NCBI RefSeq assembly: GCF_024223415.1
Contig: NZ_CP100500.1
Length of the DNA stretch: 64,000 nt
Direction: 5' to 3' (one strand)
From: Escherichia coli
Lineage (GTDB): Bacteria; Pseudomonadota; Gammaproteobacteria; Enterobacterales; Enterobacteriaceae
Shown here: positions 1 to 64,000 of the stretch, piece after piece
How the letters are laid out: the number at the start of each line of letters is the position of its first letter
How positions within the stretch are numbered: position 1 is the first letter of the stretch
The notes under the pieces: generated by a model
Told to the model about the DNA's origin: nothing
Seen by the model: only the letters and a program-made list of their open reading frames with translations
Database searches by the model: none
Program-made: the position numbers and the translations under genes

Positions 1-205
1 TTTTTGGCGGTTACCATCGCCTCACCTTCCTGGTTCACACAAAGCAACCCTGATTTTCCATGAAAACTTCAGGGTTGAGCCAAAAGCACAAAGACAGTAG
101 ATTAACCAAGGGTACCCGCCACCTGCCAACAGGAACGGTATCCAGTACGTATTAATGACTGACAATTCACATTGCTGTTTTGCCCGCCAGAAGGTGGGCA
201 TTTTT
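1..205 (+). repeat. Tandem repeat unit 1 (~200 bp): 8-bp-stem hairpin near 46-78, then intrinsic terminator; sRNA-like, unrecognised; array continues left of window
   Basis: Window opens inside a T-run matching unit ends; about 80% identity to 203-410 over the core; GC hairpin plus T7 at 3' end. Confidence 0.5.
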
Positions 206-207
206 TT
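181..207 (+). terminator. Rho-independent terminator of repeat unit 1
   Basis: gcccgcc-agaa-ggtgggc hairpin followed by T7. Confidence 0.6.
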
Positions 208-410
208 GGCAGTTATCATGGACGCACCTTCATGACACATATTAAGCAGACCTGATTTTTCCATGAAAAATTCATGGTTGAGACAAAAGCACAAAAACAG
301 TAGATTAACCACGGGTGCCTGCCACCTGACAACAGGAAGGGGTGTCCATTATCCATGATATACAAACGAAAAGTCTTGTCTTTTGCCCGCCGTTGCGCGG
401 GCTTTTTTTT
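203..410 (+). repeat. Tandem repeat unit 2, paralogous to unit 1; 3' third diverged
   Basis: Aligns with 1-205 (shared tttttggc..ccacctt..cctgatttt(t)ccatgaaaa..ggttgag.caaaagcacaaa.acagtagattaacca.gggt.cc.gccacctg.caacaggaa); ends in GC hairpin plus T9. Confidence 0.5.
383..410 (+). terminator. Rho-independent terminator of repeat unit 2
   Basis: gcccgc-cgtt-gcgggc perfect hairpin followed by T9. Confidence 0.65.
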
Positions 411-440
411 TGCCACCCTCACCAGTGAGGGTACCATCAT

Positions 441-662
441 TCAGAGGCGCGTAAGCCACCCGGCGTTAACATCCTGCCCGTCAACCCTGACCGCAGAGTC
501 TGAACGGCAGGCACCGGAAGCAGTACCAAAAACACCTCTGACAAGTTCCGCCACCTTCCCGATATCATCAGGCGCCACATTCCTCACCTCGACAGTGATC
601 CGTGGCGTACCATCATCGTTAACAAGCGTGGCTTTAAGGCTGGTACGACGGGCAAATAACAT
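441..662 (-). CDS. Hypothetical 73-aa protein (MLFARRTSLKATLVNDDGTPRITVEVRNVAPDDIGK...), function unknown
   Basis: Internal ATG of ORF-track ORF 441..728(-); GGAGG-containing SD (cgaagGGAGGgggtgttgATG) about 8 nt upstream; no family recognised; lies antisense to a + strand terminator-bounded segment. Confidence 0.35.
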   Translation of the reverse strand: MLFARRTSLKATLVNDDGTPRITVEVRNVAPDDIGKVAELVRGVFGTASGACRSDSAVRVDGQDVNAGWLTRL

Positions 663-721
663 CAACACCCCCTCCCTTCGGTTCGTTGCACTGGCAGCAC
701 GATACCACCAGGAAAAAGAAA

Positions 722-755
722 AGCCCACAACGTCAGGATTGCGGGCTTTTTTTCT
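722..755 (+). terminator. Rho-independent terminator closing the segment upstream of the copA promoter
   Basis: gcccacaa-N8-ttgcgggc hairpin (one mismatch) followed by T7. Confidence 0.55.
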
Positions 756-820
756 TCAAAAATGGACACTACGTGGACACTGATTAAATAATCCTTTCTT
801 AATCAGACTGTTAAAATGCT

Positions 821-851
821 TGACCTTCCCCTTGCTGGAAGGTTTAACCTT
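821..851 (+). promoter_or_regulatory. copA promoter with CueR (MerR-family) operator: TTGACC -35, 19-bp spacer containing the CCTTCC..GGAAGG dyad, -10
   Basis: ttgaccttccccttgctggaaggtttaacct about 40 nt upstream of the copA ATG; long-spacer MerR-type architecture. Confidence 0.8.
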
Positions 852-889
852 TATCACAGCCAGTCAAAACTGTCTTAAAGGAGTGTTTT

Positions 890-3394
890 ATGTCACAAAC
901 TATCGACCTGACCCTGGACGGCCTGTCCTGCGGTCACTGCGTTAAACGCGTGAAAGAAAGTCTCGAACAGCGCCCGGATGTGGAACAAGCGGATGTGTCT
1001 ATCACTGAAGCGCACGTTACCGGGACTGCCAGTGCAGAACAGCTGATCGAAACCATCAAACAAGCGGGTTATGACGCATCTGTAAGCCACCCAAAGGCTA
1101 AACCGCTGGCGGAGTCATCAATCCCGTCGGAAGCACTGACAGCGGTTTCTGAGGCGCTTCCGGCAGCGACCGCCGATGACGATGACAGCCAGCAGTTGCT
1201 GCTGAGCGGCATGAGCTGCGCCAGCTGTGTCACCCGCGTACAAAATGCGTTGCAAAGCGTACCGGGCGTCACTCAGGCACGGGTAAACCTGGCGGAGCGT
1301 ACTGCGCTGGTGATGGGCAGTGCCTCCCCACAAGATTTAGTGCAGGCGGTGGAAAAAGCGGGCTACGGTGCGGAAGCGATTGAAGATGACGCGAAACGCC
1401 GCGAGCGCCAGCAAGAAACCGCCGTCGCTACGATGAAGCGCTTCCGCTGGCAGGCAATTGTTGCATTGGCTGTGGGTATCCCGGTAATGGTCTGGGGGAT
1501 GATCGGCGATAACATGATGGTCACCGCTGACAACCGCAGCCTGTGGTTGGTTATCGGCCTGATAACCCTGGCAGTGATGGTTTTCGCCGGCGGCCATTTT
1601 TACCGCAGTGCATGGAAAAGCCTGCTGAACGGTGCAGCGACGATGGATACGCTGGTGGCGCTGGGTACTGGCGTGGCGTGGCTCTATTCGATGAGCGTCA
1701 ACCTGTGGCCGCAATGGTTCCCGATGGAAGCGCGACATCTTTATTACGAAGCCAGCGCGATGATTATCGGTCTGATTAATCTCGGCCATATGCTGGAAGC
1801 GCGCGCACGTCAGCGTTCTTCAAAGGCGCTGGAGAAATTACTCGATTTAACTCCGCCGACGGCGCGCCTGGTTACTGACGAAGGTGAAAAAAGCGTGCCG
1901 CTGGCGGAAGTTCAGCCAGGCATGCTACTGCGCCTGACGACGGGCGACCGCGTGCCAGTAGATGGCGAGATTACCCAGGGCGAAGCATGGCTGGATGAAG
2001 CGATGCTGACGGGCGAACCTATTCCGCAGCAAAAAGGCGAAGGCGATAGCGTCCATGCCGGTACAGTGGTACAGGACGGTAGCGTGCTGTTTCGCGCCAG
2101 TGCGGTTGGTAGCCATACCACGCTATCAAGGATCATTCGTATGGTGCGCCAGGCCCAGAGCAGTAAGCCAGAAATCGGTCAGCTGGCGGATAAAATCTCA
2201 GCCGTATTTGTGCCGGTAGTAGTGGTTATTGCGCTTGTCAGTGCGGCAATCTGGTATTTCTTTGGTCCGGCACCGCAGATTGTCTATACCCTGGTGATTG
2301 CCACCACGGTGCTGATTATTGCCTGCCCGTGTGCGCTGGGGCTGGCGACGCCGATGTCGATTATTTCCGGCGTCGGGCGGGCGGCTGAGTTTGGCGTGCT
2401 GGTGCGGGACGCCGACGCGCTGCAACGCGCCAGTACACTCGATACCGTCGTGTTCGATAAAACCGGGACGCTGACCGAAGGGAAGCCGCAGGTTGTCGCA
2501 GTGAAAACATTTGCTGATTTTGACGAAGCGCAGGCGCTGCGTCTGGCGGCGGCACTGGAACAAGGTTCCAGCCATCCGCTGGCACGGGCGATCCTCGATA
2601 AAGCAAGCGATATGCAGCTGCCGCAGGTCAACGGTTTCCGCACATTGCGCGGGCTGGGCGTGAGCGGTGAAGCTGAAGGTCATGCGTTATTGCTGGGCAA
2701 TCAGGCGCTGTTAAATGACCAGCAAGTTGATACTAAAGCGATTGAAGCAGATATTTCAGCTCAGGCATCGCAAGGGGCAACGCCTGTGCTGCTGGCGGTT
2801 GACGGGAAAGCGGTAGCCCTGCTGGCTGTACGCGATCCGTTGCGTAGTGATAGCGTGGCGGCGCTGCAACGTCTGCATAAAGCGGGATATCGTCTGGTGA
2901 TGTTGACCGGGGATAACCCAACCACCGCCAATGCGATCGCCAAAGAAGCAGGGATTGATGAGGTGATCGCCGGGGTGCTGCCGGACGGTAAAGCCGAAGC
3001 GATTAAACGCCTGCAAAGTGAAGGACGTCAGGTGGCAATGGTGGGCGACGGCATTAACGACGCGCCAGCGCTGGCTCAGGCGGATGTCGGCATTGCGATG
3101 GGTGGCGGCAGTGATGTTGCTATTGAAACCGCGGCGATTACCCTGATGCGCCATAGCCTGATGGGTGTTGCGGATGCGCTCGCTATTTCCCGCGCAACGC
3201 TGCGCAACATGAAGCAGAACCTGCTCGGCGCGTTTATCTACAACAGTATCGGTATTCCGGTTGCCGCCGGTATTTTGTGGCCGTTTACTGGAACACTGCT
3301 TAACCCGGTGGTTGCCGGAGCGGCAATGGCGCTCTCGTCGATTACCGTAGTGAGTAACGCCAACCGGTTGCTGCGGTTTAAACCGAAGGAATAA
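890..3394 (+). CDS. copA: Cu(I)-exporting P-type ATPase CopA, 834 aa
   Basis: ORF track; two N-terminal GxxCxxC metal-binding domains, CPC, DKTGT and GDGIND motifs. Confidence 0.97.
1090..1096 (+). other. Programmed -1 ribosomal frameshift site in copA (slippery C CCA AAG) giving the short CopA(Z) chaperone
   Basis: cac cca aag gct at codons 67-70; the -1 frame reads aaa ggc taa and stops at once; reported for E. coli copA. Confidence 0.6.
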
Positions 3395-3399
3395 GTACG

Positions 3400-3524
<125 letters not shown>

Positions 3525-3592
3525 TGAACTGCACCCCAAATGTTGGACATAATCTGACATCTGAAGGTGCAGTTTATGAAACATTCATTTGA

Positions 3593-4096
3593 AGTAAAAC
3601 TGCCGCTGTAAATCATTACCTGGCCGGTCATGCAGGCATCATTTCTACGGCAAAACTCTTTCAACTTTCTCACACCAGCCTCTCACACTGGATTAATCTT
3701 TTTCTTCTTCACGGTCCTCAGGCACTGGATTGCAGACACAAGCGTAGCTATTCTCCTGAAGATAAACTTTGCGTGGTTCTTTATGCTCTCGGGCATTCTG
3801 AGTCTCTACCCCGGGTAGCTGCCCGGTTTAACATTCCCAGCCACAACATGGTTAAAAACTGGATAAAAGGCTACCGCAAATCTGGTAATGAGGCCTTTAT
3901 CAGGCGCAGGAAGGAGAAAAGCATGACCCGTTCTGATGATACCCATGAAAACGAGGCAAACATGACGCCGGAAGAGATGAAGAATGAGCTGCGTTATCTT
4001 CGCGCAGAAAATGCATATCTGAAAGCCATGCAGGAGCATCTCCTGGAAAAAAAGCGCCAGGAGCTGGAGAAAAAACGAAAGTCATCCAGAGCCTGA
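3593..4096 (+). CDS. IS3-family transposase OrfA (HTH); frame open from 3593 but no in-frame ATG, ORF track starts it at GTG 3773; likely 5' frameshifted
   Basis: Translation ..VNHYLAGHAGIISTAKLFQLSHTSLSHWINLF..RVAARFNIPSHNMVKNWIKGYRKSGNEAF.. plus leucine-zipper-like C-terminus; upstream ATG near 3576 is in another frame and stops after 11 codons. Confidence 0.6.
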   Translation, partial: SKTAAVNHYLAGHAGIISTAKLFQLSHTSLSHWINLFLLHGPQALDCRHKRSYSPEDKLCVVLYALGHSESLPRVAARFNIPSHNMVKNWIKGYRKSGNEAFIRRRKEKSMTRSDDTHENEANMTPEEMKNELRYLRAENAYLKAMQEHLLEKKRQELEKKRKSSRA

Positions 4097-4200
4097 AGTG
4101 CGGACACTGCCAGTCTGACCTGTTAAAGGCTGCAGGGCTGGCCAGAAGCACGCTGTACTACCAGCTGTCACTGCAGAAGGCTAAGGACAAGTATGCTGAT

Positions 4201-4955
<755 letters not shown>

Positions 4956-5122
4956 GTAAGCGTCGCATCAGGCAATGGTACTCGGATGCCGGATGCGGCG
5001 TGAACGCCTTATCCGGCCTACGGTTCAGGCACAGGTTTGTAGGCCTGATAAGACGCGTAAGCGTCGCATCAGGCAATGGTGCTCGGATGCCGGATGCGGC
5101 GTGAACGCCTTATCCGGCCTAC
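4956..5122. repeat. REP/BIME cluster, right part, immediately downstream of ybaQ
   Basis: Repeated gccggatgcggcgtgaacgccttatccggcctac and gcctgataagacgcgtaagcgtcgcatcaggc units. Confidence 0.8.
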
Positions 5123-5144
5123 GAGATGAAGCGATGTTTTGGCC

Positions 5145-5486
5145 TTACGCGACCTTTTTTGCACGCTCTTCACGGCGTGCCAAATATTCAGCCACTGTTT
5201 CAATCCGTCCCAATTCTTCCTGGGTACGCATGTTGTTTTCAACTTCCCAAAGATCAACTGCCGCCTGGAGGTTTAGCCAAAAATCGACTGTGGTATCAAA
5301 AACTTTCGCCAGACGGAATGCCATTTCAGTGGTGAGTTTACGATTATTATTGATCAGTGTACTGACGCTATTACGATGAACATGCAGCAACTCTGCTAAC
5401 TCATTGATTTTCAAAGAGAGCGGTTCCAGATATTCATAGAGAAGAATATCTCCGGGTGTCGTCGGTTTTCTTGTTGCCTGTTTCAT
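5145..5486 (-). CDS. ybaQ: HTH-type transcriptional regulator YbaQ, 113 aa
   Basis: ORF track, start set at MKQATRKPTT from recalled protein. Confidence 0.9.
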   Translation of the reverse strand: MKQATRKPTTPGDILLYEYLEPLSLKINELAELLHVHRNSVSTLINNNRKLTTEMAFRLAKVFDTTVDFWLNLQAAVDLWEVENNMRTQEELGRIETVAEYLARREERAKKVA

Positions 5487-5623
5487 AGTTTTTAACTGTT
5501 GCTTCCCTGTGAATAGCGATACAAGAACATACTGAATCATACAAACACATTAAACAAGTCCCCAACTCCATTTGCGCCATCCCTCCCCGCGCGCTAGCAT
5601 GATATTTCACAAAGGGAGGTCGT

Positions 5624-6418
5624 ATGGATCTGTTGTACCGGGTAAAAACGCTTTGGGCCGCGCTGCGCGGTAATCATTACTCCTGGCCTGCCATCGATAT
5701 CACCCTCCCCGGCAATCGCCATTTTCATCTGATTGGCAGTATTCATATGGGTAGCCACGATATGGCTCCCCTGCCCGCCCGTTTGCTCAAAAAGCTCAAA
5801 AACGCCGATGCGCTGATCGTCGAGGCGGATGTTTCCACCAACGATACGCCTTTTGCTAATTTGCCTGCCTGCGAGGCGCTGGAAGAGCGCATTAGCGAGG
5901 AGCAACTCCAAAAACTGCAGCACATTAGCCAGGAGATGGGCATTTCTCCCTCACTCTTTTCTACCCAACCGCTGTGGCAAATCGCGATGGTTCTTCAGGC
6001 GACGCAGGCACAAAAACTGGGGCTGCGGGCAGAATACGGTATCGATTACCAGCTATTGCAGGCGGCGAAGCAACAACATAAACCCGTGATTGAACTGGAA
6101 GGGGCGGAAAACCAGATTGCCATGTTGCTCCAGCTCCCTGACAAAGGACTGGCGCTGCTGGACGATACGCTGACCCACTGGCATACCAACGCACGGTTGC
6201 TGCAACAAATGATGAGCTGGTGGCTGAATGCGCCGCCGCAAAATAATGAAATAACGCTGCCCAATACGTTCAGTCAGTCGCTGTACGATGTGCTGATGCA
6301 TCAGCGAAATCTCGCCTGGCGGGATAAATTACGCGCCATGCCGCCGGGGCGATATGTGGTCGCGGTCGGTGCACTACACCTGTATGGAGAAGGGAATTTG
6401 CCGCAAATGTTGCGCTAA
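5624..6418 (+). CDS. ybaP: TraB-family protein YbaP, 264 aa
   Basis: ORF track; recalled protein and synteny. Confidence 0.9.
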   Translation: MDLLYRVKTLWAALRGNHYSWPAIDITLPGNRHFHLIGSIHMGSHDMAPLPARLLKKLKNADALIVEADVSTNDTPFANLPACEALEERISEEQLQKLQHISQEMGISPSLFSTQPLWQIAMVLQATQAQKLGLRAEYGIDYQLLQAAKQQHKPVIELEGAENQIAMLLQLPDKGLALLDDTLTHWHTNARLLQQMMSWWLNAPPQNNEITLPNTFSQSLYDVLMHQRNLAWRDKLRAMPPGRYVVAVGALHLYGEGNLPQMLR

Positions 6419-6500
6419 AAAAATGGCCAATATCGCTATTGGCCCGTCAAAGAGGAATTTCATTTTTTTATTATTATGCCGTCACTTTAAGCGACGGTGT
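6417..6500 (-). ncRNA. chiX: Hfq-dependent sRNA ChiX (MicM/SroB)
   Basis: Reverse complement reads ACACCGTCGCTTAAAGTGACGG...GGCCAATAGCGATATTGGCCATTTTTTT, matching recalled ChiX; ybaP-ybaK intergenic; 3' T-run overlaps the ybaP stop. Confidence 0.9.
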
Positions 6501-6606
6501 AACTCGATTGTCGCTCAATCTCACCATCCTGCCAATACTCTTAGGCAAGATGACTCTTTTTTTTGGACCGCCATCAGGCGTATGCTTGCTTCGTTTTTTT
6601 GTTTAA

Positions 6607-7101
<495 letters not shown>

Positions 7102-7104
7102 GCA

Positions 7105-7133
7105 TTGTGCCGGATGCGAACATCCGGCACTTT
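7105..7133. terminator. Hairpin between convergent ybaK and ushA, likely bidirectional terminator
   Basis: gccggatgcgaacatccggc palindrome in the 36-bp gap. Confidence 0.5.
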
Positions 7134-7137
7134 CGGA

Positions 7138-8790
7138 TTACTGCCAGCTCACCTCACCTTTCGGTTCATAAACACTCACATCCAGCGGCGAGCTTTTCTG
7201 GATATACGCTTTCAGCACTTCGGCATCAATAAAGCCGGTATTCACATAGCCCGGTTTGTTATCAAGGCGCGGATATCCATCACCGCCGGTGGCATTGAAG
7301 TTTAATGTCGCCATACGGTAAGTTTTCGCTGGATCGACCGGTTCGCCTTTGATTTTAAGGTCGTTCAGTTTGCCGTCTTTCGCCACAAAGCTAACGTTGG
7401 CAAATTGCGGGTAGGCACCTGAATCTGGCTTCATTTGTGCGACGGCTGTCAGGTAATCAATCACCTCTTTACCGGTCATGTCGGCATACACCACCACATT
7501 GCCGAATGGCTGCACTTTCAGCACGTTTTTATAGCTGATATCGCCAGCTTCGATAGAATCACGAATTCCTCCTCCGCTCATCACCGCAAAGTCGGCACCA
7601 GTGCGATCCATTTGTGCTGCCAGAATCAACCGCCCCATATTGGTCTGTACAAAACGCACTTTGTCACGATCGCCTTCCAGACGACCATTGGTTTCGCCTA
7701 TTTTCACTTCCAGCTGCGCTTTGCCTTTGTTCTGGAACGGTGATAACAGCGAGATCATTTGCTGGTTTTCAGCGATTTCCGGGGTGTACAGCACGCGCTC
7801 GCTTTTCCCGTCTTCCCAGGTCACTTTCTTCTTCAGGTTCACCGGAATCAGCTGGTAGTTAACCATTTTCATTTCGCCGTTGCGAAACTCAAAGTCGGCC
7901 CGTCCCACGTATTTGCCCCACTCATGCGCCTGTACAATCCAGATGCCGTTTTGTTGATCCGGTTTGCATGGCGTACCTGGAACGTAATCTACCTGCTTTT
8001 TATTTTCCGCTGCCATACAGACTGGATCTTGCGAGTGACCGCCGACAATCATCGCCAGCGATCCGGCAGGCAACGCGCGTGCCATCTCCACATCGCCCGG
8101 TGCGTTAGAACCGTGATCGCCGTTATCGTAATGCCCCATATGTGTCGCCGCGATAATAATGTCTGGCTTTTCTGTCTGTTGCAGCTCCTGAATCACCAGC
8201 TTCGCTTCATCGGCGGGCTTACGGAACTCAATATCGGTGAAGTTTTCTGGGTTGCCTAACTTCGCTGTGTCATCCGTCGTCAGACCAATAACGGCAATTT
8301 TCAGATCCTGACGCTTAAACAGCGCCCATGGTTTAAACAGGCGCTCGCCGGTACTTTTCTGGTAGATATTGGCAGAAAGTAACGGGAACTTTGCCCACTT
8401 TTCCTGCTGGCGTAATACGGTGAGCGGGTTATCAAATTCATGATTACCGATCGCCATCGCGTCATAGCCCACCAGATTCATACCGCGAAAATCAGGTTCG
8501 GCATCCTGTAAGTCAGACTCGGGCACGCCAGTGTTAATGTCGCCACCGGAAAGTAGCAGCACGCTACCGCCTTCAGCCGCAACCTCTTTGCGGATACCAT
8601 CCACCAGCGTTTTTTGCGCCGCCAGACCATATTCGCCATATTCATTGCGCCAAAAATGCCCATGATGATCATTGGTATGCAGAACTGTAATTTTGTAGGT
8701 TTTATCCTGCTCATACGCCAGAGCAGCTTCACTCGCCAGTGTAAATGTGGTTAACAGTGCTAACGCCACGCCCCGCTGCAATAATTTCAT
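7138..8790 (-). CDS. ushA: UDP-sugar hydrolase / 5'-nucleotidase UshA, 550 aa, periplasmic
   Basis: ORF track; signal peptide MKLLQRGVALALLTTFTLASEA, metallophosphatase motifs. Confidence 0.95.
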   Translation of the reverse strand: MKLLQRGVALALLTTFTLASEAALAYEQDKTYKITVLHTNDHHGHFWRNEYGEYGLAAQKTLVDGIRKEVAAEGGSVLLLSGGDINTGVPESDLQDAEPDFRGMNLVGYDAMAIGNHEFDNPLTVLRQQEKWAKFPLLSANIYQKSTGERLFKPWALFKRQDLKIAVIGLTTDDTAKLGNPENFTDIEFRKPADEAKLVIQELQQTEKPDIIIAATHMGHYDNGDHGSNAPGDVEMARALPAGSLAMIVGGHSQDPVCMAAENKKQVDYVPGTPCKPDQQNGIWIVQAHEWGKYVGRADFEFRNGEMKMVNYQLIPVNLKKKVTWEDGKSERVLYTPEIAENQQMISLLSPFQNKGKAQLEVKIGETNGRLEGDRDKVRFVQTNMGRLILAAQMDRTGADFAVMSGGGIRDSIEAGDISYKNVLKVQPFGNVVVYADMTGKEVIDYLTAVAQMKPDSGAYPQFANVSFVAKDGKLNDLKIKGEPVDPAKTYRMATLNFNATGGDGYPRLDNKPGYVNTGFIDAEVLKAYIQKSSPLDVSVYEPKGEVSWQ

Positions 8791-9007
8791 ACTTCTCTCC
8801 CTGACCTGATTTCAACGTGTTGAAAAATAGTATGACGCGACATCATAGACAAGTCTGCGTCCGGTGAAGATAAATCTGCATCCAGATTAGAAATTCTGTA
8901 TTCAGCGTTGAGACTTCCTTCAGGCGGCGCATACAGGTATGTTAGTCGGGTAATAATCACAAATAAGATCATTCTTTACATCGCAACCCTGAAAAAGTGA
9001 CTTTCCT

Positions 9008-10228
9008 ATGGCAATGAGTGAACAAACCCAGCCTGTGGCGGGCGCGGCTGCGTCAACGACCAAGGCCCGAACATCGTTTGGTATTTTAGGTGCTATCAGC
9101 CTCTCACATCTGCTGAACGACATGATCCAATCGCTGATTCTGGCGATTTATCCTCTGCTTCAGTCAGAATTTTCTCTGACATTTATGCAGATTGGCATGA
9201 TAACCCTCACCTTCCAGCTCGCCTCTTCGCTACTGCAACCAGTGGTCGGCTACTGGACCGATAAATATCCGATGCCGTGGTCGTTGCCAATTGGCATGTG
9301 CTTTACCTTAAGTGGTCTGGTGCTGCTTGCGCTGGCTGGCAGTTTTGGCGCAGTTCTGCTGGCGGCGGCGCTGGTCGGTACCGGTTCATCGGTCTTTCAT
9401 CCGGAATCTTCTCGCGTGGCCCGTATGGCTTCTGGCGGGCGGCATGGCCTGGCGCAATCAATCTTTCAGGTCGGCGGCAACTTTGGCAGTTCCCTGGGAC
9501 CCTTGCTGGCGGCGGTGATTATCGCGCCTTATGGCAAAGGCAACGTTGCCTGGTTTGTGCTTGCGGCACTGCTGGCGATCGTGGTGTTGGCGCAAATCAG
9601 CCGTTGGTACTCGGCACAGCACCGAATGAATAAAGGAAAACCCAAAGCGACGATTATCAATCCACTGCCGCGCAACAAAGTGGTTCTGGCGGTCAGCATT
9701 CTGTTAATCCTCATTTTCTCGAAATATTTCTATATGGCGAGCATCAGCAGCTATTACACCTTTTATCTGATGCAAAAATTCGGATTATCTATCCAGAATG
9801 CCCAGCTTCATCTGTTTGCCTTCCTGTTTGCCGTTGCGGCAGGTACGGTGATCGGCGGGCCTGTAGGGGATAAAATTGGGCGGAAATATGTGATTTGGGG
9901 CTCTATCCTCGGCGTTGCGCCGTTTACGCTGATTTTACCCTACGCCAGCCTGCACTGGACGGGGGTTTTAACGGTGATTATTGGATTTATCCTCGCTTCG
10001 GCATTCTCTGCCATTCTGGTTTACGCTCAGGAGCTGCTTCCGGGACGTATCGGTATGGTTTCTGGACTCTTTTTCGGTTTTGCTTTCGGCATGGGAGGTC
10101 TGGGAGCGGCAGTTCTGGGGCTTATCGCCGATCACACCAGCATCGAGTTAGTCTATAAAATCTGTGCTTTCCTGCCACTATTGGGGATGTTGACCATATT
10201 CCTGCCTGATAACCGGCATAAAGACTGA
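9008..10228 (+). CDS. fsr: Fosmidomycin resistance MFS transporter Fsr, 406 aa
   Basis: ORF track; recalled protein; multiple TM segments. Confidence 0.93.
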   Translation: MAMSEQTQPVAGAAASTTKARTSFGILGAISLSHLLNDMIQSLILAIYPLLQSEFSLTFMQIGMITLTFQLASSLLQPVVGYWTDKYPMPWSLPIGMCFTLSGLVLLALAGSFGAVLLAAALVGTGSSVFHPESSRVARMASGGRHGLAQSIFQVGGNFGSSLGPLLAAVIIAPYGKGNVAWFVLAALLAIVVLAQISRWYSAQHRMNKGKPKATIINPLPRNKVVLAVSILLILIFSKYFYMASISSYYTFYLMQKFGLSIQNAQLHLFAFLFAVAAGTVIGGPVGDKIGRKYVIWGSILGVAPFTLILPYASLHWTGVLTVIIGFILASAFSAILVYAQELLPGRIGMVSGLFFGFAFGMGGLGAAVLGLIADHTSIELVYKICAFLPLLGMLTIFLPDNRHKD

Positions 10229-10465
10229 TTTCATTGCAGCCAAAGGCAAACTTTGGCTGCATCGTTTTACAGTCGCCATAAGCCTTTCCTCTGTTAAACC
10301 GCCTTCTGTTTTCCGATCCGTGCTTTTTTTGCAGCTAATTCCATTTTTCTGCAAAATTCAATAATTATTCATGAACATCATCAATGAAATTGTCATAAAC
10401 TATTACCTGTAATTTTGGTTTTCCCGGCCAAAAATGGACAATAACCACCAGGAAAAGGAGACGGA

Positions 10466-12142
10466 ATGCATCACGCCACCCCGCTTATCACCACCATTGT
10501 TGGCGGCCTTGTGCTCGCCTTTATCCTCGGCATGCTGGCCAATAAACTACGTATTTCTCCTCTGGTGGGATATCTGTTAGCGGGTGTGCTGGCAGGACCA
10601 TTCACTCCGGGCTTTGTTGCCGATACCAAGCTTGCGCCGGAACTGGCTGAACTGGGCGTTATTTTGCTGATGTTTGGCGTGGGTCTGCACTTTTCGCTGA
10701 AGGATTTGATGGCGGTAAAGGCCATCGCCATTCCCGGTGCGATCGCCCAGATAGCCGTGGCGACGCTGCTGGGTATGGCGCTCTCTGCCGTGCTGGGCTG
10801 GTCGTTAATGACCGGTATCGTGTTCGGTTTATGTCTTTCCACCGCCAGTACCGTGGTGTTACTGCGCGCACTTGAAGAACGGCAATTAATTGACAGTCAG
10901 CGTGGGCAAATCGCCATCGGTTGGTTGATTGTGGAAGACCTGGTAATGGTTCTGACGCTGGTGTTGTTGCCCGCAGTGGCAGGAATGATGGAACAGGGCG
11001 ATGTGGGCTTTGCCACTCTTGCAGTCGATATGGGGATCACCATCGGCAAAGTGATCGCGTTTATCGCCATTATGATGCTGGTAGGTCGCCGTCTGGTGCC
11101 GTGGATTATGGCACGCAGCGCGGCAACCGGTTCTCGCGAGCTGTTTACCCTGTCGGTGCTGGCGCTGGCGTTAGGGATTGCCTTTGGTGCGGTGGAGCTG
11201 TTTGATGTCTCCTTTGCACTCGGTGCGTTCTTTGCCGGGATGGTACTGAACGAGTCTGAACTGAGTCACCGTGCCGCCCACGATACGCTGCCATTGCGCG
11301 ACGCGTTTGCGGTGCTGTTTTTTGTCTCCGTCGGGATGTTGTTTGATCCGTTAATTCTGATTCAGCAACCGCTGGCAGTGCTGGCGACGCTGGCGATTAT
11401 TCTGTTTGGTAAGTCGTTAGCCGCATTTTTCCTGGTGCGACTGTTTGGTCACTCCCAACGTACGGCATTAACTATCGCCGCCAGCCTGGCGCAAATTGGT
11501 GAGTTCGCGTTTATCCTGGCGGGACTGGGCATGGCGCTGGATCTGTTGCCGCAAGCCGGGCAGAACCTGGTACTGGCAGGTGCGATTTTGTCGATTATGC
11601 TCAACCCGGTCCTGTTTGCGCTGCTGGAGAAATATCTGGCGAAGACCGAAACGCTGGAAGAGCAGACGCTGGAAGAGGCAATCGAAGAAGAGAAGCAGAT
11701 CCCAGTGGATATTTGCAACCATGCGCTACTGGTTGGTTACGGTCGTGTAGGCAGCCTGCTGGGGGAGAAATTGCTCGCCTCTGATATTCCGCTGGTGGTG
11801 ATTGAGACGTCACGAACCCGTGTTGATGAGCTGCGAGAGCGCGGTGTCCGCGCAGTATTGGGCAATGCAGCGAACGAAGAAATTATGCAACTGGCGCATC
11901 TGGAATGTGCAAAATGGCTGATCCTGACGATCCCCAACGGTTATGAAGCGGGTGAGATTGTGGCATCTGCCCGCGCGAAAAATCCGGATATTGAGATTAT
12001 TGCCCGCGCCCATTATGACGATGAAGTGGCGTATATCACCGAACGTGGTGCGAATCAGGTAGTGATGGGCGAGCGTGAAATTGCCCGTACTATGCTGGAA
12101 CTGCTGGAAACGCCACCGGCGGGTGAGGTGGTGACGGGGTAA
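10466..12142 (+). CDS. ybaL: CPA2-family cation:proton antiporter YbaL with C-terminal TrkA-N/RCK domain, 558 aa
   Basis: ORF track; GYGRVG nucleotide-binding motif in C-terminal domain. Confidence 0.93.
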   Translation: MHHATPLITTIVGGLVLAFILGMLANKLRISPLVGYLLAGVLAGPFTPGFVADTKLAPELAELGVILLMFGVGLHFSLKDLMAVKAIAIPGAIAQIAVATLLGMALSAVLGWSLMTGIVFGLCLSTASTVVLLRALEERQLIDSQRGQIAIGWLIVEDLVMVLTLVLLPAVAGMMEQGDVGFATLAVDMGITIGKVIAFIAIMMLVGRRLVPWIMARSAATGSRELFTLSVLALALGIAFGAVELFDVSFALGAFFAGMVLNESELSHRAAHDTLPLRDAFAVLFFVSVGMLFDPLILIQQPLAVLATLAIILFGKSLAAFFLVRLFGHSQRTALTIAASLAQIGEFAFILAGLGMALDLLPQAGQNLVLAGAILSIMLNPVLFALLEKYLAKTETLEEQTLEEAIEEEKQIPVDICNHALLVGYGRVGSLLGEKLLASDIPLVVIETSRTRVDELRERGVRAVLGNAANEEIMQLAHLECAKWLILTIPNGYEAGEIVASARAKNPDIEIIARAHYDDEVAYITERGANQVVMGEREIARTMLELLETPPAGEVVTG

Positions 12143-12149
12143 ACGGTGG

Positions 12150-12262
12150 TTGCCGGATGTAAAATATGAAAAATATGTAGGCATGATAAGACGCGCCAGC
12201 GTCGCATCAGGCATCGAGATGCCAAATGCCAGATGCGGCGTGAACGCCTTATCTGGCCTACG
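12150..12262. repeat. REP/BIME elements between convergent ybaL and gsk
   Basis: gcatgataagacgcgccagcgtcgcatcaggc and gccagatgcggcgtgaacgccttatctggcctac. Confidence 0.8.
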
Positions 12263-12275
12263 AACCGACGATAAC

Positions 12276-13580
12276 TTAACGATCCCAGTAAGACTCTTCC
12301 AGGCTGTCTTCACGCTCCGGCAAGCCGCGCGTTAAACGAGGTGAATGCTGGTTCAGTACCTGATAGCTCACACGGTTAGCATATTTACACACCTGCGCTA
12401 ACGATGAATAAGTTAACCAGGTGAATTTATGTTTGCTGGAGTTTGGTACGTTGCTACGGTGGTAGCTGTTGGCGGTAATGTCATGCAGCAACGCTGCCAG
12501 TGCGCCATCCCCTGCTCCGTTGGTGTTCATGATTTTTTCCGGCCCGCCCATGTACGGCGCAATGTGCGAATAGACGCGCAGCGGATTCTGGCAATCCTTG
12601 TGGCGCATGGCGCGGCTAAACTCATACTGGTTGAATTCGGCTATAGCGCCCGGCAGCAACGGATGCTGGGTTTTACGTTTCGCTTCGTCTTCGGTAAAGC
12701 CCGCCATATACAAGCCGATTGGCCCGGCGGTGCACAGCACCAGATCAACCCAGTCCAGTGCCTTGTCAGATGCTAACAACGGATCGCTTTCTCCGGTCAA
12801 CGCTTCGGCTTCATCTTCGTTCATCGCAAGGATAGAGACGTGGTCTTTGAGGAATTGCTGCCACCACTGCGGATTCTCGGCAATGACAAACTTAGTTCCC
12901 AGCGTCAGCACCACCGGTACGTTATATTTCTTCGCGTACTCAATGGCTTTCATGGTTGCTTCCGGCATGGGTTCACCCGGCTTGCAACGCACCAGATAAG
13001 AGGTGAGAACCAGAGCCGAGGCTCCGGCAATCACATCTTCCGGAATACTTTCAGCCCGCAGCTGGTTCATGTGGCCAGGGCTGATAGCAAAGGTACGTTC
13101 CCCGGACTCGCCAATCAGCGTAAAGCAACGACCAATCGGGCCATCCACGCCTTGTAGATAGTTAAGATCGGTACGGCTGGAGGTGTTACACAGGTAACGA
13201 TAGGCATAGCTGCCAATTTCAATATTGCTGCACATGACGCCCAGCAGCACCGAACGGTCGTCCGCGAGCACCGAGTAGTTATGCATGGTGTTACCAATGG
13301 TGCCACCCGCAAACTGATGGGTAATCAGGTTTTTCTGTTTTAGTTCCTGATAAAGCGCTTCGGCTACATCATCCTCAATCACCAGTGAATGCCCGGCGCT
13401 TAATCCATAACGCTCAATGAATTCATCATCCACTTTCGCTTCAATATCGACCAGCGTTTGATCGATACCCACTACCCAGGCGGCGCTGGTTTCGTTTTCT
13501 GGCTGGAATTGCTGAAGCAGCGGATCGCGTGCATTTACGGGGAAGTAATGTTTGGATTTACGTTTACCGGGAAATTTCAT
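12276..13580 (-). CDS. gsk: Inosine-guanosine kinase Gsk, 434 aa
   Basis: ORF track; recalled protein. Confidence 0.95.
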   Translation of the reverse strand: MKFPGKRKSKHYFPVNARDPLLQQFQPENETSAAWVVGIDQTLVDIEAKVDDEFIERYGLSAGHSLVIEDDVAEALYQELKQKNLITHQFAGGTIGNTMHNYSVLADDRSVLLGVMCSNIEIGSYAYRYLCNTSSRTDLNYLQGVDGPIGRCFTLIGESGERTFAISPGHMNQLRAESIPEDVIAGASALVLTSYLVRCKPGEPMPEATMKAIEYAKKYNVPVVLTLGTKFVIAENPQWWQQFLKDHVSILAMNEDEAEALTGESDPLLASDKALDWVDLVLCTAGPIGLYMAGFTEDEAKRKTQHPLLPGAIAEFNQYEFSRAMRHKDCQNPLRVYSHIAPYMGGPEKIMNTNGAGDGALAALLHDITANSYHRSNVPNSSKHKFTWLTYSSLAQVCKYANRVSYQVLNQHSPRLTRGLPEREDSLEESYWDR

Positions 13581-13731
13581 GGTTGTTTTTACGGGTGGTT
13601 AACTGAGCGGCGAATGTTAACACAATCTGACGGGAGCGCGCGAGACGCAGCCAGTTTCAATATCAGCAGGCGGGATCGCATTTTCATGGCAGTGGTTCCT
13701 TACAATGACGTAATTTGAAAGGAGTTTTTGT

Positions 13732-14691
13732 ATGAAGCCGGAAAACAAATTACCTGTTCTGGACCTTATTTCTGCTGAAATGAAGACCGTTGTGAATACT
13801 CTTCAGCCGGATTTACCGCCCTGGCCCGCAACGGGAACGATTGCTGAGCAACGACAGTATTACACGCTTGAGCGCCGATTCTGGAATGCGGGCGCTCCAG
13901 AAATGGCAACCAGAGCTTACATGGTTCCAACAAAATATGGGCAGGTGGAAACACGTCTCTTTTGTCCGCAGCCAGATAGCCCAGCGACGCTATTTTATTT
14001 GCATGGAGGCGGTTTTATTCTCGGCAATCTCGATACCCACGATCGCATCATGCGCCTGCTGGCAAGCTACAGCCAATGTACGGTGATTGGTATTGATTAC
14101 ACCCTTTCACCTGAAGCGCGTTTTCCGCAAGCGATAGAGGAAATTGTGGCTGCTTGTTGTTATTTCCACCAGCAGGCGGAGGATTATCAAATCAATATGT
14201 CCCGCATTGGCTTTGCCGGTGATTCCGCAGGTGCCATGCTGGCGCTCGCCAGTGCGTTGTGGTTGCGTGATAAACAGATCGATTGCGGTAAAATTGCGGG
14301 TGTTTTGCTGTGGTATGGTCTTTACGGATTACGGGATTCCGTGACTCGTCGTCTGTTGGGCGGTGTCTGGGATGGCTTAACGCAACAGGATTTGCAGATG
14401 TATGAAGAGGCGTATTTAAGCAACGACGCGGACCGCGAGTCGCCGTATTACTGTCTGTTTAATAATGATCTCACTCGCGAAGTTCCGCCCTGTTTTATTG
14501 CCGGGGCGGAGTTCGATCCGCTGCTGGATGACAGCCGTCTGCTTTACCAGACGTTAGCGGCGCATCAGCAGCCCTGTGAGTTCAAACTCTACCCAGGCAC
14601 GCTGCACGCCTTTTTGCATTATTCACGGATGATGAAAACCGCGGACGATGCTCTTCACGACGGCGCTCAGTTCTTTACCGCTCAGCTTTAG
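13732..14691 (+). CDS. aes: Acetyl esterase Aes, 319 aa
   Basis: ORF track; HGGGF and GDSAG motifs. Confidence 0.95.
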
Positions 14692-15650
14692 CGATACGCG
14701 GCAACAAGATTAGCCATCATTTCGATATGTTCCGGCGTGGCATTAAGCGCCGGAATATATTCATATTTTTTCCCGCCGGCACCGAGGAAGACCTCACGGT
14801 TTTGCTCGGCAATCTCTTCCAGCGTCTCCAGACAATCCGCAGCAAAGCCCGGGCACATCACCTGAATATGACCTACGCCTTTTTCTCCGAGCATTTTCAG
14901 CGTTTCGTCGGTATAAGGCATCAGCCAGGGTTCCCGACCAAAGCGCGACTGAAAGGTCATCATCACTTTTTCCGGTGCCATCCCCAGTGCGGAAGCCAGT
15001 TCGCGAGTCGTTGTGCGGCAACGTTGCGGGTAATCATCGCCTTCATCTGCATAACGCTGGGGAATGCCATGATAAGAGAGCAGCAGCAGATCCGGTTCGC
15101 CATGTTTGGCAAAAGAAGCGCGTACGCTGTTCGCCAGTGCATTAATGTAATCGTGGTTATCGGCGTAATCACGTATAAACGATATCCCCGGAATGCTACG
15201 TTTGCGCGCCAGAATGCGTGCAAGTTCATCCCATACCGCACCGACCGTAGAACAGGAGAATTGCGGATAAAGCGGCAGCACCACAATATGATCTACATGC
15301 TCTGCCAGGAGTTCATCTACGGCGCTTTCCAGTGATGGCGAGCCGTAGCTCATTCCCAGCGCTACGGGCGTCTCCGGTAAACGTTGTGCCAGCGCCTGCT
15401 GTTGCTGGCGGCTGTAAACCATCAGCGGCGAGCCACCTTCCATCCAGACAGAGGCATACAGCTTCGCCACACGCGGCGAGCGCAGCGGCAAAATCACGCC
15501 ACGCAGCAACGGCCACCATAACAACCGTGAGGTATCAACCACGCGTCTGTCGCTTAAAAATTGTTTCAGATAGCGTTTTACCGCTTCAGGTGTGGGGGCA
15601 TCGGGCGTACCCAGGTTTGCCAGCAGGATACCGGTTTTAGTCTGACGCAT
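14688..15650 (-). CDS. hemH: Ferrochelatase HemH, 320 aa
   Basis: ORF track; recalled protein; 3' end overlaps aes by 4 nt. Confidence 0.95.
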
Positions 15651-15781
15651 TACCGCCTCTTATCGATTCAACTTGTTGATAATTGTAGCGGAAAAGTGAG
15701 GAAGAAGAACTAATTGCTGTGAGAGGTATTGCCTGAGGTGGATGAGCAGACCTGCCCGAAAGCAGATCTGCTGCGGCTTGA

Positions 15782-16498
<717 letters not shown>

Positions 16499-16567
16499 TC
16501 AAGAAAGGCACCAGGGGCTAAAACGGTTAATGGCGAGATAATTTGCGGAAAGTGCAGATAATGAAAA

Positions 16568-16600
16568 GAAAAATGCCGGATGACACGAAGGTCATCCGGC
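16568..16600 (-). terminator. Rho-independent terminator downstream of htpG
   Basis: gccggatgac-N7-gtcatccggc hairpin with T-run on the minus strand. Confidence 0.6.
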
Positions 16601-16606
16601 ATTACA

Positions 16607-18481
16607 TCAGGAAAGCAGCAGCTGGTTCATACGACGAATAAACAGGTTCGGATCTTCCAGCGTGCCGCGTTCTGCCAGCAGCGCCTGATCCAGCAGCAGT
16701 TCTACCCACTCGCTGAACTTCGCTTCATCTTCAGTATCTGCCGCACGTTTCACCAGTACGTGATCCGGGTTCAGTTCGAAGATGTATTTCACTTCCGGCA
16801 CTTTCTGGCCCGCTGCGGCAAACAGTTTCGCCATCTGAGTGCTCATTTCGTCCGCATCAGTAGAGACAATCGCTGGCGTATCGGTCAGACGGTGAGTCAG
16901 ACGGACATCTTTCACGCGCTCGCCGAGCAGGGCTTTCACACGGTCGATGAACGGAGTCAGTGCTTTCTCCGCTTCTTTCGCGCTCTCATCAACTTCGTCA
17001 GCCAGTTTTTCCAGCGACTCGTCAACTTTAGACACCGACTGGAACGGTTTACCGTCGAACTCAGTCAGATAGTTCATCATCCACTCATCGATGCGGTCGG
17101 AAAGCAGCAGAACTTCGATGCCTTTCTTACGCAGCAGTTCCAGGTGCGGGCTGCTCTTCGCTGCCGCATAGCTGTCTGCAGTGATGTAGTAGATTTTCTC
17201 CTGCCCTTCTTTCATGCGGGAAACGTAGTCTTCCAGAGACACGGTCTGCGCAGAAGAATCGGTATGAGTAGAAGCAAAACGCAGCAGTTTGGCGATCGCT
17301 TCCTGGTTAGCGAAATCTTCCGCCGGACCTTCTTTCAGTACCAGGCCAAACTGTTGCCAGAAGGTCTGGTATTTTTCCGCGTCGTCTTTCGCCAGTTTTT
17401 CCAGCATTTGCAGCACACGCTTGGTCAGCGCATTGCGCAGGTTACGCGTTACCGTGCTGTCCTGGAGGATTTCACGGGAAACGTTCAGCGGCAGATCGCT
17501 GGAGTCAATCAGACCACGCACGAAGCGCAGATAGTTCGGCATGAACTGTTCTGCGTCGTCCATGATGAACACACGCTGAACATACAGTTTCAGACCGTGT
17601 TTATGATCACGGTTCCACATATCCCACGGAGCCTGGGACGGGATGTACAGCAGGCTGGTGTACTCCTGCTTACCTTCAACACGGTTGTGGCTCCAGGTCA
17701 GCGGATCGTTAAAGTCGTGGGCGATGTGTTTGTAGAACTCTTTGTACTCTTCATCGGTGATTTCCGACTTGTTACGAGTCCACAGCGCCTGCGCTTTGTT
17801 GATTTTTTCCCAGGAGATAACGGTTTCGCCGTCTTTCTCTTCGCGTTTTTCGATCTCTACCGGCAGCGCGATATGGTCGGAGTATTTGCTGATGATGGAA
17901 CGCACGCGCCAGTCATCGAGGAACTCGTCTTCGCCTTCACGCAGATGCAGGGTGATTTCAGTACCACGATCTTCTTTGGTGATGTCGGCAACGGTGTATT
18001 CACCTTCGCCAGCCGATTCCCAGAAGACGCCATTTTCTGGTTTTTCGCCTGCCGCGCGAGTACGCACGGTCACTTTGTCGGCCACGATAAACGCAGAGTA
18101 GAAACCAACACCAAACTGACCGATCAGCTGGCTGTCTTTCGCCTGGTCAGAACCCAGGGATTCGAGGAATGATTTGGTACCGGATTTAGCGATAGTCCCC
18201 AGATGGTCAATCACTTCGTCGCGGGTCATCCCCACGCCGTTATCGGAGATGGTCAGCGTGCGCTTGTCTTTATCGAAAGAGACACGAACGCGCAGTTCGC
18301 CATCACCTTCGTACAGGTCCGGGTTAGAGAGCGCACGGAAACGCAGCTTGTCCGCCGCATCGGAGGCGTTAGAGATAAGCTCACGCAGGAAGATTTCTTT
18401 ATTGGAATAGAGAGAATGGATCATCAGGTGCAGAAGCTGTTTCACTTCTGACTGAAAACCACGAGTTTCTTGTCCTTTCAT
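16607..18481 (-). CDS. htpG: Chaperone HtpG (Hsp90), 624 aa
   Basis: ORF track; recalled protein. Confidence 0.97.
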
Positions 18482-18532
18482 GTAGGTCTACCTCAATAAT
18501 GCCATTTTAAGGTTAAAAACAGGATGAGGGAG

Positions 18533-18561
18533 AGATGGGGACAAGGGAGAATAATTTCAAG
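18533..18561 (-). promoter_or_regulatory. Sigma-32 heat-shock promoter of htpG (CTTGAAA -35, CCCCATCT -10)
   Basis: Minus strand reads cttgaaa-N14-ccccatct about 50 nt upstream of the htpG ATG. Confidence 0.6.
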
Positions 18562-18590
18562 CGAGAGCAGGTGATCCTGCTCTCGTTTGC

Positions 18591-19195
18591 TTAAAAACGA
18601 ATCTTATGACGCCCGGCAAGGGAGTGTGACAGCGTGGTGCCATCGACCATTTCCAGTTCGCCGCCAACCGGTACGCCATGAGCGATTCGGCTGGCTTCCA
18701 CGTCATATTGCGCGCAAAGCTCGGCAATGTAGTTAGCGGTAGCTTCACCTTCAACCGTGGGATTGGTGGCGAGGATCACTTCAGTGATTTTTTCCTCTGC
18801 CAGACGCTGTTCCAGACGATCAAGCCCGATATCATCCGGACCGATGCCGTCCAGCGGTGACAGATGTCCCATCAACACAAAATAACGACCTGAAAACTGC
18901 CCCGTCTGCTCAATGGCGTAAATGTCCGCCGGACTCTCCACCACGCAGATTTGACCGTTTTCCTGACGACGCGGATTCGAACAGATGTTACAGACTTCCT
19001 GTTCGGTGAAGGTGCGGCAATCGGCGCAGTGGCCGATTTCCGACATCGCCCGGGTGAGCGCCTGCGCCAGACGCATCCCGCCGCTACGATCGCGCTGAAG
19101 CAGCGTGAACGCCATACGCTGCGCCGACTTCGGGCCAACGCCCGGCAGACAGCGCAGTGCTTCCATAAGCTGTGTTAACAGCGGGCTGGTTTGCA

Positions 19196-19196
<1 letters not shown>
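18591..19196 (-). CDS. recR: Recombination protein RecR, 201 aa
   Basis: ORF track; C4 zinc finger and Toprim-type motifs. Confidence 0.96.
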
Positions 19197-19540
<344 letters not shown>

Positions 19541-19577
19541 TCACGTTAAGGATGACGAACGTAAGCTGTGCTTACGA

Positions 19578-21515
19578 TCAAATGGGGCGGATACTTTCTT
19601 CATCCAGCTCCGCATCGAAAAACCGACGCAGGGTCTGAATATTATTATCCGCAATAATGGACTCGCGCGCCTGCGCAAGTTTTTCTTCGTATATCGCCTG
19701 ACGCCACTCCAGCGGCGTACGCACCGCGGGATTATCATCTTCAACGATAGTCAGTTCAACCGTTGAACCTTTTAACATGCTCAACGCTTCAGCCAGTTTT
19801 TGCTGTGCACCGCGGTTGTTCAAATGCCGCTGAGAGGAGCGCAAATGCAGACATACTGCGTTGTCGCTCTCCTCTTTCCAGGCATTTAACGCCACCTGTT
19901 CGACCAGTTTTGGTAGCGAAAGTTGGCTCACCTGTGCCGCCCACGGGTCGCGCTCAATGGCTTCTGCCGCTAGCTTCGCCGCCAGTTCCGGCGTTTTTTC
20001 ATGTTCCAGCGCTTTTTTCAGCGCCTTCGGCGTGGCGACCACTTCTTTTTGCTGTATCACCGGAGTGGTCGCCTTCCAGCGATACGCTTCTTTTTTGGCT
20101 GGCGCTTTTTCCAGCGCCGATGGCACCGGACGCGCCTGAACGCGATCGGTGACCGAAGCCAGTCTTTCCAGCGCAGCGTTATTCACCGGCCGCGCGCGGG
20201 TAGCGGCTGCCGGTTCACTCTTTTTTGCTTTGGTTGCTCCCTGCACGCGCTGCAACTGCTGGCGCGCCGCCAGCACCTGGCTGGTGGTTTCCGGGAGCGG
20301 TACAGTCGGTGCCTGCTGCGGCGCTGATTGCGGTTGCGGTTGCGGCGGCACCTGGGTTGGCGTCATTACTGCCGTTGGCGCGACGGGTGCAAAGGACTGG
20401 CGTGGCACTTCTGGCTCAGGCAGCGGCATACGCGGATGGAACGCCAGCGCGCGCAGCAGCGTCATCTCAACGCCCATGCGGCGGTCCGGCGCATACGGTA
20501 ATTCTTTGCGACCAATCAACAGCGTCTGATAGTAAAGCTGAATATCCGTCGGCGGTATGGTGCGCGCCAGTTCACGCATCCGCAGCTCGATGGCGGCCAT
20601 GTCGTTGCCAAGTGCAGCAGGCGAAAGTTGTACCATCGCAATACGATGCAACAGGCCGAGCATTTCCACCAGCAACGCTTCCCACTCGATACCACGGGCA
20701 GCGGCTTCATTAATCAGCGCCATTACGCGCTCGCCGTTGGCCTCGACCATCGCTTCAACCAGCGACAGCGCCTGATCGTCGTCAAGCGTACCCAGCATCG
20801 CACTGACCGCCTGGGTTGAAACCTGGCCGTCACCGCTGGCAATCGCCTGGTCGGTCAGACTTAAGGCATCTCGCAGGCTGCCTTCAGCGGCGCGCGCCAG
20901 CAATTGCAGCGCCCGCGGCTCGTGAGCGATATGTTCTTCATTGAGGATGTGCTCAAGTTGATGGCGAATTTGCTCGACATCCAGCGCCTTGAGATGAAAT
21001 TGCAAACAGCGCGACAAAATCGTCACCGGCAATTTCTGTGGATCGGTCGTCGCCAGCAGAAACTTAACGTGCTCCGGCGGCTCTTCAAGAGTTTTTAACA
21101 GTGCGTTAAAGCTGTGGCGCGACAGCATATGCACTTCGTCGATGAGATAAACTTTGAAACGACCACGCGCCGGAGCGTACTGGACGTTATCCAGCAGGTC
21201 GCGAGTGTCTTCAACTTTGGTGCGCGAGGCGGCGTCGATTTCAATCAGATCGACAAAGCGCCCCTGCTCGATTTCACGACAGTTATCGCACACGCCGCAC
21301 GGCGTCGCGGTAATGCCGGTTTCGCAGTTTAGCCCCTTCGCCAGCAGTCGGGCGATAGAGGTTTTTCCGACGCCACGGGTACCGGAAAAAAGATAAGCAT
21401 GATGAATACGCCCTAACGACAAGCCGTTCGCCAGTGCGGTCAGCACATGTTCCTGGCCGACGACGTCAGCAAAGGTTTGTGGGCGCCATTTTCGGGCTAA
21501 GACCTGATAACTCAT
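19578..21515 (-). CDS. dnaX: DNA polymerase III tau/gamma subunit DnaX, 645 aa in this sequence
   Basis: ORF track; Walker A GTRGVGKT; internal recoding site. Confidence 0.96.
   Translation of the reverse strand: MSYQVLARKWRPQTFADVVGQEHVLTALANGLSLGRIHHAYLFSGTRGVGKTSIARLLAKGLNCETGITATPCGVCDNCREIEQGRFVDLIEIDAASRTKVEDTRDLLDNVQYAPARGRFKVYLIDEVHMLSRHSFNALLKTLEEPPEHVKFLLATTDPQKLPVTILSRCLQFHLKALDVEQIRHQLEHILNEEHIAHEPRALQLLARAAEGSLRDALSLTDQAIASGDGQVSTQAVSAMLGTLDDDQALSLVEAMVEANGERVMALINEAAARGIEWEALLVEMLGLLHRIAMVQLSPAALGNDMAAIELRMRELARTIPPTDIQLYYQTLLIGRKELPYAPDRRMGVEMTLLRALAFHPRMPLPEPEVPRQSFAPVAPTAVMTPTQVPPQPQPQSAPQQAPTVPLPETTSQVLAARQQLQRVQGATKAKKSEPAAATRARPVNNAALERLASVTDRVQARPVPSALEKAPAKKEAYRWKATTPVIQQKEVVATPKALKKALEHEKTPELAAKLAAEAIERDPWAAQVSQLSLPKLVEQVALNAWKEESDNAVCLHLRSSQRHLNNRGAQQKLAEALSMLKGSTVELTIVEDDNPAVRTPLEWRQAIYEEKLAQARESIIADNNIQTLRRFFDAELDEESIRPI
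20220..20226 (-). other. dnaX programmed -1 frameshift site (A AAA AAG) with downstream stem-loop, producing gamma
   Basis: Plus strand cttttttgc is the reverse complement of gcAAAAAAGag; GC-rich stem-loop at about 20170-20215. Confidence 0.8.
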
Positions 21516-21643
21516 TGGCAGGCTCTGAAACGCTGGAAGGTGGATTCACGAAGGGGTAATGCTAACACAGCCCCGTCAGAACGGCGAGGCTGAATGCACA
21601 TCTTGTGCTGTCCGTAGCGTGGGCAGCACAAGACTGGCGATAA

Positions 21644-22195
21644 TTAATGGCCCGGGAACGGGACAAGGCTGTAGCTGGTAATGCCCTGTTTTTCGAGACG
21701 CTGTTCGCCGCCGAGATCGAACAGGTTGATAATGAACGCAGCGTCAGCCACTTCACCACCCAGACGACGGATCAGTTTAACGGTCGCTTCGATAGTGCCG
21801 CCGGTTGCCAGCAGATCGTCCACCACCAGAACTTTGTCGCCCGGTTTGATGGCATCAACGTGGATCTCCAGCTGATCGGTGCCGTATTCCAGATCGTAAG
21901 TTTCACTGATAGTTTCACGCGGCAGTTTGCCCGGTTTACGGACCGGTACAAAGCCAACGCCCAGACCCAGAGCTACCGGAGCGCCAAACAAGAAGCCACG
22001 CGCTTCGGTGCCGACAACTTTGGTAATGCCCGCATTTTTGTAACGCTCAACCAGCAAGTCGATGCTGAGAGCGTAAGCTTTCGGGTCTTCCAGTAAGCTG
22101 GTGACATCGCGGAAAAGAATGCCGGGTTTTGGGTAGTCCTGAATGCTTTTGATGCTATTTTTGAGATACTCAAGCTGCTGTGCAGTCGCGGTCAT
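21644..22195 (-). CDS. apt: Adenine phosphoribosyltransferase Apt, 183 aa
   Basis: ORF track trimmed to [23 protein letters not shown]. Confidence 0.95.
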
Positions 22196-22347
22196 AAGTG
22201 TATGCCTGCTTGTTACGGTGGTACTCACGGCGCGTTTTAAACGTATCAAAAGTAACAGTTGTTTAACCTTTGACCGCCTGCGCCTGTGCTCGAAAACGCC
22301 AGAATGTACTGGCTGTACGCAATAATTGCAACTGCGATTGTTGTGCT

Positions 22348-22725
22348 TCAGTGCTTTTCTTGCTTTTCATCAATCACCGGAATTCGCCACATATAGAAAA
22401 GCAAACAGGCGAGAATTACCAGCAACATGATGCGCACCCATGGCATCTGGACGAACCACAGAGAAATGGCAAACGTGAGCAAAATAAGCAAAATCGCCCG
22501 CGGTTTGACGCCGCGCGGCATCGCATGATGTTTCTGCCAGAAACGTAGATAGCTGCCAAACCATGAGCGGTACAGCAACCAGGCGTGAAAGCGCGGGGAA
22601 GAACGGGCAAAGCACCAGGCCGCTAGCAGGATAAACGGCGTCGTCGGTAATACCGGTAATACCACGCCCAGCGTACCCAGCACTACCGCCAGCCAGCCAA
22701 TGATGATTAAAATGATTCGTTGCAT
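22348..22725 (-). CDS. ybaN: Inner membrane protein YbaN (DUF454), 125 aa
   Basis: ORF track; hydrophobic; synteny. Confidence 0.9.
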
Positions 22726-22794
22726 ATTGAGTGTTGTCAGCTTACAGAGTGGCTACTTTAGCATAACAATTATCATTTTCATTGAGGTCTTATC

Positions 22795-23322
22795 GTGAAA
22801 ACCGCCCTGCTGCTGGAAAAACTGGAAGGACAGCTCGCCACGCTGCGCCAGCGTTGTGCCCCGGTGTCACAGTTCGCCACGCTAAGTGCTCGTTTCGACA
22901 GGCATCTTTTTCAGACTCGTGCGACAACACTACAGGCTTGTCTCGACGAGGCGGGCGATAATCTGGCTGCGCTTCGTCATGCAGTTGAGCAGCAACAGCT
23001 GCCGCAAGTGGCCTGGCTGGCGGAACATCTGGCGGCACAACTGGAGGCTATAGCGCGTGAAGCCACAGCCTGGTCGCTACGCGAGTGGGATAGCGCACCA
23101 CCCAAAATTGCCCGCTGGCAGCGTAAACGTATTCAGCATCAGGATTTTGAGCGGCGGCTACGTGAGATGGTTGCCGAACGCAGAGCCCGCCTGGCGCAGG
23201 TAACCGATCTCGTGGAACAGCAAACGCTGCATCGTGAAGTGGAAGCCTATGAAGCGCGCCTGGCACGCTGCCGCCATGCGCTGGAAAAAATCGAAAACAG
23301 GTTAGCGCGTTTAACCCGCTAG
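22795..23322 (+). CDS. priC: Primosomal replication protein N'' PriC, 175 aa (GTG start)
   Basis: ORF track; recalled protein. Confidence 0.93.
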
Positions 23323-23335
23323 CAATGGAGAGAGT

Positions 23336-23497
23336 ATGTCACTGGAAAATGCCCCCGACGATGTCAAACTGGCCGTCGATTTAATTGTGCTGCTGGAAGA
23401 AAATCAGATCCCAGCCCGCACCGTGCTGCGCGCGCTGGATATTGTAAAGCGTGATTATGAAAAGAAATTAACGCGCGATGATGAGGCGGAAAAGTGA
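23336..23497 (+). CDS. ybaM: Small protein YbaM (DUF2496), 53 aa
   Basis: Manual translation [53 protein letters not shown]; below the ORF-track size cut-off. Confidence 0.75.
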
Positions 23498-23550
23498 GAA
23501 ATAAATGGGGTGGCTAAATGTCCCCTAAGGTTGCGGGCAAACGCAAAACT

Positions 23551-23650
23551 GCCTGATGCGCTACGCTTATCAGGCCTACACCGATCCTGCAATATATTGA
23601 ATTTTTGCGGTTTCGTAGGCCGGATAAGGCGGTCACGCCGCATCCGGCAT
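23551..23650. repeat. REP/BIME elements between ybaM and mscK
   Basis: gcctgatgcgctacgcttatcaggcctac and gtaggccggataaggcggtcacgccgcatccggc. Confidence 0.8.
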
Positions 23651-23708
23651 GAACAACGCGCACTTTGTTAGCAATCTCGGGGCAACAAAATGTCGCCCCC
23701 TTTCGTTA

Positions 23709-26700
23709 TTACCCTACCGCTGGCGTCGGGTCGTCGCCTTTGTAGTCGCGTTTTACTTCCGTCACCTCATCGCCCTTCTCGTTGTGCAGATGCACTTCAA
23801 GCTGGTTAAAGGCAATGTTGATGTCGTTTTCACGGCACAGCTGATCGATAGTACGGTTCAGCTCATCGACAGTACGGCTACGGTCACGCAGTTCACGCAC
23901 ATACAGACGCAGCTCATGATCCAACGTGCTGGCACCAAATGCCGTAAAGAAGACTTCCGGCATTGGTTCGTGCATCACCCTTGGGTGCTCAGTCGCCGCC
24001 TTCAGTAACACTTTACGCACTTTTTCCAGATCGGAGCCATAGGCCACGCCGAGACGGATCACCAGACGCGTAGTAGTGTCAGTCAACGACCAGTTGATCA
24101 GACGCTCGGTAACAAACGCTTTGTTCGGGATGATCACTTCTTTGCGATCGAAATCGGTAATCGTTGTCGCACGAATACGGATCTTACTTACCGTCCCCGA
24201 GAAGCTACCAATGGTTACCGTATCGCCAATACGCACCGGACGTTCGAATAGAATGATCAAACCGGAGACGAAGTTACCGAAAATTTCTTGTAAACCAAAA
24301 CCAAGACCTACGGATAATGCTGCTGCCAGCCACTGGAGTTTATCCCAAGAGACGCCCAGCGATCCGAACACCGTCATCGCACCAACAGCAATAATGATGT
24401 AGTTAAGGATGGTAGTAATGGCATACGACGCGCCCTGGCGCATATTCAGTCGCGAGAGCACCAGCACTTCTAGTAAACCAGGCAGGTTGCGAATCAACGC
24501 CCAGGCCACCATTGAGGCGATAATCGCAAACAACAGACTGCCCATGGTGACGTTTTTCACCACCGCAGCGCCAGCTTCAGTGCCGTTGTAATGCCAGAGC
24601 GTGATGCTGTCGAGATAGCTGAACACGGTGATCAAATCGGACCAAATTGCCCAGAACATGACACCGAACAGCGCAAACATCAGCAACATGGTAATACGCA
24701 GCGTCTGCTGGTTAACCTGTTCCAGTGCAATGGTGGGTTCTTCCGGCGGTTCGGCACCTTCTGCGCCCTCTTTCACCAGATTCTGCCGACGCGCCAGCGC
24801 ACGACGCCAGGCGATACGCCGCGCCGCTACGCTTAAGCCGCGCAATACCGTCTGGTAGAGCAAGTTCCAGATGATCACCAGATAAACGGTTTCAATCCAA
24901 CGCCCGGAGAGGCGCAGCGTGGTGTAGAAATAACCCGTGGCAGTCAGCACCATCAATGCAATCGGGATAATCGACAGCACGGTAATGGTGACCAGTCGCA
25001 TGGTGTGCGACTCTTTATCACGCCAGCTTTCGCGGCACATTGGCCATACCAGGAAGGCAATCAGCAGCAGGTTGAAGAAAATCATCGCCTGCCCCAGCAC
25101 ATCATCCATCAGATGCAGCGGGGAAAGTTCTGCCACCACAGACCAGAAATGGATAGGCAGCAACGCGAGACTGATGCGGACAATTTGCCGACGCCAGTGG
25201 CTGGTCTGCTGCTCCGGCATGCCGAAGTGACGCACGGCAACGCCATTTTTCTCCAGTACCTTCCAGCACAGGCCAAACACCAGCCAGAAAATCGCCAGTT
25301 TTTTACTGAACGACCATAGCAGTTCGCTGATGTTGAGCTGCATGGTCAACAGAATCAGGCCAACCGCGAGAATAATCAGGCACACCGGCAGTGCACGGAT
25401 CAGGTCGATAAGGATCGCTTTTGGTGTGTTGAGCTGGCTGTCGTTACGCAGGGAACCCACAGCGGAAGCCAGTTTTTGTTGATACGCTTTCAGCCACCCC
25501 AGACGCCAGTGGATCAGCCCGGCAATCAACAGCAGCGGCAAACCAGCGAGGAAAGCGATAAAAACGGCGGGCCAGGCTTTTTCCCAGTTCACCGTAATTT
25601 TCATCGACTTAAATTCATCTTTCAGGCTTTGCGGGAACGCTTTGATCCAGTCCCAGTCCATTGGACGGTTACTGTTCACCCAAAAGATTTGCTGAGTCAG
25701 GATGGATTTCAGGTTTTTCGACACACTCATTAACTGCTGCTGGTTGATTTGCAGGTTAATGGCCATCATCAGCTGGTTACCCAACTGTTTGTTGAGTTGA
25801 TCCAGCAATTCGCGACGCATATCAACCACTTGCAATAACGCATCGTGAACTTCGCTGTTGACTTCGTTGGTGTGACCTTCTTCCAGTTTGTTGACGAACG
25901 CATCGCTCTGGAAGAGTGCATCACGCTGCTGGTTAACTTCAAACTGTTCGAGACGCAAATCCGCGATGCGGTTGGTCATGTTTTCCAGTTCATCCGCCGA
26001 GGGCAGCGTTTGTTGTTGCTGGTAAAGGATACGAGACAACAGCAGGCTGCCCTTCAGGACGGCAATCTGCTCTTTAATATTGCGTTCCGATTGCAGCGCC
26101 CGCTCCAGCCAGTTTTTGACTTTAATGTTTTGCTGCATCAACTGATTACCGTTTTCAGTCGCGGTAATCAGACGCTGACTTAACTGCTGGTTAATTTCCA
26201 GTTCCTGCTTCACCAGCGGATTAGCCTGAATACGCGCGGCTTCATCCGGGGAGACGGCTTCCTGCGCCGTTTTTTCGGTTAAAGTCAGGCGCTTGCTGTT
26301 TACCGCTTCTTGCAACAGTTGCAACTGGTGCTCCAGACGGGCGCTGTTCGCCGTCACGTAATCACGTTGCTTTTGCAAGGTATCCTGCAAGACGGTATTC
26401 CCTTCCAGGCTTTTACGCTGCTGGTCAATCTCCGCATTCAGCAACGCCTGCTGAGCCTGCATTAACACTTTCTGGCTGGGACGTAAGGCAGTCTCGCCGA
26501 CATCAGTCCCATCCAGACGACTGCGAATTTGTTGCAGCTGCTGCGAAGCGTTATACATCGCATTTTGCACGCGTTCGGGCTGCGTCTGTAACGAAACCAG
26601 CTGGCTGTTATAAGACGCCAGATCGTTTTGTGCGTTTTGCAAATCGTCCAGCGCCTGGGCAACGCGAGTTTCCAGCTGGCGCAACGAAAGCGTGCTCAGA

Positions 26701-27071
26701 ATTTTGCGCGTTTCTTCGTCGTTATCGACATCGCTAAGTGCTGTTAACGCCGCGGTCGCCTGGCGCATTTTTTCCGGCGCTTCAGCGACTTTTTGCCGTA
26801 GCTGAACGGTCTCTTCTTTTACGCGATCGATTTTATCGAGGGTGGCTAATGTATCTGTCAGATCCTGCTGCACCAGTTTGTCCTGAGCAGAAAGATCTTT
26901 TTGTTTATTTAATGAGTCAAGTTGCGCCTGCAGGTCCGCTTTTGTCGGCAGATCACCATTCGATGACGCCCGCGCAAACGCCGTGTTCTGGCATAACAAG
27001 ACAAAAACAAAAGCAATAAATGCTGAAAAAACAAAATGCCGTGATCGTTTGTAATACTGGAACATAGTCAT
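23709..27071 (-). CDS. mscK: Potassium-dependent mechanosensitive channel MscK (KefA/AefA), 1120 aa
   Basis: ORF track; signal peptide, long periplasmic coiled-coil region, TM block, MscS-like C-terminal domain. Confidence 0.95.
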   Translation of the reverse strand: MTMFQYYKRSRHFVFSAFIAFVFVLLCQNTAFARASSNGDLPTKADLQAQLDSLNKQKDLSAQDKLVQQDLTDTLATLDKIDRVKEETVQLRQKVAEAPEKMRQATAALTALSDVDNDEETRKILSTLSLRQLETRVAQALDDLQNAQNDLASYNSQLVSLQTQPERVQNAMYNASQQLQQIRSRLDGTDVGETALRPSQKVLMQAQQALLNAEIDQQRKSLEGNTVLQDTLQKQRDYVTANSARLEHQLQLLQEAVNSKRLTLTEKTAQEAVSPDEAARIQANPLVKQELEINQQLSQRLITATENGNQLMQQNIKVKNWLERALQSERNIKEQIAVLKGSLLLSRILYQQQQTLPSADELENMTNRIADLRLEQFEVNQQRDALFQSDAFVNKLEEGHTNEVNSEVHDALLQVVDMRRELLDQLNKQLGNQLMMAINLQINQQQLMSVSKNLKSILTQQIFWVNSNRPMDWDWIKAFPQSLKDEFKSMKITVNWEKAWPAVFIAFLAGLPLLLIAGLIHWRLGWLKAYQQKLASAVGSLRNDSQLNTPKAILIDLIRALPVCLIILAVGLILLTMQLNISELLWSFSKKLAIFWLVFGLCWKVLEKNGVAVRHFGMPEQQTSHWRRQIVRISLALLPIHFWSVVAELSPLHLMDDVLGQAMIFFNLLLIAFLVWPMCRESWRDKESHTMRLVTITVLSIIPIALMVLTATGYFYTTLRLSGRWIETVYLVIIWNLLYQTVLRGLSVAARRIAWRRALARRQNLVKEGAEGAEPPEEPTIALEQVNQQTLRITMLLMFALFGVMFWAIWSDLITVFSYLDSITLWHYNGTEAGAAVVKNVTMGSLLFAIIASMVAWALIRNLPGLLEVLVLSRLNMRQGASYAITTILNYIIIAVGAMTVFGSLGVSWDKLQWLAAALSVGLGFGLQEIFGNFVSGLIILFERPVRIGDTVTIGSFSGTVSKIRIRATTITDFDRKEVIIPNKAFVTERLINWSLTDTTTRLVIRLGVAYGSDLEKVRKVLLKAATEHPRVMHEPMPEVFFTAFGASTLDHELRLYVRELRDRSRTVDELNRTIDQLCRENDINIAFNQLEVHLHNEKGDEVTEVKRDYKGDDPTPAVG

Positions 27072-27198
27072 GATGAATGAAGGTTTCTGAACCTGAAGAA
27101 CGACCTGAAAAAGTCAAACCGCAAGAATATCACGACGCAGTGAACCAGAATAGCAACGACGAAAATGTCCAGGAAAAATCCTGGAGTCAGATTCAGGG

Positions 27199-27846
27199 TT
27201 ATTCGTTAGTGGCAGGATTACGAAGCGTGGGGCACAGGAGATACATCTCCAGTAAGATGGCAACGTAATCGCGGGCTTCTTTTTTAAGATCAAAAGATTG
27301 CGGGGCAAAGAGCCAGTTTTCCATCAGGCCGGAAATATAGCCGCGCATAATAATTGCTGCGCGACGCGTCATTAAATCCGCAGGCAACATTTTCGCTTCA
27401 ATACAATGTTTTAACGTTTGTTCTATACGGTCATAACTTTCCAGACAGAGATTACGTTGTGCCTGTTGCACAACAGCCATTTCTCCGACAAATTCGCATT
27501 TGTGGAATATAATCTCCATCAATAATCGACGCCGTTCTTCTGTCACCGTGGATTCAAGAACATGAATTAATATCTCTCTTAATACTGAGAGTGGATCGCC
27601 AGGGAATTTTGCCTGATACTCAAGCTCTAGTTCACCAATATTGGATTCTGACAGTTCCCAGATCTCACTGAACAAATCCGACTTATCTTTAAAATGCCAG
27701 TAGATTGCACCGCGCGTAACGCCAGCTGCTTTTGCAATCTCGCCCAGCGAGGTGGATGATACCCCCTGCTGTGAGAAAAGACGTAGAGCCACATCGAGGA
27801 TGTGTTGGCGCGTTTCTTGCGCTTCTTGTTTGGTTTTTCGTGCCAT
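27199..27846 (-). CDS. acrR: TetR-family repressor AcrR, 215 aa
   Basis: ORF track; divergent from acrAB. Confidence 0.96.
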
Positions 27847-27874
27847 ATGTTCGTGAATTTACAGGCGTTAGATT

Positions 27875-27898
27875 TACATACATTTGTGAATGTATGTA
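27875..27898. promoter_or_regulatory. AcrR operator, 24-bp palindrome in the acrR-acrA divergent promoter region
   Basis: tacatacatttgtgaatgtatgta between acrR and acrA. Confidence 0.8.
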
Positions 27899-27987
27899 CC
27901 ATAGCACGACGATAATATAAACGCAGCAATGGGTTTATTAACTTTTGACCATTGACCAATTTGAAATCGGACACTCGAGGTTTACAT

Positions 27988-29181
27988 ATGAACAAAAACA
28001 GAGGGTTTACGCCTCTGGCGGTCGTTCTGATGCTCTCAGGCAGCTTAGCCCTAACAGGATGTGACGACAAACAGGCCCAACAAGGTGGCCAGCAGATGCC
28101 CGCCGTTGGCGTAGTAACAGTCAAAACTGAACCTCTGCAGATCACAACCGAGCTTCCGGGTCGCACCAGTGCCTACCGGATCGCAGAAGTTCGTCCTCAA
28201 GTTAGCGGGATTATCCTGAAGCGTAATTTCAAAGAAGGTAGCGACATCGAAGCAGGTGTCTCTCTCTATCAGATTGATCCTGCGACCTATCAGGCGACAT
28301 ACGACAGTGCGAAAGGTGATCTGGCGAAAGCCCAGGCTGCAGCCAATATCGCGCAATTGACGGTGAATCGTTATCAGAAACTGCTCGGTACTCAGTACAT
28401 CAGTAAGCAAGAGTACGATCAGGCTCTGGCTGATGCGCAACAGGCGAATGCTGCGGTAACTGCGGCGAAAGCTGCTGTTGAAACTGCGCGGATCAATCTG
28501 GCTTACACCAAAGTCACCTCTCCGATTAGCGGTCGCATTGGTAAGTCGAACGTGACGGAAGGCGCATTGGTACAGAACGGTCAGGCGACTGCGCTGGCAA
28601 CCGTGCAGCAACTTGATCCGATCTACGTTGATGTGACCCAGTCCAGCAACGACTTCCTGCGCCTGAAACAGGAACTGGCGAATGGCACGCTGAAACAAGA
28701 GAACGGCAAAGCCAAAGTGTCGCTGATCACCAGTGACGGCATTAAGTTCCCGCAGGACGGTACGCTGGAATTCTCTGACGTTACCGTTGATCAGACCACT
28801 GGGTCTATCACACTACGCGCTATCTTCCCGAACCCGGATCACACTCTGCTGCCGGGTATGTTCGTGCGCGCACGTCTGGAAGAAGGGCTTAATCCAAACG
28901 CTATTTTAGTCCCGCAACAGGGCGTAACCCGTACGCCGCGTGGCGATGCCACCGTACTGGTAGTTGGCGCGGATGACAAAGTGGAAACCCGTCCGATCGT
29001 TGCAAGCCAGGCTATTGGCGATAAGTGGCTGGTGACAGAAGGTCTGAAAGCAGGCGATCGCGTAGTAATAAGTGGGCTGCAGAAAGTGCGTCCTGGTGTC
29101 CAGGTAAAAGCACAAGAAGTTACCGCTGATAATAACCAGCAAGCCGCAAGCGGTGCTCAGCCTGAACAGTCCAAGTCTTAA
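27988..29181 (+). CDS. acrA: Multidrug efflux periplasmic adaptor lipoprotein AcrA, 397 aa
   Basis: ORF track trimmed to MNKNRGFTPLAVVLMLSGSLALTGC lipobox. Confidence 0.96.
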   Translation: MNKNRGFTPLAVVLMLSGSLALTGCDDKQAQQGGQQMPAVGVVTVKTEPLQITTELPGRTSAYRIAEVRPQVSGIILKRNFKEGSDIEAGVSLYQIDPATYQATYDSAKGDLAKAQAAANIAQLTVNRYQKLLGTQYISKQEYDQALADAQQANAAVTAAKAAVETARINLAYTKVTSPISGRIGKSNVTEGALVQNGQATALATVQQLDPIYVDVTQSSNDFLRLKQELANGTLKQENGKAKVSLITSDGIKFPQDGTLEFSDVTVDQTTGSITLRAIFPNPDHTLLPGMFVRARLEEGLNPNAILVPQQGVTRTPRGDATVLVVGADDKVETRPIVASQAIGDKWLVTEGLKAGDRVVISGLQKVRPGVQVKAQEVTADNNQQAASGAQPEQSKS

Positions 29182-29200
29182 CTTAAACAGGAGCCGTTAA

Positions 29201-32353
<3,153 letters not shown>

Positions 32354-32372
32354 TACAACGTGTAATCACTAA

Positions 32373-32394
32373 GGCCGCGTAAGCGGCCTTTTTT
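32373..32394 (+). terminator. Rho-independent terminator of acrAB
   Basis: ggccgcgtaagcggcc hairpin plus T6 about 20 nt after the acrB stop. Confidence 0.75.
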
Positions 32395-32898
32395 ATGCAT
32401 AACCTACGAACATTAAGGAGTAATTGAACCACCAACTCAGGATCTCATACGAAAACCAGTATTAACCACGGATAAAATTCATAAAAAATACTGATTGTTA
32501 GTTAATTTATATTAAGTAGCGCTAATAGATTTAATAATCCATAATCATTTAGAGGCTATTCTTAATTATTTGCGGTAATTCTTTATTCATTCCTCGGTTA
32601 TTACGTCATATTCAGAGCAATCCTGGTATTAGTGTCACCAATTTCATCTGGCGATAATCCTGAAATGTTATGAACAGTTCGAGCAAACTGCTTTTACCTG
32701 CTGCGGGTTGGTGCTAGTATGAAAAAGTGAGCCCTGTCCCGCTTCCTTCCTAATTGTAATTTTTCGTAATAATGCGATGAAAACCTGCAAAGAGTGGCTT
32801 ATAGTTAAGCTAACAAACGAGAGGGCAAGTCCAGGTCAGTAAGTTTTTTCCATCCCGAAAGGTGTCCGTTAGTTCAACCGCTAAGAAGGGGACGCGTT

Positions 32899-33273
32899 AT
32901 GGATGAATACTCACCCAAAAGACATGATATCGCACAGCTTAAGTTTCTCTGTGAAACCCTGTATCATGACTGCCTTGCAAACCTTGAAGAAAGCAATCAT
33001 GGCTGGGTAAACGACCCAACCTCGGCGATCAACCTCCAGTTGAATGAACTGATTGAGCATATTGCGACCTTCGCACTTAATTACAAAATTAAGTATAATG
33101 AAGACAATAAGCTCATTGAGCAGATCGACGAATATCTGGATGACACCTTTATGTTGTTCAGTAGTTATGGTATTAATATGCAGGATCTTCAGAAATGGCG
33201 GAAGTCAGGTAATCGACTATTCCGTTGTTTTGTCAATGCGACGAAAGAGAATCCTGCGAGTTTATCTTGTTAG
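32899..33273 (+). CDS. tomB: Hha toxicity modulator TomB (YbaJ), 124 aa
   Basis: ORF track; recalled protein; directly upstream of hha. Confidence 0.93.
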
Positions 33274-33298
33274 AATTATTACAACCATGGGTAGAAGT

Positions 33299-33517
33299 AT
33301 GTCCGAAAAACCTTTAACGAAAACCGATTATTTAATGCGTTTACGTCGTTGCCAGACAATTGACACGCTGGAGCGTGTTATCGAGAAAAATAAATACGAA
33401 TTATCAGATAATGAACTGGCGGTATTTTACTCAGCCGCAGATCACCGCCTCGCCGAATTGACCATGAATAAACTGTACGACAAGATCCCTTCCTCAGTAT
33501 GGAAATTTATTCGCTAA
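33299..33517 (+). CDS. hha: Haemolysin expression modulator Hha, 72 aa
   Basis: C-terminal 72 codons of ORF 33053..33517 read [72 protein letters not shown]. Confidence 0.93.
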
Positions 33518-33688
33518 TAAATAATTCGCTTTCGGAGCTATAACCGGCTGTTTATTAAGAATTTTATACTTTTTCGCCATGAAGACATACCCTATGTGAT
33601 CTTTATCACACAGATGTAATGGGAACGTTCTCTTCACTGACTTTTCGTCTTACTGTGTTGCCGCATTTTCAGCAACCGGAGGTCAGTA

Positions 33689-34240
33689 ATGAGCACAGAA
33701 AAAGAAAAGATGATTGCTGGTGAGTTGTATCGCTCGGCAGATGAGACGTTATCTCGCGATCGCCTGCGCGCTCGTCAGCTTATTCACCGATACAATCATT
33801 CCCTGGCGGAAGAGCACACATTACGCCAGCAAATTCTCGCTGATTTATTCGGTCAGGTGACAGAGGCTTATATTGAGCCAACGTTTCGCTGTGACTATGG
33901 CTATAACATTTTTCTCGGTAATAATTTTTTCGCCAACTTCGATTGCGTGATGCTTGATGTCTGCCCTATTCGCATCGGTGATAACTGTATGTTGGCACCA
34001 GGCGTTCATATCTACACGGCAACACATCCCATCGACCCTGTAGCACGTAATAGCGGTGCTGAACTGGGGAAACCCGTCACCATCGGTAATAACGTCTGGA
34101 TTGGCGGACGCGCGGTCATTAACCCTGGTGTGACCATTGGTGATAACGTCGTGGTAGCCTCAGGTGCAGTTGTCACAAAAGATGTCCCGGACAACGTTGT
34201 CGTGGGCGGTAATCCAGCCAGAATAATTAAAAAATTGTAA
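33689..34240 (+). CDS. maa: Maltose O-acetyltransferase Maa, 183 aa
   Basis: ORF track; hexapeptide-repeat C-terminus. Confidence 0.94.
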
Positions 34241-34355
34241 TCGGTTTTTCGCAACTGTTATGCAAAATTGTGGTAAATCTGTTACTTTCCCTCTACTATT
34301 CCCACGTTAAAATAGGGTGTTCCCTGGAAAGTTGCAGATACCACGAAGGCAAACG

Positions 34356-34826
34356 ATGACCGAAATACAACGCCTGCTGACCGAAACGATTGAGTCTCTG
34401 AATACCCGCGAAAAACGCGACAACAAACCCCGCTTTAGTATCAGTTTTATCCGTAAACATCCGGGGCTGTTTATCGGTATGTACGTTGCTTTTTTTGCCA
34501 CCCTGGCGGTGATGTTGCAGTCCGAAACGCTTTCAGGCTCTGTCTGGCTACTGGTTGTATTATTTATCCTGCTTAATGGTTTCTTCTTTTTCGATGTCTA
34601 CCCACGCTACCGCTATGAAGATATCGACGTGCTGGATTTCCGCGTTTGCTATAACGGCGAATGGTACAACACGCGCTTTGTACCTGCCGCGCTGGTTGAA
34701 GCCATCTTGAACTCTCCGCGTGTCGCGGATGTTCATAAGGAACAACTGCAAAAAATGATCGTCCGTAAAGGTGAACTGTCTTTTTACGATATTTTTACCC
34801 TCGCTCGCGCCGAATCAACATCTTAA
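34356..34826 (+). CDS. ylaC: Inner membrane protein YlaC, 156 aa
   Basis: ORF track trimmed to [16 protein letters not shown]. Confidence 0.88.
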
Positions 34827-34983
34827 GTTAGGGTTACATACCAGGCGTAAAGCTCTGCGCCTGGTCAAATGACAATGATCGTTTCCCCCCATCACTTCAT
34901 GAAATACCAGCTCTACCTCCTTATCTCCTGCCAGCCTTTTTCCACAATCAGATATACTTTCCCTACACTGTGTTAATAAGGAT

Positions 34984-36540
34984 ATGCTGGTGAGAACACG
35001 ACATCTGGTCGGCCTTATTTCGGGAGTACTGATTCTTTCAGTATTGCTGCCTGTCGGCTTAAGCATCTGGCTGGCCCATCAGCAGGTAGAAACATCGTTT
35101 ATTGAAGAGCTGGATACCTATTCCTCCCGCGTCGCTATTCGGGCCAATAAGGTGGCGACACAAGGGAAAGATGCGCTGCAAGAGCTGGAAAGATGGCAAG
35201 GCGCTGACTGTAGTGAAGCCCATCTCATGGAAATGCGTCGGGTATCTTACAGTTATCGCTATATTCAGGAAGTGGTTTATATCGATAACAACGTTCCCCA
35301 ATGTTCGTCTCTGGAGCATGAAAGTCCGCCCGATACCTTCCCCGAGCCAGGTAAAATTTCGAAAGATGGTTATCGTGTCTGGTTAACATCACATAACGAT
35401 TTAGGCATTATCCGTTACATGGTCGCCATGGGAACGGCACATTATGTCGTCATGATCGACCCCGCTTCCTTTATTGATGTCATTCCCTATAGCTCATGGC
35501 AAATTGATGCCGCCATTATTGGCAATGCCCATAACGTTGTCATAACCAGCAGCGATGAAATTGCTCAGGGAATTATTACCAGGCTACAAAAAACACCCGG
35601 TGAGCATATCGAAAATAATGGAATCATTTACGATATCCTGCCCTTCCCGGAGATGAATATTTCAATTATCACCTGGGCTTCAACGAAAATGTTGCAGAAA
35701 GGCTGGCATCGGCAAGTCTTTATTTGGTTACCGCTCGGGTTGGTGATTGGCCTGCTGGCAGCGATGTTTGTGCTGCGTATTTTGCGCCGTATCCAGTCAC
35801 CGCATCATCGGCTGCAGGATGCTATCGAAAATCGTGATATTTGCGTGCACTATCAGCCGATTGTCTCCTTAGCCAATGGCAAAATTGTCGGTGCTGAGGC
35901 ACTGGCGCGCTGGCCGCAGACAGACGGTAGTTGGTTGTCACCAGATAGTTTTATTCCGCTGGCACAGCAAACGGGCCTTTCTGAGCCATTGACGCTACTG
36001 ATTATAAGAAGCGTCTTTGAAGATATGGGCGACTGGCTGCGTCAGCATCCACAGCAGCATATTTCGATCAATCTTGAATCCACCGTGCTCACCTCGGAAA
36101 AAATCCCGCAATTGCTGCGTGAAATGATCAATCACTATCAGGTTAATCCCAGACAGATCGCGCTTGAACTCACTGAACGCGAGTTTGCCGATCCGAAAAC
36201 CAGCGCCCCGATAATTTCTCGCTACCGGGAGGCGGGCCATGAAATTTATCTTGATGATTTTGGTACGGGGTATTCAAGTTTAAGTTATTTACAGGATCTG
36301 GATGTCGACATTCTGAAGATCGATAAATCTTTCGTTGATGCGCTGGAATATAAAAATGTCACGCCGCATATCATCGAAATGGCAAAAACACTGAAACTGA
36401 AAATGGTAGCGGAGGGAATCGAAACCAGTAAACAAGAAGAGTGGCTACGCCAGCATGGCGTGCACTACGGTCAGGGCTGGCTCTACAGCAAGGCATTACC
36501 GAAAGAAGATTTCTTACGCTGGGCCGAGCAACATTTGTGA
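34984..36540 (+). CDS. pdeB: c-di-GMP phosphodiesterase PdeB (YlaB), CSS-motif sensor plus EAL domain, about 516-518 aa; start uncertain by a few codons
   Basis: ORF track; N-terminal TM, periplasmic domain, second TM, EAL domain. Confidence 0.9.
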   Translation: MLVRTRHLVGLISGVLILSVLLPVGLSIWLAHQQVETSFIEELDTYSSRVAIRANKVATQGKDALQELERWQGADCSEAHLMEMRRVSYSYRYIQEVVYIDNNVPQCSSLEHESPPDTFPEPGKISKDGYRVWLTSHNDLGIIRYMVAMGTAHYVVMIDPASFIDVIPYSSWQIDAAIIGNAHNVVITSSDEIAQGIITRLQKTPGEHIENNGIIYDILPFPEMNISIITWASTKMLQKGWHRQVFIWLPLGLVIGLLAAMFVLRILRRIQSPHHRLQDAIENRDICVHYQPIVSLANGKIVGAEALARWPQTDGSWLSPDSFIPLAQQTGLSEPLTLLIIRSVFEDMGDWLRQHPQQHISINLESTVLTSEKIPQLLREMINHYQVNPRQIALELTEREFADPKTSAPIISRYREAGHEIYLDDFGTGYSSLSYLQDLDVDILKIDKSFVDALEYKNVTPHIIEMAKTLKLKMVAEGIETSKQEEWLRQHGVHYGQGWLYSKALPKEDFLRWAEQHL

Positions 36541-36581
36541 ATTTTTGGGCTGACGGCACGCCGCACAGCCCGTCACGCTAC

Positions 36582-36935
36582 CTATTCGTCGATGATTGAC
36601 TCGAATCCGCCATAGATCATTCGCTTGCCGTCAAACGGCATGGACTCGCCGAACTCTTTCATCCGTGGGTCCGACATCATCTTTTGATTAGCTGCGTCGC
36701 GGACCTCTTTTGAAGGGTATTCAATCCAGCTAAAGACAACCTCTTCATTCTCTTCCGCTTTCACCGCCATATGAAAATCGGTCACTTTGCCATCCGGTAC
36801 ATCGCTGGCCCAGCATTCGACAATACGAAGCGCGCCAAACTCTTTAAACAATGGCGCGGACTTAGCGGCCATTTCCCGATAGGCATCCTTTTTATCGGCA
36901 GGAACGGCAACCACAAAACCATCAACATACTTCAT
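36582..36935 (-). CDS. ybaA: DUF1428-family protein YbaA, 117 aa
   Basis: ORF track; recalled protein. Confidence 0.9.
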   Translation of the reverse strand: MKYVDGFVVAVPADKKDAYREMAAKSAPLFKEFGALRIVECWASDVPDGKVTDFHMAVKAEENEEVVFSWIEYPSKEVRDAANQKMMSDPRMKEFGESMPFDGKRMIYGGFESIIDE

Positions 36936-37044
36936 CAGACATACCTCCGAAGCGTACTGCGCAGCCAGACAATTCTTGCGACGTCAGTTGTGGTTAAAGT
37001 TTAGCCATGTTGGGATTTTTTGACGAAACGGTGGGAGGCAGAAA

Positions 37045-37158
37045 TGGGTGGGGGCCCTGCCAGCTACATCCCGGCACACGCGTCATCTGCCTTGGCTGCT
37101 TCCTTCCGGACCTGACCTGGTAAACAGAGTAGCGTTGCGGGAGAACCAACAGAGCCCC
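37045..37158 (-). ncRNA. ffs: 4.5S RNA, SRP RNA component
   Basis: Reverse complement begins GGGGGCTCTGTTGGTTCTCCCGCAACGCTACTCTGTTTACCAGGTCAGGTCCGGAAGGAAGCAGCCAAGGCAGATGACGCGTGTGCCGGGATGTAGCTGGCAGGGCCCCCACCC, matching recalled 114-nt 4.5S RNA; ybaA-atl intergenic. Confidence 0.93.
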
Positions 37159-37235
37159 CATTGAGAGCGTTGAGAACCAACGCGCAGGCGCATTATCACT
37201 GCTGCCCCGGCTAATTGCAACCCATTGCGTGCCAG

Positions 37236-37625
37236 ATGCTGGTTTCTTGCGCAATGCGGCTTCACTCGGGCGTTTTTCCAGATTATGCTGAAAAATTAAC
37301 TCAGGAAGAAAAGATGGAAAAAGAAGATTCATTTCCCCAACGCGTCTGGCAAATCGTCGCCGCTATTCCCGAAGGCTATGTCACCACTTACGGTGATGTG
37401 GCGAAACTGGCGGGATCGCCCCGCGCCGCGCGCCAGGTGGGCGGTGTGTTAAAGCGTCTCCCTGAAGGCAGCACCTTACCCTGGCACCGGGTGGTTAATC
37501 GCCACGGCACAATTTCGCTAACCGGATCGGATTTACAGCGTCAGCGACAGGCATTACTGGCAGAAGGTGTGATGGTATCGGGAAGCGGGCAAATCGACTT
37601 GCAGCGTTATCGCTGGAACTACTAA
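37236..37625 (+). CDS. atl: Alkyltransferase-like DNA base-flipping protein Atl (YbaZ), 129 aa
   Basis: ORF track trimmed to internal ATG (MLVSCAMRLHSGVFPDYAEK). Confidence 0.88.
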   Translation: MLVSCAMRLHSGVFPDYAEKLTQEEKMEKEDSFPQRVWQIVAAIPEGYVTTYGDVAKLAGSPRAARQVGGVLKRLPEGSTLPWHRVVNRHGTISLTGSDLQRQRQALLAEGVMVSGSGQIDLQRYRWNY

Positions 37626-37655
37626 CCCTCTCCGGGCGGAGAGGGTTAACGTCGC

Positions 37656-38228
37656 TTAATATTGCGTAGGAGCTGGAACTGCCGAAGACGGATTCACCTG
37701 AGTTGGTGAAGTCGAAGGTACGGTAGTCGTTGCGCCACCGCTGGCCTGAACCGGCACGGCGGTTTGCTGTACCGGCACCAATGTCAGGTCGGCTTTAGTT
37801 CCGCCCTGGTTGATCACCGGCTGAACGGTATCGGTAATAAATACCAGTTTGTCATTCACGGTAATCGCCGCACTCAACAGAATACGCGCGTTCGGCTGAA
37901 CATCTGCCGGGTTAAATGGCAGAACAAAGCTGAATGGTGACTGTTTACCTTCGGTACGCACCGCTTTTTGCGCCAGTACTTTAGACGGCGCATCGGCTAA
38001 CGACGCGTCAGAAAGTGTCACGGTCAGCACGGCATCAGGCGGCAGTGCGACTTTCTGACGGATCCAGACGGTACCGGAGACATTCGGTTGCTGGATAGCA
38101 GGTTGTTGTGTTGCTGAAATAGACGTATTTGCAGCCGGTGCTGGCGTCTGAATATCCGCGCTTTTATCTGCGCAAGCCGCCAACGCAATCGCAACCGCTA
38201 AACCACTGGCCATGTGCACGAGTTTCAT
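37656..38228 (-). CDS. ybaY: Lipoprotein YbaY, 190 aa
   Basis: ORF track; signal peptide with lipobox LAAC. Confidence 0.9.
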   Translation of the reverse strand: MKLVHMASGLAVAIALAACADKSADIQTPAPAANTSISATQQPAIQQPNVSGTVWIRQKVALPPDAVLTVTLSDASLADAPSKVLAQKAVRTEGKQSPFSFVLPFNPADVQPNARILLSAAITVNDKLVFITDTVQPVINQGGTKADLTLVPVQQTAVPVQASGGATTTVPSTSPTQVNPSSAVPAPTQY

Positions 38229-38445
38229 TCATTTCTCCTTATTATCAATGCACCAGCGGGCTAACTTTCCTCGCCGGAAGAGTGGTTAACAAAATAGTAA
38301 CGTCAACAAGTGTGGCACACATCACGCATTTCTGCCTGTAATTAGCCCGTAATTCAGACCATTGCACCCATCGGACCAGTAGCAAATTTGCGTTATACTC
38401 AACTCACTTTGGCTTGCTGCGGCAGCTTTGTTACTGGAGAGTTAT

Positions 38446-39306
38446 ATGAGTCAGGCGCTAAAAAATTTACTGACATTGTTAAATCTGGAAAAAATTGAGG
38501 AAGGACTCTTTCGCGGCCAGAGTGAAGATTTAGGTTTACGCCAGGTGTTTGGCGGCCAGGTCGTGGGTCAGGCCTTGTATGCCGCAAAAGAGACCGTCCC
38601 TGAAGAGCGGCTGGTACATTCGTTTCACAGCTACTTTCTTCGCCCTGGCGATAGTAAGAAGCCGATTATTTATGATGTCGAAACGCTGCGTGACGGTAAC
38701 AGCTTCAGCGCCCGCCGGGTTGCTGCTATTCAAAACGGCAAACCGATTTTTTATATGACGGCCTCTTTCCAGGCACCAGAAGCGGGTTTCGAACATCAAA
38801 AAACAATGCCGTCCGCGCCAGCGCCTGATGGCCTGCCTTCGGAAACGCAAATCGCCCAGTCGCTGGCGCACCTGCTGCCGCCAGTGCTGAAAGATAAATT
38901 CATCTGCGATCGTCCGCTGGAAGTCCGTCCGGTGGAGTTTCATAACCCACTGAAAGGTCACGTCGCAGAACCACATCGTCAGGTGTGGATCCGCGCAAAT
39001 GGTAGCGTGCCGGATGACCTGCGCGTTCATCAGTATCTGCTCGGTTACGCTTCTGATCTTAACTTCCTGCCGGTAGCTCTACAGCCGCACGGCATCGGTT
39101 TTCTCGAACCGGGGATTCAGATTGCCACCATTGACCATTCCATGTGGTTCCATCGCCCGTTTAATTTGAATGAATGGCTGCTGTATAGTGTGGAGAGCAC
39201 CTCGGCGTCCAGCGCACGTGGCTTTGTGCGCGGTGAGTTTTATACCCAGGACGGCGTACTGGTTGCCTCGACCGTTCAGGAAGGGGTGATGCGTAATCAC
39301 AATTAA
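38446..39306 (+). CDS. tesB: Acyl-CoA thioesterase II TesB, 286 aa
   Basis: ORF track trimmed to [24 protein letters not shown]. Confidence 0.95.
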
Positions 39307-39344
39307 AAAAATAGCCGGAGGTGAAAACCGTCCGGCTGTTTTTT
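39305..39344. terminator. Bidirectional intrinsic terminator between convergent tesB and amtB
   Basis: agccggaggtgaaaaccgtccggct hairpin flanked by A-run upstream and T7 downstream. Confidence 0.7.
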
Positions 39345-39354
39345 GCAGTGCTTG

Positions 39355-40641
39355 TTACGCGTTATAGGCATTCTCGCCGTGACTGTTGACGTCCAGCCCT
39401 TCTCGCTCTTGTTCTTCCGGCACACGCAGGCCAACCGTCAGATCCGCCAGTTTGTAGCCAATAAATGCCACCACACCGGACCAGACGATCGTAATGGCAA
39501 TGCTTTCCAACTGTACCAGCAACTGATGGCCCATCGTCACACCTTCAGCGAAGCCCACGCCGCCCAGCGAGCTGGCGGCAAAAATCCCGGTCATGATACA
39601 GCCGACAATGCCACAAACGCCGTGCACACCGAAGACATCGCAGGGATCATCCACCCGCAGCAAGCGTTTGAGCATGGTAACGCCCCACAAGCCCGCCAGA
39701 CCAGCTACCACGCCGATAATCAACGCGCCGCCAACACCAATGTAGCCACAGGCTGGCGTCACGCCGACCAGACCGGCAATCGCGCCAGAACACGCCCCCA
39801 GCAGTGAAGGCTTACCACGCAGCGCCCATTCACCGAAGATCCAGCCAAGAATTGCCGCCGCCGTTGCGACCACAGTATTCACAAATGCCAGTGCCGCGAT
39901 TTCATTCGCCGTGCCCGCTGACCCGGCGTTAAAGCCAAACCAACCGATATAGAGAATGGCAGTCCCGGTGAAGACCATCGGCAGGTTGTGCGGTTTAAAC
40001 GCCTCTTTACCGAAGCCCACGCGTTTTCCTATCAGATACGCGCCCACCAGACCGGCGATTGCGGCGTTAATGTGCACCACGGTGCCACCCGCGAAATCCA
40101 GCGCACCGTGAGAAGCCAGCAAACCACCGCCCCAGACCATATGCGCAATCGGAATGTAAGAGAGCGTCAGCCATACCACCACGAAAATCAACACAGCTGA
40201 GAAGCGGATTCGTTCCGCCAGCGCCCCAACTATCAAGCCTACGGTAATGCAGGCAAACGATCCCTGAAACGCTACGTGGATATACTGATAAATGCTGCCC
40301 ATCACCGCCGTCAGTTCGATGTTTTTCAGCATCAGCCAGTTAATGTTGCCGAAGAAGTTGTTGCCCTCACCAAACGCCAGCGAGTAACCGTAAACCACCC
40401 AGAGAATACAGACCAGTGCAAACGTCACCGTCACCTGCGTCAGCATCGACAGCACGTTTTTGCCGCGAATCAACCCACCGTAAAACAGGGCAATCCCCGG
40501 AATAGTCATAAACAGCACCAGTGCAGTACAAATCATCATAAACGCATTGTCGGCTTTATCGGCCACCGCAGGTGCAGCCATTACCAGTCCCGGCAGCATC
40601 GCCAGTGAAGCAAGCCCAGTTTTTATCGTCGCTATCTTCAT
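39355..40641 (-). CDS. amtB: Ammonium transporter AmtB, 428 aa
   Basis: ORF track; recalled protein; downstream of glnK. Confidence 0.96.
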   Translation of the reverse strand: MKIATIKTGLASLAMLPGLVMAAPAVADKADNAFMMICTALVLFMTIPGIALFYGGLIRGKNVLSMLTQVTVTFALVCILWVVYGYSLAFGEGNNFFGNINWLMLKNIELTAVMGSIYQYIHVAFQGSFACITVGLIVGALAERIRFSAVLIFVVVWLTLSYIPIAHMVWGGGLLASHGALDFAGGTVVHINAAIAGLVGAYLIGKRVGFGKEAFKPHNLPMVFTGTAILYIGWFGFNAGSAGTANEIAALAFVNTVVATAAAILGWIFGEWALRGKPSLLGACSGAIAGLVGVTPACGYIGVGGALIIGVVAGLAGLWGVTMLKRLLRVDDPCDVFGVHGVCGIVGCIMTGIFAASSLGGVGFAEGVTMGHQLLVQLESIAITIVWSGVVAFIGYKLADLTVGLRVPEEQEREGLDVNSHGENAYNA

Positions 40642-40670
40642 TTTTCGTTCCTGTTGCTGTGTGCCAGAGA

Positions 40671-41009
40671 TTACAGCGCCGCTTCGTCGGCTTCGCCGGT
40701 ACGAATACGAATGACGCGTTGCAATTCAGCGACGAAGATTTTGCCGTCGCCAATTTTTCCGGTGTAAGCCGCCTTACTGACGATATCGATCACTTCATCG
40801 AGTTGGTCATCAGCAATCGCCACATCAATTTTTACTTTTGGCAGGAAGTTGACGCTGTATTCCGCCCCCCGGTACAGCTCGGCATGCCCTTTCTGACGCC
40901 CGAAACCTTTCACTTCGGTGACGGTCAGGCCCTGAATACCAATGGAAGATAACGCTTCACGAACGTCTTCCAGCTTGAATGGTTTGATTATCACGGTCAC
41001 CAGCTTCAT
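40671..41009 (-). CDS. glnK: PII nitrogen regulatory protein GlnK, 112 aa
   Basis: ORF track trimmed to MKLVTVIIKPFKLEDVREALS; Tyr51 loop GAEYSV. Confidence 0.96.
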   Translation of the reverse strand: MKLVTVIIKPFKLEDVREALSSIGIQGLTVTEVKGFGRQKGHAELYRGAEYSVNFLPKVKIDVAIADDQLDEVIDIVSKAAYTGKIGDGKIFVAELQRVIRIRTGEADEAAL

Positions 41010-41060
41010 AGATCCCCTCCGGTCAGAATTCGGTAATGGTTCTGCTACACGAAGAAGGTA

Positions 41061-41078
41061 TTGCAAGCGGTGTGCCAG
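41061..41078 (-). promoter_or_regulatory. Sigma-54 promoter (-24 TGGCAC / -12 TTGCA) of glnK-amtB
   Basis: Minus strand reads ctggcacaccgcttgcaa about 55-70 nt upstream of the glnK ATG. Confidence 0.7.
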
Positions 41079-41189
41079 AAATGAAAAACGAGAAAGAGAG
41101 CAGGAAGTTAAGAAGATTGAAAATGAAAACGCACTATGACAGTGCACAGTGCGTTACATTTTTGCACCAACGATGAAATATTGCGCTAT

Positions 41190-44736
<3,547 letters not shown>

Positions 44737-44765
44737 GCGTTGTGTCCTGACCTGATTCTGGATAT

Positions 44766-45224
44766 TTATTCGATGGGTAAAGAAGTGGTGTATTTAATCT
44801 GTTCCATCGCGAAGCTGGAAGTGACGTCCGACAGCCCCGGCACGCTGTTTACCAGACGCTTATAAAACTCGTCGTAGCGTTTCATGTCGGCAACCTGGAC
44901 GCGCATCAGATAATCGTATTCACCGGCCATGCGCCAGAACCCCAGCACTTCTGGCATTTCGGTAACCACCGTGACAAAGCGGCAATACCATTCGCTGCTG
45001 TGATGTTGCGTTTTTATCAGCACAAAGGCGGTCAGGCCGAGGCCTATTTTTTCCGGATCCAGCAGGGCGACTTTGCCGATAAGGATACCGTCGTCCTCCA
45101 GCCGTTTCAGGCGCTTCCAGCAAGGGGTGGTTGTCAGATTAACGGCTTCAGCCAGTGCCTGCAAAGAGAGGGTGCAATCCTGCTGCAGTAAGGCCAGCAG
45201 CTTACGGTCAATTTTATCTAACAT
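44766..45224 (-). CDS. decR: Lrp/AsnC-family regulator DecR (YbaO), 152 aa
   Basis: ORF track trimmed to [31 protein letters not shown]. Confidence 0.9.
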
Positions 45225-45376
45225 AGCCCTTCCACAGAGAATTTTTTTCTCTTTTAATTCTATTTTAAAGGTGAAATCGCGACAATTTATTCTGTGCGGT
45301 TTAAACACCACGGCACAAAATGACAAATTCAACGCAAAAAAAACCGGGCAATTGCCCGGTGCTGGAAGGGATCTCG

Positions 45377-46195
45377 TTATTCGGGGGAATAAGGTAGATG
45401 TGGATAGTCCAGCCAGTGCGTCAAATAGTGAGAGACAGCCTGATTTCGGCAATGTCCAATCACCGGTAAATGCGGGAGCTCCGCGCGCAGTTGCGGCATC
45501 GCATTGCCCATAATAAATCCGCTACCGACGCTGCCTAACATTTCGCGATCGTTCATCGCATCACCAAAGGCCATGCAATCGCGCAACGATAAACCTAAAT
45601 GTTGGGTCAGCACCGTCAGTGCAGCGCCTTTATTGCAGCCCAGCGGCAGCACTTCGAGGCAATCCGTGGCGGAAAAACACAAATGTGCACGCTCGGATAA
45701 TGCTTCGTATAGCTGGATCTGCAAGCGTGTAAGATCGTCGTGATCGCCACAGAAGCAGATCTTGGTGACGCGATCGAGTGGCATTTTTTTGACATCGATT
45801 ATCTGATAACGAAAACCGCTATAGACAAATGCCTGCAACAACGCAGGGATCTCTTTCCCGGTAAACCAACCATCGTCATTGAAGATATGCATGCTGGCTC
45901 GGGTATCCCATTGCTGATACAGCACCAGCTCCGCGACATCCGCAGGTAAATCATCACGATGTAAAAGTTCACCTTCCAGAGAATGCACGCGCGTTCCGTT
46001 GCCGGTAATCAAATATGCATCCAGCGATATCGCCCCGAGAATATGCTGCATCTCCAGCGCATGACGCCCTGTGGCAAAAGTGAGGGTAATGTCGCGTTCA
46101 CGCAGTCGCGCCAAAGTAGAGAGGGTTTTCTCACCTAAATGATGGTCAGGCATCAATAAAGTGCCATCCATATCAAATGCTGCCAGACGAGCCAT
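45377..46195 (-). CDS. cof: HMP-PP phosphatase Cof (HAD superfamily), 272 aa
   Basis: ORF track trimmed to [14 protein letters not shown]. Confidence 0.93.
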
Positions 46196-46294
46196 TTCTT
46201 TCTCCACTCTGTGACACGGTTAATGGTGATTGAGTATCACCTGATATATACGGAAGTAATAGTGAATAGTTAAATAATATTGTTCCGGGTTTAT

Positions 46295-47995
46295 ATGCGA
46301 CTGCTCAACCGTCTTAACCAGTATCAACGTCTGTGGCAACCTTCCGCCGGAAAGCCGCAAACCGTCACCGTCAGCGAACTGGCCGAACGCTGTTTTTGCA
46401 GCGAACGCCATGTTCGTACGCTGTTGCGTCAGGCACAGGAGGCGGGATGGCTGGAGTGGCAGGCGCAGTCAGGACGCGGAAAGCGCGGACAATTACGCTT
46501 TCTGGTCACGCCAGAATCGCTACGCAATGCGATGATGGAAAAGGCACTGGAAACCGGAAAGCAGCAAGATGTGCTGGAGCTGGCGCAACTGGCCCCAGGT
46601 GAGCTGCGCACTCTGTTACAGCCGTTTATGGGCGGACAATGGCAAAACGATACACCCACGTTGCGTATTCCCTACTATCGCCCGCTCGAACCGCTACAAC
46701 CGGGCTTTTTGCCCGGCCGTGCCGAGCAGCATCTCGCCGGACAGATATTTTCCGGCCTGACCCGCTTCGATAATAATACCCAGCGCCCGATTGGCGATTT
46801 AGCGCATCACTGGGAAACCTCTGCTGACGGGTTACGCTGGGACTTTTATCTTCGTTCAACCCTACACTGGCATAACGGCGATGCAGTAAAAGCCTCACAC
46901 TTACACCAGCGATTATTGATGCTGTTACAACTGCCAGCACTGGATCAATTATTTATTAGCGTGAAGCGTATTGAGGTCACCCATCCGCAGTGTCTGACCT
47001 TCTTTTTACATCGCCCCGATTACTGGCTTGCGCACCGGCTGGCGAGCTATTGCAGCCATCTGGCGCATCCGCAATTCCCACTGATTGGCACGGGTCCTTT
47101 TCGCTTAACACAATTCACAGCTGAACTGGTGCGCCTGGAAAGCCATGATTATTACCATTTACGTCATCCGCTGCTTAAAGCGGTTGAGTACTGGATAACT
47201 CCGCCGCTTTTCGAAAAAGATTTGGGAACCAGTTGTCGGCATCCCGTGCAAATCACCATCGGCAAACCGGAGGAGCTGCAACGGGTCAGCCAGGTCAGTA
47301 GTGGCATCAGTTTAGGTTTTTGCTATTTAACGTTGCGCAAAAGTCCCCGACTCTCCCTCTGGCAGGCGCGAAAAGTGATCTCCATTATTCATCAATCCGG
47401 TTTATTACAAACGTTAGAAGTCGGAGAAAACCTGATCACCGCCAGTCATGCATTACTGCCAGGCTGGACTATTCCGCATTGGCAAGTACCGGATGAAGTC
47501 AAACTACCGAAAACCTTGACGCTGGTTTATCACCTACCGATAGAACTTCATACCATGGCAGAACGCCTACAGGCGACACTGGCAGCGGAAGGCTGTGAAC
47601 TCACAATTATTTTTCATAACGCAAAAAACTGGGACGACACGACCCTACTGGCACACGCAGACCTCATGATGGGCGACAGATTAATTGGCGAAGCACCGGA
47701 ATATACCCTGGAGCAATGGCTGCGTTGCGATCCACTGTGGCCACATGTTTTCGACGCTCCAGCATATGCCCATTTGCAATCGACACTGGACGCGGTGCAA
47801 GTAATGCCTGATGAGGAAAACCGATTTAATGCCCTGAAAGCGGTTTTTAGCCAGTTAATGGCAGACGCGACGCTGACGCCGCTATTCAACTATCACTATC
47901 GCATTAGTGCCCCTCCCGGCGTGAACGGTGTGCGACTGACACCGCGCGGCTGGTTTGAATTTACCGAAGCCTGGCTTCCCGCGCCGTCGCAATGA
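46295..47995 (+). CDS. ybaE: Solute-binding-protein-like YbaE with N-terminal HTH region, 566 aa
   Basis: ORF track trimmed to MRLLNRLNQYQRLWQ. Confidence 0.88.
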   Translation: MRLLNRLNQYQRLWQPSAGKPQTVTVSELAERCFCSERHVRTLLRQAQEAGWLEWQAQSGRGKRGQLRFLVTPESLRNAMMEKALETGKQQDVLELAQLAPGELRTLLQPFMGGQWQNDTPTLRIPYYRPLEPLQPGFLPGRAEQHLAGQIFSGLTRFDNNTQRPIGDLAHHWETSADGLRWDFYLRSTLHWHNGDAVKASHLHQRLLMLLQLPALDQLFISVKRIEVTHPQCLTFFLHRPDYWLAHRLASYCSHLAHPQFPLIGTGPFRLTQFTAELVRLESHDYYHLRHPLLKAVEYWITPPLFEKDLGTSCRHPVQITIGKPEELQRVSQVSSGISLGFCYLTLRKSPRLSLWQARKVISIIHQSGLLQTLEVGENLITASHALLPGWTIPHWQVPDEVKLPKTLTLVYHLPIELHTMAERLQATLAAEGCELTIIFHNAKNWDDTTLLAHADLMMGDRLIGEAPEYTLEQWLRCDPLWPHVFDAPAYAHLQSTLDAVQVMPDEENRFNALKAVFSQLMADATLTPLFNYHYRISAPPGVNGVRLTPRGWFEFTEAWLPAPSQ

Positions 47996-48059
47996 ATAGC
48001 TGGTCCGGGTTAATCGCAGGCGTTACCATAACGCTTTTATTGTTCAAGCAGGATTATCT

Positions 48060-48755
48060 ATGAAACGTGCTGTCGTTGTGTTCAGTGGAGGCCAGGATTC
48101 CACCACCTGTCTGGTGCAGGCATTACAACAATATGATGAAGTCCATTGCGTGACGTTCGATTACGGTCAGCGCCATCGCGCAGAAATCGACGTGGCACGC
48201 GAACTGGCGCTGAAACTGGGGGCACGCGCGCATAAGGTTCTTGATGTAACGCTGCTCAACGAGCTGGCGGTCAGCAGCCTGACGCGTGACAGCATTCCGG
48301 TGCCTGATTATGAACCTGAAGCCGATGGCATCCCGAATACGTTTGTCCCAGGGCGTAATATTTTGTTCCTGACACTGGCGGCAATATATGCGTATCAGGT
48401 AAAAGCAGAAGCCGTAATTACTGGCGTCTGCGAAACGGATTTCTCCGGCTACCCGGATTGCCGCGATGAGTTTGTGAAAGCACTAAACCATGCCGTCAGT
48501 TTGGGCATGGCGAAAGATATTCGTTTTGAAACGCCGCTGATGTGGATTGATAAAGCGGAAACCTGGGCGCTGGCAGATTATTACGGCAAACTGGATTTAG
48601 TCCGTAACGAAACGTTGACCTGCTATAACGGCATTAAAGGCGACGGTTGCGGTCATTGTGCGGCGTGTAATTTACGCGCCAACGGTTTGAACCATTATCT
48701 GACCGATAAACCGACGGTGATGGCAGCGATGAAGCAGAAAACAGGGTTGAAGTAA
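48060..48755 (+). CDS. queC: 7-cyano-7-deazaguanine synthase QueC, 231 aa
   Basis: ORF track; SGGQDS PP-loop and C-terminal Cys zinc cluster. Confidence 0.95.
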
Positions 48756-48767
48756 TTATTCCAAGTA

Positions 48768-48797
48768 TTGCCGGATGCGGCTTGAGCATCCGGCACA
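48768..48797. terminator. Hairpin between convergent queC and fadM, likely bidirectional terminator
   Basis: gccggatgcggcttgagcatccggc palindrome. Confidence 0.5.
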
Positions 48798-48806
48798 ACA
48801 AAACGT

Positions 48807-49205
48807 TTACTTAACCATCTGCTCCAGCTTTTCGCGCAATTCCCCCTCCAGAGCTAATGCTTTCTGCGTTTTAAGATCAATACAAACAAAGGTAATAAGC
48901 GCATCCGCTACTACCTGCCCTTCCGGCTCCAGTGTAATGACCTGGCTTAAGATGCCGCTTTTACCGTTTAATTGCTGTAACTGGCTCGTAATGGTTAACA
49001 AGTCGCTTAATACCGCCGGACGACGATAGTTAATATTGATATTGACCACGACGAAGGCGATGTTATGGGCCGTCATCCACTGAAAACTGTCGCTATTTTC
49101 CAACCCATCCCAGCGGGCTTCTTCGAGAAATTCAAGGTAGCGGGCGTTGTTGACGTGCTGGTAAACGTCGAGATGATATCCACGAACTTTGATTTGTGTT
49201 TGCAT
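48807..49205 (-). CDS. fadM: Long-chain acyl-CoA thioesterase FadM (YbaW), 132 aa
   Basis: ORF track; recalled protein. Confidence 0.93.
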   Translation of the reverse strand: MQTQIKVRGYHLDVYQHVNNARYLEFLEEARWDGLENSDSFQWMTAHNIAFVVVNININYRRPAVLSDLLTITSQLQQLNGKSGILSQVITLEPEGQVVADALITFVCIDLKTQKALALEGELREKLEQMVK

Positions 49206-49258
49206 AGCGCAATAACCTTACGTTGTTTTTATAAAAACTGTTATAAGTACAGAGGTCA

Positions 49259-51704
<2,446 letters not shown>

Positions 51705-51833
51705 GGTGTAACAACACTCCGCTGTAGATGACTGTGTACCTCACGCAACGTATCGATGCGCGCAAAGGCCTATTGTGACAAGAAACGGGGGCAATTGTCA
51801 GCCCACAAGACACAGAAAGTCACCGAATACAAA

Positions 51834-51860
51834 TAAAAAAGGCACATCAGTAGATGCGCC
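51834..51860 (-). terminator. Rho-independent terminator of hupB
   Basis: ggcacatcagtagatgcgcc hairpin with T-run on the minus strand. Confidence 0.65.
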
Positions 51861-51895
51861 CTTGAACTTCGTCACATCCCCACTGGGGACAACGC

Positions 51896-52168
51896 TTAGT
51901 TTACCGCGTCTTTCAGTGCTTTACCTGCACGGAAGCTCGGTACTTTAGCGGCAGCGATGGTGATCTCTTTACCGGTCTGCGGGTTGCGGCCAGTACGGGC
52001 AGCACGCTCTTTAACGGCAAAAGTACCAAAACCTACCAGTGCTACATCATCCCCTTCTTTCAGAGATTCAGTTACGGAAGCAATAATAGCATCTAACGCA
52101 CGGCCAGCCGCAGCTTTAGAGATATCAGCCCCTGCAGCAATCTTGTCGATCAATTGAGATTTATTCAC
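51896..52168 (-). CDS. hupB: DNA-binding protein HU-beta, 90 aa
   Basis: ORF track; recalled protein. Confidence 0.97.
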
Positions 52169-52306
52169 TCTTCTCTTCCTCTTTATAATTTATATCGCAC
52201 TTGAATCCTTCAAGGTACGAACGCGCAGCAGTTATATCAGGCCAGCCATCCCCTTACAACACCCCTTAATAAGGGCAAGCCCGATCCGCCATCTAACTTA
52301 GCGAGA

Positions 52307-52345
52307 CAAAAAAAGGCTGGCAAGCCCGAATTAGCCTGCCAGCCC
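52307..52345 (-). terminator. Rho-independent terminator of lon
   Basis: ggctggcaagcccgaattagcctgccagcc hairpin with T-run on the minus strand. Confidence 0.65.
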
Positions 52346-52376
52346 TGTTTTTATTAGTGCATTTTGCGCGAGGTCA

Positions 52377-54731
52377 CTATTTTGCAGTCACAAGCTGCAT
52401 GCCAGACGGTTCATTTTGCAGCGCCAGAGTCAGAACTTCCTCAATGCGCTTCACAGGATGAATGTCCAGATCGGCAATTACGTTGTCAGGAATCTCTTCC
52501 AGATCGCGTTTATTTTCGAACGGAATTAACACTGTTTTAATCCCGCCGCGATGCGCTGCCAGTAGTTTTTCTTTCAAACCACCGATCGGCAGTACCTGAC
52601 CACGCAGAGTGATCTCACCGGTCATTGCCACATCGGCACGAACCGGGTTACCGGTCAGGCAAGAAACCAGCGCGGTGCACATAGCAATACCGGCACTCGG
52701 ACCATCTTTCGGCGTCGCACCTTCCGGTACGTGGACGTGGATGTCACGTTTTTCGTAAAAATCAGGGTTGATCCCCAGTTTTTCCGCACGCGCACGAACC
52801 ACCGTTAACGCCGCCTGAATAGACTCCTGCATCACTTCGCCGAGCGAACCGGTATAGGTCAGTTTGCCTTTACCCGGAACACATGCGGTTTCAATGGTCA
52901 GCAAGTCACCGCCCACTTCCGTCCACGCCAGACCGGTTACCTGACCGACACGGTTTTCGTTATCCGCGCGTCCATAGTCGAAACGCTGAACACCAAGGTA
53001 GTCATGCAGGTTGTCGCCGTTAATTTCGATATGTTTTAATGACTTATCGAGCAGTAACTGCTTAACCGCTTTACGGCACAGCTTGGAGATTTCACGCTCC
53101 AGACCACGCACGCCCGCCTCACGGGTGTAGTAACGAATAATGCCGATAATGGCGCTATCGTCGACGGTCAGCTCACCTTTTTTCAGTGCATTACGTTCAA
53201 TCTGCTTCGGCAGCAGGTGACGTTTGGCGATGTTCAGTTTTTCATCTTCGGTATAACCGGAGAGGCGAATCACTTCCATACGATCCAGCAGCGGTGCCGG
53301 AATGTTCATGGAGTTCGACGTCGCGACAAACATCACGTCGCTGAGATCGTAATCCACTTCCAGGTAGTGGTCGCTGAACGCTACGTTCTGCTCTGGATCG
53401 AGCACTTCAAGCAGTGCAGAGGCCGGATCGCCACGCATGTCAGAAGACATTTTGTCGATCTCATCGAGCAGGAACAGCGGGTTTTTAACGCCCACTTTCG
53501 CCATTTTCTGGATCAATTTACCCGGCATAGAACCGATGTAAGTACGGCGGTGACCACGGATTTCCGCTTCATCACGCACGCCGCCCAGCGCCATACGGAC
53601 ATATTTACGCCCGGTGGCTTTGGCAATGGACTGACCAAGAGAGGTTTTACCTACCCCCGGCGGCCCTACCAGGCAGAGGATCGGTCCCTTGATTTTGTTG
53701 ACACGGCTTTGAACCGCAAGATACTCAAGGATTCGATCTTTCACGCGCTCCAGACCATAATGGTCGGTATCAAGGATTTCCTGCGCCTGACGCAGGTCTT
53801 TTTTGACCTTGCTGCGCGCATTCCACGGTACCTGTACCATCCAGTCGATATAACCACGCACTACGGTCGCTTCTGCCGACATCGGAGACATCATTTTCAG
53901 CTTCTGCAACTCTGCTTCCGCTTTCTCTTTTGCCTCTTTCGGCATCTTCGCCGCGTCGATTTTGCGCTTCAGGGCTTCGTTTTCGTCCGGCGCGTCGTCC
54001 ATTTCACCGAGTTCTTTCTGAATAGCTTTCATTTGCTCGTTCAGATAGTACTCACGCTGGGATTTCTCCATCTGCTTTTTAACGCGGTTGCGAATGCGTT
54101 TCTCAACCTGCAGCAGATCGATTTCCGATTCCATCATTGCCATCAGATATTCCAGACGTTCGTTAACGTCGGACATCTCCAGAACGGACTGTTTGTCAGC
54201 CAGTTTCAGCGGCATATGTGCAGCAATGGTATCCGCCAGACGCGCCGGATCGTCGATGCTATTCAGCGACGTCAGCACTTCTGGTGGGATTTTTTTGTTC
54301 AGCTTGATGTAGCCTTCGAACTGGCTGATTGCAGTACGCACCAGCACTTCCTGTTCTCGCTCATCAATGGTCGGCGACTCCAGATACTCCGCCTTCGCAG
54401 AAAAGTGTTCGCCATTGTCAGAGAGCGCAGAAATACGCGCGCGCTGTAACCCCTCGACCAGCACTTTGACGGTGCCGTCAGGCAGTTTCAGCATCTGCAA
54501 TATAGAGGCCACGGTCCCGACGGTGAAAAGATCGTTTACACCCGGCTCATCCGTTGAAGCTTCTTTCTGCGCGACCAGCATAATTTTTTTATCATGGTCC
54601 ATCGCCGCTTCCAGACAACGGATAGATTTTTCCCGCCCGACAAATAAGGGGATGACCATGTGCGGATAAACCACCACATCGCGCAGCGGCAATACGGGGA
54701 TTTCAATGCGTTCAGAACGCTCAGGATTCAT
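52377..54731 (-). CDS. lon: ATP-dependent Lon protease, 784 aa
   Basis: ORF track trimmed to [18 protein letters not shown]; Walker [10 protein letters not shown], catalytic Ser in PKDGPSAG. Confidence 0.97.
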
Positions 54732-54813
54732 AGAGCTCTCTCTTAGTTTAATTTCCGCCAGGTAATCAGATGACACGACTGTGCTTCACGCCATCTATTA
54801 ACATGTACGTCAG

Positions 54814-54842
54814 TATATGGGGATGTTTCCCCCACATTCAAC
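54814..54842 (-). promoter_or_regulatory. Sigma-32 heat-shock promoter of lon (TTGAA -35, CCCCATAT -10)
   Basis: Minus strand reads cgttgaatgtgggggaaacatccccatatactgacg upstream of lon. Confidence 0.75.
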
Positions 54843-54918
54843 GCCGAGAATAGAGGAAAAATTAAAGGGGAGATAAAATCCCCCCTTTTTGGTTAACTAA
54901 TTGTATGGGAATGGTTAA

Positions 54919-56193
54919 TTATTCACCAGATGCCTGTTGCGCTTCCGGCTTGCCATAAATCAGCAACGGTTTGCTTTGACCATCAATTACCGACTCGTCG
55001 ATAACCACTTTTTCGACATCTTCCATGGACGGCAGATCGTACATGGTATCGAGCAGTGCGGCTTCTACGATGGAACGCAGGCCACGGGCACCGGTTTTAC
55101 GCGCCATCGCTTTCTTAGCGATAGCATCCAGCGCCTCGTCACGGAATTCCAGATCCACGCCTTCCAGATTAAACAGCGCCTGATACTGCTTGGTCAGGGC
55201 GTTTTTCGGCTCTTTGAGGATCTGAATCAGAGCTTCTTCGCTCAGTTCATTCAACGTTGCGACAACCGGCAGACGACCAATAAACTCAGGGATAAGACCA
55301 AACTTGATCAGATCTTCCGGTTCAACCTGCGCCAGCAGCTCGCCTTCGCTTGCTTTGTCGGACTTCGCTTTTACCGTCGCGCCAAAACCAATGCCGGAGC
55401 CGGTTTCTACACGATGGGAAATCACTTTATCCAGACCGGCAAACGCACCGCCACAAATAAACAGGATCTTAGAGGTATCAACCTGCAAGAATTCCTGCTG
55501 CGGATGTTTACGCCCACCTTGCGGTGGAACAGCAGCTACCGTACCTTCGATCAGTTTCAACAGTGCCTGCTGTACGCCTTCACCGGAAACGTCACGGGTA
55601 ATAGACGGGTTGTCTGACTTACGAGAAATCTTGTCGATTTCATCGATGTAGACAATCCCGCGCTGCGCTTTCTGTACGTCGTAATCGCACTTTTGCAACA
55701 GCTTCTGAATGATGTTTTCAACGTCTTCGCCCACATAACCGGCTTCGGTCAGCGTGGTTGCGTCGGCCATGGTGAACGGGACGTCCAGCAGGCGCGCCAG
55801 CGTTTCAGCCAACAGCGTTTTACCGGAACCGGTCGGACCGATCAGTAGAATGTTACTTTTGCCCAACTCGACACCATTGCTGGTATCGCCGTTGCGCAGA
55901 CGTTTGTAATGGTTGTATACCGCGACCGCCAGCACTTTTTTCGCCTGTTCCTGGCCGATAACGTAATCGTCCAGGTGGTTACGAATTTCATGCGGCGTCG
56001 GTAGCGCACTGCGTTCACGATGCGGTGCAACTTCTTTAATCTCTTCGCGAATGATGTCGTTACATAAATCAACACATTCGTCGCAGATATACACGGATGG
56101 ACCGGCAATCAGCTTGCGCACTTCATGCTGGCTTTTGCCGCAAAAAGAGCAATACAGCAATTTGCCTGAGCCATCTTTGCGTTTATCTGTCAT
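54919..56193 (-). CDS. clpX: ATP-dependent Clp protease ATP-binding subunit ClpX, 424 aa
   Basis: ORF track; N-terminal C4 zinc finger, Walker A GPTGSGKT. Confidence 0.97.
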
Positions 56194-56323
56194 GGGTCAA
56201 AACCTCTTCTTTGTTCTTTGTGCCGCACACGACGACGCAAATGCCATTCTCAGGCGCAAGCCGCTTACAGCGTTGTGCCGCCCTGGATAAGATAAGTATA
56301 GCGGCACAGTTGCGCCTCTGGCA

Positions 56324-56947
56324 TCAATTACGATGGGTCAGAATCGAATCGACCAGACCGTATTCCACCGCTTCAGGGGCGGAAAGGAAGCGATCGCGCT
56401 CGGTATCACGTTCAATCTGTTCTAATGATTGACCCGTATGAAGCGCCATAAGTTCATTCATGCGCCCTTTAACTTTCAGAATTTCACGGGCATGAATTTC
56501 GATATCGGTCGCCTGGCCCTGGTAGCCGCCCAACGGTTGGTGAATCATCACGCGCGAATTCGGCAGGCAAAAACGTTTACCTTTTGCCCCTGCGGTCAGC
56601 AAGAAAGCGCCCATCGAGGCCGCCTGGCCCATACAGATGGTGCTGACATCAGGCTTGATAAACTGCATGGTGTCATAGATAGACATCCCGGCAGTAATCA
56701 CCCCGCCTGGAGAGTTAATGTAGAGATAGATATCTTTTTCTGGGTTTTCTGCTTCCAGGAACAGCATCTGCGCCACAATCAGGTTAGCCATGTGGTCTTC
56801 AACCTGGCCAGTTAGAAAAATGACGCGTTCCTTAAGTAGACGAGAATAGATATCAAAAGAGCGCTCACCTCGTGAGGTCTGTTCAATGACCATCGGCACC
56901 AGCGCCATATGGGGTGCAAAGTTATCTCGTTCGCCGCTGTATGACAT
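56324..56947 (-). CDS. clpP: ATP-dependent Clp protease proteolytic subunit ClpP, 207 aa
   Basis: ORF track; recalled protein. Confidence 0.97.
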
Positions 56948-57193
56948 TTCCGTCTCCTGGATAAAATTGAAAAAACCTGCTGTACCGATTGTAACCTTAT
57001 GGACGGATTATCAGCTAGTCCCTGTGTTATGGGTACGGCATCACCATATTTCAAGCATAACAATCTTTTGTTGTTACGCTAACACCGAAAGAGGCTTTTC
57101 GCACGGTTCCATGCAAAATTCATGACAAAAAAAAAGCCCACCACCTGGCGGTGACGGGCCTTTGTGCGAATTTAGCGCGTTATGCTGCGTAAA

Positions 57194-58501
<1,308 letters not shown>

Positions 58502-58835
58502 TCAAAAAATCACAGTGCTCGGTCAACTCTTACCCCGCAAGCACAGGTTGTTGGCTTCGCGGAACCGGGATGTTCTTATAATCAATCACATTCCCTGTTA
58601 CCAGAATCATCCCGAAAGCATTCAAATAGGACGCGGCATTATAGCGGCATCACTTTTATGAGTCGAGAACGGTTATTGCGCGCTGTCGCGTATTTTTTCA
58701 CAATTCCCGGGCAATTTTCGTCTGAATGCTGGGCAAAAAGCGCAAAATCCAGACAAAACAAAACGGCCCGCAGGCCGTTTTTCATAAAATCTTTAGCAAC
58801 ATACTGGAAAAGCGCCGACAGTTGCAAATGCGTTT

Positions 58836-59153
58836 TTACGCGATGCTTCCTGCTCCACGACAGGGAGGAGAGGCAAAGACGGTGTCCTGCAACCCTTCCC
58901 ACTCCTTAATAGTGTAAGTATGCAGAGCCAGCGCATGAACGGTAGTAGAGAGTTCCTCCGCTAAAGTACTGTAAATCATTCGATGACGATTCAGAAAACG
59001 TTCACCCGTAAAACGATCGCTGACCAGCACAACTTTAAAATGGCTTTCAGAGCCGGCTGGGACATTGTGACGATAGCTTTCATCCACTACTTCGAGGAAT
59101 ACGGGTTGGAACGCCGCCCTTAATTTTTCTTCTATCCGCTCACGTATCATCAT
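58836..59153 (-). CDS. bolA: Stress/morphogene regulator BolA, 105 aa
   Basis: ORF track trimmed to [17 protein letters not shown]. Confidence 0.93.
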
Positions 59154-59457
59154 GAAATATCTCCTCCGACAACGCTGAGATGTCATCCATCCCTTTAAAT
59201 ACTAGCCGCTTTTACCGTTTCCATTGCAGCTTAACAACAAATATTTAGGTTTCGTCCTGGTTTTTCCGTCAAGCGTATGAAGTTTACTGATTTAAAGATT
59301 GAAACACAGGCCTCGCATCAGCGTTTCTTTTACCAGGGGCGATTATTTCGTCAACATGATGAATTTACATGCCTTACCTACTTCCCCTCGCCGTTGGCAA
59401 TGTTATGATGGCGGGAATTTTTACCAAACACGCTTAAGAGTCTCTGAGAGCCCGAAC

Positions 59458-60036
59458 ATGTTCAAAAAAATCCTCTTCCCGTTAGTTGCTCTGTTTATGC
59501 TTGCAGGATGCGCAAAACCGCCAACAACTATTGAAGTTTCCCCGACGATTACACTGCCACAGCAGGATCCAAGCCTGATGGGCGTCACCGTAAGCATTAA
59601 TGGTGCCGATCAGCGTACCGATCAGGCGCTGGCAAAAGTCACCCGCGATAATCAAATCGTTACCCTGACCGCCTCCCGCGATCTGCGTTTCCTGCTGCAA
59701 GAAGTGCTGGAAAAACAGATGACCGCGCGTGGTTACATGGTTGGTCCGAATGGCCCGGTTAATCTGCAAATCATCGTTAGCCAACTGTATGCTGACGTGT
59801 CTCAGGGCAACGTGCGCTACAACATCGCGACCAAAGCGGATATCGCCATCATTGCTACCGCGCAGAATGGCAACAAAATGACCAAAAACTATCGTGCCAG
59901 CTACAACGTTGAAGGTGCATTCCAGGCCTCCAACAAAAATATCGCCGATGCGGTTAACAGTGTGCTGACCGATACCATCGCTGATATGTCTCAGGACACC
60001 AGCATTCACGAATTCATCAAGCAGAACGCGCGTTAA
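59458..60036 (+). CDS. yajG: Lipoprotein YajG, 192 aa
   Basis: ORF track trimmed to MFKKILFPLVALFMLAGC lipobox. Confidence 0.92.
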   Translation: MFKKILFPLVALFMLAGCAKPPTTIEVSPTITLPQQDPSLMGVTVSINGADQRTDQALAKVTRDNQIVTLTASRDLRFLLQEVLEKQMTARGYMVGPNGPVNLQIIVSQLYADVSQGNVRYNIATKADIAIIATAQNGNKMTKNYRASYNVEGAFQASNKNIADAVNSVLTDTIADMSQDTSIHEFIKQNAR

Positions 60037-60079
60037 TTTCTGCCCTCTGGCCCGGTGCAAGCCGGGCCTGTAGACGCCC

Positions 60080-61555
60080 ATGTCCAGTCAATATTTACGT
60101 ATTTTTCAACAGCCGCGTTCAGCCATATTGCTGATCCTGGGTTTTGCTTCCGGGCTACCGCTCGCCCTGACATCCGGCACCTTACAGGCCTGGATGACGG
60201 TCGAGAATATCGATCTCAAAACCATTGGTTTCTTCTCTCTGGTAGGCCAGGCTTACGTTTTTAAATTCCTCTGGTCACCGCTGATGGACCGCTACACGCC
60301 CCCATTTTTTGGGCGGCGGCGCGGTTGGCTGCTCGCCACACAAATCCTGTTATTAGTCGCCATTGCGGCGATGGGTTTTCTCGAACCAGGCACCCAACTC
60401 CGCTGGATGGCGGCGCTGGCGGTGGTGATCGCTTTTTGCTCTGCCTCCCAGGATATTGTCTTCGATGCGTGGAAAACCGATGTGCTCCCGGCAGAAGAAC
60501 GTGGTGCGGGCGCGGCAATCAGCGTTCTGGGTTACCGTTTAGGGATGCTGGTTTCCGGCGGCCTAGCCCTGTGGCTGGCAGATAAATGGCTGGGCTGGCA
60601 GGGCATGTACTGGTTGATGGCGGCGCTGTTGATCCCCTGTATTATCGCGACGTTGCTTGCACCAGAACCAACCGACACCATTCCTGTGCCCAAAACGCTG
60701 GAACAAGCGGTTGTTGCACCTCTGCGAGATTTCTTTGGTCGCAATAATGCCTGGCTTATTTTGCTTCTTATCGTGCTGTATAAGCTGGGCGACGCATTCG
60801 CCATGAGCCTGACAACCACGTTTTTGATTCGCGGCGTCGGGTTTGATGCGGGTGAAGTAGGCGTGGTAAACAAAACGCTTGGCTTACTAGCGACCATTGT
60901 TGGCGCATTGTACGGTGGGATTTTGATGCAGCGCCTGTCACTGTTCCGGGCACTGCTGATTTTCGGCATTTTACAAGGTGCGTCTAACGCTGGTTACTGG
61001 CTGCTGTCGATTACTGATAAGCATCTCTACAGCATGAGCGCAGCCGTCTTTTTCGAAAACCTCTGTGGCGGGATGGGCACATCAGCCTTTGTCGCGCTGT
61101 TAATGACGCTATGTAATAAGTCATTTTCCGCTACTCAATTTGCCCTGCTCTCAGCGCTTTCTGCTGTAGGGCGAGTTTATGTCGGCCCCGTGGCGGGTTG
61201 GTTTGTTGAAGCACACGGCTGGTCGACATTCTATCTATTCTCCGTCGCCGCTGCCGTACCAGGGCTTATTTTGCTGCTGGTTTGCCGCCAGACGCTTGAA
61301 TATACACGAGTAAATGACAACTTTATCTCCCGTACCGCATATCCGGCAGGTTATGCCTTTGCCATGTGGACACTGGCGGCGGGCGTCAGCCTGTTGGCCG
61401 TGTGGTTACTGCTGTTGACGATGGACGCGCTGGATTTGACGCACTTCTCTTTCCTGCCTGCTCTGCTGGAAGTCGGGGTTTTAGTCGCCCTTTCTGGCGT
61501 CGTGCTTGGTGGTTTGCTGGATTATCTGGCGCTACGAAAAACGCATCTGACGTAA
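60080..61555 (+). CDS. ampG: Anhydromuropeptide permease AmpG (MFS), 491 aa
   Basis: ORF track; recalled protein. Confidence 0.95.
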   Translation: MSSQYLRIFQQPRSAILLILGFASGLPLALTSGTLQAWMTVENIDLKTIGFFSLVGQAYVFKFLWSPLMDRYTPPFFGRRRGWLLATQILLLVAIAAMGFLEPGTQLRWMAALAVVIAFCSASQDIVFDAWKTDVLPAEERGAGAAISVLGYRLGMLVSGGLALWLADKWLGWQGMYWLMAALLIPCIIATLLAPEPTDTIPVPKTLEQAVVAPLRDFFGRNNAWLILLLIVLYKLGDAFAMSLTTTFLIRGVGFDAGEVGVVNKTLGLLATIVGALYGGILMQRLSLFRALLIFGILQGASNAGYWLLSITDKHLYSMSAAVFFENLCGGMGTSAFVALLMTLCNKSFSATQFALLSALSAVGRVYVGPVAGWFVEAHGWSTFYLFSVAAAVPGLILLLVCRQTLEYTRVNDNFISRTAYPAGYAFAMWTLAAGVSLLAVWLLLLTMDALDLTHFSFLPALLEVGVLVALSGVVLGGLLDYLALRKTHLT

Positions 61556-62014
61556 TCTGTAAATATTATTTAGCTGTAGTAATCACTCGCCGTAATTATT
61601 ACGGCTAAATAAACATCAGCATCGCTTATTAATATTTGTTCTTTTGTGCGGCTTAGCGTTTGGAAATTATTGGCGCCATTTATAAATTCTATTTTTCTTA
61701 CACGATTCAGCTAATGAGTCTTTATTTTCTCACCACCCAGTTGTCACTCCAATGATAATTATTTGTTAAATAATTGTTTTATTTCGCATTGGTTATACCA
61801 ATTGCCCGCCCAGACTCCTTCTGCACTCCCCTTTTGTTATAACGCCCTTTTGCAACAGCTTCTTAAAATCAACCTGATATGTTTTGCAACATATGTGACC
61901 TGACAGCCAAATCCAAGTAACAGGAATTTAATCATGTTTACAGTAATGTAACCTTCCCGTAAAATGCCCACACACTTTAAACGCCACCAGATCCCGTGGA
62001 ATTGAGGTCGTTAA

Positions 62015-62962
<948 letters not shown>

Positions 62963-62971
62963 AGGGGTTGA

Positions 62972-64000
<1,029 letters not shown>

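Follow-up and report, generated by a model that had tools for sequence, protein, structure and literature searches.

dnaX is an essential gene, which encodes the tau and gamma subunits of the clamp loader of DNA polymerase III. In the window, which is the whole stretch of 64,000 nucleotides of Escherichia coli DNA analyzed here, ORFs for apt, ybaB, and recR are found on either side of this gene in the same order as in K-12 and in strain SCU-316, and the wider context reads priC-ybaN-apt-dnaX-ybaB-recR-htpG. A sequence-only reading of the window had described an ORF of 645 residues at this place without stating its strand; the ORF is real and runs on the minus strand, with a translation starting MSYQVLARKWRPQTF. 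The features discussed below are as follows.

19578..21515, minus strand: dnaX coding sequence for full-length tau, 645 aa (ATG at 21515..21513, TGA at 19580..19578; from the ORF list)
20215..21515, minus strand: gamma reading frame, consisting of residues 1-432, a -1 shift, Glu, and the stop codon TGA at 20215..20217 (simulated shift)
20262..20441, minus strand: proline/glutamine-rich tether, residues 359-418, containing the repeat (gap between PF12169, which ends at 358, and PF12168, which starts at 419)
20328..20345, minus strand: hexanucleotide repeat (CCGCAA)3, coding for PQPQPQ, codons 391-396 (Tandem Repeats Finder)
20181..20245, minus strand: DnaX programmed -1 ribosomal frameshifting element (Rfam RF00382)
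20220..20226, minus strand: slippery heptamer A AAA AAG, dnaX nt 1290-1296, codons 431-432 for Lys-Lys (read from the sequence)
20055..20057, minus strand: codon 487, ATA (Ile), corresponding to ATG (Met485) in K-12, in the DnaB-binding domain IV (alignments)

The product is covered over residues 1-645 by the NCBIfam equivalog NF005942 with a score of 982.7 bits (cutoff, 613). Five Pfam models, PF13177 (residues 20-178), PF22608 (182-230), PF12169 (232-358), PF12168 (419-500), and PF12170 (502-642), all score above their cutoffs, and the five-domain architecture is complete; AAA+ ATPase, lid, domain III collar, domain IV for DnaB binding, and domain V for alpha binding. The ATPase motifs of a clamp loader can be read from the translation, namely the Walker A P-loop GTRGVGKT at residues 45-52 and SRC at residues 168-170, together with a Cys4 zinc module composed of Cys64, Cys73, Cys76, and Cys79. 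In the alignment with K-12 DnaX, the Walker A motif, the zinc module, and the SRC motif are all identical.

The length of this protein is what had drawn attention to the gene. K-12 DnaX was taken in the sequence-only reading to be a protein of 643 aa, and an in-frame indel of 6 nt in the proline/glutamine-rich linker, of which the peptide TQVPPQPQPQSAPQQAPTVPLPE was quoted (found at DnaX residues 387-409), was proposed to explain the two additional residues. This length is correct, as dnaX of K-12 MG1655 (NC_000913.3, 492092..494023) encodes 643 aa, and the proposed indel was borne out by both the protein and the DNA alignments with K-12. Pairwise alignment by BLASTP, in which the lengths differ as 645 versus 643 aa, gives 642/645 identities (99%) and a single gap of two residues in the PQ tract, where the window has TQVPPQPQPQSAP and K-12 has TQVP--PQPQSAP. 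The nucleotide alignment likewise has a single gap of 6 nt, at dnaX nt 1171-1176, within the CCGCAA repeats. The window carries (CCGCAA)3 at dnaX nt 1171-1188, which Tandem Repeats Finder reports at 20328..20345 as a perfect array with a period of 6, 3.0 copies, and 100% matches, and K-12 carries (CCGCAA)2; both arrays begin in codon phase 0 at codon 391. The difference thus amounts to exactly one whole repeat unit, with the gap inside a perfect head-to-tail array, and one extra CCGCAA unit, coding for Pro-Gln, is the whole cause of the difference between 645 and 643 aa. An alternative start codon was also considered as a source of the difference and was rejected, as both proteins align from Met1.

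In other respects, the two genes are very similar. K-12 DnaX (tau, NP_415003.1, 643 aa; gamma, YP_009518751.1, 431 aa) shares its start, its stop, and its local gene order with the window gene, has all of the Pfam domains found there, and is identical at 642 of the 643 alignable residues. Apart from the indel, the two coding sequences differ at 15 positions, comprising 14 synonymous changes and one missense change, M485I, no other amino acid being substituted between the two proteins. This pattern is the one expected under purifying selection. The extra Pro-Gln in the tether, M485I, and the 14 synonymous changes are therefore the differences that separate the window gene from that of K-12.

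The extra unit lies in the tether that joins the domain III collar to domain IV and that gamma and tau share. The sequence-only reading had held that a difference in a catalytic domain would point instead to a sequencing error; the insertion is outside the catalytic domain, in residues 359-418, between the models for domain III and domain IV. Proline and glutamine account for 15 and 12, respectively, of the 71 residues from 362 to 432. The segment has been described as proline-rich and probably flexible (Jergic et al., PMC1888804), and a 2024 JBC paper (PMC11470591) regards it as a long, unstructured linker, which lends tau mobility and connects the clamp loader with the domains that bind helicase and polymerase. 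Truncated constructs used for clamp-loader structures stop at 368-373 and those for structures of the C-terminal domain begin near 499-501, a comparison that refers to construct lengths at the sequence level and not to resolved residues. The PQ insertion lies beyond the 368-373 end of the truncated constructs.

The insertion is also located upstream of the site at which gamma is produced. The DnaX frameshifting element is detected by Rfam RF00382 with 96.8 bits (gathering score, 35) over model positions 1-65 of 65, and its parts, an internal Shine-Dalgarno-like AGGGAG, the slippery heptamer, and a downstream stem-loop, are intact. This stretch is identical between the window and K-12 in the alignment and is annotated in SCU-316 as 'DnaX frameshifting element'. 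K-12 gamma is annotated as a two-piece CDS, and a simulated -1 shift predicts that gamma is 433 aa long in the window, as compared with 431 aa in K-12, both ending in ATKAKKE. With the insertion upstream of the place of the -1 shift, each product is lengthened by two residues, to 645 aa for tau and 433 aa for gamma. The CCGCAA repeat is about 100 nt upstream of the slippery heptamer, and, judging from the sequence, the known stimulators of frameshifting, that is, the Shine-Dalgarno-like sequence, the heptamer, and the stem-loop, are unaltered by the insertion.

How common the three-copy allele is was examined in 5,426 complete E. coli genomes. The full dnaX sequence of the window matches 5,424 of them, and only nine records span all 1,938 nt. 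With a query of 78 nt across the repeat, nine full-length matches with 100% identity were found, which represent genomes with three copies (9/5,426; 0.17%), and nearly all the other genomes matched the same query at 92.3% over a span of 72 nt, which represents two copies. A two-copy query matched 5,412 genomes at 95% identity or more and 11 genomes at 90-95%. Copy number therefore varies within E. coli, nine of the 5,426 genomes having three copies and about 5,410 having two. No one-copy allele was found among the 5,426 complete genomes, the records at 99% or more with the corresponding query being the nine three-copy genomes matched in two pieces. Nor was a four-copy allele found among them, as a query with 14-nt flanks gave no match spanning 52 nt; flanks of this length are unable to seed in two-copy genomes, and recovery of the nine three-copy genomes served as a positive control. 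With long-flank synthetic queries, two partial pieces were joined and scored as one '100%' place, so that the identity bands from such queries are misleading.

Short repeats are error-prone on some sequencing platforms, and an allele present in only 9 of 5,426 genomes could for this reason be taken for a sequencing or assembly artefact of six bases in a low-complexity tract. However, nine complete genomes, which come from different laboratories, hosts, and countries, have the identical allele. Their sources are human, chicken, calf, pig, and farm environment, one record being without a source, and two NCTC reference strains are included. In addition, the exact 645-aa protein, which is WP_000121998.1 in RefSeq, is present on at least 1,000 public contigs in a collection of 15 billion proteins, and the change is a whole in-frame unit rather than a homopolymer error. 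Because nine independently assembled complete genomes share the allele and the exact protein is found on at least 1,000 contigs, an artefact is excluded, its chance being practically nil. The three-copy allele is a real, rare natural variant, which is already catalogued in public databases.

A perfect tandem repeat whose copy number is polymorphic between strains is also what a contingency locus would look like, that is, a hypermutable microsatellite toggling frequently in phase or length. Such a locus would have many alleles, frequent switching, and a long tract, none of which applies to the CCGCAA tract. First, only two alleles exist among the 5,426 genomes, those with one copy and four copies being missing. 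Second, the six closest relatives of the window all hold three copies. Third, the tract is 12-18 nt long, and hexamer repeats become unstable through microsatellite slippage only at lengths far above two or three units. Finally, the unit is a multiple of three nucleotides and cannot switch expression. The idea that this tract toggles often is hardly tenable.

The direction of the change can be judged from its distribution. Slippage removes units as easily as it adds them, and an alignment by itself has no polarity, so that three copies might be ancestral and the 6-nt deletion might have occurred in K-12 and most other E. coli. Against this, more than 5,400 genomes of all kinds have two copies, the aligned homologues from Citrobacter and Salmonella do not have (PQ)3, and the carriers consist of a tight clonal group and one small second group. 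Ancestry of the three-copy form is thus exceedingly unlikely, and the near universality of two copies in E. coli, together with the lack of (PQ)3 in the aligned related genera, indicates that three copies are the derived state.

The first of these groups comprises six carriers, SCU-316, NCTC10444, NCTC9112, KV7, O78 strain 3, and GPEC1446, whose identity to the window over 25 kb is about 100%; the next-nearest genomes are at 99.2% in the same comparison. Four carriers tie with the bit score of SCU-316; the score of O78 strain 3 is a little lower, and the alignment of GPEC1446 is split in two. All six have dnaX nucleotides 100% identical to those of the window, and WP_000121998.1 is the accession annotated for this same allele in SCU-316. 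Outside dnaX, 15 substitutions and one gap over 63 kb separate SCU-316 from the window, positions 819..64000 being 99.975% identical. The window is thus not SCU-316, as the 100% match over 25 kb might have suggested, and it coincides with none of the other complete genomes either. Ile487 is confined to this group, as an exact match of 61 nt around the codon was found in these six genomes and in no others.

The second group comprises strains 32F4, 33F4, and 33E from one Swiss farm, which carry the PQ insertion and keep Met at K-12 position 485. Their protein, WP_088128425.1, is likewise 645 aa long and has the same (CCGCAA)3 array as the window, with four nucleotide differences from the window in dnaX (strain 33F4). 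The chromosome of 33F4, however, has 101 substitutions relative to the window over 14 kb (0.7%) and represents a different background. By sequence comparison, then, the three-copy allele sits on two backgrounds. The stretch of dnaX from nt 426 to 1460 is identical in the window, 33F4, and a two-copy O145 strain except for the indel and one other site, and so carries no local signal; the allele on the second background may have arisen either by a separate slippage event or by recombination.

The same comparisons brought out several features elsewhere in the window. Positions 1..818 are unrelated to SCU-316, which has glsA there, and this stretch together with the start of copA is covered to 80% or more in only five complete genomes. 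In one of them, strain GF60, the stretch is the junction of a P2-like prophage (ogr/Delta, late control D, and tail genes) with copA, and the strain from which the window derives probably carries a P2-like prophage beside copA as well. Between ybaQ and copA, at approximately 3575..4923, lies a transposase of the IS3-family element IS1397 with a programmed frameshift, an annotation transferred from SCU-316, with which the window is collinear in this part. IS1397 is an element that targets clusters of intergenic palindromic units, and the near-identical repeats of about 70 nt on its two sides, at 3451-3524 and 4987-5060, are probably such clusters. The adk-hemH intergenic region (window ~15700..15830) is about 104 bases longer in K-12, where it occupies ~11729..11963 and hemH begins at locus position 11964, than in the window, 33F4, and O145 RM9872, where hemH begins at 11860. 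The additional bases are probably a repetitive extragenic element, which some strains have and others lack.

Changes in length are not restricted to the PQ repeat. When 16 DnaX proteins of different lengths from Escherichia, Citrobacter, and Salmonella were aligned, all gaps fell within window residues 365-497, and no indel was found in domains I-III or domain V. The DnaX proteins listed for Citrobacter and Salmonella are mostly of 642 aa, with occasional forms of 640, 643, 645, and 661 aa. A Salmonella enterica DnaX of 645 aa (homologue P0130) has a tandem duplication of PQV at window residues ~386-390, a few residues upstream of the PQ repeat, and represents a separate case of slippage affecting this tether. 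Confinement of the indels to 365-497, including the separate PQV duplication in Salmonella, indicates that the tether tolerates changes in length.

Larger changes are found in deposited E. coli proteins. Those of 674 and 612 aa differ by exactly +31 and -31 residues, respectively, through duplication or deletion of the block ALEKAP...ATPK. This block is bounded by a direct repeat of 17 nt with 94% identity and a spacing of 93 nt, at 20009-20025 and 20102-20118, whose arms read GGCGCTGGAAAAAGCGC and GGCGCTGAAAAAAGCGC on the coding strand, and recombination or slippage between these repeats appears to have yielded the two forms as reciprocal products. An imperfect 18-nt repeat of 1.9 copies was also reported in dnaX by Tandem Repeats Finder, at 19985..20020 (ATGAAAAAACGCTGGAAC-like on the coding strand, ...KKALEHEKTPE...), and overlaps one arm of the direct repeat spaced by 93 nt. 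Other E. coli deposits of 623, 620, and 617 aa have in-frame deletions of 20-26 residues in the tether or domain IV, and the tether of one 642-aa form reads as if frame-shifted and then restored, TRAAATAISAAAGTDCTA. These deposits (homologues P0024, P0031, P0092, and P0021, aligned to window residues 365-460) may be either viable alleles or assembly errors. Like the change in the window, those in the Salmonella protein of 645 aa and the E. coli proteins of 674, 623, 620, 617, and 612 aa are in frame and located in the tether or domain IV; they differ from it in position and size, the two residues gained in the window being the smallest change. Short direct repeats flank several of the variants, as would fit an origin by slippage or illegitimate recombination, and on this sequence evidence such repeats appear to drive the changes in length in the 365-497 region, which is the part of the protein where indels are tolerated.

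An adaptive reading holds that the longer linker, alone or with M485I, alters the coupling of the replisome through the geometry of tau, DnaB, and Pol III, or alters the ratio of gamma to tau. The tether does connect the clamp loader with the helicase- and polymerase-binding domains (PMC11470591), the window lineage has two private changes in the protein, both in the region of the linker and domain IV, and the presence of the allele on two backgrounds 0.7% apart over 14 kb could reflect recurrence or transfer. However, two residues are few against a tether of about 60 unstructured residues, and deposited sequences from E. coli and Salmonella contain much larger in-frame indels here (+/-19-31 aa). 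The signals for frameshifting are the same as in K-12, with the repeat about 100 nt upstream of the slippery site, and the allele is still rare, with no sign of a sweep. Adaptation of this kind is thus quite unlikely. The more specific proposal that the lengthened tether and the linked M485I measurably retune replisome coupling or clamp-loader dynamics, and that the allele reached its two backgrounds through selection or transfer rather than by chance recurrence, is very unlikely.

The most satisfactory explanation, in which we have high confidence, is replication slippage at a short tandem repeat, giving rise to a probably neutral polymorphism of linker length in dnaX. As the anatomy of the repeat suggests, slippage or unequal pairing between two pre-existing identical CCGCAA units in an ancestor of the lineage would have generated the third unit. 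The insertion alters neither the folded domains nor the ATPase motifs nor the frameshift signal. Functional neutrality, or something close to it, is therefore expected of the allele, as is its persistence as a marker of the lineage. Its rarity (0.17%) and the existence of only two repeat-number alleles could also fit weak selection against changes in length, and in the window's lineage the insertion and the linked, private M485I may have a joint effect.

The 645-aa DnaX is therefore a genuine natural allele and not a problem of annotation or sequencing, and it makes both tau and gamma two residues longer in this lineage. The feature is an ordinary one, already catalogued, and opens no new question. 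The three-copy allele, alone or with M485I, could serve as a lineage marker, and it is a further small piece of natural evidence that the tether of the clamp loader tolerates a change in length.

Follow-up and report, generated by a model that had tools for sequence, protein, structure and literature searches.

The acrB/tomB-hha junction of an Escherichia coli genome: a conserved control region with an 87-nt tomB leader and a candidate RcsB-type box

The window, a 64-kb stretch of an E. coli genome analysed here as a whole, contains the junction between acrB and the small genes tomB (ybaJ) and hha. The gap between acrB and tomB spans 32354-32898 (545 bp, GC 0.383). As the first-pass annotation stated, tomB and hha point the same way, with 25 bp between them. 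The features of the junction are as follows.

29204-32353, + strand: acrB coding sequence, a 1049-aa open reading frame that aligns to K-12 acrB (b0462); the upstream neighbour
32371-32396, + strand: acrB intrinsic terminator, AAGGCCGC-GTAA-GCGGCCTT followed by TTTTTT (terminator scan)
32397-32670, no strand assigned: strongly AT-rich tract (GC 0.318), untranscribed in published start-site maps
32474-32540, no strand assigned: AT-rich blocks AAAATCATAAAA..CTTATTG..GTTTATTT..TATAAT-like, moderately conserved
32612-32625, no strand assigned: RcsB-box-like pseudo-palindrome TCAGAGCAATCCTG, a candidate site some 200 bp ahead of the tomB start site
32670-32717, + strand: 15-codon open reading frame ATGAACAGTTCGAGCAAACTGCTTTTACCTGCTGCGGGTTGGTGCTAG, translated as MNSSSKLLLPAAGWC and a stop, judged non-coding
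32712-32720, + strand: extended -10-like element TGCTAGTAT, a possible distal promoter
32756-32770, + strand: CpxR-type box GTAAT-TTTTC-GTAAT, 7 bp upstream of the -35 element
32777-32805, + strand: tomB-hha sigma-70 promoter, -35 ATGAAA (32777-32782), 17-bp spacer, -10 TATAGT (32800-32805) (promoter scan)
32812-32898, + strand: tomB 5' UTR, 87 nt, start site A at 32812 (T-1 A+1)
32851-32856, + strand: conserved CATCCC within the tomB 5' UTR
32885-32890, + strand: tomB Shine-Dalgarno sequence AAGGGG, within the 5' UTR
32899-33273, + strand: tomB, 124 aa
33274-33298, + strand: tomB-hha spacer, 25 bp, with a SNP relative to K-12 at 33289 (G/A)
33299-33517, + strand: hha, 72 aa, Cys18 present

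The identity of both proteins is clear. TomB belongs to Pfam family PF10757 (YbaJ; score 220.1 bits, cut-off 25, E = 1e-65) and matches the solved structure of YmoB (2mn2) at E = 2e-50, while Hha belongs to PF05321 (HHA; score 135.3 bits, cut-off 25, E = 8e-40), matches the solved Hha structures 1jw2/2mw2 over residues 1-72 (E = 1.2e-44) and has a single cysteine, at position 18. The K-12 operon (b0461-b0460) and its gap, at 480090-481253 of NC_000913.3, represent the same locus with the same neighbours; TomB and Hha are 100% identical to those found here, and the promoter, the CpxR box and the start site are the same. The comparison of the tomB upstream region with K-12 that had been proposed gives 542 identical positions out of 545, the three differences being SNPs at 32675, 32710 and 32732. 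They cluster within 58 bp, a pattern suggestive of relaxed constraint in that part. The further G/A difference at 33289, in the spacer between the two genes, creates an in-frame ATG at 33287. Of 5426 complete E. coli genomes, 5423 have the gap, 5408 of these at 80% coverage or more. Every one of the 76 other species whose gap is complete keeps the order acrB-gap-tomB-hha, and the gap measures 435-559 bp. It appears highly probable (about 0.9) that the region is the standard core-genome acrB/tomB-hha junction of E. coli.

The gap begins with the acrB terminator, as had been proposed: a hairpin with a G+C-rich stem of eight pairs, six of them GC, and a T run, both kept at about 0.89 identity in an alignment of 77 sequences. 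In the tract that follows, the GC content of 0.318 compares with 0.516 for the whole window; it is the lowest of any 274-bp stretch there, a value reached by just 0.05% of stretches of this length. The AT-rich tract of about 500 bp described in the first-pass annotation is indeed AT-rich, but strongly so over only about 270-350 bp, the last 230 bp or so before tomB having a GC content of 0.452. The tract has the marked AT-richness of H-NS-type DNA, and its description as regulatory DNA agrees with a single table flag, 'HNS', on the tomB-acrB spacer in a genomic-SELEX study (PMC3946193), which is the source for H-NS binding here. The silencing that had been suggested does not apply to the tomB promoter, which is listed as constitutive (PMC3946193) and has thousands of 5' reads at its start site (PMC4488433). 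Within the tract, 32397-32470 is confined to Escherichia, with about 0-10% identity outside the genus in the same alignment, and in strain B19695 an IS1 element is inserted in the tract. The blocks at 32474-32540 have alignment identities of 0.5-0.7 with a nearly invariant ATTG; they might be a binding site for a nucleoid protein or a promoter-like element that is inactive. In Salmonella, the upstream promoters p201 and p622 predicted by BPROM were inactive in GFP fusions (PMC5133643), and these may correspond to the same blocks.

The ATGAAA and TATAGT hexamers found by the promoter scan are those published as the constitutive sigma-70 promoter of tomB-hha (PMC3946193), and TATAGT is present in all 77 aligned sequences. 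The K-12 start site of tomB lies at 480795(-), with a UTR of -87 and the sequence ...cttatagttaagctAaca (PMC4488433 supplement), and the E. coli UTR has been given as 87 nt, that of Klebsiella as 97 nt (PMC3415461 supplement). Coordinate conversion through the K-12 alignment places 480795(-), for which there are two independent published data sets, at position 32812 of the window. The real 5' UTR is therefore 87 nt; the long leader assumed previously is not there, and the remainder of the gap is untranscribed upstream DNA. The one active fragment in Salmonella was p922, which is promoter-proximal (PMC5133643). The single upstream start site and a published RNase E substrate, which extends from -89 to +662 and covers both tomB and hha (PMC4191395), indicate that the two genes are co-transcribed; further start sites have been reported within the operon, 16 and 115 nt ahead of hha (PMC3415461). 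A structured leader for tomB was considered and rejected, as the fold of the UTR is no more stable than that of shuffled sequence (z = -0.15). An anti-Shine-Dalgarno hairpin, in which RNAalifold pairs UCCC with the GGGG of the Shine-Dalgarno sequence, is uninformative because both sides are invariant and covariation provides no evidence either way. Control by PdhR was also discarded: a SELEX peak has been published near K-12 480770, and the predicted box at 480940 fits the consensus at only 8 of 14 positions.

Tandem GTAAA-like pentamers with a 5-bp spacing lie upstream of the -35 element as GTAAT-TTTTC-GTAAT, and TTGTAATTTTTCGTAATA is almost invariant across the 77-sequence alignment. The geometry of box and promoter is strictly kept across these enterobacterial sequences: in 74 of them, exactly 56 bp separate the beginning of the box from the predicted start site downstream. 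The CpxR consensus is said to have been defined by De Wulf et al. in 2002 as tandem GTAAA-N5-GTAAA, and each tomB half-site differs from it by one base (T for A). The direct repeat just upstream of a weak -35 element and the listing in the CpxR regulon are features shared with Cpx promoters: both tomB and hha are in the CpxR regulon of RegulonDB and tomB is in the CpxR iModulon, although the 'direct targets' of CpxR determined by ChIP-exo do not include tomB (PMC7657598). The orthologous Yersinia pair ymoB-ymoA, with YmoB (2mn2) and YmoA (2k5s) as solved relatives, provides a close counterpart. There, CpxR~P was shown by EMSA to bind a CpxR motif located 56 bp ahead of the proximal start site, TSS2, and reporter data support activation (PMC13353760); by this published description, the geometry is the same as in tomB-hha. 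Yersinia differs in having two mapped start sites, at -188 and -106, whereas the E. coli data show one, at -87. Together, these observations suggest that GTAAT-N5-GTAAT would be a CpxR~P site activating tomB-hha.

The 15-codon open reading frame does exist, and the doubt already expressed about its significance was justified; its placement in the leader was not, since it lies 95-142 bp upstream of the mapped tomB start site and consequently is not on the mRNA of the gene it might regulate. It is most improbable that it represents a translated leader peptide or upstream ORF regulating tomB-hha, or an independent small protein. The ATG, equivalent to K-12 480937(-), is kept in 73 of 77 aligned sequences, and the first codons after it are somewhat alike outside Escherichia (M-N/K-x-K-E/D), as a coding frame might predict. 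However, this likeness arises from a conserved DNA motif, ATGAAnnnTAAGG, and conservation extends to third codon positions, a sign of a motif at the DNA level. The frame is located downstream of a strong terminator and its ATG has no Shine-Dalgarno sequence in front of it, the preceding sequence being AATCCTGAAATGTT. Its end is polymorphic within E. coli: codon 14, at 32710, is TGG here and TAG in K-12, so that the frame has 13 codons there and 15 here, and among complete E. coli genomes 3498 carry TAG against 1782 with TGG, meaning that about 64%, K-12 included, stop two codons earlier while TGG is found in about a third. Across 73 Enterobacteriaceae species or sequences its length ranges from 5 to 46 codons and the peptide is not conserved, varying even within Escherichia (MNSSSKLLLPAAGWC, MNSIRQSALAITSSALE, MNRMRQTAFVYVGLMPG). 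A length of 15 codons is at chance level, because the homologous gaps of the 77 sequences (this window and 76 species) hold 921 ATG-initiated ORFs with a median of 10 codons, 33% of which have at least 15. The frame is also absent from the annotation of the current K-12 RefSeq record (NC_000913.3). As for the conserved ATG in the TAAC..ATGAA..TAAGG motif, a coding start, a sigma-28 -10 element and a sigma-70 element were each considered, and none fitted across genera. The frame is judged from its sequence to be a chance one, non-coding and with no sign of being a gene. With the upstream DNA nearly as in K-12 and no indication that the frame is translated, the outcome is essentially the one that the first-pass annotation had named as speaking against its reading of this leader.

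Two other explanations concern the AT-rich tract itself. Its GC content, the lowest in the window, might suggest horizontally acquired, H-NS-silenced foreign DNA or the remnant of a mobile element, and the AT-richness of tomB and hha themselves (GC 0.405), the restriction of the first 74 bp to Escherichia and the IS1 insertions found here in a few strains would fit such an origin. This origin is nevertheless hardly credible: the gap is core genome in E. coli, all 76 other species compared have it in a syntenic position and with conserved blocks that can be recognised, the tomB promoter is active rather than silent, and no mobile-element genes are seen in the ORF list. The tract could also encode an unannotated small RNA on either strand, as a long intergenic region carrying conserved blocks would allow. 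This too is very unlikely, as a scan of 32000-34000 against Rfam at E <= 10 returned only sub-threshold chance matches, the best of which (18.5 bits against a gathering score of 41 bits) overlaps the acrB terminator, PMC3415461 lists no start site between those of tomB and acrA, and the terminator scan found no terminator-like hairpin inside the tract.

A further proposal, which is compatible with the core-genome junction described above and is an addition to it, is that the upstream tract holds a second, condition-specific layer of control, consisting of an RcsB-type site at 32612-32625 and possibly a distal promoter at TGCTAGTAT, which would give a leader of about 170 nt under envelope stress. 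The RcsB box is TN(G/A)GAN4TC(T/C)NA (PMC7913699), and TCAGAGCAATCCTG fits every specified position except the last, the final consensus A being absent in E. coli. In 69 of 77 sequences the core of the box is matched at the homologous place, between 200 and 258 bp ahead of the start site, and the conserved columns of the palindrome are precisely those that the consensus specifies. It is often a perfect palindrome, for example TAGGAATATTCCTA in several Enterobacter species; the Salmonella version is TAAGAATATTCCTG. Validated RcsB boxes at -215 and -161 have been published (PMC7913699), and the second start site of Yersinia ymoBA at -188 (PMC13353760) offers a parallel for the distal promoter. 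Opposite the -10-like element itself (TAnnAT), Citrobacter and Salmonella have TATAAT, TAAAAT or TAACAT, the alignment being loose in other genera. On the other hand, the E. coli supplements of PMC4488433 and PMC3415461 contain no start site for this element, the upstream promoters predicted in Salmonella were inactive (PMC5133643), and the box keeps no fixed distance to either promoter from one species to the next. The motif is degenerate, with an estimated 0.2 chance occurrences per gap in any single genome, and our literature search found no report linking RcsB to tomB or ybaJ. Such a second layer is thus a tentative proposal, somewhat less probable than its absence, and the same reserve applies to the palindrome taken by itself, which by its conservation may function as an RcsB-type operator some 200 bp ahead of the tomB start site.

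tomB-hha shares with toxin-antitoxin systems the arrangement of two small, adjacent and co-transcribed genes with the antitoxin first, here on the same strand with a 25-bp spacer. Reviews class Hha-TomB as a 'type VII' system, one with an enzymatic antitoxin. In Salmonella, it has been described as type II (PMC5133643). The first-pass description of the pair as oxygen-dependent and toxin-antitoxin-like is borne out by PMC5133643 and by the abstract of PMC5155140, both of which use such terms and report growth inhibition by Hha and neutralisation by TomB. According to the literature, Hha is a co-regulator of H-NS whose over-production is toxic; TomB opposes it by way of the oxygen-dependent oxidation of Cys18, the residue given in that abstract as the target of TomB-promoted oxidation. 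The toxin-antitoxin label is debated. In E. coli and Yersinia the Hha-TomB interaction is transient according to the abstract of PMC5155140, whereas in Salmonella a stable Hha-TomB complex and the binding of TomB to p922 in EMSA were reported and the toxicity of Hha is conditional (PMC5133643). Unlike a classical toxin, Hha is primarily an H-NS co-regulator; its neutralisation is reported to be transient and to depend on oxidation instead of a stable complex (abstract of PMC5155140), and the genes are core and syntenic, not mobile. The defence-module character attributed to the locus was not borne out, since PADLOC gave no significant match: its models found none for TomB and only one at E = 0.031 (12.7 bits) for Hha, so that by these models tomB-hha is not part of an anti-phage defence system.

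The locus, an ordinary and well-studied one, is the operon of the small regulators TomB and Hha together with its control region, in which the acrB terminator, the CpxR-type box, the promoter and the UTR form a conserved promoter architecture, all of it published or in RegulonDB. By the present analysis and the published maps, acrAB transcription ends at the conserved intrinsic terminator, and tomB and hha are transcribed together from the single mapped ATGAAA-17-TATAGT promoter, starting at 32812, as a bicistronic mRNA of about 750 nt with the short UTR. Judging from the sequence, its conservation and the E. coli and Yersinia publications, the weak -35 element would be aided by phosphorylated CpxR at GTAAT-N5-GTAAT, and CpxR binding would tie the levels of TomB and Hha to envelope stress. 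The distal AT-rich DNA would serve as untranscribed regulatory or architectural DNA that binds H-NS in published SELEX, with further conserved blocks resembling protein-binding sites, including the RcsB-type palindrome, and the 15-codon frame is a chance reading frame within this upstream DNA.

The importance of these results is limited. The annotation is tidied, one candidate small protein is removed, and the idea of a leader of about 500 nt is corrected to a UTR of 87 nt preceded by upstream regulatory DNA. The conserved RcsB-box-like palindrome is a mildly new item; the remainder was already known. If the palindrome is functional, the Rcs envelope-stress phosphorelay, like Cpx, would act directly on tomB-hha, a link not reported so far, and RcsB might act through antagonism of H-NS or through a condition-specific distal promoter. 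The candidate box thus provides a testable lead on an envelope-stress input to the Hha/H-NS silencing network.

The window is E. coli chromosome, reverse-colinear with K-12 MG1655 449625-511450 (K-12 position = 513607 minus window position), and the region around tomB is laid out as follows.

Gene layout around tomB and hha in the window
29204-32353, + strand, acrB (ORF list)
32354-32898, acrB-tomB gap, 545 bp
32371-32396, acrB terminator, hairpin and T run (terminator scan)
32899-33273, + strand, tomB
33274-33298, tomB-hha spacer, 25 bp
33299-33517, + strand, hha
33689-34240, + strand, maa, the next gene after hha

The first-pass annotation had described this layout, an AT-rich tract and a 15-codon ORF from the sequence, all correctly, but the ~500 bp that it gave to the tract shrinks to about 270-350 bp of strongly AT-rich DNA. 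The GC content is 0.383 for the whole gap and 0.318 for 32397-32670, compared with 0.516 window-wide, which makes the latter the lowest-GC 274-bp stretch in the 64 kb; the ~230 bp adjoining tomB have a GC content of 0.452. The gap is present in 5423 of 5426 complete E. coli genomes, at 80% coverage or more in 5408, while a contiguous copy is missing from 15 of the 5423, and that of strain SCU-316 is 100% identical to the one studied here. No annotated feature falls in the gap among the matches listed or in the current K-12 RefSeq record. Relative to K-12, the gap has substitutions at 32675, 32710 and 32732 and the tomB-hha spacer has one at 33289, with no change in TomB, Hha or the AcrB C-terminus. 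The three gap positions span no more than 58 bp and belong to the least conserved stretch of the cross-species alignment, consistent with relaxed constraint around 32675-32732. A few clinical isolates carry an IS1 copy within the AT-rich tract, as in the tomB locus of E. coli B19695 (L086, ~750-1530, equivalent to window ~32500) and in the database match H30.

Two independent published data sets locate the tomB start site. A 5' RNA-seq supplement places it at K-12 480795, with thousands of reads at -1/+1 (PMC4488433), equivalent to window 32812, and the E. coli start-site table of PMC3415461 contains a single tomB start with a UTR of 87 nt, the next start there being that of acrA; Klebsiella ybaJ has the same promoter and a 97-nt UTR (PMC3415461). 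The promoter scan identified ATGAAA-17-TATAGT at 32777-32805, which puts the mapped start exactly 7 nt beyond the -10, and the constitutive sigma-70 promoter published for tomB-hha has identical hexamers (PMC3946193). The tomB/hha RNA of an RNase E study extends from -89 to +662 and covers both genes (PMC4191395), and in Salmonella, where three promoters are predicted within 1 kb, only the proximal p922 drives GFP (PMC5133643). The start-site maps, the promoter hexamers, the RNase E substrate and p922 thus define a transcribed leader of 87 nt. The ~415 bp from the terminator to the start site are upstream DNA, and the "long leader" proposed earlier is mostly untranscribed. Its description as H-NS-silenced DNA holds in part: the tomB-acrB spacer is marked "HNS" in a table of PMC3946193 and published data make H-NS binding at the locus plausible, but the promoter is active and not silenced. 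Primer-dependent initiation at T-1A+1 in stationary phase has also been published with the tomB promoter as a model (PMC4488433), and T32811/A32812 are kept in the window. The first 105 nt of the transcript are no more stably folded than shuffled controls (z = -0.15). In the alignment fold, UCCC pairs with GGGG of the Shine-Dalgarno sequence, a pairing neither supported nor excluded because both sides are invariant.

The tomB loci of 80 GTDB species were fetched, and the complete acrB-tomB gaps of 76 were aligned with the window, giving 77 sequences.

Footprints in the 77-sequence alignment, from acrB to tomB
32371-32396, acrB terminator, conserved
32397-32470, 74 bp, Escherichia only
32474-32540, AT-rich blocks, moderately conserved
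32612-32625, pseudo-palindrome
32753-32770, TTGTAATTTTTCGTAATA, almost invariant
32777-32805, -35 and -10 hexamers, TATAGT in 77/77
32812-32898, UTR, Shine-Dalgarno sequence invariant and CATCCC conserved

TTGTAATTTTTCGTAATA includes a direct repeat, GTAAT-N5-GTAAT, and in 74 of the 77 sequences the distance from the start of this repeat to the predicted start site is exactly 56 bp. In the Yersinia orthologue ymoBA, a CpxR motif likewise placed 56 bp before the proximal start site is bound by CpxR~P and increases promoter activity (PMC13353760). RegulonDB assigns both tomB and hha to the CpxR regulon, and the CpxR iModulon includes tomB (PMC7657598). The CpxR-box arrangement at tomB is known biology, here reproduced at the sequence level. 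The blocks at 32474-32540 read AAAATCATAAAA, CTTATTG and GTTTATTT, followed by a TATAAT-like hexamer, with TTGTTT-16-TATAAT as the Klebsiella version, and may be the upstream BPROM-predicted promoter that is inactive in Salmonella.

At 32612-32625 the palindrome reads TCAGAGCAATCCTG and agrees with the RcsB homodimer box of the literature, TN(G/A)GAN4TC(T/C)NA (PMC7913699), at all specified positions but the last. In 69 of the 77 sequences a core match is located 200-258 bp before the start site, and in three others, whose lineage has a shorter gap, at -141. As a rule the gap contains no second match, and the match is often perfectly palindromic (TAGGAATATTCCTA, TAAGAATATTCTTA). The conserved columns are those specified by the consensus, and E. 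coli differs from other genera only at N positions. The distance is not unusual, since boxes have been validated at -215 and -161 (PMC7913699). The motif is degenerate, its distance to the promoter varies among species, and full-text searches found no published link of RcsB to tomB or ybaJ. This putative RcsB-type box, perhaps new, is a lead and not a finding. Further downstream, a -10-like TAnnAT (TGCTAGTAT, 32712-32720) has aligned counterparts in Citrobacter and Salmonella and is reminiscent of the second start site in Yersinia, at -188; the E. coli start-site data (PMC4488433, PMC3415461) contain no start at this element.

The 15-codon ORF (32670-32717, MNSSSKLLLPAAGWC) sits between the acrB terminator and the start site, 95-142 bp upstream of the latter, and no Shine-Dalgarno motif precedes its ATG (AATCCTGAAATGTT). 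Codon 14 is TGG in the window and TAG in K-12. Using 55-nt megablast queries centred on the variant base, where a mismatch leaves no 28-nt seed, the TGG allele was counted in 1782 genomes and TAG in 3498, two disjoint sets that together account for 5280 of the 5426. The ATG is retained in 73 of 77 sequences; the frame downstream runs from 5 to 46 codons with unrelated peptides, even within Escherichia, and a DNA motif, TAAC-N3/4-ATGAA-N4-TAAGG, is conserved around the ATG, third codon positions included. The median length of ATG ORFs in the homologous gaps is 10 codons, with 15 or more in 33%. Position, lack of a Shine-Dalgarno motif, the TAG/TGG polymorphism, the unconserved peptide and the ordinary length all mark the ORF, as judged from sequence, as a chance frame of polymorphic length within the species, bearing out the doubt already attached to it. 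The DNA motif (window 32660-32690) is well kept outside Escherichia (e.g. the tomB loci L019, L039 and L056) and degenerate in E. coli; neither a promoter nor a known operator fitted it.

TomB belongs to Pfam YbaJ (PF10757, E = 1e-65; solved relative YmoB, 2mn2) and Hha to Pfam HHA (PF05321, E = 8e-40; solved relatives Hha, 1jw2/2mw2/4icg, and YmoA, 2k5s). PMC5155140 describes a transient, oxygen-dependent interaction in which TomB/YmoB promotes oxidation of Hha Cys18, the single cysteine, which is kept here; according to PMC5133643, the two proteins form a stable type II complex and toxicity is conditional. The toxin-antitoxin label given to the pair is thus a literature one and not uniform, and the defence character is unmatched, as neither protein hit a defence-system model. 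Extra 5' ends occur 115 and 16 nt upstream of hha (PMC3415461; window ~33184, inside tomB, and ~33283, in the spacer), and RNase E cleaves near the tomB 3' end and the hha 5' end (PMC4191395), so that the coupling of hha to tomB may be incomplete. At 33070-33099 there is also a promoter-like TTCGCA-18-TATAAT. Position 33289 is G here and A in K-12, changing ATA to ATG at 33287-33289, in frame and four codons upstream of the hha start, from which an MGRS-extended Hha could in principle be made. No Shine-Dalgarno motif precedes this ATG, and RefSeq keeps the usual hha start in SCU-316.

The window also departs from K-12 elsewhere. A 1.4-kb insertion between copA and ybaQ (3525-4955) encodes an IS3-family transposase (an HTH_28 ORF at 3773-4096 and an ORF with HTH_21 and rve at 4201-4923). 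Upstream of copA, 1-818 has no match to the K-12 copA-glsA junction and is a rare accessory junction; 80% or more of 1-900 is shared by just 16 of the 5426 complete E. coli genomes, several of chicken origin, where its annotation is 'hypothetical protein'. Between adk and hemH (15727-15781) there are 53 bp versus about 157 bp in K-12 (497820-497978), probably a variable repeat (REP-type) element. The tomB-hha locus itself is ordinary, with a regulatory anatomy that is already published.

Follow-up and report, generated by a model that had tools for sequence, protein, structure and literature searches.

The clpX-lon spacer of Escherichia coli: a terminator, a lon promoter and leader, and the antisense annotation SraA

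The short interval between clpX and lon in Escherichia coli carries the annotation of a small RNA, SraA, and raises the question of whether its conserved sequence encodes a functional RNA or serves the two genes that flank it. The window referred to below is the whole stretch of E. coli DNA that was analysed, 64,000 nucleotides long, and all positions are counted in it unless another sequence is named. The explanation that we hold to be highly probable is that the spacer is regulatory, being made up of the clpX terminator, a dual lon promoter and a structured lon leader, and that SraA would be a weak antisense transcript that owes the conservation of its family to these elements. Textbooks or databases for E. 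coli K-12 already contain the heat-shock promoter of lon, the terminator of clpX and the SraA annotation, and their value for discovery is small. What is gained are corrections of the lon start and of the spacer size and the assignment of SraA to its strand, together with a point for the curation of small RNA families that is taken up below.

The spacer and the lon promoter

The first-pass annotation of this DNA had placed the interval between clpX and lon, and matches to the protein families TIGR00382 (719 bits) and NF008053 (1817 bits) bear this out. The two genes are co-directional, both on the minus strand (Table 1). Because the annotated and conserved start of lon is the ATG at 54731, the spacer measures 187 bp (54732..54918). 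The gap had initially been given as 142 bp, a figure whose lon-side boundary is off by 45 bp and which derives from the longest open reading frame, beginning with a GTG at 54776 and encoding 799 amino acids. This GTG was considered as the lon start and is ruled out by the RefSeq protein of 784 amino acids, by the end-to-end fit to NF008053 and by the mapped start site of the transcript. The ATG and the 32 nt upstream of it are conserved across genera.

Table 1. Features in and around the clpX-lon spacer, and htpG, in window positions
Feature	Position	Strand	Basis
lon, 784 aa, ATG at 54731	52377..54731	minus	NCBIfam NF008053, 1817 bits, residues 1-784 of 784; RefSeq
lon proximal block with ribosome-binding region, 32 nt, ACCTGGCGGAAAnTAAACTAAGAGAGAGCTCT	54763..54732	minus	91% conserved, 27 Enterobacterales genera
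lon 5' UTR, 73 nt	54732..54804	minus	mapped start and annotated ATG
lon leader 5' stem-loop, 12 pairs, begins 8 nt into the mRNA	54797..54767	minus	folding
main lon start site, 37 C	54804	minus	mapped via the identical spacer
overlapping sigma-70-like -10, TATACT (TTGAAT-18-TATACT)	54812..54817	minus	standard sigma-70 scan
sigma-32-type -10 element CCCCATAT, 13 nt downstream of the -35 hexamer	54815..54822	minus	-10 region 96% conserved
lon -35 hexamer TTGAAT, common to the sigma-32 and sigma-70-type readings	54836..54841	minus	100% conserved, 27 Enterobacterales
clpX intrinsic terminator hairpin AAAGGGGGGATTTTATCTCCCCTTT, then AATTTTT on the minus strand	54864..54888	minus	terminator scan, covariation, Term-seq
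clpX, 424 aa	54919..56193	minus	NCBIfam TIGR00382, 719 bits; RefSeq annotation of identical DNA
Rfam RF02029 (sraA) match, spanning lon promoter and clpX terminator	54803..54898	plus	106.7 bits
best candidate plus-strand sigma-70 promoter, TTAACA-18-GATGTT	54798..54827	plus	relaxed scan, top score
older sraA annotation, 56-57 nt, inferred extent, 3' end after T-run	54835..54891	plus	position transfer from K. pneumoniae
htpG	16607-18481		NF003555, 862 bits

A 451-bp query across the interval matches many O157:H7 and other strains at 100% identity and is present in 5,424 of 5,426 complete genomes, and the spacer is 100% identical to that of K-12 MG1655. Because of this last identity, K-12 coordinates can be transferred exactly to the window: a position in NC_000913.3 equals 458700 + (54919 - window position), and its equivalent in NC_000913.2 is 776 lower. 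For comparison between species, 80 clpX-lon loci were fetched, from Escherichia to Vibrio, Shewanella, Pseudoalteromonas and Colwellia (81 with the window), and conservation was profiled on an alignment of 27 Enterobacterales genera. The two genes are adjacent in all 80 fetched loci. Enlarged spacers of 391-508 bp occur in Budvicia, a Vibrio and Colwellia.

The well-formed sigma-32-type lon promoter that the first-pass annotation described is present and deeply conserved. It lies on the minus strand at 54841..54815 and reads TTGAAT-N13-CCCCATAT (in full, TTGAATGTGGGGGAAACATCCCCATAT), with its -35 hexamer beginning 111 nt upstream of the lon ATG. The sigma-32 consensus is TTGAAA-N13-14-CCCCATNT, with the two boxes about 13-15 nt apart and transcription starting about 6-8 nt past the -10 element, and the heat induction of lon via sigma-32 is well established. 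With the strict pattern TTGAA-N12-16-CCCCATNT, two matches are found in the 64 kb where 0.05 are expected, a number that none of 100 shuffles reaches. The second match (TTGAAATTATTCTCCCTTGTCCCCATCT, 18560..18533, minus strand) lies about 52 nt upstream of htpG and was used as a positive control from within the window. Preceding lon and htpG, both matches mark classical heat-shock genes. The motif is kept in 70 of the 81 gammaproteobacterial spacers, from Escherichia to Vibrio, Pseudoalteromonas and Colwellia, and among these 70 the sequence between the -35 and -10 boxes varies freely. In placing TTGAAT-N13-CCCCATAT before a classical heat-shock gene, the locus resembles the E. coli sigma-32 (RpoH) promoters of dnaK, groE, htpG and lon.

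It differs from such promoters in where transcription starts at 37 C. Table S1 of Kim et al. 2012 lists a lon start at 458039 (+) of NC_000913.2 with a 73-nt 5' UTR, and the Cappable-seq data for the K-12 plus strand give 458039 as the dominant lon start, with a score of 189. In the window this position is 54804, which is 73 nt upstream of the ATG. It lies 7 nt downstream of TATACT and 10 nt downstream of CCCCATAT, and it fits the sigma-70-like TATACT better. TTGAAT-18-TATACT is also the only sigma-70-like site that a standard scan of 54500-55150 returns. The hexamer ATATAC, which joins the ATAT of CCCCATAT to the next two bases and holds most of TATACT, is kept in 47 of the 70 loci that carry the motif. 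From the position of the 37 C start relative to the two elements, the lon promoter is read as dual, with overlapping sigma-70-like and sigma-32 -10 boxes served by one -35 box, and its use by sigma-32 is predicted.

The clpX terminator and the lon leader

On the clpX side of the spacer lies a hairpin that is terminator-like on both strands because it stands between an A-run and a T-run. The two senses are nevertheless unequal: the terminator scan finds 11 pairs on the minus strand, in clpX sense, and 5 pairs on the plus strand, and the free energy is -14.5 kcal/mol in clpX sense against -10.6 kcal/mol in SraA sense. Compensatory changes occur in 10 of the 11 terminator pairs, which 0 of 500 shuffles reach, and the clpX terminator is therefore a real RNA structure. 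G-U wobble pairs that are possible in one sense alone occupy 21 alignment cells in clpX sense and 6 in the opposite sense. Moreover, the Term-seq data in the supplement of Adams et al. 2021 contain a 3' end at 458758 (+), which is window position 54861 and falls within the clpX-sense T-run; the same study flags the clpX 3' end as Rho-affected. A clpX-sense terminator is found in 74 of the 81 loci and also scores in antisense in 51 of the 81. Terminators that score in antisense only were looked for as well and occur in none of the 81.

The hairpin resembles bidirectional intrinsic terminators: it is G+C-rich, is flanked by AAAAA and by TTTAATTTTT, and scores on both strands. It differs from them in three respects. 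The flanking genes here are co-directional and not convergent, the stem is stronger and compatible with wobble pairs in clpX sense only, and the experimental 3' end is seen in clpX sense only.

The lon leader opens with a stem-loop that is also stronger on the gene strand, at -10.7 kcal/mol in lon sense against -2.9 kcal/mol in antisense, because of G-U pairs. When their sequences are folded singly, other genera keep a stem-loop in the lon leader with different sequences, and the leader of Yersinia has a duplicated CTCGTG that would permit alternative pairings. RNAalifold, run on a MAFFT alignment of the leader, returned just a trivial helix of 4 pairs, since the alignment does not bring the variable stem-loops into register. 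The leader of Mangrovibacter carries a 31-nt insertion. Next to the lon start codon, the proximal block of 32 nt is conserved far beyond what ribosome binding needs, which suggests an unrecognised translational control element.

At the mapped start site the E. coli lon mRNA begins with AUG, which opens a leaderless reading frame of 12 codons (54766-54804, minus strand). A conserved leaderless upstream reading frame was considered here and rejected, as frame and stop vary and the Citrobacter frame would enter lon in frame; the E. coli one is probably incidental. Adams et al. 2021 also report a Rho-dependent termination region in the leader, near 54788 (NC_000913.3 458831), with a Rho score of 1.78 and a significance of 8e-8, which we regard as a modest signal.

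What the SraA family match is made of

The first-pass annotation had named SraA as possibly present, as a small RNA mapped to the clpX/lon intergenic region of K-12, with its ends and strand left unstated. The placement is right: a search of the interval returned the Rfam family RF02029 (sraA, 106.7 bits), the spacer is identical to that of MG1655, and the EcoCyc entry G0-8861 'sraA', as used by Adams et al. 2021, falls within it. The strand is plus, so that SraA is antisense to clpX and lon and overlaps the lon promoter. Apart from the misplaced lon boundary and the missing strand, the earlier interpretation of the interval is supported.

The match covers the whole model (positions 1-95 of 95) and scores far above the gathering score of 56, with E = 6e-17. 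Of 20 relatives, 12 carry an RF02029 match above threshold in the same antisense syntenic position, and these range from Escherichia to Yersinia, Pectobacterium, Hafnia and Pantoea; among the 20, the match is absent from Photorhabdus, Arsenophonus, Providencia, Budvicia, Salinivibrio, Vibrio and Aeromonas. Because of the score and the synteny, the locus belongs to the RF02029 family. SraA is likewise placed between clpX and lon in the literature (PMC3384567), and compared with SraA of E. coli K-12 (psrA3/t15, RF02029) this is the same locus, with a sequence without differences, a full-length match and the same clpX and lon flanks.

The anatomy of the match is that of the elements on the other strand. 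Its first base, 54803, adjoins the lon start site. The 5' arm of its 5' hairpin is the reverse complement of the lon -10 box (AUAUGGGG) and pairs with the promoter spacer, and its 3' hairpin is the clpX terminator, after which a T5 run follows on the plus strand. Across the 27 genera, the conserved columns within the match fall only in the two lon promoter boxes (-35 and -10) and in the hairpin with its flanking A-run and T-run, and the rest is about 50% identical. Conservation is 46% over the 12 nt that separate the A-run from the -35 box, and 82% over the T-run on the SraA strand. In the 5' hairpin no pair shows a compensatory change, and shuffled controls reach the same 84% pairing (319 of 500). 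In E. coli this hairpin folds at -11.6 kcal/mol in lon sense against -8.7 kcal/mol in SraA sense.

On this pattern, the conservation that defines RF02029 is owed mostly to the promoter boxes of lon and the terminator of clpX, and not to an RNA-specific structure or seed. For curation, the case illustrates that an Rfam small RNA family can score very high purely through overlap with a conserved promoter and terminator on the other strand. Because so high a score can be obtained in this way, a strong sraA match should not be taken as evidence for a functional RNA.

Two further candidates were set aside. The inverted repeat in the promoter spacer (GGGGG...CCCC) was considered as a conserved RNA or DNA hairpin; over 61 distinct promoters the mean z of hairpin potential in the spacer is 0.06 in antisense and -0.40 in lon sense, so the hairpin is not general, and there is no covariation. 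A small protein encoded by SraA, beginning with a plus-strand ATG at 54803 and 16 codons long, has no ribosome-binding site, and neither its frame nor its stop is kept in E. albertii and Citrobacter.

Antisense transcription and the standing of SraA

The older annotation of SraA describes a form of 56-57 nt, whose probable extent in Table 1 follows from the K-12 coordinates of this annotation and from the position of its K. pneumoniae homologue. This homologue, listed in Table S3 of Kim et al. 2012, is 56 nt long (442431..442486, minus strand) and starts 27 nt past clpX. Sources disagree on the extent: the old annotation has 56 nt, Rfam has 95 nt, and EcoCyc G0-8861 covers at least 54788..54861. 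On the plus strand, no promoter between 54500 and 55150 passes a standard sigma-70 consensus scan. The best candidate of a relaxed scan (TTAACA at 54798..54803, GATGTT at 54822..54827) has a predicted start at about 54834/5, which fits the 56-57-nt form, and it overlies the lon -10 element and the lon start site. The candidate is conserved only in the group of Escherichia, Citrobacter, Enterobacter and Kluyvera, where TTAACATGT forms a conserved island that could be a -35 box for SraA.

In the explanation that we prefer, clpX transcripts end at the intrinsic terminator hairpin and T-run, as the Term-seq 3' end at 54861 and the strong covariation show. About 20 bp further on, polymerase starts lon from a compact promoter in which CCCCATAT and TATACT overlap and have TTGAAT in common. 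Basal expression at 37 C comes from 54804, and heat-shock induction of lon is expected from the motif, its conservation and established knowledge. The 73-nt leader has its 5' stem-loop and its conserved ribosome-binding block, with roles that are putative. SraA would be a low-abundance antisense RNA from a weak sigma-70-type promoter over the lon promoter (start about 54835) or somewhat upstream, and the clpX terminator, read from its opposite side, would end it. SraA is thus most likely a weak antisense transcript of unproven function; it probably has no trans-acting regulatory role, and the most that its promoter would do is to draw polymerase away from that of lon. Against the preferred explanation stands the T-run on the SraA strand, which at 82% is fairly well conserved, as would be expected if plus-strand termination matters. 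The conserved island TTAACATGT and the published detections of SraA cited below also speak against it.

One alternative is that there is no sraA gene, that the reported signals are pervasive antisense transcription or cross-detected fragments of the clpX 3' and lon 5' ends, and that the Rfam family is an alignment of a promoter and a terminator. We consider this possible but rather unlikely. It draws on negative data of several kinds. No SraA start site is listed in five published datasets, which cover few conditions and apply abundance cut-offs; the K-12 start-site tables consulted here list the plus strand. The Term-seq data of Adams et al. 2021, taken in three conditions with abundance cut-offs, show no 3' end on the SraA strand and only clpX-strand ends here, and the dataset of double-stranded RNA captured by p19 contains no site within the spacer. 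The current RefSeq records of K-12 carry no sraA feature, either in NC_000913.3 (455500-462500) or in W3110, although chiX and others are annotated in them, and PGAP-annotated genomes have none in the spacer. The same explanation is favoured by the mutual inconsistency of the three published extents, by the lack of a plus-strand promoter in the standard scan and by the DNA elements of the other strand, which fully account for the conservation of the family. It is at odds with the original detection of SraA, which was reportedly made on Northern blots by Argaman and colleagues in 2001. The candidate promoter, weak but sensibly positioned, also speaks against it by predicting the 56-nt form, as does the hairpin, which with 5 pairs and a T5 run can terminate plus-strand transcripts. 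EcoCyc still carries sraA, and EcoCyc-based lists continue to include it.

A second alternative, which we judge improbable, is that SraA is a genuine functional small RNA. It could act in trans through a single-stranded 5' part of about 30 nt (CAUUCAACGCCGAGAAUAGAGGAAAAAUU) that precedes the terminator hairpin, or it could be a cis-antisense RNA of about 95-120 nt that pairs with the 5' end of the lon mRNA and with clpX-lon read-through. The strong Rfam match, syntenic across Enterobacterales, agrees with a functional RNA, as do the usual small RNA layout of the short form (5' tail, hairpin and U-run) and the conserved T-run on its strand. The longer form finds some support in the EcoCyc annotation (Adams 2021), which reaches over the lon leader to at least 54788. 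Published work also contains RNA-seq detection and signals that depend on condition: SraA was counted as detected in all conditions of a 2025 RNA-seq study (PMC12266141), was induced early in biofilm formation in a study of Yersinia ruckeri, and ranked near the top of the small RNAs under one stress or more in a Salmonella Tn-seq screen.

Several observations nevertheless count against a functional SraA, beginning with the missing start site, 3' end and captured duplexes described above. Its abundance shows no Hfq dependence in a K. pneumoniae hfq mutant (-1.02-fold). In published experiments its overexpression left biofilm, motility and fimbriae unaffected, and the phenotype of a Salmonella sraA mutant was not reproduced. 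Within the putative seed, conservation is limited to the bases complementary to the lon -35 box, which adjoin the 12 nt of low conservation. The 5' hairpin is without covariation, and both the terminator and the stem-loop of the lon leader favour the gene strand. The features by which Hfq-dependent trans-acting small RNAs are recognised, namely Hfq-dependent abundance and a conserved seed, are lacking here, the sequence outside the promoter and terminator being about 46-50% conserved. Independent evidence for SraA as a functional RNA is thin.

It is very improbable that the locus is a promoter switch, with SraA as by-product or agent, in which polymerase at TTAACA-18-GATGTT would exclude lon polymerase and vice versa, tuning basal lon expression until sigma-32 holoenzyme released it on heat shock.

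Elsewhere in the window, other Rfam families match above their gathering scores. These are the dnaX frameshift element (20181-20245, minus strand), sroB (ChiX; 6417-6500, minus strand), the SRP RNA (ffs; 37055-37151, minus strand) and two copies of the REP-derived naRNA4 (5042-5119 and 12180-12258).
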